In this document: piece by piece, positions 1 to 32,000 of the stretch | How positions within the stretch are numbered: the stretch's first letter is position 1 | How the letters are laid out: the number at the start of each line of letters is the position of its first letter | Origin: Propionibacterium ruminifibrarum | GTDB taxonomy: Bacteria; Actinomycetota; Actinomycetes; Propionibacteriales; Propionibacteriaceae | Reading direction: 5' to 3' | DNA length: 32,000 bases | Assembly: GCF_900289195.1 (NCBI RefSeq) | Contig: NZ_OMOH01000002.1 | Span: 211,206 to 243,205, forward strand | Notes under the pieces: generated by a model | The model's database searches: none | What the model was told of the DNA's origin: nothing | What the model saw: the letters and a program-made list of their open reading frames with translations, nothing else | Program-made: the position numbers and the translations under genes

Positions 1-1541
1 TCATCACGTTCCGCACCCTGAGGACCCTCGCGATCGCCTGCGCCCGCGCCGGGCTGGTCGCCGTGCGCTTCGCCTGGCGGGGCGACGCGGACTCCCACGG
101 GCTCACCGCGGAAACCGATCCGGCCGAGGCCTGGCGCTCGGACCTGACCCGGGTGCAGCAGTACGCCGCCGGGCTCCTGCCCTCGCACCCGGTGACAACG
201 GTGGGGCTGCGCCTGGGCTGCGCCGTCGCGGCCCGCACCAGCGCGGTGGAGCACCTCATCAGCTGGGAGCCGATCGACGGACGACGCCAGCTGCGCGAGC
301 AGCAGCTGCTGCGCAGCGTCGCGGTGCAGATCGCCCCCGAACCCGGCCTCACCGAGACACCTGGCCGGCACTGGACCTCCGCCCAGGCCGCATCCCTGCG
401 AACACTGCGCCTCGAGACCGGGCCGGGCACCGAGGTGCGCGTGATCACCGAGGAGGACCGTGAGGCAACCGAACGGCTGTACGCCGTCGCCCCGCACCTG
501 TCCAGGGTGCCGTGGGCGAGGATCGGCCAGATCGTCGCGATGATCCCGCGCGGGGCCCCGGGCACCGTCGAGTTCTCACCCGCCTGGTCCGTGCGCTCCA
601 GCTGCGGCGGCACGTCGATCATCGAGGAGTTCGTGAGCGTCGACGGGCTGCCCGGCGTCCTGACCAGGCCGGCGGGCGAACCCCGGCTGGCCGTCGTCTT
701 CACCAGCATCGGCGGCGAGCCGCGCGACGGCGGCACCGGGCTGTGGGCCCAGAGCGCACGCGAACTCGCCGCCGCCGGGGCCGCCAGCCTGCGATGCGAC
801 CGCACCGACCAGGGCGACGCCTACACCGGTGTCACCGACGGCGAACCCAACCCGTTCAACGACCAGGGCGTCATGGACTGCGTCAGCGCCCTGCGCGCCA
901 TGCACCGCGCCGTGCCGGGCGTTCCGGTGATGGCCGTCGGGGCGTGCATCGGCATGTGGCTGTTCGGCCGCGCCGCCGCCCACGCGCGCATCGACCACAT
1001 GGTCGTCCTCAACCCGACGGGCTGGAATCCCAGGCCACGCCACTACCGCAAGGTCCTCGAGGGCCCCTGGCTGAAGCAGTACCTGCAGCACCTGCGCGTC
1101 GACCGTCCCCTCACCGCCGGAGCCGCCGACGACGGGTGCACGCCCTACCAGCGGGCCAAGAGGTCCGCCAAGCGAGCCCGCCTGCGCCTGCTGCAGGCCA
1201 TGCCCCGCCGTACCTGGACGGCGCTGGCCGGGCTCGGCGTCCTCGACGACGCGGCGGTCCTGCTCGGCCAGATCCCGCCGACGACGGCCGTCGAGATACA
1301 CGTCGGCGAGGACGACGCCCCGCACTGGCGCACCGAGCGCGGCGACGAGGCCGTCGCCCGCCTCGACCGGCGAGGGCGGGCCGTCACGAGCAGTGCCGAG
1401 CGGACGCTCGACCACTCGCTGCTCGCCCATGCATCGCGGGCCCGGGCGCGCCGGATCATCCTTGACGCCGCCGCGAGACTCGCGGCAGGAGGCGCCCCAG
1501 CAGCTGCCGCGCACGGGTCGGGGACGGCTCCTCGGCCTTGA
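1..1541 (+). CDS. alpha/beta-hydrolase-fold protein with two hydrolase-like halves; 5' end cut by the window edge
   Basis: The frame of ORF 63..1541 stays open back to base 3, so the gene starts upstream of the window. 'VRFAWRGDADSHG' resembles the RFDxRGxGxSxG segment of S33/exosortase-associated-type hydrolases. There are two nucleophile-elbow-like pentapeptides: GLRLG (first half, no nucleophile) and GACIG (second half, Cys codon 945..947). Assignment is by motif only. Confidence 0.4.
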   Translation, partial: ITFRTLRTLAIACARAGLVAVRFAWRGDADSHGLTAETDPAEAWRSDLTRVQQYAAGLLPSHPVTTVGLRLGCAVAARTSAVEHLISWEPIDGRRQLREQQLLRSVAVQIAPEPGLTETPGRHWTSAQAASLRTLRLETGPGTEVRVITEEDREATERLYAVAPHLSRVPWARIGQIVAMIPRGAPGTVEFSPAWSVRSSCGGTSIIEEFVSVDGLPGVLTRPAGEPRLAVVFTSIGGEPRDGGTGLWAQSARELAAAGAASLRCDRTDQGDAYTGVTDGEPNPFNDQGVMDCVSALRAMHRAVPGVPVMAVGACIGMWLFGRAAAHARIDHMVVLNPTGWNPRPRHYRKVLEGPWLKQYLQHLRVDRPLTAGAADDGCTPYQRAKRSAKRARLRLLQAMPRRTWTALAGLGVLDDAAVLLGQIPPTTAVEIHVGEDDAPHWRTERGDEAVARLDRRGRAVTSSAERTLDHSLLAHASRARARRIILDAAARLAAGGAPAAAAHGSGTAPRP

Positions 1542-2238
1542 CCGTCCGGCCCGTGCTGGGCACGTACAGGTCGTTCGTGTGCGGATGACGCCGATGGAAC
1601 CAGGCCCCGTCGACCTTCTTCCTGAAGACTGCCGGGTTGCCGGCGTACAGGCCCTCGGGACGTTCGTCCCCGCGAGGGCGCAGCATGGTGGAGCCGGCGG
1701 CCAGCACCGATCTCGCCGGCAGGTCCGCGCCGCCGAGCAGCAGGCAGCGGGTGCCGACGAAGCTGCGTTCGCCGATCGTCACCGGGTAGGCGGCCTGGGC
1801 GTCACGGCCCAGGTCGACGCTGTGCGTCAGGACGTTCGTGCCGTGGCCGGCGATCGTGGCGAAGGAACGCACGCGCACCGCGGCGGAGCAGTCGAGCTGG
1901 TGGCGGCTGAGCACCTTGGCGCCGGTCTCCAGGAAGAGGCCGTTCGGTTCCGGGTAGTGGGCCTTGTAGGTGGGGTGGGCCGAGATGAGGTTGAACTTGC
2001 CCAGCAGCGCCTCATCGGCGACCTCGACGGCGCTGAGGTGGCGGATCATGTTCCCGGCGAGCACGAGCGCGCCGTCGCCGACGGTGAACTCGTCGACGTC
2101 CCACACGAAATTCGGGGCGGCGACCGCCGCCGGGGCGACATGATGGCCCAGACGGGTCAGCAGGCGGTTCTTCGCGCCGCAGGCGGGTAACAGCCACGCC
2201 AGGGCCCTGGCCATTGTCAGGGGGCGGGTAGCGGACAT
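1456..2238 (-). CDS. hexapeptide-repeat (left-handed beta-helix) acyltransferase
   Basis: ATG at 2238 (MSATRPL...) lies inside the longer ORF 1456..3249. Imperfect hexapeptide repeats are present: '...VRVRSFATIAGHGTNVLTHSVDLGRDAQAAYPVTIGERSFVGTRCLLLGGADLPARSVLAAGS'. The start overlaps the stop of the upstream Wzy-like gene by 22 nt. It is the last gene of the leftward EPS operon. Confidence 0.6.
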   Translation of the reverse strand: MSATRPLTMARALAWLLPACGAKNRLLTRLGHHVAPAAVAAPNFVWDVDEFTVGDGALVLAGNMIRHLSAVEVADEALLGKFNLISAHPTYKAHYPEPNGLFLETGAKVLSRHQLDCSAAVRVRSFATIAGHGTNVLTHSVDLGRDAQAAYPVTIGERSFVGTRCLLLGGADLPARSVLAAGSTMLRPRGDERPEGLYAGNPAVFRKKVDGAWFHRRHPHTNDLYVPSTGRTVKAEEPSPTRARQLLGRLLPRVSRRRQG

Positions 2239-3527
2239 CCGGGGACGCTCCTCTCTGGTGTTCTGCAGCGTATCGGAGTTTCGGCGGCGGCGCCCTGGAA
2301 GAGCGGCGGCCCCGAGCCACCACCGGGGCGAGCAGGGCGGCGGGCCAGTCTCGCCTGCGCCGCGTCCACCCATGGCCGCGCGATGCGCTCGAGGACGGCC
2401 AGCGCCACCAGGAAGTCCTGGATGCGCATCGTCATGCGGGTGTTGTACTCGCAGAACTGCACTGCCGCGATGACGCCCAGGGCGATGCCGCCGGCGAGCG
2501 CCACCGGCATCGTGGCGTTCGTACTGCGTCCCAGCGAGAGCAGGCAGCACCTGGTGAGCAGGCCGAAGGCCACGACCGAGCCGACCACGCCGGCGACGCC
2601 CCACAGGGAGGCCCACTCGCCCACCGCGGAGAACGGGATGTAGGTGTGGACGCGCATCTGGTCGGCGATGTCCGGCCACCCCGCCAGGCCGGAGGGCAGC
2701 GGGTTCAGTTCGACGAGCAGGTGATCCAGGGTGATCCAGGGCACGCGCGAGCAGTAGATGAGCAGCGGGACGATGAAGGCGATGTTCTCGGCGAAGGTGC
2801 TCCCGGTCGAGGACAGATACCCCGGATCGGTCACGAGATCGGCAGTGGCATCCCAGTACGGGATGAGGCCGTGGGTCGCCTGGCCGCGGTTGTTGAGGGG
2901 GATGGGCAGGGTCAACAGGGCGAAGGCCAGGCCGCCCAGCCACGCCCACCACGCCACCCGCCGTCCCCCCATGACCCGCCCCAGCAGGTGGAGCACGACG
3001 ACGCCGCAGAGGACGCGCGTCGCCGAGCCGAACATGAACACGACCGAGACGGCGAGGAAGAGCGCACCGAGCACCGGGTGCCGCTGCCCGATCATGCCGG
3101 CCAGCATCGGCAGCAGCGGCAGGGCGGCGCCGGCGACCACGACCACCATGTGCGGCGCCGATGTCATGAGGTAGTCGGTGGCGAAGAAGAGGTACTGGCC
3201 CTTGGCCGCGGCATTCGTCACGATGACGACCAGCCCGAGCACGATCCACAGGGGCATGAGGACCGCGACGGGTTCACGGGTGCGCTCGGTGACCTCGGCC
3301 AGGGTCAGCCCCGGGCCCAGTGGCAGCGCGAGCGCGACGAGCGAGCCGACCACGATCGCGGCGACCAGACGCACGGCGGTGTCGTGGTCGTAGACCTGCC
3401 AGACGTTCACGAACGGGCCCCGCTCCCCGGGTGAGGGCCGGCGGACGGCCCACTCGGCCACCGGGAGGCAGACGAGGAAGAGGAGCCCGACGATGAGGAC
3501 CGGCAGACGGTCGATGGTCACCCTCAT
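2217..3527 (-). CDS. polytopic membrane protein, Wzy-like polysaccharide polymerase / O-antigen-ligase-like
   Basis: ORF 2217..3563. The preferred start is ATG 3527 (MRVTIDRLPVLIVG...), 4 nt after the upstream stop at 3532-3534. The protein is almost entirely hydrophobic helices with no soluble domain. It sits between the beta-helix protein and an acyltransferase in the EPS operon. The function is inferred from topology and context. Confidence 0.55.
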   Translation of the reverse strand: MRVTIDRLPVLIVGLLFLVCLPVAEWAVRRPSPGERGPFVNVWQVYDHDTAVRLVAAIVVGSLVALALPLGPGLTLAEVTERTREPVAVLMPLWIVLGLVVIVTNAAAKGQYLFFATDYLMTSAPHMVVVVAGAALPLLPMLAGMIGQRHPVLGALFLAVSVVFMFGSATRVLCGVVVLHLLGRVMGGRRVAWWAWLGGLAFALLTLPIPLNNRGQATHGLIPYWDATADLVTDPGYLSSTGSTFAENIAFIVPLLIYCSRVPWITLDHLLVELNPLPSGLAGWPDIADQMRVHTYIPFSAVGEWASLWGVAGVVGSVVAFGLLTRCCLLSLGRSTNATMPVALAGGIALGVIAAVQFCEYNTRMTMRIQDFLVALAVLERIARPWVDAAQARLARRPARPGGGSGPPLFQGAAAETPIRCRTPERSVPGCPLPAP

Positions 3528-3531
3528 GGGG

Positions 3532-4893
3532 TCAGCCGATCCGGGTGACGATGTCGCCGGCATTGCAGAAGACGATGTCCTCGACGCCCTGGACGGGCCC
3601 GATCTTCGTCCGGATGGTCTCGCTCGGGGACTGGCGGAAGGCCAGCACGCAGTCGGGCGAGCCGCCCGAGATGGTGATGGGCCCGATGTAGCAGTCCAGG
3701 ATGTTCGGGGTCGCGGACACGACGGCGCCCTCGTAGCCGCCGCTGTTCCCGGCGAAGTTGCACCCGGTGATGGTGTGTCCTGCGATGTACCCGCTCGAGA
3801 TGGCGTCGGAGGGCATCGCCCGGGCGAAGTCGTCGCCGTCCTGGTCCAGGTAGGCGATGCGCAGGTCGGAGCTGTCGGCGAACTCGTTGCCGAACTTGTT
3901 GGCGTCCACGAGCAGGCCCGAACCGGCGTTCACGGCCTTGTCGCCAGGCACGATCCACACCGCGACCCGGTTGGACCCCGAGCTGGTCTGGACGAAGTCG
4001 TTGTTCTGGATGTGCGCGTTGTTCCCGCCGCGACCCAGCTTGATGTGCACGCGGTTGTTGACGAAGGCGTTGTCCGAGATCGTCGTGCCGTCCGTCAGGC
4101 CCGGCAGGGCGACGGCGATCGAGTTCTCGGAGCCGGCCGCCGAGAAGTAGTTCTGGGTGATCTTCCAGTAGGGCATGTCCGAGGAGGCATGGCAGATCGC
4201 GTTCTCCTCGTAGCCGACGAAACGGCAGTTGCGCACGACGTGCATGGTCGTCACGTTCGCGCCCCGGTACCGGTTGCGGATGACGGCCCGCCCGCCGGTG
4301 AAGCTGATGCCCTCCACGAACAGCGAGCCCCACTGCTGGTCGGAGTCGATGAGGTAGTCCGCGTCGATGGTGATGAAGGTGCGGCCGGCGCCCAGGCCGC
4401 GCAGCACCGGCGACGACACGTCGATGCCGGAGCCCCGGTAGACGAAGGCGCCCTCGCCGAGGGTCAGTCCCTCGCGCACCGCACGCTCGATGGTCTCGGT
4501 GTCGTCGACGCCGGTGGCCGTCAGCCCCTCGCCGGTCACCGGGGCGTACTCGGGTTCGTCGGGCGCCCCCGGCGTCGTGGCCGGTTCCGACGACTCGGTG
4601 GCCTCGGCGCTCTGCTCGCCGTCGGGCCGGGCATCGGAGCCGCCCGGCTCGGGCGCATCCGTGCCCGTTGCGGGAGCCGACTGCTCGATGCCGGCCGACT
4701 CCTGGCCGGCGGGCGTCGTGGCGCCCGAGGCGGACAGCCCGGGCACGCCGCCGGGAGCGGACGATCCAGGCGGGGCGGTTCCTTCACCCGTGCCCGAACG
4801 GGCCGGCGAGTTCTGGGTGCCGCAGCCGGTCGTACCGAGAGCGACGGCACCGGCCGCCCCGGCTCCGAGGAAGAATCGTCGAGAAGTCTTCAT
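3532..4893 (-). CDS. secreted right-handed beta-helix (pectin-lyase-fold) protein with a Tat signal and lipobox-like Cys; WcaM-like architecture
   Basis: The N-terminus 'MKTSRRFFLGAGAAGAVALGTTGC' carries a twin-arginine motif, an h-region and a Cys. About 110 aa of Pro/Ser/Gly/Glu/Thr-rich linker follow. After that come repetitive N/G/V/I-rich coils ('VRNCRFVG', 'ISDNAFVNNRVHI', 'HIQNNDFV', 'ITGCNFAGN') typical of parallel beta-helix repeats. The start is ATGA-coupled to the upstream gene (4890-4893). Confidence 0.6.
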   Translation of the reverse strand: MKTSRRFFLGAGAAGAVALGTTGCGTQNSPARSGTGEGTAPPGSSAPGGVPGLSASGATTPAGQESAGIEQSAPATGTDAPEPGGSDARPDGEQSAEATESSEPATTPGAPDEPEYAPVTGEGLTATGVDDTETIERAVREGLTLGEGAFVYRGSGIDVSSPVLRGLGAGRTFITIDADYLIDSDQQWGSLFVEGISFTGGRAVIRNRYRGANVTTMHVVRNCRFVGYEENAICHASSDMPYWKITQNYFSAAGSENSIAVALPGLTDGTTISDNAFVNNRVHIKLGRGGNNAHIQNNDFVQTSSGSNRVAVWIVPGDKAVNAGSGLLVDANKFGNEFADSSDLRIAYLDQDGDDFARAMPSDAISSGYIAGHTITGCNFAGNSGGYEGAVVSATPNILDCYIGPITISGGSPDCVLAFRQSPSETIRTKIGPVQGVEDIVFCNAGDIVTRIG

Positions 4894-5582
4894 GAGAGTG
4901 TCACAACCTCCTGGTGGTCTGTCGGGTTGTCTGGGAGCGGGCCGCGGCGGGGCTGGGAGACGTCCGGCCCGCCGTGCCGGACGGATTCTGCGAGCGAGGC
5001 GATGACGGCGCCGAGGACGAGACCGGCGAGCAGACCGACGAGGCCATCGGTCACGGGATCGGCACTGGTCTCGGTGACCGCGTCTGCGCCGTCCTGGATG
5101 GTGACCGTCTTGAGCGCCGGGTCGCCCGAGCTCTGCTTCATGCCGGAGTCGATGATCTCCTCGCCGAGCACCTCGACGGTGGTGTTGGCCAGTTCAACGG
5201 CCCGGTCCGGGTCGTCGGCGGTGGCGGTGACCTCGACGATCGAGGTGTTCAGCGGGACGGTGGCGCTGAGCCGCCCGGCCAGGTCGGCGGCGGGCTGGTG
5301 CAGGCCGAGACGGTCGTTGACCTCGTTGAGGACGACCCCTGAGGTGGCCAGCGCCGAGTAGGTGCCCATCGAGTTGGAGATCATGGTGGGCACCGTGGAC
5401 TGGTAGGTCTGGTCTGCGCCCTCGGCCGGGTCGGCGGCACCGACCAGCACGGAGGCGGTCGAGGAGTAGCTGGGGGTGCTCAGTGCGGCCCGGCCGGCAC
5501 CGACGAGCGCCCCCAGGATCGCGATGACGAGGACGATCCACCAGTACACGCGCAGGGCGTGGAGGATTCGCGGGGTCTTCAC
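4890..5582 (-). CDS. Wzz/PCP-type polysaccharide co-polymerase (chain-length determinant) without a kinase domain
   Basis: GTG start at 5582 is preceded by AAGGAG. The topology is an N-terminal TM ('WWIVLVIAILGALVG'), an extracytoplasmic segment of roughly 130 aa and a C-terminal TM ('GLVGLLAGLVLGAVIA'). No Walker-type BY-kinase domain is present. Confidence 0.55.
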   Translation of the reverse strand: MKTPRILHALRVYWWIVLVIAILGALVGAGRAALSTPSYSSTASVLVGAADPAEGADQTYQSTVPTMISNSMGTYSALATSGVVLNEVNDRLGLHQPAADLAGRLSATVPLNTSIVEVTATADDPDRAVELANTTVEVLGEEIIDSGMKQSSGDPALKTVTIQDGADAVTETSADPVTDGLVGLLAGLVLGAVIASLAESVRHGGPDVSQPRRGPLPDNPTDHQEVVTLS

Positions 5583-5619
5583 TGTTCGGCTCCTTCGGTC
5601 GTGTGGCGGAGAGCGCGCA

Positions 5620-6210
5620 TCACCGGCACTCCCCCATGGCGATGGCCTTGATGAAGGCGAGGCCCTGGTAGGCGAACTGGTAGGCCCAGCCCAGGGGCGT
5701 CATGGCCGCGTCGTAGGACCAGACGGTGACCGGTCCCCCCGCACACTGGCCCATGACGTAGCGGGTCCGGCTCACGTGGGGACGGGTCGTCAGCACGATG
5801 ACCCGGTCCCAGCCCCGCTCGCCGCGCCAGCGCGCCAGCTGTGCCGCCTCGCCCCTCGTCGTGGAGGGATCGGGCTCGAAGCAGGTCACCGGATAGGGGT
5901 GCTCCTCGGCGCAGAACGAGGTGCTCGGCTCGGGCCGGAACACCGAGCCGAGCACCGGGGTGGACACGACCAGCTCGTCGGCGACACCGTCGTTCATGAG
6001 CTGCAGGGCGTAGGCGACACGGCCGCTGTCGTGCGGGCCCAGGACGAACAGCACGTCCGCATGGCCGGGCGCCGTCTCATGGCGGGGGAAGGCGACGAGA
6101 CGGATGTCGAGAACGCCCAGGACGAGTACGAGGACGACGACCAGGAGCCACAGAACCCGGCCGAGGCGTCCCGGCCCCCGGCCTCCCGGCCTGCTGCGCT
6201 GTCCGCTCAT
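5620..6210 (-). CDS. DUF218 / YdcF-ElyC-like membrane-anchored protein
   Basis: An N-terminal TM ('VLWLLVVVLVLVLGVL') is followed by a small Rossmann-like domain ('ADVLFVLGPHD...DELVVS...RVIVLTTRPHVSRT'). The start ATG 6210 is ATGA-coupled to the flippase stop (6207-6210). Confidence 0.5.
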   Translation of the reverse strand: MSGQRSRPGGRGPGRLGRVLWLLVVVLVLVLGVLDIRLVAFPRHETAPGHADVLFVLGPHDSGRVAYALQLMNDGVADELVVSTPVLGSVFRPEPSTSFCAEEHPYPVTCFEPDPSTTRGEAAQLARWRGERGWDRVIVLTTRPHVSRTRYVMGQCAGGPVTVWSYDAAMTPLGWAYQFAYQGLAFIKAIAMGECR

Positions 6211-7445
6211 GATCGCGGCACCTCCGCGGCGGGTTCCTCGCCGGCTCCGGCGATGTCGGGACGCACGCCCACGTACTCGTCGAGGATGCGTACGAGCATC
6301 GAGACGACCACACCGATCAGGGCGCCCGCAGCGCCCCAGACATGGACGCCGGCCGCGACCATGGCGGTGGCCAGCAGGCCGCTGGCCACGTTGGCGCGGG
6401 TGATGCGGCGCAGCCGGCCGAAGGCGGTCAGGACGGCGCGGCTGAGGACCGTCTCGTAGGTGCCGAGTGCCACGAACAGGGCCATGAGCACGGTGATGAG
6501 GGCGTCCGGGCGGATCACCCCGTCACCGAGGTAGTCGGTGAGGAACGGCCCGAGAATGATGACGGCGACGAGGATGAGTGCGCCCATCGGGATCATGGCG
6601 AGCAGGGCCCGGCGTCCGCGACTGCGCCGGTCCCCGCGCGGCACCCAGCCCTGCATGACCGTGGACAGCGGGGTGAGGGCCACCGTGATCTGGCGCTGCA
6701 CCCTGTCGACGAAGGCGAACATCGGACGGGCCGCCGGGTTGACGAACGAGACGATCACCATCGGCAGCGACAGGACGACGGCGTTCGTGATCGACGCCGC
6801 CACACCGTCGAACTTCTCGCGCAGCACGACATGGACCGGGCGCACCGCACGCGCGACGGCGCCCTCACGGCGCAGCCTGGCCAGGATGTGGACGGTGCTG
6901 AACACGACGGCCGCGGCGATCCCCAGGCACTGGCAGCTCGTGCCGACGACGGCGCTGGCGCCGGAAGTGTTCATGACGAACCAGCCGGTCATCGTGCCGG
7001 CGACCCGCGGAAGGGTCTCGACCAGGAGGAACCAGTAGGGCGCCATGATGCCCACGAAGTACCACTGGCCGCTCATGCCGACGAGGGCCTGGGCGAGAGC
7101 GCCGATCGCGCCGAAGACGCGGAGTCCGGGACCGGCGACGACGGCGCCGATGAGGCAGCAGGCCAGGCAGACCGGCAGACACAGGAACAGGCGGGCACGC
7201 ATCGCCTCGACGTACTCGGCGCGGCGCCCGTCGGCATCGGCGCGGGCGATGATCGCCGGCCCGGCCATGCCCCAGCCGTAGCCGATGACGACGGCACCGA
7301 CCGCCCCGATGACCTGACCCGCGCTGAGGGCGCCGTAGGCCACGTCCCCAGAAGCCCGGATAAGAGCAGGGATGACCATGAGGGATGCCAGCGCCAACAG
7401 GATCATCGACAGCCCGTAGCCGATGGCCTTGGATGCACCTCGCAT
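6207..7445 (-). CDS. Wzx-like (MOP superfamily) polysaccharide flippase
   Basis: ATG at 7445 is preceded by GAGGAG. The 412-aa protein is made almost entirely of TM helices. Its N-terminus 'SKAIGYGLSMILLALASLMVIPALIRA' is typical of polysaccharide-biosynthesis/flippase proteins. It is the first gene of the leftward operon. Confidence 0.6.
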   Translation of the reverse strand: MRGASKAIGYGLSMILLALASLMVIPALIRASGDVAYGALSAGQVIGAVGAVVIGYGWGMAGPAIIARADADGRRAEYVEAMRARLFLCLPVCLACCLIGAVVAGPGLRVFGAIGALAQALVGMSGQWYFVGIMAPYWFLLVETLPRVAGTMTGWFVMNTSGASAVVGTSCQCLGIAAAVVFSTVHILARLRREGAVARAVRPVHVVLREKFDGVAASITNAVVLSLPMVIVSFVNPAARPMFAFVDRVQRQITVALTPLSTVMQGWVPRGDRRSRGRRALLAMIPMGALILVAVIILGPFLTDYLGDGVIRPDALITVLMALFVALGTYETVLSRAVLTAFGRLRRITRANVASGLLATAMVAAGVHVWGAAGALIGVVVSMLVRILDEYVGVRPDIAGAGEEPAAEVPRS

Positions 7446-7690
7446 GCGGGAACTCCTCGCCCAGCTGCGCTCACCGACGCGATCAGGGGGTGGTAGGGGA
7501 TGGAATCAGGGGTGAGATCGGACAGCGCCCGGGGACCATTGAGAGGTGGCCCGGGAACGATCCGTGCGCCATGTTAGCGCCTCTATTTCTTAGAAAATCA
7601 TATGTACTGCATGCATTCGACAACGCAACCTGAGAAGGCTGTGTAAAACCATTGAGTGCATGGGCCGAGCCGAGGAGTCACCCCGCCATC
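7446..7690. promoter_or_regulatory. divergent promoter region of the two EPS operons, containing the only AT-rich island in the window
   Basis: This non-coding gap lies between the divergent starts at 7445 (-) and 7691 (+). Segment 7571-7660 is conspicuously AT-rich ('ctctatttcttagaaaatcatatgtactgcatgcattcgac...gtgtaaaaccattgag'). It includes the 8-bp palindrome TGCATGCA at 7608-7615. No promoter hexamers could be assigned with confidence. Confidence 0.45.
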
Positions 7691-8257
7691 ATGACCGACC
7701 ACACCGATCACGCCGTCGCGCCGCCCCGCCACAGACTCGCCGAGTTCACCGGGCGAGGTTACGACAAGGGACGCGGAAGGCTCGTGTGCGCCGCGTGGGT
7801 GCTTCTCGCCGAGCCCATCCAGCGATCGGTGCTCGTCCCTCCCCGGCTGCGCACGCGCCTGCTGCGCGCCTTCGGCGCGAGGATCGGACGCGGCACGCTG
7901 ATCCGGCACGGCGTCCGCATCCACTGGCCGTGGAAGCTCACCGTCGGGCGTGACTGCTGGATCGGTGTCGGCGCACAACTACTCGACCTGGACCGCATCG
8001 TCATCGGCGACGACGTGTGCATCAGCCAGCAGGCCATGCTGTGCACCGCCTCGCACGACGCCGACGATCCCCGCTTCGAGATCCAGCTGGGGCCCATCAC
8101 CGTGGGCTCGGGAAGCTGGATCGCCACCCGTGCCACCGTGCTGCGCGGGGTCACCGTCGGCGAGGATGTCGTGGTGGGTGCGACCGCCCTGGTGACCAGG
8201 GACGTCCCAGACCGCACGAGGGTCCTGCCCCCCAGGCCGGAGGAGAAACCCCGGTGA
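7691..8257 (+). CDS. WcaF-like hexapeptide-repeat acetyltransferase
   Basis: ORF 7652..8257 begins with TTG. The preferred start is ATG 7691 (MTDHTDH...), with GAGGAG at 7672-7677. 'FGARIGRGTLIRHGVRIHWPWKLTVGRDCWIGVGAQLLDLDRIVIGDDVCISQQAMLCTASHD...ITVGSGSWIATRATVLRGVTVGEDVVVGATALVTRDVP' matches the WcaF-type colanic acid acetyltransferase layout. Confidence 0.7.
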   Translation: MTDHTDHAVAPPRHRLAEFTGRGYDKGRGRLVCAAWVLLAEPIQRSVLVPPRLRTRLLRAFGARIGRGTLIRHGVRIHWPWKLTVGRDCWIGVGAQLLDLDRIVIGDDVCISQQAMLCTASHDADDPRFEIQLGPITVGSGSWIATRATVLRGVTVGEDVVVGATALVTRDVPDRTRVLPPRPEEKPR

Positions 8258-10644
8258 GGATCCTGCAGATCGTCGCGGCAGTCAGTCCCGACAACGTCTA
8301 CGGCGGCCCCACGACCGTCGCCGTCAACCAGTGCCGTGCCCTGGCCGCAGCCGGTCACGAGGTGACGCTGGCCGCCATCGGCCTCGGCTTCGACGGCGAC
8401 CTGCCCGGCAGCTGGGAGGGCGTGCCCGTCCGGCTCTTCCCCGGCCGCAGGGTGATCCCGGGGGCCGGTTTCGCGGGCCTGACCAGCCCGGCCCTGCTCC
8501 GCTGGCTCACCCGGCACGCCCACGCATTCGACGTCGTCCACGTTCACCTGGCCCGTGACCTCGTCACGTTGCCCGCCGCCAGGATCGCCCAGCGCGCCGG
8601 GGTGCCGGTCTACGCCATGACGCACGGCATGATCGACGCCTCGGACAATCCGCTGGCCGCTCCCCTCGACGCGGCCATGACGGCACGGGTGCTGCGGAAC
8701 TGCGTCCGGGTCTTCCACCTCACCCGGCGCGAGCACGACGACCTTCGGTCACTGTTCGGCGATGGCCTGCGCCTCGCCGAGTTGCACAACGGCGTTCTCG
8801 TACCGGACCGTCCCCCCGAGCGCGATCCTCAGGCCGCGCCGACGGTCCTGTACCTGGCCCGCGTGCAGGAACGCAAGCGCCCCGGCACCTTCGTCGAGAT
8901 GGCCCGACGCCTGGCCGATGAATTCCCCACCGCCCGTTTCGTCATGATCGGCCCCGACGAGGGCCTCGGGGCCGAGCTGCGGTCGAAGATCGCCACGGCC
9001 GGGCTCGGCGACCGCCTGGTCTGGAAGGGACCGGCGACACACGCCGAGGGCATCCGCGCGATGGCCGAGTCCGACGTCTACGTGCTGCCCTCGGTCGACG
9101 AGCCCTATCCGATGAGCGTCCTCGAGGCCATGAGCCAGGGCCTGCCCGTCGTGCTGACCGACAGCTGCGGCCTGGCGCCGGTCGTCGCGCAGCACGACGC
9201 GGGCATCGTCACCGACGCCTCGGCCGCGCAGGTCACCTCCGCCGTCCGTGCGCTGCTCGCCGATCCGGCCGAACGCAGGGCCGCGGGGGAACGCGCCCAT
9301 GCCACGGCCCGCGACGAGTTCGGCATGGCGGCCATCGCCCAGCAGCTCGTCGACGCCTACTCGCTGGGCGCCCCGGACGCCGGGCGGTCCCCCGCCGCCG
9401 GGCCCGACACGGGTCGGCGTCCCGGACCGCGGAGAGTGCTGTTCGTCGGTATCAACTACGCCCCCGAGAGCACCGGTATCGCCCCCTACACCACGGGCAT
9501 GGCCGAACGGCTGCTCTCGGCGGGCCACCGGGTGCGGGTCATCACCGGGGTGCCCCACTACCCCTCGTGGTCGAACTTCACCGGGATGAGGGGGCTGCGC
9601 CGGCGCGAGCGCGTGCACGGTGTCAGCGTGCAGCGCATACGCCACTACATCGGTTCGGGCGGCCATGGACTGGGCCGCATCGGGCAGGAACTCAGCTTCG
9701 GCGCCGGTGCGGTCACCAGTTCATGGCGGGGTGCCGACGCCGTCGTCGCGGTGAGCCCGGCCCTGCTCGCCACGGCCTGCGTCGTGGCCCGCGCCAGGGC
9801 AGGCGGCAGGCCGGTGGGCGTGTGGGTGCAGGACCTCTACTCCTCCGGCGCGGCCGAGATCGAGAGGGCCGGGGTCGTCTCGCGGCTGCTCACCCGGGTC
9901 GAGTCCTGGGTGCTCGGCCATGCCGACGGCGTGCTCGTCATCCACTCGCGCTTCCGGGATCACGTCGTGAACGTGCTGGGCGTCGATCCCGACAGGGTCG
10001 CCGTGTGCCGCAACTGGTCCCACGTGGACACCGACCGGCACGACGAGGAACTGGCCGCCGCGTTGCGCCTCAAGTACTTCGGCGACGCCCCGCTCGTGGC
10101 CCTGCACACCGGGAACATGGGCGCCAAGCAGGGCCTGGAGACCCTGGTCGACACGGCCCGGTACGCCGAGCGGGCCGGTTCGCGCACGATCATCGCCCTC
10201 GTCGGCGACGGCTCGCGCCGGGAGGCGCTCATGGACTACGGCGCCGGTGCGCGGAACCTCGTCTTCGTGCCCTCACTGCCCGACGAGGAGTACCGCGCGA
10301 TCCTGTCGGCCGCCGACGTACTCGTCGTCAACGAGAAACCCGGGTTGCGCGAGATGGCGGTGCCCAGCAAGCTCACCACCTACTTCCGCAGCGGCAAGCC
10401 CGTTGTCGCGGCGACCGAGTCCGACTCGGCCACGGCCGACGAGATGGCCGCCGCCGGGGCCGGTCGGGTCGTCCCCCCGGCCGATCCCGCGGCCCTGCTC
10501 GCGGCGATCGAACAGGCTGCCGCCGACCCGGCGGGCTGCCGGGAGGCCGCCCGCAGCGCACAGCGTTTCGTCCACGACAGACTCACGGTCGAGGCAGCAG
10601 TCACGACCATGCGCGACTGGTTGTCCCAGATGACGAGTCGCTGA
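8254..10644 (+). CDS. fused bifunctional glycosyltransferase with two complete GT4 (GT-B) modules; the C-terminal module is WcaI/WbuB-like
   Basis: GTG 8254 is GTGA-coupled to the WcaF-like stop and gives 'MRILQIVAA...'. Module 1 carries EX7E ('EPYPMSVLE'). The linker is '[23 protein letters not shown]'. Module 2 opens with the WcaI-type N-terminus '[45 protein letters not shown]' and contains '...[17 protein letters not shown]'. No in-frame stop occurs anywhere from 8017 to 10644. Confidence 0.7.
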
Positions 10645-10646
10645 CC

Positions 10647-10678
10647 CCGGGCCCCGCTCGGCCCCGTGCGGGGCCCGG
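10647..10678 (+). terminator. GC hairpin (10-bp perfect stem, 12-nt loop) just after the GT stop; possible attenuator or partial terminator ahead of gmd
   Basis: CCGGGCCCCG (10647-10656) pairs with CGGGGCCCGG (10669-10678). The hairpin starts 3 nt after the stop at 10642-10644. No U-tract follows (the next bases are tgaaacaaaccc). Confidence 0.35.
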
Positions 10679-10715
10679 TGAAACAAACCCATATCCCCTA
10701 CCGAAAGTCACCCCC

Positions 10716-11789
10716 ATGGCACACCGCGCATTCATCACCGGTATCACCGGCCAGGACGGCTCCTATCTCGCCGAGTTCCTGCTCTCGAAGGGATACGAGG
10801 TGCACGGGCTCATCCGCCGGTCGTCGAGCTTCAACACGCACCGCATCGACCACCTGTACCGCGACCCGCACGACGAGTCGGCACGTCTGTTCCTGCACTA
10901 CGGGGACCTGTCGGACGGGGCGCGCCTGGTGACCCTGCTGCACGACATCAATCCCGACGAGGTCTACAACCTCGCCGCCCAGTCGCACGTCCGCGTCTCC
11001 TTCGACGAACCCGAGCACACCGCCGACACCACCGGCGTCGGCACGGTCCGCCTGCTCGAGGCAGTGCGCCAGTCGGGCATCGGGGCCCGGTTCTACCAGG
11101 CCTCCACCTCTGAACTGTTCGGTGCGACGCCCCCGCCGCAGAACGAGACCACCCCGATGTACCCGCGTTCGCCCTACGGCGCCGCGAAGATGTACAGCTA
11201 CTGGGTCACCAAGAACTACCGCGAGGCGTACGGCATGTTCGCGGTCAACGGCATCCTGTTCAACCACGAGTCCCCGCGCCGCGGCGGCACCTTCGTGACC
11301 CGCAAGATCACCCGGGCCGCGGCCGCCATCAAGGCCGGCCAGCAGGACGTGCTCTACATGGGCAACATCGACTCGATCCGGGACTGGGGCTACGCCGCCG
11401 AGTACGTCGAGGGCATGTGGCGCATGATGCAGGCCGACGAGCCCGAGGACTTCTGCCTGGCGACCGGCCGGGGCACGACGGTCCGCGAGTTCCTCGACTA
11501 CTCCTTCGGCCACCTCGACCTGGACTGGCGTGACCACGTGCGCTTCGACGAGCGCTATCTGCGCCCCACCGAGGTCGACGCCCTCATCGGCGACCCGACG
11601 AAGGCCCACGACAAACTCGGCTGGCACGCGCAGGTCGACGCCAGGGGTCTGGCCGAGATCATGGTTGACGCGGACGTCCAGATCCTCACCCACCACACCG
11701 ATCCGTGGATCGACGTCCCCCGGACGTCCTGGGCCGACCGGATTCCCCGGGTCGAGGCGACCTCCGAGACGGCGGGGGTGCGGGCATGA
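10716..11789 (+). CDS. gmd: GDP-mannose 4,6-dehydratase
   Basis: ATG 10716 lies inside ORF 9567..11789. '[27 protein letters not shown]...YGDLSD...[10 protein letters not shown]...[11 protein letters not shown]...[11 protein letters not shown]...[22 protein letters not shown]' is near-collinear with E. coli Gmd. Confidence 0.95.
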
Positions 11790-12796
11790 CCGGCGTGGAC
11801 TACACCCCGGCACCGATCGACCGGGACGCGGTCACCTACGTCGCCGGGCACCGGGGCCTGGTCGGCTCGGCGATCTGGCGCCGTCTTGAGCAGGAGGGCT
11901 TCAGCCGCCTGGCCGGCTCGAGCCATGCCGAACTGGACCTGACCGACCGGGACGCGGTCTTCGCCCACTTCGAGGCCGTCGGCCCCCGGTACGTCATCCT
12001 GGCCGCGGCCAAGGTCGGCGGCATCCTGGCCAACGACACCTACCCGGCCGATTTCTGGTCGGTGAACCTGCGCATCCAGACCAACGTCATGGACGCCGCG
12101 CTGGCCTGCGGCACCGAACGCCTGCTGTTCCTCGGCTCCTCGTGCATCTACCCGAAGCTGGCCCCCCAGCCGATCACCGAGGACCGCCTGCTCACCGGTC
12201 ACCTCGAGCCCACCAATGACGCCTACGCGATCGCCAAGATCGCCGGCATCATCGGCGTCCAGGCCGTTCGTCGCCAGTACGGTCTGCCGTGGATCTCGGC
12301 CATGCCGACGAACCTGTACGGTCCCGGGGACAACTTCGCCCTCGTCGGCTCGCACGTGCTGCCCGCGATGATCCGCCGGTACGACGCGGCGGTCGCCGAA
12401 GGGGCCACGCGCATCACGAACTGGGGCACCGGCAGGCCGCGCCGCGAGTTCCTGCACGTGGACGACATGGCCGACGCCTGCCTGTTCCTCCTGGACAACT
12501 ATGACGGCCCGACCCAGGTCAATGTGGGGACCGGCAAGGACTGCACCATCGCTGAACTGGCCGGCCTCGTGGCCGAGGCCACCGGCTACACCGGAGAGGT
12601 CGTCTGGGACACCACCAAGCCCGACGGCACCCCGCAGAAACTGCTCGACGTGAGCCTGCTGACCGGTATGGGCTGGCGGCCCCGCCACGGCCTGCGCGAG
12701 GGCATCGCCGACACGCTCGCCTGGTACCGGGAGCACCGGCAGAGCTTCCGCGACAGCGACACGGAGCAGCCGCGCAGCGGCGAGGGGCACGCGTGA
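11786..12796 (+). CDS. fcl: GDP-L-fucose synthase (GDP-4-keto-6-deoxymannose 3,5-epimerase/4-reductase)
   Basis: ATG 11786 is ATGA-coupled to the gmd stop. '[18 protein letters not shown]...[18 protein letters not shown]...[17 protein letters not shown]...[14 protein letters not shown]...[12 protein letters not shown]...[10 protein letters not shown]...[13 protein letters not shown]' is collinear with E. coli Fcl/WcaG. Confidence 0.93.
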
Positions 12797-14403
12797 TCGG
12801 CGGCCCGTGGGTCGACCAGTACCCGCCGGCGACCGAGACGGTCCTGCCACCGGTCACCGACGACATCGTGAGTCATCTCGGTCTGGAGACGGTCGACCCC
12901 GACCGGATCGCGATGCGCTGCCACGGGCGCACCCTCACCTACGGACGGCTCATCGAGGCTCACCGGCGCGTCGCCGCCGGCCTGGCCGGCGCCGGCCTCG
13001 GGCCCGGGGATCGGGTCGCCGTCATCGCCGGCACCGGGCCCGAGCATCTCATCGCGCTGCTGGCCGCCCTGCGCCTCGGCGCCATCGTCGTCGAGCACGA
13101 CACCGCGGCGACCTCCCACGAGCTGGCCGGCCTGTTCGCCGACCACGGTGCGCGCCTGGCATTCACCGACCCCGAGGTGGCCCCCCGGGTGCCCGGTGAC
13201 GTGCGGACCGTCGTCCTCACCGGGGAGCACCGGGCCGCGCCGGCCCACCCCCCGGGCTCTCCGGTCTGGGCAGATCTGAGCGGGCACGCGCCGCTCGGTG
13301 ACGAGGCACCGCGGCCCGCGCCGCAGGACACCGCGCTGCTGCTGTACACCTCGGGGTCCACCGGCCGGCCCAAGGGGGTGCCGTTCACCCACGCCATGAT
13401 CGGCCATGCGATCGACCAGAACCTCAACTTCTTCCGCATGCAGGGCCGTGGGGACGGCCGTCACTACCTGACGCTGCCGCTCAACCACGTCTTCGCGCTC
13501 GTGGATCAGCTGTTCAGCGCGCTGGCGCGCGCCGTCGAGCTCATCGCCTTCCGCCGGGGCGACATCGACGCCGTCGTGGCGGCCGCTGCGACCCGGCCGC
13601 CACGCAAGCTGGGCACCGTCCCGCCCGTCCTGGACGCCATCGCGGCCGGCGCGGCCAGGGCGGGCGTGCGCTTCGACGACCTCTACGTCGCCACCGGCGG
13701 GCTGCCCCTGACCCGGCGCACCGTCGACGCGTGGCTGCGGATCAGCGACAGCCCGCCCGTCAACGGCTGGGGCATGACCGAGTCCTGCGGCTACGGGCTC
13801 ATGCCCCTGCCCGACCCCGCCCGGGTGCCGGCCGGCAGCTGCGGGGTGCCACTGCCGGACCTCGACGTGCGGGTCTGCGACCCGGCCGATCCCACTCGCG
13901 AACTCGGCGTCGGCGAGACGGGTGAGCTCCAGCTGCGGGGACGCCTGGTCTTCGGCGGCTACTGGAACGACCCGCGGGCCACGGCCGAGGCCTTCACCCG
14001 CGACGGCTTCCTGCGCACGGGTGATCTGGTGAGCATGGACGGGCAGGGATTCTTCTTCTTCCACGGACGCCTCAAGGAGATCATCTCGGTCCAGGGCGAG
14101 AACGTCTCGCCGGTGGAGGTCGAACGAGTGCTCGAGGCCGCGCCGGGCATCGCACGCGCCTTCGTCTACCCCCGCGAGACGACGCCGGGGGTGAACATCC
14201 TCCTGGCCGCCTTCACCGCCGCCCCGGGAACCGCCGCCGACCCGGATGCCGCGCTCGCCCTGTGCGCCGAGCGGCTCGCCCCGTACAAGGTACCCATGCG
14301 CCTGACCCGGGTCGATACGCTGCCGCTGTCCGCCGCCGGAAAGCTGCGGCGCGACGTCGACGGACAGGCCTGGACGCGCGCGCATCGGGTGAGGGGGCAC
14401 TGA
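12793..14403 (+). CDS. adenylate-forming (ANL) enzyme, FadD-like acyl-CoA/acyl-carrier-protein ligase
   Basis: GTG 12793 is GTGA-coupled to the fcl stop. The N-terminus has a FadD-like 'WVDQYPP'. Core motifs are 'LLLYTSGSTGRPKGV', 'GWGMTES', 'GELQLRG', 'FLRTGDL', 'HGRLKEIISVQGENVSPVEVE' and the C-terminal 'AAGKLRR'. Confidence 0.85.
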   Translation: MIGGPWVDQYPPATETVLPPVTDDIVSHLGLETVDPDRIAMRCHGRTLTYGRLIEAHRRVAAGLAGAGLGPGDRVAVIAGTGPEHLIALLAALRLGAIVVEHDTAATSHELAGLFADHGARLAFTDPEVAPRVPGDVRTVVLTGEHRAAPAHPPGSPVWADLSGHAPLGDEAPRPAPQDTALLLYTSGSTGRPKGVPFTHAMIGHAIDQNLNFFRMQGRGDGRHYLTLPLNHVFALVDQLFSALARAVELIAFRRGDIDAVVAAAATRPPRKLGTVPPVLDAIAAGAARAGVRFDDLYVATGGLPLTRRTVDAWLRISDSPPVNGWGMTESCGYGLMPLPDPARVPAGSCGVPLPDLDVRVCDPADPTRELGVGETGELQLRGRLVFGGYWNDPRATAEAFTRDGFLRTGDLVSMDGQGFFFFHGRLKEIISVQGENVSPVEVERVLEAAPGIARAFVYPRETTPGVNILLAAFTAAPGTAADPDAALALCAERLAPYKVPMRLTRVDTLPLSAAGKLRRDVDGQAWTRAHRVRGH

Positions 14404-14404
14404 G

Positions 14405-14839
14405 ATGGGCGTCGGGATCGACATGGTCGACGTCGCCGAGGTGACGAGCGCCCTCGAACGCCACGGCAGGCACTACCTCGACCGGGTCTACGCACCGGCT
14501 GAGCAGGCCGAGACGGCCTCGATGAGTCCGCGCCGGATGCGCGAGTACCTGGCCGGGCGGTTCGCCGCGAAGGAGGCCGTGCTCAAGGCGCTGCGGCCGC
14601 CGCCCTGTGCGGCGGCCGCGCTGACGCAGATCGTGGTGACCGGGGCCGGGGGTGCTCCCCGCGTCGAGCTCGCCGGGAACCTGCTCGCGTGGTGGCGCTC
14701 GTCGGGGCACGGACCGGTGGACGTGTCCATCAGCCACACCAGGGTCATGGCGGTGGCCGTGGCCCGGACGGATCAGGGCCCGGGGCCCGGCACACAGGAA
14801 GGGGACGATGATGAGCAGGACGGAGCAGACGGTGCGTGA
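14405..14839 (+). CDS. acpS: holo-[acyl-carrier-protein] synthase (AcpS-type 4'-phosphopantetheinyl transferase)
   Basis: The ATG lies 1 nt after the ANL stop. 'GVGIDMVDVAEV...', 'LAGRFAAKEAVLKAL' and 'VSISHT' are the classic AcpS motifs. The acidic/Gly tail overlaps the next gene by 32 nt. Confidence 0.85.
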   Translation: MGVGIDMVDVAEVTSALERHGRHYLDRVYAPAEQAETASMSPRRMREYLAGRFAAKEAVLKALRPPPCAAAALTQIVVTGAGGAPRVELAGNLLAWWRSSGHGPVDVSISHTRVMAVAVARTDQGPGPGTQEGDDDEQDGADGA

Positions 14840-15053
14840 GGCGCTCGCCGAGGTGGGCAACCTGGACGAGGACGCGATGAGCCTCGCCGCGGACGCCTCG
14901 CTGGCCGACGCGGGACTGACCTCGCATGCGGCGGTCAGCCTGCTGCTCGAGATCGAGGACCGGCTCGGCATCGAGTTCCCACCCGAGCAGATGACGCCGG
15001 AGACCATGGCCTCGATCCGTGCGATCGAGGCGGGGATCGAGGCGCTGTCATGA
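14808..15053 (+). CDS. small stand-alone carrier protein (ACP/PCP-like, 81 aa)
   Basis: ATG 14808 lies inside ORF 14652..15053 and is preceded by AGGAAGGGGA. The four-helix-bundle-like sequence has its candidate phosphopantetheine site at 'ADAGLTSHAAVSLLLEIEDRLGIEF' (Ser codon 14922..14924). It sits between a PPTase and a carrier-protein ligase. Confidence 0.75.
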   Translation: MMSRTEQTVREALAEVGNLDEDAMSLAADASLADAGLTSHAAVSLLLEIEDRLGIEFPPEQMTPETMASIRAIEAGIEALS

Positions 15054-15955
15054 GCCTGGCCGCCAGTGAGACCACGCTGCGTGACGCGCTGCGCGACGCA
15101 GGGCACCTGCTTCCCGGCCCCCGCCCAGGGATCGACGGGCACGGCCCGGAGTTCGAGGCCGTCGTCGACGGGATCTGGCGGGCCTACTTCGACAGGGCGC
15201 CCGCCGGGACCCCGGTCATGGCCTTCGGCCCGCTCATCGACGCGGCCCAGTTCACCGCCACGGACTACCCCCGTTCTTTCCCGCACCTGGTCGGTGAGGT
15301 CGAGGTCTTCGACGGCGGTGACGCCGAGCACGGCGCCCTCATCCGGGACATCGATGCCGGGGCCGACTGGACGACGCACTTCGTCCCCAGTGGCATGACG
15401 TTCGTCCCGGCCACCTGCGAGAACGTCTACCCGCGCTACGCCGGCACGCTTGAGGGGCCGACGATCGTCGCCTGCCGCAGCTGGTGCTTCCGCCACGAGC
15501 CCAGCGACGACCCGATGCGCATGGTGAGTTTCCGCATCTGCGAGTACGTCTACCTGGGCTCTGCCGATGGCGCCGAGTCGTTCCGCACCGACTGGCTGGG
15601 GCTGCTCCTGGAGTTCTTCACCGATCTCGGCCTGGAGGTCGCCAGCGACCGCGCGAACGACCCCTTCTTCGGCCGGATCGGCGCGATGCTGGCGGCCAAC
15701 CAACGTCGGTCGGGCATGAAGAACGAGATCAGCATCGCCCTCTACCCGGACCGCCGTACCGCTATCTCGAGCGTGAACACGCACCGCACGCACTTCGCCG
15801 ACAGCTTCGGCATCCGGCAGGCCGGCGGTGAACCCGCCCACACCGCCTGCGCCGGCTTCGGCATCGAACGGGTCGCCATCGCCCTGTTCGCCGCCCACGG
15901 CATGACCACCGCCGACTGGCCGGAGCCGGTGCGTGCGGTCCTGCGGCTGCCCTGA
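15050..15955 (+). CDS. amino acid:[carrier protein] ligase, a truncated class II aminoacyl-tRNA synthetase (atypical SerRS-like catalytic core) homologue
   Basis: The start is ATGA-coupled to the carrier protein gene. The protein is 301 aa with no tRNA-binding domain. It has a motif 2-like 'CFRHEPS' and a motif 3-like 'CAGFGIERVAIALF'. A Cys123/Glu165/Cys267 trio sits in 'PATCEN', 'ICEYV' and 'TACAGFG', consistent with the Cys-Glu-Cys zinc site of this family. Assignment is by motif and context only. Confidence 0.7.
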   Translation: MSLAASETTLRDALRDAGHLLPGPRPGIDGHGPEFEAVVDGIWRAYFDRAPAGTPVMAFGPLIDAAQFTATDYPRSFPHLVGEVEVFDGGDAEHGALIRDIDAGADWTTHFVPSGMTFVPATCENVYPRYAGTLEGPTIVACRSWCFRHEPSDDPMRMVSFRICEYVYLGSADGAESFRTDWLGLLLEFFTDLGLEVASDRANDPFFGRIGAMLAANQRRSGMKNEISIALYPDRRTAISSVNTHRTHFADSFGIRQAGGEPAHTACAGFGIERVAIALFAAHGMTTADWPEPVRAVLRLP

Positions 15956-15982
15956 GAGCCCGGCCGGCCTCGTCGGGCTCTC
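15954..15982. terminator. bidirectional hairpin between the convergent EPS operon and hrpA
   Basis: GAGAGCCCG (15954-15962) pairs with CGGGCTCTC (15974-15982) across an 11-nt GC-rich loop. The stem overlaps both stop codons (TGA 15953-15955 on +, TGA 15983-15981 on -). Confidence 0.5.
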
Positions 15983-18900
15983 ATCCGGCGGCCCGGGCGA
16001 TGGCCCGGCGGATGCGTTTGGGTGAGACCGTCTGGCTGGTGCCCAGGCGCTGGGCGAACAGCTGCACGCGGTACTCCTCGAGCAGGAAACCGATGTCGTC
16101 GACCTGCCGGCTCAGCGGGCCGGGCGGCTGGGCATCGCACAGCTCGTCGTACTCCGCGGCGAGTTCGTCGAACCCGCCCATCAGCTCCTCGTCGCGGGCC
16201 GGATCGGACCGTGCCGCGTCAAGGCGCATCGAGGCGGCCTGCAGGTAGCGCGGCAGGTGCTGGTACCAGGGGTCGGCGGTGAACGAGATGAAGCCGGGGA
16301 ACACCAGGTTCTCCAGCTGGGCCGTCACGTCCTCGGCGGTGGCGGCCGACACGCCGGGCGCATCGGCGCGGATCTGCCGGGCCCAGCCGAGCGCCGCGGA
16401 GGCCGTGGCGACGACGTCGCGCATGACGTCAGCCTGCTCGGCGCGCACCTGGGTCGCCAGCGCGGCGAACCGCTCCTCGTCACGCACCTGGGCCGGGTCG
16501 GCGTGCGCCCGGGCGGCCCGGTCGACGGCCTTGAGCCGGGCATCGGCGAGCAGCTCGGGCACGCTCTCGTAGGGATTGTCGCCGAGCCAGAGCCGCTCCT
16601 GCCGACCGAGATGGGAGACCACCCAGCGCGTCGGGTCGGGGTTGACCAGGACGAGAAGCCGCCTGATCCCGCGCGCGTGCGAGTCCGCGGCGGCCTGCGG
16701 CGTGTCGGCCAGGAAGAGGGCGACGCTGTCGCCGTCATCGCGCAGGGCCGGGTACCCGACGGCCTGCAGGCCGCCGCGGCGGATCGTCCTGGTCGGCTCG
16801 ATCGTCCCGAACACCCAGCTCGTGGCGCCGGTCCTGGCGGTGTCGCGCGAGGCCCTGGTGAGCGTGCTGGAGACGCGCTCGGCCAACTGCCGCTGCAGCT
16901 CGGCGAGGTCCTTGCCCTGCCCGGTGACCCGGTCCTTCTCGACGACCTCGAAGCGCACCCGCAGGTGGTGTGGGACGGCGTCGGGGCGCCACTGGTCGGG
17001 TTCGACCACGATGCCGGTCAGGGCGCGCAGGGCCCGGCCGAGTTCATCGTGGAGGAAGCGCGAGTGGTCGGCCCCATTGGCCTTGAGCCAGCGCAGCGCG
17101 GCGCGGGCGTGGTCGGGGGCCGGGACGAAACCGGTGCGCACCGCCTTGGGCAGCGCGCGGATCAGCTCGGTGGCGAGTTCGGTGCGCAGGCCCGGCACCT
17201 GCCAGCTGAAGGGTTCGGGGCGCAGCTGGTTGAGTTCGGCGAGCCTCACCCGGACCGTCACGCCGTCGGCGCCCGATCCGGGGTCGAAGACATAGCCGAC
17301 GGGCAGGCGCAGCTCGCCGACCCGCCAGCTGTCCGGGAAGGCGCTGGTGTCGACGTCGTCCGCGTCCTCGCGCACCAGGTCGTCCATCGACAGGTCGAGC
17401 AGGTGCTGGTCCGGTTCGCGTGACCACCAGCTGTCGAAGGTGGCGCCCGAGTGGACGGTGGCCGGGATGCGGGCGTCGTAGAACTCGAAGATCGTCTGGT
17501 CGTCGACGAGCAGGTCGCGGCGCCTGGTGCGCTCCTCGAGATCGGCGACCTCGTCCCGCATCCGCTGGTTGTGCTCGATGAAGTCGTGCCGGACCCGGCC
17601 GCCGGTGGGCTGCCAGCCGTTCTCGACGAGCCCGGTGCGGATGAAGATCTCGCGGGCCTCGGCTGGGTTGACGCGCCCGTAGTCGACGAGGCGATCGGCG
17701 ACGAGCGGTACACCGTACAGGGTGGCGCGCTGGCTTGCGAGGACGCCTGCCGAACTGCTCGACCAGTGCGGCTCGGCGTAGCCGTACTTGACGAGCGGGC
17801 CGGCGACCGACTCGACCCATTCGGGTTCGATCGCGGCGCAGGTGTGCGCCCACAGGCGGGTCGTCTCGACGAGTTCGACGGCCATGACCAGCGGCGGGTT
17901 CTGCTTGGCCAGCGCCGAGGCGGGGCTGATGGCGAATCGGGTGCCGCGCGCCCCGAGGTACTCGCGGGGGCCGCGGGGTTTGCGTCGGCCTCGGTGCCGG
18001 GCTCCCCTGGTGGTGTTCTCGGCCTCGAGGAGGCCGATGTGCGAGAGCAGGCCCGACAGGACGGATTGCAGGATGGCCTCGGTGCTCCCGGGGCGGTCAT
18101 TGCGCTTCAGGTGCAGGTCGGCGCCGACTCCTGACAGCTGGCTGCGCAGGTCCTGCCATTCGCGGACGCGCAGGTAGTTGATGAACTCGGCGCGGCACAG
18201 GCGGCGGAACTGGTTTCCCGACAGGCGCCTGCGCTGGGCCATCAGATAGCTCCACAGGCGCCAGATGGCCATGACGTCACCGCCCGGGCCGACCGTGACC
18301 GGCTCGTCGAACTCGCCCTCGCGGCCGGTCTGCGGGGTGTAGCGGGCCGGCCGGCCCGGCCCAGGGGCGGGTTCGCCGGTGGGGCCGGTCAGGATGTCGT
18401 CGGTGAGGAAGCGGCGGTGCAGCTGGTCGGCCTGCTGGCGTTTCTCGGCGGGGCGTTCGCGCACGTCCTGGATGGCCAGGGCGGCGGCGATCACCTCGAC
18501 CTCGCGCAGGCAGCCACGGCGGGAGGCCTCGATGAGCATGCGCCCCAGGCGCGGGTCGATGGGCATCTCGGCGAGCCGGTGACCGGTCCTGGTCAGGCGC
18601 GGTGTGCGCCGGTCCGGCCCCTTGAGGGCGCCGAGTTCGCCGAGCAGGCGCAGGCCGTCGGTGACCTGGGCCCGATCGGGGGCCTCGACGAACGGGAAGT
18701 CGTTGATGTCGCCCAGTTCGGCACTGGCCATCTTGAGGATGACCGAGGCCAGGTTGGTGCGCAGGATCTCCGGTTCGGTGAACTCGGGGCGGGTCAGGTA
18801 GTCCTCCTCGGCGTAGAGGCGGACGCAGATGCCGGGCCCGAGCCGCCCGCACCGTCCGGCCCGCTGGTCGGCGCTGGCCCGGCTGACGGGTTCGACGGGC

Positions 18901-19877
18901 AGGCGCTGCACCTTGGTGCGGGTCGAGTACCGGGAGATGCGGGCCAGGCCGGTGTCGATGACGTAGCGGATACCGGGCACGGTCAGCGAGGTCTCGGCGA
19001 CGTTGGTGGCCAGGACGATGCGCCGGGTGCGGTGCGGGGCGAAGATGCGACGCTGCTCGGCGGCCGGCAGACGCGAGAACAACGGCAGCACCTCGGTGCC
19101 GTCCCCCAGATCGGCGCCGTCGAGGGCCGCGGCGGCCTCGCCGATCTCGCGTTCGCCGGAGAGGAAGACGAGGACGTCACCGCTCGGCCCGAGCTCGCGG
19201 ACGGCCGACACGATGGCGGCGGGCATGTCCGGGTCGTCGTCGTCCACGGCCGGGGGCCGGTAGCGGATCTCGACCGGCCAGGTGCGCCCGGAGACCTCGA
19301 CGATCGGCGCCGGCGTGCCGTCGGGGGCGGCGAAGTGCTCGGCGAAGCGGACGGTGTCGATCGTCGCGGAGGTGATGATGACCTTCAGGTCGGGTCTGGC
19401 GGGCAGCAGCTGTTTGAGGTAGCCGAGCAGGAAATCGATGTTGAGGCTGCGCTCGTGGGCCTCGTCGATGATGATCGTGTCGTAGCGCCGCAGCTGCCGG
19501 TCGTGGTTGATCTCGGCGAGCAGGACGCCGTCCGTCATGACCTTGACACGGGTCTGTTTCGTCGTCGCCCTGGTGAAACGCACCTGGTAGCCGACGACGT
19601 CCCCGAGCCTCACGCCCATCTCGTCGGCCATGCGTTCGGCGAGGGTGCGGGCCGCGATGCGCCGCGGCTGGGTGTGGCCGATGCGTCGGCGGCCCACCGC
19701 CAGGGCGATCTTGGGCAGCTGGGTGGTCTTTCCCGAACCGGTCTCACCGGCCACGACGACGACCTGGTTGTCCCGGATGAGCTCGGCGATCTCGTCGGTG
19801 TGGGCGCTGATCGGCAGGCCGGGATCGACCTCGATGTGCGGTTCACCGGAGGCCGGGGTCTCGTTCACGTCAGGCAT
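15981..19877 (-). CDS. hrpA: ATP-dependent RNA helicase HrpA (DEAH-box)
   Basis: 1298 aa. Contains 'AGETGSGKTTQLPK', 'IIIDEAHERS', 'ITSATID', 'LATNVAETSLTVPG' and 'QRAGRCGR', plus the long HrpA-specific C-terminal region. Confidence 0.93.
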   Translation of the reverse strand: MPDVNETPASGEPHIEVDPGLPISAHTDEIAELIRDNQVVVVAGETGSGKTTQLPKIALAVGRRRIGHTQPRRIAARTLAERMADEMGVRLGDVVGYQVRFTRATTKQTRVKVMTDGVLLAEINHDRQLRRYDTIIIDEAHERSLNIDFLLGYLKQLLPARPDLKVIITSATIDTVRFAEHFAAPDGTPAPIVEVSGRTWPVEIRYRPPAVDDDDPDMPAAIVSAVRELGPSGDVLVFLSGEREIGEAAAALDGADLGDGTEVLPLFSRLPAAEQRRIFAPHRTRRIVLATNVAETSLTVPGIRYVIDTGLARISRYSTRTKVQRLPVEPVSRASADQRAGRCGRLGPGICVRLYAEEDYLTRPEFTEPEILRTNLASVILKMASAELGDINDFPFVEAPDRAQVTDGLRLLGELGALKGPDRRTPRLTRTGHRLAEMPIDPRLGRMLIEASRRGCLREVEVIAAALAIQDVRERPAEKRQQADQLHRRFLTDDILTGPTGEPAPGPGRPARYTPQTGREGEFDEPVTVGPGGDVMAIWRLWSYLMAQRRRLSGNQFRRLCRAEFINYLRVREWQDLRSQLSGVGADLHLKRNDRPGSTEAILQSVLSGLLSHIGLLEAENTTRGARHRGRRKPRGPREYLGARGTRFAISPASALAKQNPPLVMAVELVETTRLWAHTCAAIEPEWVESVAGPLVKYGYAEPHWSSSSAGVLASQRATLYGVPLVADRLVDYGRVNPAEAREIFIRTGLVENGWQPTGGRVRHDFIEHNQRMRDEVADLEERTRRRDLLVDDQTIFEFYDARIPATVHSGATFDSWWSREPDQHLLDLSMDDLVREDADDVDTSAFPDSWRVGELRLPVGYVFDPGSGADGVTVRVRLAELNQLRPEPFSWQVPGLRTELATELIRALPKAVRTGFVPAPDHARAALRWLKANGADHSRFLHDELGRALRALTGIVVEPDQWRPDAVPHHLRVRFEVVEKDRVTGQGKDLAELQRQLAERVSSTLTRASRDTARTGATSWVFGTIEPTRTIRRGGLQAVGYPALRDDGDSVALFLADTPQAAADSHARGIRRLLVLVNPDPTRWVVSHLGRQERLWLGDNPYESVPELLADARLKAVDRAARAHADPAQVRDEERFAALATQVRAEQADVMRDVVATASAALGWARQIRADAPGVSAATAEDVTAQLENLVFPGFISFTADPWYQHLPRYLQAASMRLDAARSDPARDEELMGGFDELAAEYDELCDAQPPGPLSRQVDDIGFLLEEYRVQLFAQRLGTSQTVSPKRIRRAIARAAG

Positions 19878-19925
19878 GTCGGGTCAAGCATAGGTGCCCC
19901 GGCGGATCGGCCCGCAGCGGTGCGG

Positions 19926-20879
19926 TCAGGCGAGGGCGTGGATCACCGAGGCGTAGCAGGTGATCGCCGGGATCGAGCAGATCGTCGTGATGAAGATGAC
20001 ATCCCTGGCCAAGGGCACCTCGGTGTCGTAGCGGGTGCTGAACACGAAGACGTTCTGAGCGGTCGGCAGGCCGGCCATGACCACCACTGCGAGGGTCGTG
20101 GCCACGTCGAGCCCGACGACGCGGGCCAGCGCCCATGCGCTCACCGGCTGGACGACGAGTTTGAGCAGGCAGATGAACAGGGTCTCACCCCTGTTCTCGC
20201 GCCCGGGCAGCGGGCCGAGCCGCAGCGCGATGCCGAACCCGACGAGCATGCACGGCACGGCGACACCGCCCAGCAGATCGAGGGTGTCGGCGAGGAGCAC
20301 CGGCATCCGCCAGCCCAGCAGGTTGATGGCCAGGCCGAGCAGGACGCCGATCGTCAGCGGATTGCGGAACGGCATCGTGATGTTGCGCAGCACCGACGTG
20401 CGCCGGCCGGTGCGGTGGGCGCTGTCGATGTCGAGCAGGGTCAGCCCCAGTGGTTGCAGGACGATCAACTGGATCATGAGCACGGGCGCCACCCAGCTGG
20501 TGTCCTTCATGACGTAGGCGGCGATGGGTACGCCCATGTTGTTGGCGTTGACGTAGGAGGCGCAGAAGGTGCCGATGGTCAGGTGACCGAGACCCGGGCG
20601 TTCGTGTCCGCCGAGCCGGGCCCGCAGCAGGCGCGCCCCGAGGTAGCCGCCGGCCGAGACGAGGATCGCCAGGACCGAGACGATGACATGGGTGCCGAAC
20701 GTACGGCCCAGGTCCGCCCTGGACATCATCATGACCATGAGCGGCGGCAGCCCGATGAAGAAGGCGAAACGGCTGAGGATCCGCTGGGCGCTCTGGTCGA
20801 AGAGCCTCAGCTGGGCCGCCAGGGCGCCCACGCCGATCACCATCCAGATGGTGGCGAATCCACTGAGCACGTCCCGCAC
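19926..20879 (-). CDS. AEC (auxin efflux carrier) family transporter
   Basis: GTG start at 20879. The 317-aa protein has about 10 TM helices. 'FATIWMVIGVGALAAQLRLFDQSAQRILSRFAFFIGLPPLMV' is a typical AEC/malate-permease-like N-terminus. Confidence 0.75.
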   Translation of the reverse strand: MRDVLSGFATIWMVIGVGALAAQLRLFDQSAQRILSRFAFFIGLPPLMVMMMSRADLGRTFGTHVIVSVLAILVSAGGYLGARLLRARLGGHERPGLGHLTIGTFCASYVNANNMGVPIAAYVMKDTSWVAPVLMIQLIVLQPLGLTLLDIDSAHRTGRRTSVLRNITMPFRNPLTIGVLLGLAINLLGWRMPVLLADTLDLLGGVAVPCMLVGFGIALRLGPLPGRENRGETLFICLLKLVVQPVSAWALARVVGLDVATTLAVVVMAGLPTAQNVFVFSTRYDTEVPLARDVIFITTICSIPAITCYASVIHALA

Positions 20880-20995
20880 GGGCCGAGCCTACGCCGCGGG
20901 GAACCCGCGGTCACGCCCGCACGAACCGGGTGACGGCACGGCGGAATGACCCGGTCGCCGGCGGAACGTAGAATCCAGCTGGGAGCTGGCGCCGG

Positions 20996-21964
20996 GTGGA
21001 AGGACGGGCGAGCGTGTCGGATCGCGACGACGAGATGTACCGGGCGGCCGTGCTCTACTACGTGCAGGGCGAGTCGATGGACGCCATCGCCCGCCAGCTC
21101 GGCGTCTCGCGCTCGACCGTCTCGCGCAGTCTCAAGCAGGCCCGCGACACCGGCATCGTCCGCATCAGCCTCACCCATCCCCGCGACGCCTCCTCGGACG
21201 TCGAGCAGGAGTTCACCGAACGCTTCGGGGTACGCGCCCAGGTGGTCTCGGTGCGCGAGTCCGTCTCGGACGTCGCCCGCCTGGACCGGGTCGCCAAGGT
21301 GGCCGCCAACGCCATCGGCGAGGCGGTGGACGATCACACGGTCCTGGGCATCGCCTGGGGCACGACGATCGACGCAGTCGCCGCGCACCTGCTGGCCAAA
21401 CCGGTGCGGGGCTGCACCCTCGTCCAGCTCAACGGCGCCGCGAATGACTCGACGACCGGCATCGACTACGTCTCGAACATCGCCTCCCGCTTCGCCAGCG
21501 CCTTCAACGCCCACTCGGTGCTGTTCCCCGTGCCGGCCTTCTTCGACTATGCGAGCACCCGGGACGCCATGTGGCGGGAGCGGTCCATCATGCGCGTCCG
21601 GGACACCCAGAAGAAGTGCTCGCTGGCCGTCTTCGGTGTCGGGTCCCTGGTCGGCGGGCTGCCCAGTCATGTCTACGAGTCCGGGTACTTCGACGAGGAG
21701 GACCGCGCCCAGATGGCCCGGGACCGGGTCGTCGGTGACGTCTGCACGGTGCTGCTGCGCCAGAACGGCTCCTGGGCCGACATCGAGATGAACACCCGCG
21801 CCTCGGGCCTGACCCCCACCCAGCTGCGCCGCATACCCCGCCGGATCGGGGTCGTCGCCGGGCGCGCCAAGGCCAAGCCACTGCTGGCGGCCCTGCGGGC
21901 GCAGCTGATGACGGACCTGATCGTCGACGACCAGACGGCCCGTCACGTCCTCACGATGACCTGA
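20996..21964 (+). CDS. SorC/DeoR-type sugar-binding transcriptional regulator
   Basis: The HTH 'MYRAAVLYYVQGESMDAIARQLGVSRSTVSRSLKQARDTGIVRISL' is followed by a sugar-phosphate-binding domain ('LGIAWGTTI...VQLNG...'). The start is uncertain: GTG 20996, GTG 21014 and ATG 21035 are all in frame. Confidence 0.8.
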   Translation: MEGRASVSDRDDEMYRAAVLYYVQGESMDAIARQLGVSRSTVSRSLKQARDTGIVRISLTHPRDASSDVEQEFTERFGVRAQVVSVRESVSDVARLDRVAKVAANAIGEAVDDHTVLGIAWGTTIDAVAAHLLAKPVRGCTLVQLNGAANDSTTGIDYVSNIASRFASAFNAHSVLFPVPAFFDYASTRDAMWRERSIMRVRDTQKKCSLAVFGVGSLVGGLPSHVYESGYFDEEDRAQMARDRVVGDVCTVLLRQNGSWADIEMNTRASGLTPTQLRRIPRRIGVVAGRAKAKPLLAALRAQLMTDLIVDDQTARHVLTMT

Positions 21965-21985
21965 GGAGGGCCGAGCCCGCCGGCC

Positions 21986-23347
21986 TCAGACCTGCGGGCT
22001 GTGGATGTCCGACAGGCCGTAGGCCGCGTGGATCACGTGGATCGGGTGAACGATGTCCATCCCGGTGCCGGCGCGGATCTGCCAGCGGCAGGTCTCCGTG
22101 TCGCAGGCACCCAACTCGGCGCCGGACTCCTTGAACTTGTCGAAGAGGGGCCTACCGACCGCCTGGGCGACCTCGTACTTCTCCTTCTTCAGACCGTAGG
22201 TGCCGGCTATGCCGCAGCAGTTCTCCCCCGACTCGACCACGGTGATGCCCGGCACGAGTTCCATCAGGCGGATGGCGGGCATCCCCATCCCCTGCCCCTT
22301 GAGCTGGCACGGGGCGTGGTAGGGGATCGTCATCTCGATGCGTTCGAAGTCGGTGGGCAGTTCCCCGGCATCGGCGAGGGCGAGGAGGAACTCGCTGGTC
22401 TCACGCATGCGCGCGCCGATGTCGGTGACGGTCCGGTCCTCGACCCCCATGATCTCGCGGGCCTCGTGCTTGACCATGCCGGCGCAGGAGCCGGAACTCG
22501 TGACCACCGGAACGTGGCGGCCGCCCTTGGCGAGGTCACCGGCCAGCTTGACGACCGAGGAGCGGGCCTGGTCGAACAGTCCGTTCGACTGGCTGGCCAG
22601 CCCGCAGCAGCCCTGCCGGGGGACGATGACGGTGTATCCCAGGTGCTCGAGCACCTCGATGGTCTTCTTGCTGGTCTCGACCTCGAAGTAGGTGCCGGCG
22701 CACCCGGTGAAGAAGACCACCGGGCCGCGGTCGGGCTGTCCGGGACGTCGGGCCATGGGGCCCTCGCGGTGGCGGAGCCAGCCGCGGATCGACTGCGACT
22801 GGGCGACCGGCATCGGGGCGTCCCGGTGGACGCCGATGACCTTCTCGACGGCCACGCGCAGCGGCTTGCGCTGGAGCGCCCAGTTGGCCAGCGGCGCCAC
22901 CGGTGTGAGGACGCGGCCCTCGAGACTGGTCTGGGTGATGAGGCGGTCGCGCAACGGCATGTGCCCCTGCTTCATGACGGCGCGGGCCATGGAGTTGAGT
23001 TCGGCGATCTTGACGCCCTGCGGACAGTTCAGTGTGCAGATGCCGCAGCTGGAGCAGTAGTCGAGGGTGTGGTCGACCGACTCGCCGTTGCGGAAGCGCT
23101 CGGCCTGCGGGCCGACGAATTTCGGGCCGGCGAACATCTCGGTGACTCGGGTGACCGGGCACTGCGTCTCGCAGATCGTGCACTTGACGCACTGGTCGAG
23201 GGAGAGCCGGTTGAGCTGCTGGGCCTCGTAGCTGTTGGGGTTGTTGTTGAGTCGCGGGCTGGCCTTCTTCAGGTGGTTCCAGACCGAGAACGACTCGCTG
23301 GGCTGCCCGTCGTTCTGGAGCCCGCGCTCGGCTGCGGTGGTGCTCAT
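21986..23347 (-). CDS. glpC: anaerobic glycerol-3-phosphate dehydrogenase subunit C
   Basis: There are two 4Fe-4S motifs ('CVKCTICETQCPV', 'CSSCGICTLNCPQG') followed by Cys-rich CCG-type repeats ('CCGLA', 'CCGIAG'). It is the third gene of the glpA-B-C order, and its start overlaps the glpB stop (TGATG at 23345-23349). Confidence 0.9.
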   Translation of the reverse strand: MSTTAAERGLQNDGQPSESFSVWNHLKKASPRLNNNPNSYEAQQLNRLSLDQCVKCTICETQCPVTRVTEMFAGPKFVGPQAERFRNGESVDHTLDYCSSCGICTLNCPQGVKIAELNSMARAVMKQGHMPLRDRLITQTSLEGRVLTPVAPLANWALQRKPLRVAVEKVIGVHRDAPMPVAQSQSIRGWLRHREGPMARRPGQPDRGPVVFFTGCAGTYFEVETSKKTIEVLEHLGYTVIVPRQGCCGLASQSNGLFDQARSSVVKLAGDLAKGGRHVPVVTSSGSCAGMVKHEAREIMGVEDRTVTDIGARMRETSEFLLALADAGELPTDFERIEMTIPYHAPCQLKGQGMGMPAIRLMELVPGITVVESGENCCGIAGTYGLKKEKYEVAQAVGRPLFDKFKESGAELGACDTETCRWQIRAGTGMDIVHPIHVIHAAYGLSDIHSPQV

Positions 23348-24645
23348 CAGGACTCCTTCAGCTGTTCGATGATCGAGTCGGCGGCGCGCACGGCGCTGGC
23401 CAGGGCGATGCCCTCGCCGGACTTCTCGTCCCAGCGCTGTGCACCGGCGAGGAAGCCGCCGGCCGCGTAGAGGTTCTCGTGGACGGGTTCGCCGGTGGCC
23501 GGTTCGACGACGCGCATCGTGCAGTCGGTGGCGACGCCGGTCCGGAAGATCGGCTGCTCGCCCGCCCAGCTGTCGTTGAGGAGCTCTGCGTCCGGTACCG
23601 CCAGGGGCAGCCCGAGCGCGGGCTCGTGCAGGCGCCCGTACGAGTCGAGCTCGATGGCGCCGGACTCGAACCCGCCGGGGGCGAGCAGGACGTAACGGGC
23701 CTCCAGGTCCGTCTCGTGCCCGGCCGTGCCGAGCCGCAGGGACCTGATCCGCCCCAGGCCGGTCTCGGCGCCGATGACGCGCGAACCGAGGATCATCTCG
23801 ACCCGGTACGCCCTCGCCAGGTCGGTGAGTCTGTCGGTCAGGCGCATGCCCGCCACGCCCGGCGGCGGCAGCGGGATCTCGAAGACGGGCCTGCCGAGCC
23901 CGTCGGCGATTGCCGTGAAGGTCTCGTCGGTCAGGCCCAGGACGTTCGGGACGGCGATGGTCTCACCGCGGCGCGCGAGCCTGCCCAGCGCCGCCACGAA
24001 GTCCCGACGGCGCTCGGGGCGGTCGAGGGCACGGGCGATGGCGACGGCGTTCGAATCGGCCTCCGTTCCCCTGCCGGGGAAGCTGACCGATGCGGAGCGG
24101 GTCTCCAGGCGGCCTCCCCCGGGCAGCTCGATGGTCGCCAGGTTCTGGGCGACGAGCTGGCAGGAGAAGTCCTTGAGTTGCTCGATGCCGACGACCACGA
24201 CCCGGCTGCCGTCGTGCAGCGCACCTGGGTCGGACGGGTCGAGACTCACCGTGCCGGCGGCCATGGAGGCCGGGTACAGGGTGGTGGGGCGCAGCCCGCC
24301 GAGAGCGGTCGGCAGCAGCACGTTCGTCTCGATGTCGCCAGCCATGGCCTCACCGACGAGTTCGCGCAGGAAACCAACGCCGACCCGGACGGGTTCGACG
24401 CCCAGCAGGTTGTACGGATGGGTGGGGCCGCCGCGGCGCTCCTCGAGTGCGCAGAACTCGCCCAGTTCGGTGAGCGGGTGCGCGACCAGGCTGGGCCGGT
24501 AGCCGAGCACGTCGATCGTGCCCTGCCCGAGCTGCAGGCCGCCGCGGCCCATGTGAACGAGCGTGGTGTGCAGGCCGGCGCGGCGCAGGCGCAGGGCGGC
24601 GACCAGGCCGGCCAGTCCGCCGCCGACGACAATGACGTCTCTCAT
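23347..24645 (-). CDS. glpB: anaerobic glycerol-3-phosphate dehydrogenase subunit B
   Basis: ATG 24645 lies inside ORF 23347..24834 and is ATGA-coupled to the glpA stop. The N-terminus 'MRDVIVVGGGLAGLVAALRLRRAGL' is an FAD dinucleotide fold, and the protein is collinear with E. coli GlpB. Confidence 0.85.
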   Translation of the reverse strand: MRDVIVVGGGLAGLVAALRLRRAGLHTTLVHMGRGGLQLGQGTIDVLGYRPSLVAHPLTELGEFCALEERRGGPTHPYNLLGVEPVRVGVGFLRELVGEAMAGDIETNVLLPTALGGLRPTTLYPASMAAGTVSLDPSDPGALHDGSRVVVVGIEQLKDFSCQLVAQNLATIELPGGGRLETRSASVSFPGRGTEADSNAVAIARALDRPERRRDFVAALGRLARRGETIAVPNVLGLTDETFTAIADGLGRPVFEIPLPPPGVAGMRLTDRLTDLARAYRVEMILGSRVIGAETGLGRIRSLRLGTAGHETDLEARYVLLAPGGFESGAIELDSYGRLHEPALGLPLAVPDAELLNDSWAGEQPIFRTGVATDCTMRVVEPATGEPVHENLYAAGGFLAGAQRWDEKSGEGIALASAVRAADSIIEQLKES

Positions 24646-26297
24646 GCCGGAACCTCCTGCCCGCCGATCACGGCCCGGGCACGGGCCCGGTCGCGTTCGT
24701 CGATCTCGGTGCCCACCGGGTACGGCTCGATGGGGTCGGTCTGGCCCGGGGCGTGGTCGATGTCGAGGGTGCCACGGGCGATCCACTCGTCGAGGGCGGC
24801 CTGACGCAGCTGGCCGCCGGCCAGGATCGGCCACAGCCCTATCCAGCGGTGCTTGAGGAAGCCCCGCAGCTCATCGGTGGCCTGCACGCTGCTGCGGGCA
24901 CCGGCGGCGCACATGAGGCCGGCGGCCCGGGTCGAGCAGAAACCTCCCTGGCAGGGGCCCATGCCGAGGCGAAGCCGGCGGCGCAGGTCATCGAGCGTGG
25001 CCGAGGGGTCCTCCTCGAGGAGGTCGAGGAACATCGACTTGCTCATGAGTTCGCACTCGCAGATGATCTGGTCGTCACGCCGGTCCTTCTCCCGGTCCGC
25101 CAGCCGGTGCGTCACGGTGTAGGTCGGGGCGCCCTCGGCCGCCGGGACGGGCTCGTCGGCGGTCCGGCAGGGCCGGTCCTCGCCCATCTGCTCGCACATG
25201 ATGTCGACGATGCGTTCGGCCATGAGGCGGTAGGTGGTGAGTTTGCCGCCGGTGATGGTGAGCATGCCCGCCAGGCCGTCGCGGCTCGCATGATCGAGCA
25301 CCGACATGCCGCGGCTCATGTGGCGCGTGTCGGAGGCCGAGACGCGGGTGTCCTTGACCAGGGGCCGGGCCCCTGCCCAGGCGTGCACGGCGCGGGCCCG
25401 GCGGAAGCCCGGCACGAGCGCCTCGCCGGCGTCGAGCATCTGCTGCACCTCGGCGCGCGGGATCGGCAGCTTGTCGGGATCAGCGGCCTTCACGTCGGTC
25501 GTGCCGATGATGGCCACCGTGTGCACCGGGACGAGGATGTCGCCGTCCGCGGGTTTGATACAGCGGTTGATGACGGTGTTCACCAGGCGATGGTTCATCG
25601 CGATCATGATGCCGCGGCCCGGTACGACGTCGACGTCCTCGCAGCCGGCCAGGGCGGCGACGCGCCCCGCCCAGGGGCCGGCGGCGTTCATGACGAAACG
25701 GCAGGTGATCCGCTTGTCCGCGCCCGCCTTGACGTCGCGGACCGTGACGCCGACGACTCGGTCCCCGTCACGGTGGATGGCGGTGACCTCGTGGTAGGGC
25801 AGGATGTGGGCGCCGTAGGCGCGGGCCGACTCGGCCGCACCCCGCACCATCGCCCAGCCGTCGACGGTGCCGTCGAGCACCGCGAAGGCCCGTTTGATAC
25901 CGGGATTGAGGCGGGGCTCGCGCGCCAGGGCCTGCGCGACGGTGATCTCCTCGGCCGGCACCTGGGCGCTCGCCGCTGCGGCGAGGAAGCCATCGGCGTA
26001 CTCCTCGGAATCGTCCGGGGTGACGACGAACAGGCCGCCCGTCTGCTCGACCGCGTTCGCGTGGATCCGGGTGACGATCCTGTTCTCCTCAGCGCATTCG
26101 CGCGCCGACTCGGGGTCGGAGACCACGTAGCGTCCCCCGGAGTGGAGCAGGCCGTGGTACCGGGCGGTGGTGCCCTGGGCCAGGTCGGCCCGGTCCACGA
26201 GGGCCACGCTCAGCCCCCGCATCGCGACGTCACGGGCGACACCGGCGCCGGTCGCGCCGCCGCCGATGACGACGACGTCGACGGTCAGGTCAGCCAT
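24642..26297 (-). CDS. glpA: anaerobic glycerol-3-phosphate dehydrogenase subunit A
   Basis: ATG 26297 lies inside ORF 24642..26546 and is preceded by GGAGGT. Contains 'VDVVVIGGGATGAGVARDVAMRGL...ARYHGLLHSGGRY' and a C-terminal BFD-like 2Fe-2S segment ('ICECE...CQGGFC'). Confidence 0.92.
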   Translation of the reverse strand: MADLTVDVVVIGGGATGAGVARDVAMRGLSVALVDRADLAQGTTARYHGLLHSGGRYVVSDPESARECAEENRIVTRIHANAVEQTGGLFVVTPDDSEEYADGFLAAAASAQVPAEEITVAQALAREPRLNPGIKRAFAVLDGTVDGWAMVRGAAESARAYGAHILPYHEVTAIHRDGDRVVGVTVRDVKAGADKRITCRFVMNAAGPWAGRVAALAGCEDVDVVPGRGIMIAMNHRLVNTVINRCIKPADGDILVPVHTVAIIGTTDVKAADPDKLPIPRAEVQQMLDAGEALVPGFRRARAVHAWAGARPLVKDTRVSASDTRHMSRGMSVLDHASRDGLAGMLTITGGKLTTYRLMAERIVDIMCEQMGEDRPCRTADEPVPAAEGAPTYTVTHRLADREKDRRDDQIICECELMSKSMFLDLLEEDPSATLDDLRRRLRLGMGPCQGGFCSTRAAGLMCAAGARSSVQATDELRGFLKHRWIGLWPILAGGQLRQAALDEWIARGTLDIDHAPGQTDPIEPYPVGTEIDERDRARARAVIGGQEVPA

Positions 26298-26512
26298 ACG
26301 AACCTCCAAGCAGCTTCGGTTGGCACGGTCTATGCACGTCAGGTTAGGCCGTCGGCTCCCCCGGCCCCACACCGGCCGCCCCTTTGTGCACGCGAACGGT
26401 CCGTAATTGCACCGATGCGCAGCTGCGGGCCGCCGCCCTCCCGGGCGCCTCGGGCCCGGTCCGCTGGGCAGATGCCCTGGGCGGCCGGGCCGGTTCCTGG
26501 GACAATGGGCGG

Positions 26513-27430
26513 GTGACACAACCCCATGACACCGGTGGCAGCGCACCGACCAGCAATGTGACCGACACCGCGCTGATCTTCGAGGGCGGCGGCATGCGGG
26601 CCAGTTACACCAGCGCGATGGTCGCCGAGATGATTCGCGGGGAGATCTTCGTCGACTGGGTCGCCGGCATCTCGGCGGGCTCCAGCAATACGGCGAACTA
26701 CCTGTCGCGCGACGCGGCCAGGGCCCGGGCGAGTTTCGTCGATCTGGTGGGCGACCCGCAGTTCGGCGGGTTCGGCACCCTCGTGCGGGGCAAGGGCTGG
26801 TTCAATGCCGAGTACATCTACCAGCGCACCGGCGGGCCGGGGCAGGCGCTGCCCTTCGACTTCTCGACCTACCGCACCAATCCGGCCCGGCCGAACTTCG
26901 GTGCGTTCCGTTGCGACACCGGCGAACAGGTCTGGTTCACCAAGGCCGACACGCCCACCATGGATGACCTGATGGTGCGGGTGCGGGCCTCCTCGACGAT
27001 GCCCGGGCTCATGCCGACCGTCACGATCGGGGGTCTCGACTACGTCGATGGCGCGCTCGGCCCCGATGGCGGCATCGGACTCGACAGGGCCCAGGCGGCT
27101 GGTTTCGACAAGTTCCTGGTGGTCCTCACCCGGGACCGCGGCTATGTCAAACCGGCCCCGAGCCGTTCCCAGGCCGCGCTCTACCGGGTCCTGTTTCGCA
27201 GGTATCCGGCAGTGATCGACGCCCTCATGCATCGCCACGAGGGGTACAACGCGACCCGCGAGGAGCTGTTCGAACTGGAGGCCGCCGGCAGGGCCTACCT
27301 GTTCGTCCCCGACATCATGCCGGTCGAGAACGGCGAACGCGACACGGCCAAGCTGGCCGCCAGCCATGCGGCGGGTCTGGAGCAGGCCCGCCGTGAGCTG
27401 CCCGCGATCAGGGAGTTCCTTGGGCTGTGA
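26513..27430 (+). CDS. patatin-like phospholipase
   Basis: 'LIFEGGGMRASY' is the oxyanion Gly-rich motif, 'GISAGS' is GxSxG and 'YVDGALG' supplies the catalytic Asp. The preferred start is GTG 26513. The ORF track start at 26384 would leave only 87 nt to the divergent glpA and adds a non-homologous-looking extension. Confidence 0.75.
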   Translation: MTQPHDTGGSAPTSNVTDTALIFEGGGMRASYTSAMVAEMIRGEIFVDWVAGISAGSSNTANYLSRDAARARASFVDLVGDPQFGGFGTLVRGKGWFNAEYIYQRTGGPGQALPFDFSTYRTNPARPNFGAFRCDTGEQVWFTKADTPTMDDLMVRVRASSTMPGLMPTVTIGGLDYVDGALGPDGGIGLDRAQAAGFDKFLVVLTRDRGYVKPAPSRSQAALYRVLFRRYPAVIDALMHRHEGYNATREELFELEAAGRAYLFVPDIMPVENGERDTAKLAASHAAGLEQARRELPAIREFLGL

Positions 27431-27508
27431 GCCGCACCCCGGCGCCCGGGCGACGACACAGAAGGGCCGGCGCCGCCATGGCGCGTGGGTGGTGCCCCTG
27501 AGACGGCC

Positions 27509-27541
27509 GCAGGGGCCGGGAACTGTCGTCCCGGCCCCTGC
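27509..27541. terminator. bidirectional 13-bp perfect GC hairpin between the convergent patatin gene and nrdJ
   Basis: GCAGGGGCCGGGA (27509-27521) pairs with TCCCGGCCCCTGC (27529-27541) across a 7-nt loop. Confidence 0.55.
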
Positions 27542-27567
27542 CGCGATGCCTCTCCCCCGGGTCGGCG

Positions 27568-30453
27568 TCAGCTGCAGCCGCTGGTCGACCCGCAGCCCTC
27601 GCAGACATAGCAGGAGCCACTGGGACGCATCTTCGTGCCGCAGGTCATGCACAGCGGCGCGTCGAACGCGGTACCCGTGATCTTCTCCATCATCTCCGTC
27701 GTGGTGTGCGGAGCAGCGGGCTCGGCACCGGGGCGGGCGGGAGAAGGCGGGTCGATGAGGCTGGGCTGGCGGGCACCGCCGGTGTCCACCTTGATGTCGT
27801 CTCCGGCGTCGTTCTTGAGCTGCTCACTCTCGGGCAGCTCGGCCTCCTCCTCCTCGGACAGGTAGGAACCGGTCTCGACGTAGTGGGCGCGCTCGGCCGC
27901 GGTGTAGATGCCGAGCTCGGCCCGTTCGTCGAAGTCGAGGTAGTCCAGGGCCAGGCGGCGGAAGACGTAGTCGAGGATCGACTGGGCGATGCGCACATCC
28001 GGGTCGTCGGTCATGCCGGCGGGCTCGAACTTCAGGTTGGTGAACTTCTGGACGAAGCTCTCGAGCGGCACGCCGTACTGCAGCCCGATCGAGACGGCGA
28101 TGGAGAAGGCGTCCATGACGCCGGCCAGCGTGGAGCCCTGCTTGCCGAGCTTGAGGAAGATCTCACCCAGTTTGCCGTTCTCGTACGCACCAGTGGTGAT
28201 GTAGCCCTCGGCGCCGGCCACCGAGAAGCTGGTGGTGCGCCCGGCACGGCTCTTGGGCAGGCGCCGGCGGCGCGGACGGTACTCGACACGGACCTCCGGT
28301 TTGGGGGCCTCGGCCTCGGTCTTCTTGTTGTCGTCCTTGCCCTCGGAGCCGGCGCTCAGCGGCTGACCGACCTTGCAGTTGTCGCGGTAGACGGCCAGCG
28401 CCTTCAGGCCGAGCTTCCAGCCCTGCATGTAGACGTCCGCGATGTCCTCGACGGTGGCGCTCTCGGGCATGTTGACGGTCTTGGAGATGGCGCCCGAGAT
28501 GAAGGGCTGGACGGCCGCCATCATCCGCACATGGCCCATCGGCTCGATCGCGCGGACACCCATGGCGGTGTCGAAGACCTCGTAGTGCTCCTGGGCCAGG
28601 CCCGGGGCCCCCACGACGTTGCCGTTGTCGGCGACATAGTCGACGATCTCGTCGATGGCCGCCTCGTCGTAGCCGAGGTTCTTCAGGGCGCGGGACACGG
28701 TGCCGTTGACGATCTGCATCGAGGAGCCCCCGACGAGCTTCTTGAACTTGACCAGCGAGAAGTCCGGCTCGATGCCGGTGGTGTCGCAGTCCATCATGAA
28801 GCCGATGGTGCCGGTCGGGGCCAGCACCGAGGCCTGGGCGTTGCGGTAACCGTCCTTGGCACCCAGTTCGGCGGCAGCGGCCCACTGGGCGGCAGCGGCC
28901 TCGTGGATCTCGCCGTCGAGCGCGGTGAGCGGACGGATCCGGTCGTTGGCCGCGCTGTGCTTGGCGATGACACCCAGGTGGGCCTCGGCGTTGGGCGCGT
29001 AGCCGTTGTAGGGGCCGACGACGGCCGCCAGCTCGGCGCTGCGCCGGTAGGCTGCGCCGGTCATCAGGGAGGTGACGGCGGCGGCCAGGGTGCGGCCGCC
29101 CTCGGAGTCGTATCCCTTGCCGAGCGCCATGAGCAGGGCGCCGAGGTTGGCGTAGCCGATGCCCAGCTGTCGGTAGTTGCGGGTCGTCTCGGCGATCGCC
29201 TCGGTCGGGAAGTCGGCGAAGCAGATCGAGATGTCCATGGCGGTGATGATCAGTTCGACGGCCCTGGTGAACAGCTCGGTGTCGAAGGTGTCGTCGGCGC
29301 GCAGGAACTTGAGCAGGTTGAGGCTGGCCAGGTTGCACGAGGAGTTGTCCAGGCTCATGTACTCCGAGCAGGGGTTCGACGCGTTGATCCGCCCCGAGAC
29401 CGGGTCGGTGTGCCAGGCGTTGATCGTGTCGTCGTACTGGATACCGGGGTCGGCGCACTCCCAGGCGGCCTGGGCGATCTTGCCGAAGAGCTCGCGGGCG
29501 TCGACCTGCTCGACGATCTCGCCGGTGGTGCGTGCGCGCAGCCCGAACGTCGTACCGGCCTCGACGGCCCTCATGAACGCGTCGGAGACGCGCACCGAGT
29601 TGTTGGCGTTCTGGTACTGCACCGAGGTGATGTCGGCGCCGCCCAGGTCCATGTCGAAGCCCGCGTCGCGCAGGGCACGGATCTTGTCCTCCTCGCGGGC
29701 CTTGGTCTCGATGAACTCCTCGATGTCGGGATGGTCGACGTCGAGGACGACCATCTTGGCCGCGCGCCGGGTGGCGCCGCCGGACTTGATGGTGCCGGCC
29801 GAGGCGTCGGCGCCGCGCATGAAGCTGACCGGGCCGGACGCGGTGCCGCCGCTGGAGCGCAGGAGCTCCTTCGACGAACGGATCCGCGAGAGGTTCAGGC
29901 CGGCACCGGAGCCGCCCTTGAAGATCATGCCCTCCTCGCGGTACCAGTTCAGGATGGACTCCATGGAGTCGTCGACGGAGAGGATGAAGCAGGCGCTGAC
30001 CTGCTGCGGGCTCGCGGTTCCGACGTTGAACCACACCGGGGAGTTGAAGGAGAAGTACTGGTGCAGGAGCAACCAGGTGAGCTCCTCGCCGAAGACCTGG
30101 GCGTCCTCGTCGGAGGCGAAGTAACCCTCGTCCAGACCGACCCGGGTGTAGGTGTTCACCACGCGATCGATGAGTTGACGCAGGCTCGACTCGCGCTTGT
30201 CGGTGCCGACGGCACCGCGGAAGTACTTGGTGGTGACGATGGTGGAGGCGTTGACGCTCCAGAAGTCGGGGAACTCGACGTCCTTCTGCTGGAAGACCGT
30301 CTCGCCGGTCTTCCAGTTGGTCTGCACCACGTCACGACGCTGCCAGGTGACCTCGTCGTAGGGATGCACGCCGGCGGTACTGAAGGTGCGCTCAACCGTG
30401 AGACCCGCGGACCTCTTGTCGTCGGCCTTGGTCGTGGCCACAGTCTGTGTCAT
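27568..30453 (-). CDS. nrdJ: class II (adenosylcobalamin-dependent) ribonucleotide reductase
   Basis: ATG 30453 (MTQTVATT...) lies inside ORF 27568..30699. Contains 'VERTFSTAGVHPYDEVTW', 'TTKYFRG', 'FNSPVWFNVG', 'ACFILSV', 'NPCSEY' and 'GGTASGPVSFM'. The C-terminus is a Cys-rich zinc-ribbon tail, 'CMTCGTKMRPSGSCYVCEGCGSTSGCS'. Confidence 0.93.
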   Translation of the reverse strand: MTQTVATTKADDKRSAGLTVERTFSTAGVHPYDEVTWQRRDVVQTNWKTGETVFQQKDVEFPDFWSVNASTIVTTKYFRGAVGTDKRESSLRQLIDRVVNTYTRVGLDEGYFASDEDAQVFGEELTWLLLHQYFSFNSPVWFNVGTASPQQVSACFILSVDDSMESILNWYREEGMIFKGGSGAGLNLSRIRSSKELLRSSGGTASGPVSFMRGADASAGTIKSGGATRRAAKMVVLDVDHPDIEEFIETKAREEDKIRALRDAGFDMDLGGADITSVQYQNANNSVRVSDAFMRAVEAGTTFGLRARTTGEIVEQVDARELFGKIAQAAWECADPGIQYDDTINAWHTDPVSGRINASNPCSEYMSLDNSSCNLASLNLLKFLRADDTFDTELFTRAVELIITAMDISICFADFPTEAIAETTRNYRQLGIGYANLGALLMALGKGYDSEGGRTLAAAVTSLMTGAAYRRSAELAAVVGPYNGYAPNAEAHLGVIAKHSAANDRIRPLTALDGEIHEAAAAQWAAAAELGAKDGYRNAQASVLAPTGTIGFMMDCDTTGIEPDFSLVKFKKLVGGSSMQIVNGTVSRALKNLGYDEAAIDEIVDYVADNGNVVGAPGLAQEHYEVFDTAMGVRAIEPMGHVRMMAAVQPFISGAISKTVNMPESATVEDIADVYMQGWKLGLKALAVYRDNCKVGQPLSAGSEGKDDNKKTEAEAPKPEVRVEYRPRRRRLPKSRAGRTTSFSVAGAEGYITTGAYENGKLGEIFLKLGKQGSTLAGVMDAFSIAVSIGLQYGVPLESFVQKFTNLKFEPAGMTDDPDVRIAQSILDYVFRRLALDYLDFDERAELGIYTAAERAHYVETGSYLSEEEEAELPESEQLKNDAGDDIKVDTGGARQPSLIDPPSPARPGAEPAAPHTTTEMMEKITGTAFDAPLCMTCGTKMRPSGSCYVCEGCGSTSGCS

Positions 30454-30583
30454 CGTTCCCTCTCCGTATGGGTTCTCGGGCGATCCGCGCCCGACATGGT
30501 TGTGCTTCACACGTATGTATTCGGTTGTCGTGGCGGAAGGGCGCAGGGGACCTCCGCGGACGGAGTCCCGGTGCGCGTGAGCC

Positions 30584-31054
30584 TCAGCTGCCGGCCGTCT
30601 GCCGCTCCTGCTCGGCGGCCTGCAGCTTGGCGATCTCGGCCAGGAAGTCTTCCACGCACTGGAAGTGCTGGTAGACGCTGGCGAACCGCAGATAGGCAAC
30701 GGGGTCGAGCTCGCTCAACGGCCCGAGAATGGCCACACCCACCTGGTCGGAGGGGATCTCGGCCATGCCGCTGGCCCGCAGCGACTCCTCGACCTGCTGG
30801 CCGAGCCGGGCCAGCTGGGCCTCGGTGACGGGCCTGCCCTTGCAGGCCTTGCGCACCCCGCTGATCACCTTGTCCCGGGTGAAGGGTTCGACGACCCCGG
30901 ACTTCTTCACGACCACGAGCTGCATCCGCTCGATGGTGGTGAAACGCCGCTCACAGGCCAGGCACTGGCGGCGCCGGCGGATGCTCGCACCGCCCTCGGC
31001 GACCCGCGAGTCGAGGACGCGGGAGTCACAGGTGTGGCAGTAGGGACAACGCAT
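30584..31054 (-). CDS. nrdR: transcriptional repressor NrdR
   Basis: ATG 31054 is preceded by AAGGAG. '[42 protein letters not shown]' is the zinc ribbon. An ATP-cone follows ('[28 protein letters not shown]...YLRFASVY'). Confidence 0.95.
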
Positions 31055-31125
31055 ACTGCTCGACTCCTTCGACCACTCGAACCCGCCTGTCACGCCCGCA
31101 AGACTTCGTGGCCACCCGATGGGGC

Positions 31126-31198
31126 CCTGTGGGCACCCTGTGGACAAGAACCACAACCTGTGGACGAACAACAGGCGTGTAACTACTAGATGTAGGTA
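31126..31198 (-). promoter_or_regulatory. nrdR upstream repeat cluster: three same-orientation CCTGTGG repeats (DnaA-box-like) and two NrdR-box-like 16-mers
   Basis: CCTGTGG occurs at 31126-31132, 31137-31143 and 31157-31163. The 9-mer 31139-31147, TGTGGACAA, is the exact complement of TTGTCCACA. The candidate NrdR boxes are 31151-31166 (ccacaacctgtggacg) and 31183-31198 (ctactagatgtaggta), centred 32 bp apart. The second has a core CTAGATGTAG, matching the consensus core CwAtATaTwG at 8 of 10 positions. Confidence 0.35.
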
Positions 31199-31409
31199 CA
31201 CAGTACACCGTATGACCCAACGACAAGACCGACGCGCCCCGGCGGGTCCACACGGCCTTCTCACCGGGACTTCCCACCAGGTGGCCGCCACCACGGACCG
31301 GCCCGCCCCGCAGCGCCGCCGATCAGCACCGATCAGCGCTGAGGAGTCCAGCCGGGAACAGTACACCGGGCAACGCGTCCGGCGCACGGCGCCACTGCGG
31401 CGCGACGAA

Positions 31410-31973
31410 TCAGCGTCCCCGATCGACCTGGACGACGGCAGGGCCCTGCCCGACCGGTTCGTCCGGGATCGAGAGGAAGGAGTGCACCACTCCCCCAAGA
31501 CCCAGCACCAGCACGGCGACGAAGGAGGTCACGACGGCTGCCATGCCACGCTCGGTCAGGCGCCAGCCCCCGCTGCTCCGTGGCGGTTCGTCGCGCCGCG
31601 GCCGCGGCACGGCAGGGGGGACGCTCATGACGGGGGGCACGGCGACACAGGCGGCGGCCAGCAACTCGGCGCTGAGCACCTGGACGTGTTCGGCGTCATC
31701 GACCGGGTCGTCCCCCTGCACCGGCCCCGGCGATGACTCCAGGGGCAGCCGGCACGAACGGACACCCGCCCCCGGGCCGATCGGGATGAGCGAGGCCCCG
31801 GCAAGGCCGTGGCGAGCGGCCGGGGAGACGGGCTGCGCCGGGCGTGCGGGAACGACGGGCTGTGCCGGACGGCCGACCGGAACGGGCGAGCCGCCGCGTA
31901 TCACGGGCCTGGCCCCGGCGGCGGACCCCTGCGCGACGTCGGTGATCCGGCCGTGCTGGTCGAGCTGATCCAT
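31410..31973 (-). CDS. proline-rich hypothetical protein with one C-terminal TM helix
   Basis: ATG 31973 has a strong AGGAGG 5 nt upstream (31979-31984). Contains the repeat '[15 protein letters not shown]' and the TM '[20 protein letters not shown]'. Only about 25 aa follow the TM. No recognisable domain was found. Confidence 0.45.
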
Positions 31974-32000
31974 GTCAACCTCCTACGAGCGAAGCGTTCA

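Follow-up and report, generated by a model that had tools for sequence, protein, structure and literature searches.

A gmd-fcl block joined to an amino acid:[carrier protein] ligase cassette in a Propionibacterium surface-polysaccharide locus: a candidate system for aminoacyl tailoring of a fucose-containing glycan

[quoted passage not shown] The Dlt system (DltA-DltC-DltB-DltD), which D-alanylates teichoic acid, and AlmEFG, which adds glycine to Vibrio cholerae lipid A, pair an ATP-dependent loader with a dedicated carrier and act on an envelope glycopolymer or glycolipid. An annotated but uncharacterised cassette of the exosortase-A (PEP-CTERM/EpsH type 1) system comprises an ANL enzyme (TIGR03098), a carrier, a PLP decarboxylase (TIGR03099) and two hydrolases (TIGR03100, TIGR03101). 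Carrier-protein-dependent sugar acylation is found in butirosin biosynthesis (BtrI/BtrJ/BtrH) and in V. cholerae O1 (RfbK-O, tetronate on perosamine), where an acyl or aminoacyl group is made on a stand-alone carrier and then moved to the sugar; the V. cholerae O1 locus, which starts from a Gmd-derived GDP-sugar, has carrier and ANL-like genes.

In the window analyzed here, a 32,000-nucleotide stretch of the Propionibacterium ruminifibrarum genome, gmd and fcl are followed by ANL, AcpS, carrier and ligase genes (Table 1), and together the six genes make up an operon-like unit that closes the 3' side of a surface-polysaccharide locus; the strain is a Propionibacterium near P. australiense. All six open reading frames are in frame, with the coordinates and junctions first reported for them: ATGA overlaps at gmd/fcl and carrier/ligase, a GTGA overlap at fcl/ANL, a single base between the ANL stop and the AcpS start (TGAgATG), and a 32-nt overlap of AcpS with the carrier gene, or 29 nt with the second ATG as start. 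A purine-rich, Shine-Dalgarno-like stretch lies 6-12 nt 5' of every internal start, and from the gene overlaps alone we infer that the six genes are co-translated and co-transcribed. The two hairpins said to bracket the block are real and fold strongly, but neither has a T tail or was called in a consensus terminator scan, and the one 5' of gmd is not kept in three relatives (L088, L001, L090), so bracketing is a trait of the source strain only.

Table 1. Features of the six-gene block and of the polysaccharide locus to its left (window coordinates).
Feature	Position	Strand	Evidence or remark
Didomain alpha/beta-hydrolase, C-terminal 512 of 587 aa	1..1541	+	ligase-neighbour homology; gene start 222 nt left of window
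Left-handed beta-helix (hexapeptide) acyltransferase, 260 aa	1456..2238	-	weak NeuD/WcaF-type and Hexapep_2 matches
Polytopic membrane protein, ~9 TM, candidate polymerase	2217..3527	-	hydropathy
Secreted or lipoprotein-like beta-helix protein	3532..4893	-	weak NosD / beta-helix match
Wzz-type chain-length determinant	4890..5582	-	PF02706, E 1.3e-8
DUF218 protein	5620..6210	-	PF02698, 28.3 bits; also called in L088, L090, L092
Polytopic membrane protein, ~8 TM, candidate flippase	6207..7445	-	hydropathy
WcaF-family polysaccharide O-acetyltransferase	7691..8257	+	NF007797, E 1e-48
Fused GT4-GT4 glycosyltransferase, 796 aa	8254..10644	+	two Pfam GT4 domain sets; C-terminal half NF007640 WcaI, E 1.4e-59
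GC-rich hairpin, GT gene/gmd interval	10647..10678	+	-30.8 kcal/mol, z -3.0
gmd, GDP-mannose 4,6-dehydratase	10716..11789	+	TIGR01472, 514 bits (cut-off 415)
fcl, GDP-L-fucose synthase	11786..12796	+	NF047922, E 3e-129; 431 bits (cut-off 500)
FadD-like acyl-adenylating (ANL) enzyme, clade-specific	12793..14403	+	PF00501, PF13193
AcpS-type 4'-phosphopantetheinyl transferase	14405..14839	+	PF01648; TIGR00556, 67.6 bits (cut-off 45)
Aminoacyl carrier protein	14808..15053	+	PF00550 (PP-binding); NF005480, E 4e-18
Amino acid:[carrier protein] ligase	15050..15955	+	NF005479 'amino acid--[acyl-carrier-protein] ligase', E 3.6e-88
Hairpin between convergent ligase and hrpA	15953..15983	.	-37.3 kcal/mol, z -4.6 (+ strand); -30.6 kcal/mol (- strand)

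The ligase matches Bll0957 (PDB 3MEY / 4H2W) over residues 29-300 with E about 1e-57 to 6e-57 and, judged by its sequence, is a class II core derived from SerRS that lacks the tRNA-binding domain. It shares with the Bll0957-type enzymes the truncated methanogen-type SerRS core, the zinc ligands and the class II motif 2 and 3 arginines; residues C123, R148, E150, E165, C267 and R274 fall in columns that are invariant or nearly so among 90 homologues, and the invariant catalytic and zinc residues are all kept. Its NF005479 score (296 bits) is under the NCBI equivalog cut-off of 357, and its nearest homologues outside the clade are 40-52% identical. Window-clade ligases are unlike all others, the Bll0957 type included, at E124 and C164, which flank two zinc ligands, and the amino acid used may therefore be one other than Gly or Ala. 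G269 corresponds in the alignment to A281 of Bll0957, where the change A281G reportedly widens specificity to Ala and Ser (Marsavelski et al., 2014). As in the Bll0957-type systems, a cognate-type small carrier and a dedicated AcpS-type phosphopantetheinyl transferase (PPTase) are encoded alongside. The best PDB matches of the carrier are aminoacyl carrier proteins (Atu2571 / 4H2W chain C, E 1e-10), and its phosphopantetheine serine, in the motif GLTS, aligns with the serine of Atu2571 and of the Bradyrhizobium aminoacyl carriers; weaker matches are to DltC (E 1e-6) and to the D-alanyl carrier protein 7R49 (E 5.5e-4). AcpS scores above cut-off for both its models, and a PPTase gene occupies the same place upstream of the carrier in 31/82 loci. 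With ligase, carrier and PPTase all there, the cassette can be regarded as the genuine aa:CP ligase system it had been taken for.

The best reading of the block, to which we give an even chance, is that a carrier protein supplies aminoacyl or N-acyl-aminoacyl groups for tailoring a fucose-containing polysaccharide, with GDP-L-fucose synthesis by Gmd and Fcl coupled to the tailoring module. AcpS would convert the small carrier to its holo form, and the ligase would adenylate a small amino acid and thioesterify it to the phosphopantetheine arm, a step known biochemically in homologues. The FadD-like enzyme might then activate a non-amino carboxylic acid, possibly to N-acylate the carrier-bound amino acid or to load a second acyl group; ANL enzymes of the VinM type, from macrolactam pathways, carry out such an amine acylation on aminoacyl-S-ACP. 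A didomain Cys-His hydrolase at the opposite end of the locus would take over the carrier-bound group as a thioester, and either it or one of the two hexapeptide acyltransferases could attach that group to a sugar in the fucose-containing repeat unit or to a nucleotide- or lipid-linked precursor of it. Fucose has no amine, and therefore only an ester link to fucose itself would be possible.

The likeness to Dlt drawn in the earlier note holds for a loader plus carrier, but goes no further among the scanned ORFs, which include no DltB/MBOAT, DltD or AlmG-type transferase and no recognizable Acyl_transf_3 membrane O-acyltransferase; the lack of a membrane O-acyltransferase counts against glycan tailoring. 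Unlike in Dlt and AlmEFG, the loader is aaRS-derived rather than an ANL enzyme, the ANL protein looks acyl-activating, a cytoplasmic Cys-His alpha/beta-hydrolase is the candidate for the transfer step, and the proposed acceptor is a Wzx/Wzy-type polysaccharide instead of teichoic acid or lipid A. The butirosin and V. cholerae O1 systems use other loaders (ATP-grasp BtrJ), have no aaRS-like enzyme and act on amino sugars, whereas the window has neither an aminotransferase nor a DUF1839/BtrH-like gene.

In other genomes the ligase commonly belongs to a cassette ordered AcpS-ACP-ACAD-ligase-DUF1839-didomain hydrolase-GH2-like. An ACAD gene lies between carrier and ligase in 70/82 loci and a DUF1839 gene accompanies the ligase in 57/82, whereas ACAD, DUF1839 and GH2 are missing from the window, and the ligase genes are instead fused to gmd-fcl and an ANL gene. 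By this comparison the window holds a reduced, ANL-supplemented derivative of the widespread cassette; with ACAD and DUF1839 missing, it may therefore act differently from the canonical system, a point against glycan tailoring. DUF1839 belongs to the papain-like superfamily, as does BtrH, and a glycan-processing role was independently guessed for it from gene context (PMC10318531). GH2-like genes occur in 50/80 loci, and GH2-like or glycan-assembly genes in 57/80, an enrichment judged from raw counts. One locus has a priming sugar transferase (L006) and another a Wzx-type flippase (L014). Taken together, about 90 related loci suggest that the aa:CP ligase family works on cell-surface glycans.

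This context bears on whether the adjacency is incidental, the ANL-AcpS-CP-ligase genes being a separate module, perhaps one that makes a secondary metabolite or modifies cell wall or protein, that was inserted between fcl and hrpA and borrows the gmd-fcl promoter. P. australiense has the same six genes in the same order, and two further lineages have the block without AcpS; the exact six-gene composition is thus limited to one genus. Sequence downstream of fcl varies among close relatives (AcpS present or absent, extra genes before hrpA), indicating a recombination-prone locus edge, and the cassette is the last element of the EPS locus, bordering on a helicase gene with no relation to it. The Bradyrhizobium and Agrobacterium homologues, moreover, were reportedly presented without any glycan link. 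Against these points, the four-base overlaps at fcl/ANL and CP/ligase are kept in P. australiense, and the other end of this EPS locus is marked by the didomain hydrolase, whose gene is a signature of ligase neighbourhoods. In Kocuria marina and K. varians a canonical cassette independently has a WcaI-like GT (42% identity), gmd (80%), fcl (69%) and also the hydrolase beside it, arranged differently. The closest ligases of the outgroup, at 47-52% identity, all come from polysaccharide loci of actinobacterial relatives: L094 (GT2, GT2, rhamnosyltransferase, Wzy_C, hydrolase, AcpS, ACP, ligase), L095 (Wzc, LCP, ligase, Wzb, ATP-grasp, GTs, Wzx) and Nigerium, where Wzy_C, GTs and ligase lie together. 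The ligase-glycan gene link is independent of the genus Propionibacterium, and we consider incidental adjacency quite improbable. Conservation of the neighbourhood favors a glycan link as had been expected, but ANL+AcpS+CP+ligase after gmd-fcl is a feature of one genus-level clade and not of Actinobacteria at large.

The hydrolase just mentioned, 13 kb from the ligase, is a candidate off-loading or transfer enzyme and sits outside 10716-15955, the stretch covered by the earlier note, in which the larger, widespread cassette does not figure. It is among the commonest neighbours of the ligase (49/82 loci); a homologue follows the ligase or DUF1839 in about 45/80 genome loci (E 5e-48 to Kocuria), and the full-length gene is present in a contig of the same sequence (L092). 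Its C-terminal domain has a G-x-C-x-G elbow with Cys in 55/55 homologues and a conserved D545-H546, and the N-terminal elbow reads G-x-R-x-G. Cys-nucleophile alpha/beta-hydrolases that shuttle aminoacyl groups off carriers exist (CmaE, SyrC). Weak matches tie the N-terminal half to TIGR03101 and the C-terminal half to TIGR03100, the exosortase-A hydrolases 2 and 1, so that an ANL enzyme, a carrier and two alpha/beta-hydrolase modules within an EPS locus are common to the window and the exosortase-A cassette. All scores are far below the family cut-offs (37.5 against 168 bits and 27 against 203 for the hydrolase, 174 against 592 for the ANL), and the window differs from that cassette in that its hydrolases are fused in one protein, the host is Gram-positive, PLP decarboxylase, exosortase and PEP-CTERM proteins are missing, and an aaRS-like ligase is present.

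The ANL protein has AMP-binding and AMP-binding_C domains, its top NCBIfam matches are FadD-type ligases, and it scores under the cut-off of the amino-acid adenylation model TIGR01733, so it looks acyl-activating rather than amino-acid-activating. Orthologues of at least 65% identity occur in the Propionibacterium clade only, the next matches (38%) being housekeeping FadD-type proteins. The earlier note placed it in the cassette, but it is not a conserved partner: an ANL gene lies within 10 kb of the ligase in just 5/80 other loci, adjacent in two or three, and the enzyme is best described as a lineage-specific addition, which counts against glycan tailoring.

Its closest PDB match is the fatty-acyl-CoA ligase FadD13 (E 7e-50), a resemblance that would also fit an N-acyl amino acid, free or membrane-bound (lipoamino acid, surfactant-like), as the product instead of a glycan substituent: the ANL enzyme would N-acylate the aminoacyl-S-CP with a fatty acyl group and the Cys-His hydrolase would release it, and the cassette would lie in the EPS locus because product and EPS are matrix components under common regulation. 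The hydrolase fold resembles esterases, lipases and thioesterases in what is a poor model, its domains are distantly related to the exosortase-A hydrolases, and a TesB-type acyl-CoA thioesterase gene lies two genes to its left, though this may be part of an adjoining housekeeping region. A 2011 article (J Bacteriol 193:5707) points the same way, as far as its entry among the references of PMC11631085 goes. We nevertheless find this product unlikely: gmd and fcl are the translationally coupled partners, and independent lineages repeatedly have GH2-like, GT, Wzx/Wzy/Wzc and LCP genes as neighbours. Since ANL is absent from 75/80 ligase loci, N-acyl amino acid synthesis cannot be the family-wide function.

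It is also conceivable that the carrier-bound amino acid is an intermediate, converted on the carrier to a non-amino-acid or non-proteinogenic block for a sugar substituent or unusual monosaccharide; in canonical loci the ACAD-like enzyme would oxidize it, and in the window other enzymes would do the conversion. The ACAD-like protein, placed as it is between carrier and ligase, weakly resembles prolyl-carrier-protein dehydrogenases and ACAD-fold oxygenases. In sister lineages the genes directly after the ligase encode a GHMP kinase, a PLP beta-replacement enzyme of SbnA/CysK type, an EamA transporter and an AlaXM-like deacylase, which suggests that an unusual amino acid is supplied and proofread by dedicated enzymes; the clade-specific E124 and C164 would fit as well. 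The window's locus, however, has no ACAD, PLP enzyme or kinase, and on-carrier modification is therefore unsupported for this instance unless the ANL enzyme does so; we regard it as unlikely here.

Returning to glycan tailoring, the aminoacyl or acyl-aminoacyl decoration originally suggested gains from a genuine aa:CP ligase system and a neighbourhood that favors a glycan link, and loses from an ANL gene that is not conserved and a partial likeness to Dlt. The strong hairpin between the block and the upstream GT gene in the source strain also counts against it, as does the lack of a visible priming glycosyltransferase in the window. Of the Wzx/Wzy/GT neighbours first named, Wzz, the WcaF-like acetyltransferase and the fused GT4-GT4 with its WcaI half stand, but the Wzx and Wzy candidates, two polytopic membrane proteins, matched no Pfam (up to E 1) or NCBIfam model. 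A homologue of the candidate flippase lies directly 3' of the hydrolase in ligase locus L032, the hexapeptide acyltransferase next to the hydrolase is called with exactly the same sequence in L092 and L093, and every relative has the GT4-GT4 protein encoded as one fusion.

[quoted passage not shown] The six open reading frames of the block are in frame where the earlier note had placed them, and their junctions are as it described: ATGA at 11786-11789 (gmd/fcl), GTGA at 12793-12796 (fcl/ANL), TGAgATG at 14401-14407 (ANL/AcpS), an overlap of 29-32 nt between AcpS and carrier, and ATGA at 15050-15053 (carrier/ligase). A Shine-Dalgarno-like, purine-rich stretch precedes every internal start codon. 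Profile searches identified Gmd (TIGR01472, 514 bits, above the cut-off), Fcl (NF047922, E 3e-129) and an AcpS-type PPTase.

Layout of the EPS locus in window positions
Feature	Position	Strand	Remark
Hydrolase	1-1541	+	C-terminal part of gene
LbH acyltransferase, polytopic protein, beta-helix lipoprotein, Wzz, DUF218, polytopic protein	1456-7445	-	
WcaF-like, GT4-GT4 (WcaI family)	7691-10644	+	
Hairpin	10647-10678		
gmd through ligase	10716-15955	+	
hrpA	15981-19877	-	convergent with block

Ligases of this type were characterised biochemically and structurally between 2010 and 2013. The 301-aa window protein aligns over residues 29-300 with Bll0957 of Bradyrhizobium (3MEY, 4H2W; E about 1e-57 to 6e-57), and methanogen-type (type-2) SerRS aligns with it across the catalytic core only. 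It is a stand-alone class II core with a weak PF00587 match and no tRNA-binding domain. Against NF005479, "amino acid--[acyl-carrier-protein] ligase", it aligned over 295 of 301 residues (E 3.6e-88) and scored 295.6 bits for an equivalog cut-off of 357, a threshold that is curated for one equivalog model and does not define the wider family. Residues C123, E165 and C267, presumably the zinc ligands, and R148 and R274, the class II arginines of motifs 2 and 3, align with residues of Bll0957 in columns conserved in 85-90 of 90 homologues, and every invariant column of that alignment is satisfied by the window ligase. G269 aligns with A281 of Bll0957, a position occupied by Gly in 86 of the 90 homologues; the A281G substitution is reported to widen the specificity of Bll0957 beyond Gly to include Ala and Ser (Marsavelski et al., 2014). 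In the window clade all five ligases, which are from Propionibacterium, have E124 where others have Tyr or His and C164 where others have Arg or His, each adjoining a zinc ligand. Since these two residues are peculiar to the clade, its amino-acid specificity may differ from that of the characterised Gly and Ala enzymes.

The carrier is an 81-aa PP-binding protein, best matched by NF005480, whose gene ends 4 nt inside that of the ligase. Among solved structures it is closest to aminoacyl carrier proteins, Atu2571 (2JQ4, 4H2W chain C; E 1e-10) and that of Bradyrhizobium, and the phosphopantetheine serine is aligned, in GLTS in the window and in GLSS and GLTS in the solved carriers. The ANL enzyme has FadD-type ligases as its best models and resembles FadD13 and other acyl-CoA ligases. 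A role for it as a DltA-like amino-acid loader was rejected, as the TIGR01733 score is 183 bits (cut-off 317) and the FadD-type models scored best. Orthologues with at least 65% identity were found in Propionibacterium only, and the next matches, at 38%, are housekeeping FadD-like proteins. A protein recorded from a Propionibacteriaceae MAG is 100% identical to the ANL, which places the window in this family.

A pattern scan covering a single genome from each GTDB species found no fewer than 598 loci that encode relatives of the ligase, and the family extends over at least about 600 species-representative genomes of Actinomycetota, Pseudomonadota, Gemmatimonadota, Planctomycetota and other phyla. 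HMMER, run exhaustively over 1.84 billion cluster representatives, returned 137 clusters at E up to 1e-30, among which the window-clade ligases formed their own 50%-identity cluster. Eighty of the loci were retained with 10-kb flanks, all of their ORFs were clustered and the recurrent clusters were annotated. Counted over 82 loci (these 80, the window and L001, a locus from an uncultured Propionibacterium), the canonical cassette comprises AcpS (31 of 82), the carrier (69), an ACAD-like protein lying between carrier and ligase (70), the ligase itself (all 82), a papain-like DUF1839 protein (57) and a GH2-like protein (47), both downstream of the ligase, and a didomain alpha/beta-hydrolase (49). 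Among the scanned ORFs of the window there is no ACAD, and the carrier abuts the ligase directly. The window also lacks DUF1839 and the GH2-like gene, with the end of hrpA 25 nt beyond the ligase. In a rough neighbour-joining tree the window clade falls with further "short" cassettes of actinobacteria, from which ACAD and DUF1839 have been lost; such loss occurred several times. Arsenicicoccus dermatophilus carries both forms 8 kb apart in one genome (L086, 1-1336 and 8517-14376), a canonical ACP-ACAD-ligase-DUF1839-GH2 cassette and a short AcpS-ACP-ligase one. An ATP-grasp protein of the L-amino-acid-ligase type also recurs near the ligase in several DUF1839-less loci (L006 13952-15223, L067 13867-15141, L095 4399-5655), which suggests that a peptide or an amide may be formed downstream instead.

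The expectation that the neighbourhood would be conserved in relatives was borne out in part: the exact composition is kept at genus level and glycan neighbours occur in other lineages, but an ANL gene lies within 10 kb at only 5 of the 80 loci. Two or three of these have it in an adjacent position, among them an Acidimicrobiales locus with the order ANL-AcpS-carrier of the window. The complete genome of Propionibacterium australiense (LR134442, block at about 1.861-1.867 Mb) encodes WcaF-like, GT4-GT4, gmd, fcl, ANL, AcpS, carrier and ligase genes in the order of the window and with overlapping junctions, and two uncultured Propionibacterium lineages (L001, L090) have the block without AcpS. 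Directly 3' of the ligase in these two (L001 11544-15091, L090 14049-17615) are genes for a GHMP kinase, an EamA amino-acid/carboxylate transporter, a PLP-dependent beta-replacement enzyme of SbnA/CysK type (TIGR03945, 134 bits, below the cut-off) and an AlaXM-like tRNA-editing protein (E 6e-32), a set that is absent from the window. A fourth lineage (L084) has the carrier, the ligase and, as the only one of these extra genes, an AlaXM-like gene before hrpA, so the 3' edge of the locus varies among Propionibacterium lineages. The additional genes of L001 and L090 suggest a dedicated supply of beta-substituted alanine, and the AlaXM-like protein possibly proofreads the carrier-bound amino acid. 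Together with the ACAD of canonical loci, the PLP enzyme, kinase and AlaXM-like genes of the sister lineages are also what would be expected if the amino acid were converted on the carrier into another building block, an explanation that seems to us quite unlikely.

Glycan genes recur around the ligases of other genera. In Kocuria marina and K. varians the canonical cassette lies directly beside genes for a WcaI-family glycosyltransferase (42% identity to the window protein), gmd (80%), fcl (69%) and the closest hydrolase homologue, in an arrangement that differs from that of the window. The nearest outgroup ligases (47-52% identity) are all within polysaccharide loci: L094 has two GT2 genes, a rhamnosyltransferase, Wzy_C, hydrolase, AcpS, carrier and ligase; L095 has a Wzc-type kinase, an LCP ligase, the aa:CP ligase, Wzb, the ATP-grasp protein, several glycosyltransferases and Wzx; and Nigerium massiliense has Wzy_C, a rhamnosyltransferase, GT2, a PEP-utilising enzyme and the ligase. 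Flanking the short cassettes of Humibacter and of an Acidimicrobiaceae MAG are genes for a priming sugar transferase and a Wzx-type flippase, and the second, short cassette of Arsenicicoccus is beside UDP-glucose dehydrogenase. A seed-based phmmer search of the 80 loci found GH2-like genes in 50, glycan-assembly genes in 26 and either in 57, which are raw counts without a background rate. That the cassette and the glycan genes are neighbours merely by accident we regard as distinctly improbable, and we give glycan tailoring, in the broad sense, about an even chance of being the function of the cassette.

Within the window locus itself, the two polytopic membrane proteins found nothing usable in Pfam even at E up to 1, so their Wzx and Wzy labels stay putative. 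The two GT4 glycosyltransferases at 8254-10644 are fused into one protein of 796 aa. All four related lineages keep this fusion, at 795-807 aa, and Kocuria encodes the WcaI-like half on its own. Left of the hydrolase come a 145-aa ORF, the gene of a TesB-type thioesterase and genes for housekeeping sigma factors.

The hydrolase of the canonical cassette is kept in the window but displaced by 13 kb, at the opposite end of the EPS locus. Of its 587 aa, the C-terminal 512 fall within the window, the complete gene being present in L092, a contig with the same sequence, and its 3' end overlaps convergently by 86 nt (1456-1541) with that of the hexapeptide acyltransferase gene on the minus strand. 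The protein shares homology with the didomain hydrolases of canonical cassettes (E 5e-48 to Kocuria, about 1e-15 to many), homologues being present in about 53 loci, and its halves weakly match exosortase-A-associated hydrolases 2 and 1. The nucleophile elbow of the C-terminal domain, G-x-C-x-G, has Cys in 55 of 55 homologues (GACIG in the window; Cys390 of the full protein, residue 315 of the window fragment), and an Asp-His pair is conserved across them. At the N-terminal elbow (G-x-S-x-G) the nucleophile position is Arg in 47 of the 55, and this domain probably has no catalytic activity or serves to bind an anionic group. The Cys nucleophile would suit thioester-to-thioester transfer from a phosphopantetheine arm, as in the precedents of CmaE, SyrC and PHA synthase. 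When the hydrolase was used as query in a word-indexed homologue search, 7 proteins came back, too few for a deep alignment, and the AlphaFold2 model, built on only 7 sequences, had a mean pLDDT of 62. Foldseek matched this poor model to generic esterases, lipases and dienelactone hydrolases only in the PDB; the prediction confirms a generic alpha/beta-hydrolase fold and nothing more specific.

Both hairpins that bracket the block in its earlier description are real (-30.8 kcal/mol, z -3.0, upstream of gmd; -37.3 kcal/mol, z -4.6, at 15953-15983). The one upstream of gmd is not kept in three relatives. T tails are absent from both, and a consensus terminator scan calls neither. Scanning 7400-16200 revealed no promoter-like site, although such a scan is uninformative on transcription units in a high-GC actinobacterium, and a single weak terminator-like site within gmd on the opposite strand, which is within chance expectation. 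No Rfam family matched anywhere in the window at gathering thresholds, and thus no known riboswitch or leader lies upstream of gmd. The sequence AGTCACCCC occurs 5-9 nt upstream of the start codons of gmd and the WcaF-like gene (10697-10715, 7671-7690), and CGAAAGTCAC is kept upstream of gmd in the two uncultured lineages (L001 5955-5975; L090 7555-7572). The motif differs from a canonical Shine-Dalgarno sequence and could act as a regulatory or translation-initiation element common to these genes. We considered a recent horizontal acquisition of the block and rejected it, as GC of 0.70-0.75 across 10-16 kb is in line with the rest of the window and gives no compositional signal.

Known carrier-protein systems offer partial parallels. 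In Dlt and AlmEFG the amino-acid loader is an ANL-type enzyme (DltA, AlmE), whereas in the window it is an aaRS-like protein. The analogy with Dlt drawn previously holds as a functional resemblance only. No DltB MBOAT, DltD or AlmG acyltransferase was matched by Pfam or NCBIfam in any scanned window ORF, two polytopic proteins being without an assigned family. The exosortase-A cassette is alike in architecture (ANL, carrier and two hydrolases in an EPS locus), but the homology is distant only: window scores against TIGR03098, TIGR03100 and TIGR03101 were 174, 37.5 and 27 bits, all below the cut-offs of 592, 168 and 203, and Pfam and NCBIfam found no PLP decarboxylase or exosortase in the window ORFs. 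Accessible literature agrees with the earlier statement that the pathway consuming the products of aa:CP ligases has not been established, as their role is listed as unknown (PMC9437257) and no paper on a downstream pathway was found in accessible full text.

A route to a decorated glycan can be drawn from these parts. AcpS would make the holo-carrier, and the ligase would adenylate a small amino acid and load it, as has been demonstrated for its homologues. The Cys-His hydrolase would then take the group off the carrier, and delivery to a fucose-containing repeat unit or precursor would be by the hydrolase itself or by either of the two hexapeptide acyltransferases. ANL would activate a non-amino carboxylate, which would N-acylate the carrier-bound amino acid, a reaction with a VinM-type precedent, or be loaded as a second acyl group. 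[quoted passage not shown]

Returning to glycan decoration, we tentatively propose, at somewhat less than even confidence, that aaRS-derived aa:CP ligases load a widespread, tRNA-independent carrier-protein pathway that puts small amino acids or derived groups on surface glycans. The Propionibacterium operon would be a minimal, tractable version, with a fucose-containing polysaccharide as target and the Cys-His didomain hydrolase as transferase. If true, bacteria would have a third route of this kind in addition to Dlt and AlmEFG, an aaRS-derived branch of the carrier-protein systems that aminoacylate envelopes, and confirmation would also give a function to DUF1839 and an unannotated family of hydrolases. 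The locus and its relatives thus offer a testable proposal in which the aa:CP ligase pathway feeds surface-glycan tailoring. P. australiense is cultivable and carries a stripped-down version that, from its gene overlaps, appears translationally coupled to GDP-fucose synthesis, and the hydrolase is a candidate off-loading enzyme open to mutation or assay. The main value lies in the implications for the whole ligase family, the cultivable organism and the candidate transferase, and less in the six-gene block alone.

The right half of the window (19926-31498) is unrelated housekeeping. It encodes an auxin-efflux-type transporter, a SorC-type sugar-binding regulator, a patatin-like phospholipase, a three-gene FAD/Fe-S oxidoreductase set resembling anaerobic glycerol-3-phosphate dehydrogenase, and a class II ribonucleotide reductase with an NrdR-domain ORF that, as called, has a long N-terminal extension.

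What the first reader, a model, noticed from the sequence alone, without database searches (positions are those of the whole stretch)
12793..14403. A second, unrelated loading enzyme (FadD-like ANL) for a single carrier protein
Seen: a complete adenylate-forming enzyme lies immediately upstream of the PPTase, carrier and aaRS-like ligase. Its motifs are 'YTSGSTGRPKG', 'GWGMTES', 'TGD', 'GRLKEIISVQGENVSPVEVE' and a C-terminal Lys in 'GKLRR'. It also has a FadD-like N-terminal 'WVDQYPP'. Only one carrier protein gene is present.

Inference: two mechanistically unrelated ATP-dependent loaders share one carrier. That suggests one of three things: sequential chemistry (for example N-acylation of the aminoacyl-S-carrier to give a lipo- or acyl-amino acid), two alternative cargoes, or CoA-directed acyl activation feeding an acyltransferase. 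No condensation domain that would join the two cargoes is visible.
Basis: partly seen in the sequence, partly recalled or inferred. Interest (0 to 1): 0.6.

Follow-up and report, generated by a model that had tools for sequence, protein, structure and literature searches.

The report
Genus-specific FadD-derived ligase beside carrier cassette
A real, intact acid-activating enzyme sits directly before a carrier protein and its tRNA-synthetase-like loader in a sugar-polymer operon, but it was added only in the genus Propionibacterium, so whether it loads the carrier or makes an ordinary CoA thioester is undecided.

Summary
It is translationally coupled to fcl upstream and to the AcpS-type PPTase, carrier protein (CP) and Bll0957-type aa:CP ligase downstream.

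- Orthologues (64-77% identity) exist only in three other same-genus species, always in the same operon.
- The next relatives (35-40%) are ordinary ~555-aa actinobacterial FadD acyl-CoA ligases that are never linked to the ligase.
- Of 80 aa:CP ligase loci from many phyla, 3 have an ANL within 4.5 kb, about what chance gives. The usual partners are an ACAD-like protein, DUF1839 and a double alpha/beta hydrolase.
- The ANL has no FAAL insertion and no amino-acid-type A4 Asp.
- It sits on a very long branch inside the FadD clade and is the fastest-evolving gene of the operon. It has lost two conserved C-terminal basic residues.

New: the window's first gene is the cassette's usual double hydrolase, related to the exosortase-A 'hydrolase 2 + hydrolase 1' pair. 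It is a likely off-loader.

Best guess (0.4): the ANL supplies a second, acyl cargo through the carrier for polysaccharide decoration. A plain acyl-CoA ligase role is nearly as likely (0.33).

The scan had already noted this stretch on the same genome.

The parts
12793..14403 (+). ANL (class I adenylate-forming) enzyme, 536 aa. It is a FadD-derived carboxylic-acid ligase and the subject of the finding.
14405..14839 (+). AcpS-type 4'-phosphopantetheinyl transferase. It is deleted in two sister species.
   Evidence: Pfam ACPS 48.6 bits and TIGR00556 67.6 bits; deletion remnant in L083 and L084.
14808..15053 (+). Carrier protein, 81 aa, with the family-wide attachment motif G(L/M/F)TSHA.
   Evidence: PF00550 36.4 bits and NF005480 65 bits; alignment of 14 carriers.
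15050..15955 (+). Amino acid:[carrier protein] ligase, a truncated class II SerRS-like enzyme of the Bll0957 type.
   Evidence: PDB 4h2w E 1.3e-57 and NF005479 295 bits.
1..1541 (+). Double alpha/beta hydrolase (hydrolase-2-like plus hydrolase-1-like) and candidate off-loader. The gene starts about 223 nt before the window (G000:C19:210983-212746 = L108:12984-14747).
   Evidence: TIGR03101 and TIGR03100 hits; 30% identity, E 2e-27, to the hydrolase beside the cassette in L087; shared GLRLG and GxCxG elbows; co-occurs with the operon within the genus.
10716..12796 (+). GDP-mannose 4,6-dehydratase (10716-11789) and GDP-fucose-synthase-like epimerase/reductase (11705-12796).
   Evidence: PF16363 457 bits and PF01370 204 bits.
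7691..10644 (+). WcaF-like hexapeptide acyltransferase (7691-8257) and a fused pair of GT4 glycosyltransferases (8254-10644).

Best explanation
P0001 is a catalytically intact, fast-evolving offshoot of the actinobacterial FadD (long-chain acyl-CoA ligase) family. It was recruited, only in the genus Propionibacterium, into a carrier-protein-dependent module that decorates a fucose-containing exopolysaccharide.

The conserved core of that module is the carrier protein, its aa:CP ligase (which puts a small amino acid on the phosphopantetheine arm) and a double alpha/beta hydrolase that takes the cargo off.

The ANL adenylates a carboxylic acid that is not an alpha-amino acid and probably carries a polar group near the carboxylate. 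It most likely passes this acid as a thioester to the same carrier. That would give a second, acyl cargo, or the N-acyl cap of the aminoacyl cargo, which the Cys-type hydrolase domain or a hexapeptide acyltransferase moves to the polymer.

Shown here: gene integrity, family origin, operon coupling, taxonomic restriction and rate acceleration. Inferred: the acceptor (carrier rather than CoA), the substrate class and the transfer step.
For: - Integrity: the ORF and all core motifs are kept in 4 species, with H232, E330, R426 and K517 invariant. The AF2 model has pLDDT 94.3 and a canonical ANL fold.
- Coupling: the start overlaps the fcl stop, and the stop lies 1 nt before the PPTase start.
- Co-inheritance: ANL, CP, ligase and the double hydrolase are present together in 4 of 8 same-genus genomes and all absent from the other 4.
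- ANL-CP-ligase is retained where the PPTase gene was deleted.
- Rate: the clade sits on a 1.41 substitutions/site stem inside the FadD clade (SH-aLRT 98). It has lost a ~30-aa FadD segment. Its dN/dS is 0.43-0.61 against 0.11-0.34 for its neighbours. Together these fit a change of function.
- Lost basic residues: R/K502 and R/K512, present in 74% and 81% of 77 CoA-ligase homologues and in FadD13, are M and L in all four operon ANLs. Position 502 lies in the helix-to-strand loop of the C-terminal domain. PMC8460268 describes that class of site as holding the Arg/Lys that bind CoA's bisphosphate.
- Precedent: exosortase-A EPS loci hold an ACP-hydrolase 2-hydrolase 1 operon together with an ANL (TIGR03098).
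- The genus's carrier differs from other family members in helix II.
Against: - There is no FAAL insertion. The alignment to the CoA ligase FadD13 is continuous from A5 to A8.
- All close sequence and structural relatives are CoA ligases.
- The ANL is not a conserved partner of aa:CP ligases. The carrier clearly belongs to the ligase.
- The locus has two hexapeptide acyltransferases, which normally take acyl-CoA.
- A higher dN/dS can also mean relaxed constraint.
- The mapping of positions 502 and 512 to CoA contacts is by analogy, not by superposition.
- There are no biochemical data, and no RNA evidence for this gene.
Confidence: 0.4

Rival explanations
1. The ANL is an ordinary acyl-CoA synthetase. 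It makes a special acyl-CoA, for example a hydroxy-, keto- or medium-chain acyl-CoA, that one of the two hexapeptide (WcaF-like) acyltransferases of the locus puts on the polysaccharide. The carrier protein serves only the aa:CP ligase.
For: - It nests in the FadD CoA-ligase clade.
- The best PDB match is FadD13, at E 7e-50.
- It has no FAAL insertion.
- The Foldseek neighbours are 4CL, MenE and benzoate-CoA ligase.
- WcaF-like and a second hexapeptide acyltransferase are in the locus.
- The PPTase-CP-ligase cassette works without any ANL in 10 other Propionibacteriaceae genomes and in most of the 80 wider loci.
Against: - The gene was inserted exactly at the PPTase-CP boundary with translational coupling.
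- Two conserved C-terminal basic residues are lost.
- The long stem branch and the changed pocket residues show it is not a standard FadD.
- The genus otherwise lacks this FadD type, and the gene travels only with the operon.
Confidence: 0.33
2. The ANL acts as an amide-forming ligase. It adenylates an acid and transfers it directly to the free amino group of the aminoacyl-S-carrier, giving an N-acyl-aminoacyl-S-carrier without any condensation domain.
For: - Gene order runs ANL-PPTase-CP-ligase and there is a single carrier.
- No condensation domain was found in the window.
- Related precedent: HitB, listed in PDB as an ATP-dependent beta-aminoacyl-ACP synthetase, is among the PDB matches (records that it loads beta-Phe in a HitB-HitD didomain). 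ANL enzymes that acylate aminoacyl-ACPs, such as VinM, are my recollection and were not tested.
Against: - FadD-type enzymes normally transfer to thiols.
- Nothing in the sequence marks amide formation.
- The Cys-type hydrolase could do this step instead.
Confidence: 0.12
3. The ANL is a passenger. It is a relocated FadD copy under relaxed selection, with no role in the polysaccharide or carrier pathway.
For: - It has the highest dN/dS of the operon.
- It is 64-77% identical between species where its neighbours are 79-93%.
- It is absent from all other aa:CP ligase cassettes of the family.
Against: - dN/dS is still well below 1.
- The frame is open and every catalytic motif is kept in four species.
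- It is retained while the adjacent PPTase gene was cleanly deleted in two species.
Confidence: 0.1

Closest known systems
Actinobacterial long-chain-fatty-acid--CoA ligases of the PRK05605 type (for example Propioniciclava, Tessaracoccus and Terrabacter FadD, ~555 aa)
   Same: They are the nearest relatives, at 35-40% identity. The operon ANLs share a starred clade with them. They have the same N-terminal W..Y..GV start and the same A3-A10 motifs.
   Different: - P0001 scores 334 bits against a cut-off of 766.
- It lacks a ~30-aa segment between A2 and A3.
- It has changed residues at F231, G235, Y280, Y326, G467, E468, R/K502 and R/K512.
- It lies in an EPS operon, not at the unlinked FadD locus.
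Mycobacterium tuberculosis FadD13 (PDB 3R44), a verified fatty acyl-CoA ligase
   Same: It is the best solved-structure match by sequence (E 7e-50). The alignment is continuous through A5-A8, so P0001 has the FACL architecture, not the FAAL one.
   Different: Overall similarity is low (173 bits over about 470 aligned residues; identity not computed). FadD13 has K and R at the two C-terminal positions where P0001 has M and L. The genomic context differs.
aa:CP ligase systems Bll0957, Bll6282 and Atu2573 with their carrier proteins (Mocibob et al. 2010, cited in PMC9437257)
   Same: The downstream ligase and carrier belong to this system. The biological role is still called unknown in the 2022 review.
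   Different: The usual cassette is [PPTase]-CP-ACAD-like-ligase-DUF1839 and/or a double hydrolase. Here the ACAD-like gene and DUF1839 are missing from the whole genome, and a FadD-derived ANL has been added.
Exosortase-A (XrtA/PEP-CTERM) EPS loci: ANL TIGR03098, PLP decarboxylase TIGR03099, ACP, hydrolase 2 (TIGR03101) and hydrolase 1 (TIGR03100)
   Same: It is an EPS locus that combines an ANL, a small carrier protein and the hydrolase 2/hydrolase 1 pair. The unusual elbows GLRLG and GxCxG are shared with the window's double hydrolase.
   Different: - P0001 is not a TIGR03098 member (174 bits against a cut-off of 592).
- The carriers are not detectably similar by BLASTP.
- There the hydrolases are two separate proteins.
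- There is no aa:CP ligase there and no decarboxylase here.
- The function of that system is also untested.
DltA/DltC (D-alanylation of teichoic acids) and AlmE/AlmF/AlmG (glycine on Vibrio lipid A; reference list of PMC11631085)
   Same: An ATP-dependent loader puts a small amino acid on a dedicated carrier for transfer to a cell-envelope glycopolymer. This is what the ligase-carrier pair here probably does.
   Different: In those systems the loader is itself an ANL specific for an amino acid. Here the amino-acid loader is aaRS-like, and the ANL has His, not Asp, in motif A4, so it is not an amino-acid loader. No MBOAT or DltD-like protein is present.
Vibrio cholerae O1 tetronate genes (wbeK-O, with wbeL required; PMC3441752)
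   Same: A polysaccharide locus in which an ATP-binding ligase-like gene is needed to attach an unusual acyl group to a sugar made through Gmd. That an ACP and a hexapeptide acyltransferase are its neighbours is my recollection and was not tested.
   Different: It is a different lineage, and no aaRS-like ligase is present. No sequence comparison was made here.

Membership tests
ANL superfamily (class I adenylate-forming enzymes) | An AMP-binding N-terminal domain plus a small C-terminal domain, both above the Pfam cut-offs. | tested here: met
   PF00501 scores 222.5 bits (cut-off 29.9) and PF13193 scores 31.3 bits (cut-off 24.5). The AF2 model has pLDDT 94.3, and the Foldseek top hits are all ANL enzymes.
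ANL superfamily (class I adenylate-forming enzymes) | Core motifs A3 (P-loop), A5 (..TE), A7 (TGD) and A8 (R.K....G), and the A10 catalytic Lys. | tested here: met
   All are present. E330, R426 and K517 are invariant in an 81-sequence alignment.
FadD-type long-chain-fatty-acid--CoA ligase (NCBIfam NF004114 / PRK05605 equivalog) | A whole-protein score above the curated cut-off. | tested here: not met
   The score is 334.2 bits against a cut-off of 766. P0001 is nested in the clade but on a 1.41 subst/site stem and with a ~30-aa deletion.
FadD-type long-chain-fatty-acid--CoA ligase (NCBIfam NF004114 / PRK05605 equivalog) | Thioester formation with CoA. | not testable with these tools
   This needs an enzyme assay. 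R/K502 and R/K512, conserved in homologues, are M and L here.
Fatty acyl-AMP ligase (FAAL) | The FAAL-specific insertion in the N-terminal domain relative to FACLs. | tested here: not met
   The alignment to the FACL FadD13 has no insertion longer than 3 residues between A5 and A8. No FAAL appears among the best 60 sequence matches or the best 50 structural matches in PDB.
Fatty acyl-AMP ligase (FAAL) | The FAAL-specific helix and a plugged canonical CoA pocket (PMC8460268). | tested here: inconclusive
   The position I take to equal FadD13 A253 is Pro (VPPVL), not Phe, but the chain numbering offset is assumed. No residue-level superposition was available.
NRPS-type or DltA-type amino-acid adenylation domain | Asp at the A4 'FDxS' position that binds the alpha-amino group, and a score above the TIGR01733 cut-off. 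| tested here: not met
   A4 reads PLNHVFA, with His232 invariant as in acyl/aryl-CoA ligases. TIGR01733 scores 183.5 bits against a cut-off of 317.4. That Asp235 is the amino-binding residue is established knowledge recalled by me.
Exosortase-A-associated acyl-CoA ligase (TIGR03098) | A score above the cut-off and a neighbouring TIGR03099 decarboxylase. | tested here: not met
   The score is 174.3 bits against a cut-off of 592. No decarboxylase is in the window. A true member scores 778 bits.
Conserved component of the aa:CP ligase cassette | Co-location with the ligase across lineages. | tested here: not met
   It is linked in 4 of 4 Propionibacterium species that have it. It is linked in 0 of 10 other Propionibacteriaceae genomes with the ligase. 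Unrelated FadD-type ANLs lie within 4.5 kb in only 3 of 80 wider loci.

The most novel reading that the evidence does not exclude
Two evolutionarily unrelated adenylating enzymes, a class II aaRS-like ligase and a FadD-derived ANL, load the same small carrier protein. A Cys-type alpha/beta hydrolase, not a condensation domain, then joins the acyl and aminoacyl cargoes and places an N-acyl amino acid on a fucose-containing exopolysaccharide. This would be a minimal thiotemplated pathway without a condensation domain. It would also give the orphan aa:CP ligase family a defined biological role.
Probability: 0.12. Interest if true: 0.8.

Novelty: new variant of a known kind. Interest (0 to 1): 0.45.

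Why it matters
The biological role of aa:CP ligases has been open since 2010, and a 2022 review still calls it unknown.

This locus places one such ligase in a polysaccharide operon with a candidate off-loading hydrolase. In one culturable genus it also carries an extra acid-activating enzyme. Natural comparison strains exist: species with and without the PPTase, sister genera without the ANL, and same-genus genomes without the whole locus.

That makes two questions directly testable:
- Is the aminoacyl-carrier used to decorate a glycan?
- Can a FadD-type enzyme be retargeted from CoA to a carrier without FAAL features?

If the ANL turns out to be a plain CoA ligase, the finding is an ordinary accessory gene of an EPS locus.

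Tried and rejected
- **FAAL reading:** rejected. There is no insertion relative to FadD13, and no FAAL appears among the PDB neighbours.
- **Amino-acid loader (DltA or A-domain) reading:** rejected. A4 has His, not Asp, and TIGR01733 scores below its cut-off.
- **Membership of TIGR03098:** rejected on score.
- **ANL as a conserved cassette partner:** rejected by the 80-locus and 150-genome surveys. A rough expectation from 7 ANL genes in 2.78 Mb is about 4 loci of 80 with an ANL inside 20 kb; 6 were seen.
- **Hinge Asp to Gly (position 425) as a sign of lost thioester chemistry:** dropped. Gly occurs in 19 of 77 homologues.
- **RNA evidence:** the one metatranscriptome holds only small contigs on fcl and the ligase. 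Lack of cover over the ANL means nothing.
- **Habitat from runs:** not pursued beyond noting the run labels.
- **Papers:** Mocibob 2010 (PNAS) and Craig 2011 (J Bacteriol) are not held. Haft 2006 does not mention the hydrolases, ligase or carrier.
- **Carrier comparison:** BLASTP between the window's carrier and the XrtA-locus ACP found no similarity.
- **Pocket reading:** residue-level reading from the AF2 model was not possible because coordinates are not returned.
Full report
**1. What is there**

The window has 70% G+C, and third-position GC singles out the real frames. On the + strand, a gapless gene string runs as follows:
- WcaF-like hexapeptide acyltransferase (7691-8257)
- a fused pair of GT4 glycosyltransferases (8254-10644)
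- Gmd (10716-11789)
- an Fcl-like epimerase/reductase (11705-12796)
- the ANL enzyme (12793-14403)
- an AcpS-type PPTase (14405-14839)
- an 81-aa carrier protein (14808-15053)
- a 301-aa homologue of the amino acid:[carrier protein] ligase Bll0957 (15050-15955; PDB 4h2w E 1e-57; NF005479 295 bits)

After that comes a convergent hrpA. Its GTG start overlaps the fcl stop, and its stop lies one base before the PPTase ATG.

**2. Which kind of ANL**

- The best solved relative is the fatty acyl-CoA ligase FadD13 (E 7e-50). Feruloyl-, malonyl-, oxalate- and 4-coumarate-CoA ligases follow.
- The best NCBIfam model is the FadD equivalog PRK05605, but at 334 bits against a cut-off of 766.
- The alignment to FadD13 is continuous from A5 to A8.
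- Motif A4 reads PLNHVFA, with the His that is invariant in 77 acyl/aryl-CoA-ligase homologues. It does not have the Asp of amino-acid-activating domains. TIGR01733 scores below its cut-off.
- An AlphaFold model built on 81 sequences is confident (pLDDT 94.3). It superposes best on 4CL, MenE, benzoate-CoA ligase and CahJ structures, and no FAAL is in the top 50.

So this enzyme activates a carboxylic acid. It is not a second amino-acid loader and it is not a FAAL.

**3. Where else it occurs**

In the 5.8-billion-protein collection, proteins 64-100% identical are labelled Propionibacterium (P. australiense at 76%). The next hits drop to 35-40% and are ~555-aa 'long-chain-fatty-acid--CoA ligase' proteins of Propioniciclava, Tessaracoccus, Terrabacter and Microbacterium.

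I also searched 150 genomes of the family.
- Orthologues (65-77%) occur only in three same-genus genomes. These are exactly the three that also have the aa:CP ligase.
- Four other same-genus genomes have neither gene.
- In those three species the operon is the same: WcaF-GT-Gmd-Fcl-ANL-(PPTase)-CP-ligase. In two of them the PPTase gene has been deleted down to a ~130-nt remnant, while ANL, CP and ligase stay intact.
- In the six other family genomes that have both the ligase and a FadD-type hit, the two genes lie on different contigs or 175 kb apart.
- The window's genome has no other copy of this FadD type. Its six further ANL genes are 26-28% identical.

**4. What aa:CP ligase cassettes normally look like**

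I collected 80 loci around ligase homologues (38-46% identity) from Actinomycetota, Pseudomonadota, Gemmatimonadota, Planctomycetota, Myxococcota, Chloroflexota and Bacillota. Counts of neighbours (within 3.5 kb of the ligase; 4.5 kb for the ANL) are:

| Neighbour | Loci of 80 |
|---|---|
| ACAD-like gene between carrier and ligase | 72 |
| DUF1839 protein | 62 |
| ~525-aa double alpha/beta hydrolase | 29 |
| ANL within 4.5 kb | 3 |

The ANLs beside the cassette in L057 and L076 are FadD-like but belong to other ANL lineages. Six of the 80 loci have any ANL inside their 20 kb. With 7 ANL genes in 2.78 Mb one expects about four, so there is no enrichment.

In other genera of the family, a short cassette (PPTase-CP-ligase, without ACAD) occurs without any ANL. 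In G098 it lies convergent to a WcaF-GT-GT-Gmd-Fcl operon. In Kocuria the full cassette lies next to Gmd (80% identical), Fcl and a GT4.

The link between the carrier cassette and GDP-fucose polysaccharide genes is therefore older and wider than the ANL. The ANL is a genus-level addition.

**5.

The hydrolase next to the cassettes matches 'hydrolase 2' (TIGR03101) with its N-terminal half and 'hydrolase 1' (TIGR03100) with its C-terminal half. Both are named 'exosortase A system-associated'.

The window's own first gene is a homologue. It starts 223 nt before the window (L108:12984-14747). It is 30% identical (E 2e-27) to the one directly upstream of PPTase-CP-ligase in L087.

It shares the odd nucleophile elbows of the true XrtA proteins:
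- G-L-R-L-G, with Arg where the nucleophile would be, in the hydrolase-2 half
- G-x-C-x-G, a Cys nucleophile, in the hydrolase-1 half

Within the genus it is present 11-13 kb from the ANL in G051 and G090, and it is also present in G123. It is absent from the four genomes that lack the operon.

In an Undibacterium XrtA locus I found an ACP-hydrolase 2-hydrolase 1 operon 15 kb from a true TIGR03098 ANL and its PLP decarboxylase. A 'carrier + hydrolase 2/1' unit thus serves EPS loci in two phyla. It is found there with an ANL in the same locus (whether that ANL loads the ACP is untested) and here with an aaRS-like loader. The Cys-type domain is a plausible off-loading transferase. The genome has no ACAD-like or DUF1839 homologue.

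**6. How the ANL has evolved**

- In a maximum-likelihood tree, the four operon ANLs form one clade on a stem of 1.41 substitutions per site. The clade is nested (SH-aLRT 98) among FadD proteins whose branches are 0.2-0.5. This was a quick LG+G4 search, so long-branch caution applies. The identity ranking agrees with it.
- They lack about 30 residues that the FadD clade has between A2 and A3.
- Pairwise dN/dS is 0.43-0.61 for the ANL, against 0.11-0.34 for the other six operon genes measured. The gene is constrained, but it is the fastest-evolving in the operon.
- At positions conserved in 77 homologues, all four operon ANLs differ: F231 to N/H and G235 to A/S (A4, next to the acyl pocket), Y280L, Y326W (A5), G434Q, G467V, E468N, R/K502M and R/K512L.

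The two lost basic residues are in the C-terminal domain. Position 502 lies in the loop between the last long helix and the next strand of the model. PMC8460268 describes that class of site as holding the Arg/Lys that bind CoA's 3',5'-bisphosphate. FadD13 has K and R at these positions. This fits a shift away from CoA, but the mapping is by analogy only.

The genus's carrier also differs from other family members in helix II (AVSLLLEIE against SVNVMLxLE). That may reflect a new partner or simple divergence.

**7. Reading**

Shown:
- The ANL is intact and is not an amino-acid loader.
- It is FACL-like in architecture and FadD-derived.
- It was recruited once, in one genus, next to a pre-existing PPTase-CP-ligase unit of an EPS locus that also encodes the cassette's usual hydrolase.

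Inferred:
- It supplies a second, acyl substituent.
- I put carrier loading at 0.4. The grounds are position, coupling, retention with the carrier, rate shift, the lost basic residues and the XrtA precedent.
- I put CoA-directed activation for the hexapeptide acyltransferases at 0.33. The grounds are family, architecture and the independence of all other cassettes from an ANL.
- Direct N-acylation of the aminoacyl-carrier gets 0.12, and a passenger gene gets 0.1.

**8. Other observations**

- Near-identical copies of the fcl-to-ligase stretch occur on contigs of animal faeces, goat and sheep gut, and one food-fermentation metagenome. Contigs bridge fcl-ANL-PPTase and ANL-PPTase-CP-ligase.
- RNA contigs touch only fcl and the ligase and allow no conclusion.

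**9. Verdict**

The gene and its setting are real. 'Two loaders for one carrier' is a reasonable but unproven reading of a genus-specific variant of the aa:CP ligase cassette. The value lies mostly in making the ligase system testable, with an off-loader candidate and natural comparison strains. The ANL itself adds less.

Noticed in passing
window 1-1541 (+); full gene L108:12984-14747: A double alpha/beta hydrolase related to exosortase-A 'hydrolase 2 + hydrolase 1'. Its elbows are GLRLG and GACIG (Cys). It is a homologue of the protein that flanks aa:CP ligase cassettes in other Propionibacteriaceae and is a candidate off-loading transferase. In G051 the match carries one in-frame TGA, possibly upstream of the true start.
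   Followed up: yes
L083:5093-5229 and L084:9696-9814: In two sister species the PPTase gene between the ANL and the carrier is deleted, leaving ~120-140 nt that still begin with the PPTase's ATGGGC. Another PPTase must arm the carrier there.
   Followed up: partly
L002-L081: The usual aa:CP ligase cassette is [PPTase]-CP-ACAD-like-ligase-DUF1839. ACAD is present in 72 of 80 loci, DUF1839 in 62 and the double hydrolase in 29. ACAD-less cassettes mostly carry the hydrolase (5 of 8).
   Followed up: partly
L039, L053 (Kocuria) and L086 (G098): The carrier cassette lies beside Gmd, Fcl and GT4 genes in Kocuria and in another Propionibacteriaceae genus. The link to GDP-fucose polysaccharide genes therefore recurs beyond the window's genus.
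   Followed up: partly
L110:8678-10628 (-) and L109:8203-11027 (+), Undibacterium G151: An XrtA/PEP-CTERM locus holds an overlapping ACP-hydrolase 2-hydrolase 1 operon 15 kb from the TIGR03098 ANL and TIGR03099 decarboxylase pair. That the ACP belongs to the hydrolase pair is visible in the gene order.
   Followed up: partly
window 14808-15053: The attachment motif G(L/M/F)TSHA, which looked non-canonical, is shared by all 14 carriers of aa:CP ligase cassettes that I aligned. The Propionibacterium carriers differ from the rest in helix II and in the following loop.
   Followed up: partly
whole genome G000: The genome has no ~555-aa FadD of the kind found once per genome in about a third of the family's genomes. 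It also has no ACAD-like or DUF1839 homologue of the cassette type.
   Followed up: partly
window 13001-14000: The ANL body has the highest G+C of the window (0.75, against about 0.70 for its neighbours). This may be a trace of separate origin.
   Followed up: no
window 10716-15955: Near-identical DNA occurs in contigs from runs labelled animal faeces, goat gut, sheep and food fermentation metagenomes.
   Followed up: partly

Follow-up and report, generated by a model that had tools for sequence, protein, structure and literature searches.

[quoted passage not shown] The enzyme type is thus an established one. Characterized members are zinc-dependent dimers (PMC9437257) that attach Gly or Ala to the phosphopantetheine of a carrier protein (CP) and leave tRNA uncharged (PMC5370406), in agreement with the Gly/Ala preference that the earlier note on this DNA had attributed to them. 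According to a 2022 review (PMC9437257), what these carrier proteins are charged for in the cell is still unknown, and the sole published role proposal found, in a note added in proof, is a prediction that the amino acid is ligated to a cell-surface sugar (PMC2922099).

Two further systems share parts of this layout. The accessory set of exosortase-A (PEP-CTERM) exopolysaccharide (EPS) clusters, defined by NCBIfam models only, comprises an acyl-CoA ligase (TIGR03098), hydrolase 1 (TIGR03100), and hydrolase 2 (TIGR03101); the DNA described here has an AMP-forming ligase of the ANL superfamily, a carrier protein, and a protein with two hydrolase-like halves in or beside an EPS cluster. In the Dlt and Alm systems, a small amino acid is activated by an adenylating enzyme and placed on a small dedicated carrier protein, and the resulting thioester donates it to a cell-envelope glycopolymer: DltA/DltC serves the D-alanylation of teichoic acids, and AlmE/AlmF/AlmG the glycylation of Vibrio lipid A.

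The window considered here is the whole 32,000-nucleotide stretch of Propionibacterium ruminifibrarum DNA that was analyzed (GC 70.7%). It contains a gene for an aa:CP ligase homologue, whose features are as follows.

15050-15955, plus strand: aa:CP ligase homologue, 301 aa, a class II aminoacyl-tRNA synthetase (aaRS) catalytic core without a tRNA-binding domain
15416-15418, plus strand: predicted zinc ligand Cys123 (TGC), aligned to the Cys column of Bll0957 and methanogen-type SerRS
15485-15505, plus strand: motif 2 core CFRHEPS, residues 146-152 (R148, E150), aligned to CFRREPS of Bll0957
15542-15544, plus strand: predicted zinc ligand Glu165 (GAG), aligned to the Glu column of Bll0957 and methanogen-type SerRS
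15848-15871, plus strand: motif 3 CAGFGIER, residues 267-274, with Cys267 in place of the first Gly
15848-15850, plus strand: predicted zinc ligand Cys267 (TGC), aligned to the second Cys column of Bll0957 and methanogen-type SerRS

The open reading frame has a GC3 of 0.92, as in the real genes of the window. Profile searches place the amino acid--[acyl-carrier-protein] ligase model NF005479 (NCBIfam) first, with a full-length match over profile positions 17-316 of 318 (E 3.6e-88), and thereby bear out the proposal of a class II aaRS homologue. The score of 295.6 bits is below the equivalog cutoff of 357 bits, a curation threshold that does not measure a biochemical feature, because the clade of this ligase is divergent. 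This explains why the product, an exact match to P. ruminifibrarum WP_119714855.1, is annotated "hypothetical protein." The next profile matches are archaeal-type SerRS (PRK00960, E 1.5e-16; TIGR00415, E 1.3e-12). Searches against PDB sequences return the Bll0957 structures 4h2w (E 1.3e-57) and 3mey (E 6.2e-57), and in the alignment with Bll0957 (E about 1e-57) the motif and zinc columns coincide. The generic Pfam model of the class II core, PF00587, gives 20.9 bits against a gathering threshold of 29.3. Pfam alone is therefore not diagnostic, and the identification rests on NCBIfam, the PDB sequence search, and fold comparison.

An AlphaFold2 (AF2) model of the ligase (pLDDT 93.3, pTM 0.90) is closest in Foldseek to 4h2s_B, a Bll0957 chain (TM 0.93, rmsd 1.5 Å, 38% identity), from an entry titled [quoted passage not shown] Superposition on methanogen-type SerRS, which the earlier note had recommended, gives the next-best fold match with TM 0.81-0.83, or about 0.5 when normalized to the target; ProRS and GlyRS follow at about 0.65. 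Methanogen-type (type-2) SerRS (M. barkeri, 2cim/2cj9; M. kandleri, 3w3s) share the core and the zinc columns with the window ligase, and the M. kandleri enzyme aligns with an E of 5.9e-13. However, the window ligase lacks their N-terminal tRNA-binding domain, having 301 aa against about 500, and its alignment to a 527-residue SerRS is confined to the C-terminal catalytic part (chain 311-506).

Within this core, the residues associated with catalysis are well preserved. An alignment of 33 family sequences shows C123, C146, F147, R148, E150, P151, C267, G269, G271, and R274 to be invariant and E165 to be conserved in at least 90%. The motif 2-like segment CFRHEPS (fRxE) was therefore read correctly, its core positions being unchanged in all 33 homologues. 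A motif 3 is likewise present at residues 267-274, but the pattern GxGxGxxR ascribed to it is incomplete: the segment reads C267-A-G269-F-G271-I-E-R274, in which Cys267 occupies the first Gly. The same holds for the counterparts in Bll0957 (TGCVAFGMDR) and in the SerRS of M. kandleri (TGCAGLGVTR) and M. barkeri (GCSGVGLER).

The three putative zinc ligands lie in PATCEN (from residue 120, Cys123), ICEYV (from residue 163, Glu165), and TACAGFG (from residue 265, Cys267). They align to chain residues 151, 196, and 299 of Bll0957, native 131, 176, and 279 once a 20-residue tag is allowed for, and these agree with the Bll0957 zinc ligands, which we take to be C131, E176, and C279 (from Mocibob 2010). 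All three also align to Cys, Glu, and Cys in M. kandleri SerRS, so the likeness of the trio to the zinc site of SerRS and aa:CP ligases stands. In M. barkeri SerRS, E165 and C267 align to chain E375 and C481 (native E355 and C461), in keeping with ligands that are presumably C306, E355, and C461. Cys123, Glu165, and Cys267 are accordingly candidates for a Cys-Glu-Cys zinc site in the amino-acid pocket, and the 1.5 Å superposition together with the alignment suggests that they cluster in three dimensions.

Despite this common core, the ligase belongs to a divergent clade. It is at most 46% identical to reference-genome homologues among the matches listed, and in a neighbor-joining tree it falls in a clade separate from the characterized aa:CP ligases; the closest clade members were gathered through protein database and contig look-ups, beyond the reference-genome scan. 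Around each of the three zinc ligands and motif 2, this clade departs from the characterized Gly/Ala enzymes: C-E-N replaces C-Y-P, Trp is found at 145, Val159 stands for Gln, Ala268 for Val, and Thr244 for Tyr. E124, W145, A268, and a small residue at 244, which are specific to the clade, correspond to the state of M. kandleri SerRS. Ala281 of Bll0957 is said to influence specificity. Since the residues flanking all three zinc ligands differ, "Gly or Ala" is not transferable to the window ligase, and its substrate, or even its efficiency, could differ. By analogy with its relatives, the substrate is most likely a small amino acid; Gly, Ala, and Ser are the candidates, with Ser or Ala at least as plausible as Gly. 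An AlaX-like editing gene was considered as a general clue to specificity and set aside, as it lies 3′ of the ligase in the 75-80% identical relatives only; the window and every other locus lack it.

The ligase gene is the last of an unbroken run of six genes, gmd, fcl, AMP-ligase, PPTase, CP, and ligase, in which every junction overlaps or abuts.

10716-12796, plus strand: gmd (10716-11789) and fcl (11786-12796), GDP-L-fucose pathway (TIGR01472, 510.8 bits, above cutoff; NF047922, 430 bits, below the cutoff of 500)
12793-14403, plus strand: AMP-forming (ANL-superfamily) acyl ligase, 536 aa (PF00501, E 9.8e-66)
14405-14839, plus strand: AcpS-type 4′-phosphopantetheinyl transferase (PPTase), 144 aa (PF01648, E 9.8e-13; TIGR00556, 67.6 bits, cutoff 45.35)
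14808-15053, plus strand: cognate carrier protein, 81 aa (PF00550, E 1.6e-09; NF005480, E 4.2e-18)
15953-15983, no strand assigned: 12-bp GC-rich hairpin covering both the ligase stop codon and that of convergent hrpA (dG -23.3 kcal/mol, z -2.47)

The gene upstream of the ligase encodes a phosphopantetheine-binding carrier protein, and the coupling of the two by an ATGA overlap can be read directly at 15050-15053 (ligase ATG 15050-15052, CP TGA 15051-15053), as had been noted. In the PDB, this protein is closest to the aminoacyl carrier proteins 4h2w_C and Atu2571 (2jq4), with E about 1e-10. Its predicted phosphopantetheine site is Ser39 (TCG, 14922-14924), in a region, AGLtSHAAV, that aligns to AGLsSFASV of aminoacyl carrier proteins with the serine matched. 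It is also weakly DltC-like (NF003464, E 1.1e-06; 7r49_H, E 5.5e-04). Of 95 copies of the ligase in the family, 89 have a CP gene no more than 5 kb away; none was found nearby in the distant relatives L004 and L009. The PPTase is probably dedicated to this carrier protein. A PPTase gene adjoins the ligase in 37 of the 95 copies and is absent from the 75-80% identical relatives L001 and L007; an upstream fragment in L007 that was considered as a PPTase is instead the C-terminus of an AMP-ligase.

The lack of an N-terminal tRNA-binding domain and the coupling to CP and PPTase genes indicate that the window ligase is not a tRNA synthetase. That it might be a dead or regulatory class II remnant comparable to HisZ or SLIMP, or might still act on tRNA, could be argued from its sub-threshold scores to curated models and its public annotation as a hypothetical protein. 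Against this stand the conservation of motif 2, motif 3, and all zinc-ligand residues, a confident core model nearly identical to active Bll0957, a 301-aa chain that retains the SerRS catalytic part alone, tight coupling to a carrier protein of the cognate type and a PPTase, and the inactivity of characterized members toward tRNA (PMC5370406); such a role is highly improbable. Instead, the locus is best explained, with good confidence, by a zinc-dependent amino acid:[carrier protein] ligase that derives from a methanogen-type SerRS by loss of the tRNA-binding domain and acts in the steps outlined below.

The genes upstream connect this ligase to sugar metabolism and to further polysaccharide genes.

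7652-10644, plus strand: WcaF-family acetyltransferase (7652-8257) and fused double GT4 glycosyltransferase (8254-10644) (NF007797, E 1.2e-48; NF007640, E 3.8e-71; NF038295, E 5e-35; Pfam)
2217-7445, minus strand: divergent polysaccharide genes (PF02706, E 1.3e-08; TIGR01006, E 1.2e-15)

The double glycosyltransferase consists of an HpsP-like half and a WcaI-family half. The minus-strand genes encode a Wzz/CpsC-type chain-length determinant (4890-5582), a DUF218 protein, a NosD-like beta-helix protein, and two proteins without a family match, and their order is syntenic in L001. With WcaF, WcaI, Gmd, Fcl, and Wzz homologues, the cluster is, by sequence, colanic-acid-like. The gmd-fcl pair is translationally coupled to the downstream genes through ATGA and GTGA overlaps, the stop of fcl and the start of the AMP-ligase sharing a GTGA, and convergent hrpA follows directly after the ligase. 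The hairpin at 15953-15983 is a probable bidirectional terminator without a T tract; a consensus terminator scan and an Rfam scan of the window called nothing, GC-rich hairpins without T tracts being all that is seen. The description of the ligase as the last gene of an EPS operon thus fits the contiguous run from gmd and the convergent gene behind it, with the qualification that a second stable hairpin, located after the glycosyltransferase gene and ahead of gmd, may divide the cluster transcriptionally into two units and set the glycosyltransferases apart from the ligase unit.

A relative with 80% identity keeps the cluster order of the window. More distant relatives lie in polysaccharide loci of different composition, with GT2, rhamnosyltransferase, and Wzy genes in L008, Wzy and GT2 genes in L004, and genes for a Wzz-kinase, a LytR-CpsA-Psr protein, a flippase, and a GT4 enzyme in L009. 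For ACAD-type loci, named for their acyl-CoA-dehydrogenase-like gene, the same link to polysaccharide was drawn by Iyer and Aravind (2010; PMC2922099). No sugar aminotransferase occurs in the present cluster, so their model of an amide to an amino sugar has no obvious acceptor here.

The AMP-forming ligase between fcl and the PPTase gene complicates this picture. Its best PDB matches are FadD13 and feruloyl-, malonyl-, and oxalyl-CoA ligases, and its LPLNHVFA segment, read by eye, is acyl-CoA-synthetase-like. A role as a second, DltA-like amino-acid loader is unlikely given these closest matches to fatty-acyl, aryl, and dicarboxylate CoA ligases; unlike DltA, the enzyme resembles acyl-CoA ligases. 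It matches the exosortase-A model TIGR03098 with an E of 3.3e-51, which is not its best match, and scores to all models of that set are far below their cutoffs. An ANL gene accompanies the aa:CP ligase only in close relatives of the window and is therefore not a core part of the system.

The presence of two distinct adenylating enzymes with one carrier protein and one dedicated PPTase could nonetheless mean that these four genes form a self-contained small-molecule cassette, whose position beside polysaccharide genes is incidental or only regulatory. The ANL enzyme, being closest to fatty-acyl and aryl-CoA ligases, would activate a carboxylic acid, fatty or otherwise, for N-acylation of the CP-bound amino acid, and a thioesterase would free an N-acyl amino acid, a lipoamino acid, or a short thiotemplated product. 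In locus L092, a module of partner hydrolase, PPTase, CP, and ligase lies amid unrelated genes on a 6.5-kb contig without glycosyltransferases; the partner hydrolase might just as well act as a thioesterase for product release; and a link to non-ribosomal peptide synthesis was the first suggestion of Mocibob and colleagues (quoted in PMC2922099). However, the start of the AMP-ligase overlaps the fcl stop within a run that is unbroken from gmd, the aa:CP ligase is found again in four or more polysaccharide loci of differing composition, its pairing with an ANL gene is limited to the closest relatives, and there is no condensation domain or other amide-forming enzyme. A self-contained cassette is thus unlikely, though it deserves more weight than the other alternatives.

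The locus also differs from those of the Bll0957 clade. Fold, length, motif 2, motif 3, and the Cys-Glu-Cys columns are the same as in Bll0957-type enzymes, and the carrier protein is of the same aminoacyl-carrier-protein type (Atu2571). In most Bll0957-clade loci, however, an ACAD-like gene intervenes between CP and ligase, which are directly coupled in the window. The window has the ANL ligase and gmd-fcl upstream and is missing the DUF1839 (Atu2574-type) and GH2-like glycosidase genes. Across the 95 copies, ACAD, DUF1839, and GH2-like genes lie within 5 kb of the ligase in 75, 62, and 53, respectively, and tblastn finds no ACAD-like, DUF1839, or glycosidase gene anywhere in the window. What is new is a divergent clade of ligases, scoring below the equivalog cutoff, that recurs in surface-polysaccharide loci without these usual partners.

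The frequent ACAD-like gene, which separates CP and ligase in most of the family (75 of 95 copies) and whose product is weakly similar to acyl-ACP and prolyl-PCP dehydrogenases, invites the idea that the aminoacyl-S-CP is a tethered substrate modified on its carrier, as in aminomalonyl-ACP formation or prolyl-PCP oxidation, to yield a non-proteinogenic building block. The 80% relative, with an SbnA-like PLP enzyme and a GHMP kinase encoded just downstream, would be in line with this. Yet the window and its whole clade are without ACAD, DUF1839, and glycosidase genes, the window has neither the SbnA-like nor the kinase gene, and, the ANL ligase aside, the stretch from fcl to hrpA holds no gene for a tailoring enzyme. 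On-carrier modification is accordingly quite improbable for this locus.

A candidate for the step after carrier charging is instead encoded at the edge of the window.

3-1541, plus strand: tandem alpha/beta-hydrolase-fold protein, N-terminus cut by the window edge, of a family that recurs beside aa:CP ligases

This product shares 27% identity over 505 aa (E 1e-28) with the ligase partner in L008. Its second half carries an invariant G-x-C-x-G (Cys315 of the translation) and an Asp-His pair; in the partner family, the Cys is found in 55 of 55 members, the Asp in 49, and the His in 54. The halves resemble the exosortase-A hydrolases 2 (hydr2_PEP, TIGR03101) and 1 (hydr1_PEP, TIGR03100), both profile halves match solved alpha/beta hydrolases, and Hydrolase_4 matches 20 of 22 members of the partner family. 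Compared with the exosortase-A set, the hydrolases are fused and have a Cys nucleophile, an aa:CP ligase is added, and exosortase and PEP-CTERM genes are missing. In 50 of the 95 copies, a partner hydrolase gene is found 5 kb or less from the ligase, which identifies a Cys-nucleophile tandem alpha/beta-hydrolase as a recurrent partner of the family, a further new point. In the window, the hydrolase gene is 13.5 kb from the ligase, beyond the divergent operon, and no transferase gene adjoins the ligase. As the acceptor or transferase for the CP-bound aminoacyl group, the 3-1541 product is a tentative candidate.

The proposed pathway begins with the AcpS-type PPTase, which would modify Ser39 of the 81-aa carrier protein and so produce the holo form. 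The ligase would then bind ATP through motif 2 (R148/E150) and motif 3 (R274) and hold a small amino acid by its alpha-amino group on the zinc coordinated by Cys123, Glu165, and Cys267, so that an aminoacyl-AMP could form. Transfer of the aminoacyl group to the phosphopantetheine thiol would yield aminoacyl-S-CP. Homology to Bll0957 and Atu2573 makes the chemistry up to this point very probable. In a fourth step, the thioester would be used to decorate the surface polysaccharide, containing fucose, that this cluster makes. In the likeliest route, the active-site Cys of the 3-1541 hydrolase would take over the aminoacyl group and pass it on to a sugar; the co-operonic AMP-forming ligase may contribute a second acyl group. 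That the polysaccharide is the destination has, in our estimate, slightly less than an even chance.

The logic of such a pathway would be like that of Dlt and Alm by analogy only, as the loader is a class II aaRS core and not an ANL-superfamily enzyme, and no MBOAT (DltB), DltD, or AlmG-type acyltransferase is found among the window ORFs scanned. The full scheme of a Dlt-like envelope decoration built on a class II core, in which the carrier protein is charged with Ser, Ala, or Gly, the Cys-hydrolase transfers the group to a fucose-containing exopolysaccharide, and the ANL enzyme possibly N-acylates it, is a speculative possibility, on balance doubtful.

Several consequences follow for the family and for the organism. 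The ligase and its close relatives, at present named "hypothetical" or "class-II aaRS family protein," could receive new names, and the recurrent tandem hydrolase offers a concrete candidate for the step after carrier-protein charging. The compact locus occurs in a culturable genus (P. ruminifibrarum and also P. australiense), in which the purpose of aa:CP ligases is testable: because ligase, CP, and PPTase are coupled to GDP-fucose genes and ACAD, DUF1839, and glycosidase genes are absent, knock-outs and polysaccharide chemistry could probe the role directly. If true, a Dlt-like decoration would be the first biological function assigned to aa:CP ligases and would make the conserved hydrolase the transferase that the family has so far lacked.

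[quoted passage not shown] The GC content by codon position (GC3 0.92) marks its 301-aa ORF as a genuine gene, in a window of 70.7% GC. Every defining feature of the aa:CP ligase family that can be checked in sequence is present. In a profile search, the NCBIfam amino acid--[acyl-carrier-protein] ligase model ranked first and matched over its full length (E 3.6e-88, 295.6 bits), followed by two archaeal-type SerRS models (E 1.5e-16 and 1.3e-12), and the generic Pfam class II core model matched below threshold only. The ligase scores under the curated NCBIfam equivalog level because its clade is divergent. The likeness to characterised aa:CP ligases and methanogen-type SerRS proposed in the earlier note was borne out: the top PDB sequence matches are entries for Bll0957 of Bradyrhizobium japonicum (E 1.3e-57 and 6.2e-57), and the next are the SerRS of M. 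kandleri (5.9e-13) and M. barkeri (4.9e-04). A confident AlphaFold2 model built from 33 homologues (pLDDT 93.3, pTM 0.90) superposes on the Bll0957 glycine:[carrier protein] ligase (4h2s) with TM 0.93 and rmsd 1.5 A over 296 columns, on methanogen-type SerRS with TM 0.81-0.83 and rmsd 2.6-3.7 A, and on ProRS and GlyRS with TM about 0.65 and rmsd 3.3-5.3 A. Its only weak stretch, residues ~201-220, covers the segment exchanged in engineered Bll0957. The lack of a tRNA-binding domain means that the ligase is not a SerRS; membership of a Dlt system was likewise rejected, the likeness being one of logic only.

Each motif string quoted in the earlier note was located at its residue in the translation: CFRHEPS at 146-152, PATCEN from 120 (giving Cys123), ICEYV from 163 (Glu165), and TACAGFG from 265 (Cys267). 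Motif 3 stood in part, as it is present as C267-A-G-F-G-I-E-R, with the first Gly of GxGxGxxR replaced by the zinc-ligand Cys, a state shared with Bll0957 and methanogen-type SerRS. In the family alignment no substitution occurs at C123, R148, E150, C267, G269, G271, or R274, and at least 90% of sequences share E165. HMMER alignments place C123/E165/C267 on Bll0957 chain residues 151/196/299, and E165 and C267 on E375/C481 of the M. barkeri SerRS chain, in keeping with the zinc site that had been proposed. Less the 20-residue tags, these become native 131/176/279 (Bll0957) and 355/461 (M. barkeri SerRS), in agreement with the published zinc ligands. Because the model superposes so closely on Bll0957, the three residues of the ligase are predicted to cluster in space.

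As previously stated, the amino acid that the ligase activates cannot be read from its sequence. Among characterised aa:CP ligases, Atu2573 prefers alanine. Bll0957 is a glycine ligase (PDB title), and "Gly or Ala" is given for the characterised enzymes (PMC5370406). The window clade differs in the alignment from the others beside all three zinc ligands and within motif 2: it has C123-E-N where other aa:CP ligases have C-Y/H-P, C267-A-G where others have C-V-G (C-V-A in Bll0957), V159 instead of Gln, a small residue instead of Tyr at 244, and, unlike the others, W145 before CFRHE. Four of these states (E124, W145, A268, and the small residue at 244) are shared with M. kandleri SerRS, and for this reason Ser or Ala is plausibly at least as good a candidate as Gly, which is a lead rather than a result.

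The ligase lies at the end of a polysaccharide cluster, with the following features:

2217-7445 (-), Wzz/CpsC-type protein and others
7652-8257, WcaF-family acetyltransferase
8254-10644 (+), double GT4 fusion, HpsP-like and WcaI-family
10716-12796, gmd and fcl
12793-14403, AMP-forming ANL ligase, nearest to fatty-acyl, feruloyl, malonyl, and oxalyl-CoA ligases
14405-14839, AcpS-type phosphopantetheinyl transferase (PPTase)
14808-15053, carrier protein (CP), with aminoacyl carrier proteins of characterised systems (4h2w_C, Atu2571) as top PDB matches, E about 1e-10
15050-15955 (+), the ligase

Ser39 of the CP aligns with the phosphopantetheine serine of 4h2w_C and Atu2571. The ligase start codon overlaps the stop of the 81-codon gene upstream in an ATGA, as noted earlier, all junctions from gmd to the ligase are overlaps or 1-nt spacers, and a 12-bp hairpin covers the stop codons of both the ligase and the convergent hrpA; "last gene of the EPS operon" is thus a fair description. 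The 71-nt spacer between the glycosyltransferase stop and the gmd start (10645-10715) holds a strong GC hairpin at ~10647-10678 (dG -31.8 kcal/mol, z -1.98), which might split the cluster into two transcription units and may be an internal terminator, attenuator, or processing site; no Rfam family passed threshold anywhere in the window. The GT4 fusion is one ORF of 796 aa that joins two complete glycosyltransferases, the N-terminal one HpsP-like and the C-terminal one of the WcaI family, and the identical fusion type (799 aa) occurs in the 80% relative, L001. Three cluster proteins on the minus strand had no significant family match: 2217-3563 (447 aa), 3532-4893 (452 aa, with weak NosD-like beta-helix similarity), and 6207-7445 (411 aa). 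These might include a polymerase, a flippase, or a transferase, such as an alternative enzyme on the acceptor side of aminoacyl transfer. Elsewhere in the window (27568-31498, -), a B12-dependent (class II) ribonucleotide reductase carrying a TSCPD domain lies downstream of an NrdR ORF. In the latter the zinc ribbon begins only at residue 148, so NrdR probably starts far inside the ORF as listed.

The ligase matches a P. ruminifibrarum protein exactly (SPF67651.1/WP_119714855.1), as do the CP (SPF67650.1) and the ANL enzyme (SPF67648.1), and P. australiense has a protein in its 90% cluster. On record it is a "hypothetical protein" or "class-II aminoacyl-tRNA synthetase family protein". The family is large, with at least 600 matching stretches in reference genomes, the best identity among the matches listed being 46%. 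Neighbouring genes were counted up to 5 kb from each of 95 ligase copies, a set with a few near-duplicate contigs. A CP was found near 89 of the 95, an acyl-CoA-dehydrogenase-like gene (ACAD) near 75, DUF1839 near 62, a GH2-like protein near 53, a ~560-aa partner protein without a Pfam hit on record near 50, and an AcpS-type PPTase near 37. The ANL ligase is not a core component of this neighbourhood, an AMP-binding gene accompanying 7/95 copies, mostly the window and its 80% relative. From this tally, the dominant module is [PPTase]-CP-ACAD-ligase-DUF1839-GH2-like-(partner). It is conserved with the tandem hydrolase as partner in L011-L091 (e.g., L012 8475-16294), and the multi-gene ACAD-type module occurs in Actinomycetota, Gemmatimonadota, Pseudomonadota, Planctomycetota, Acidobacteriota, and Myxococcota. 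Two paralogous systems within ~10 kb of each other occur in some genomes (L005, Arsenicicoccus, 1-1336 and 8517-11907; L078 10001-13620), one a simple PPTase-CP-ligase set adjoining UDP-glucose dehydrogenase and the other of the CP-ACAD-ligase-DUF1839-GH2-like type.

In a neighbour-joining tree without support values, Bll0957 falls within a large ACAD-type clade, and the window ligase in a separate one with Propionibacteriaceae proteins (75-92%), Nigerium massiliense, and a metagenomic set. ACAD, DUF1839, and the glycosidase are absent from every retrieved gene context of the window clade, most of which are surface-polysaccharide loci. L001-L003 share the colanic-like cluster of the window; L008 has GT2, rhamnosyltransferase, Wzy, partner, PPTase, CP, and ligase; L004 has Wzy and GT2 genes; and L092 is a bare partner-PPTase-CP-ligase module. 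Just outside the clade, the L009 ligase is flanked by LytR-CpsA-Psr on one side and by a Wzz-kinase with its phosphatase on the other. The PPTase lies between the ANL ligase and CP in the window but not in the two closest relatives, where the spacer is a mere 5-123 bp (L001 9639-9762, L007 482-487); the PPTase-CP-ligase order is present in more distant relatives (L008, L092, and the start of L005). L001 has four extra genes between ligase and hrpA (11544-15091), encoding a GHMP-family kinase, an EamA transporter, an SbnA-like PLP enzyme (TIGR03945, E 4e-39), and an AlaXM-like editing protein (E 5.7e-32). Of these, the AlaX-like gene alone is found in L007, the 75% relative (1935-2651), and none of the four types in the window. 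In the two relatives their products might provide or proofread an unusual amino acid used by the ligase.

The partner is a tandem alpha/beta-hydrolase of ~560 aa, its N-terminal half resembling "hydrolase 2, exosortase A-associated" and its C-terminal half "hydrolase 1". Both halves of a 22-member profile match solved alpha/beta hydrolases, and 20/22 members match Hydrolase_4. Arg occupies the nucleophile site of the first half (G-x-R-x-G in 48/55 homologues); in the second, G-x-C-x-G is invariant (Cys in 55/55), and the C-terminal Asp and His are conserved in 49/55 and 54/55. The window copy (3-1541, +) is cut at the left window edge, shows 27% identity over 505 aa to the L008 partner (E 1e-28), matched no Pfam family over threshold, and is 13.5 kb away from the ligase, at the opposite end of the polysaccharide cluster. 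An alpha/beta-hydrolase of the Cys-His-Asp kind would be well suited to receive the acyl group of a phosphopantetheine thioester and hand it to an acceptor. The partner might alternatively act as a thioesterase for proofreading or release, and a transferase role is less likely than not.

Judged from sequence, the CP would very probably be converted to holo-CP, an amino acid activated by the ligase with zinc assistance, and the aminoacyl group moved to the CP thiol, because homologous enzymes have exactly this chemistry established (PMC5370406; PMC9437257; PDB titles). Operon structure and recurrent gene context tentatively point to surface polysaccharide as the destination of the aminoacyl group, at somewhat less than an even chance. 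A surface-glycan role for aa:CP ligases is not a new idea: a neighbourhood apparently equal to the ACAD-type module was recognised by Iyer and Aravind in a note added in proof of 2010, which predicts that an amino acid is ligated to a sugar at the cell surface and names the Atu2574-type ORF as the enzyme responsible (PMC2922099). Save for that prediction, the module appears functionally uncharacterised. A 2022 review called the role of aa:CP ligases unknown (PMC9437257), and we found no tests of a surface-glycan role in the searchable literature. The value of the window locus is that it makes this question experimentally tractable, and the comparative analysis singles out a concrete candidate downstream enzyme for aa:CP ligases.
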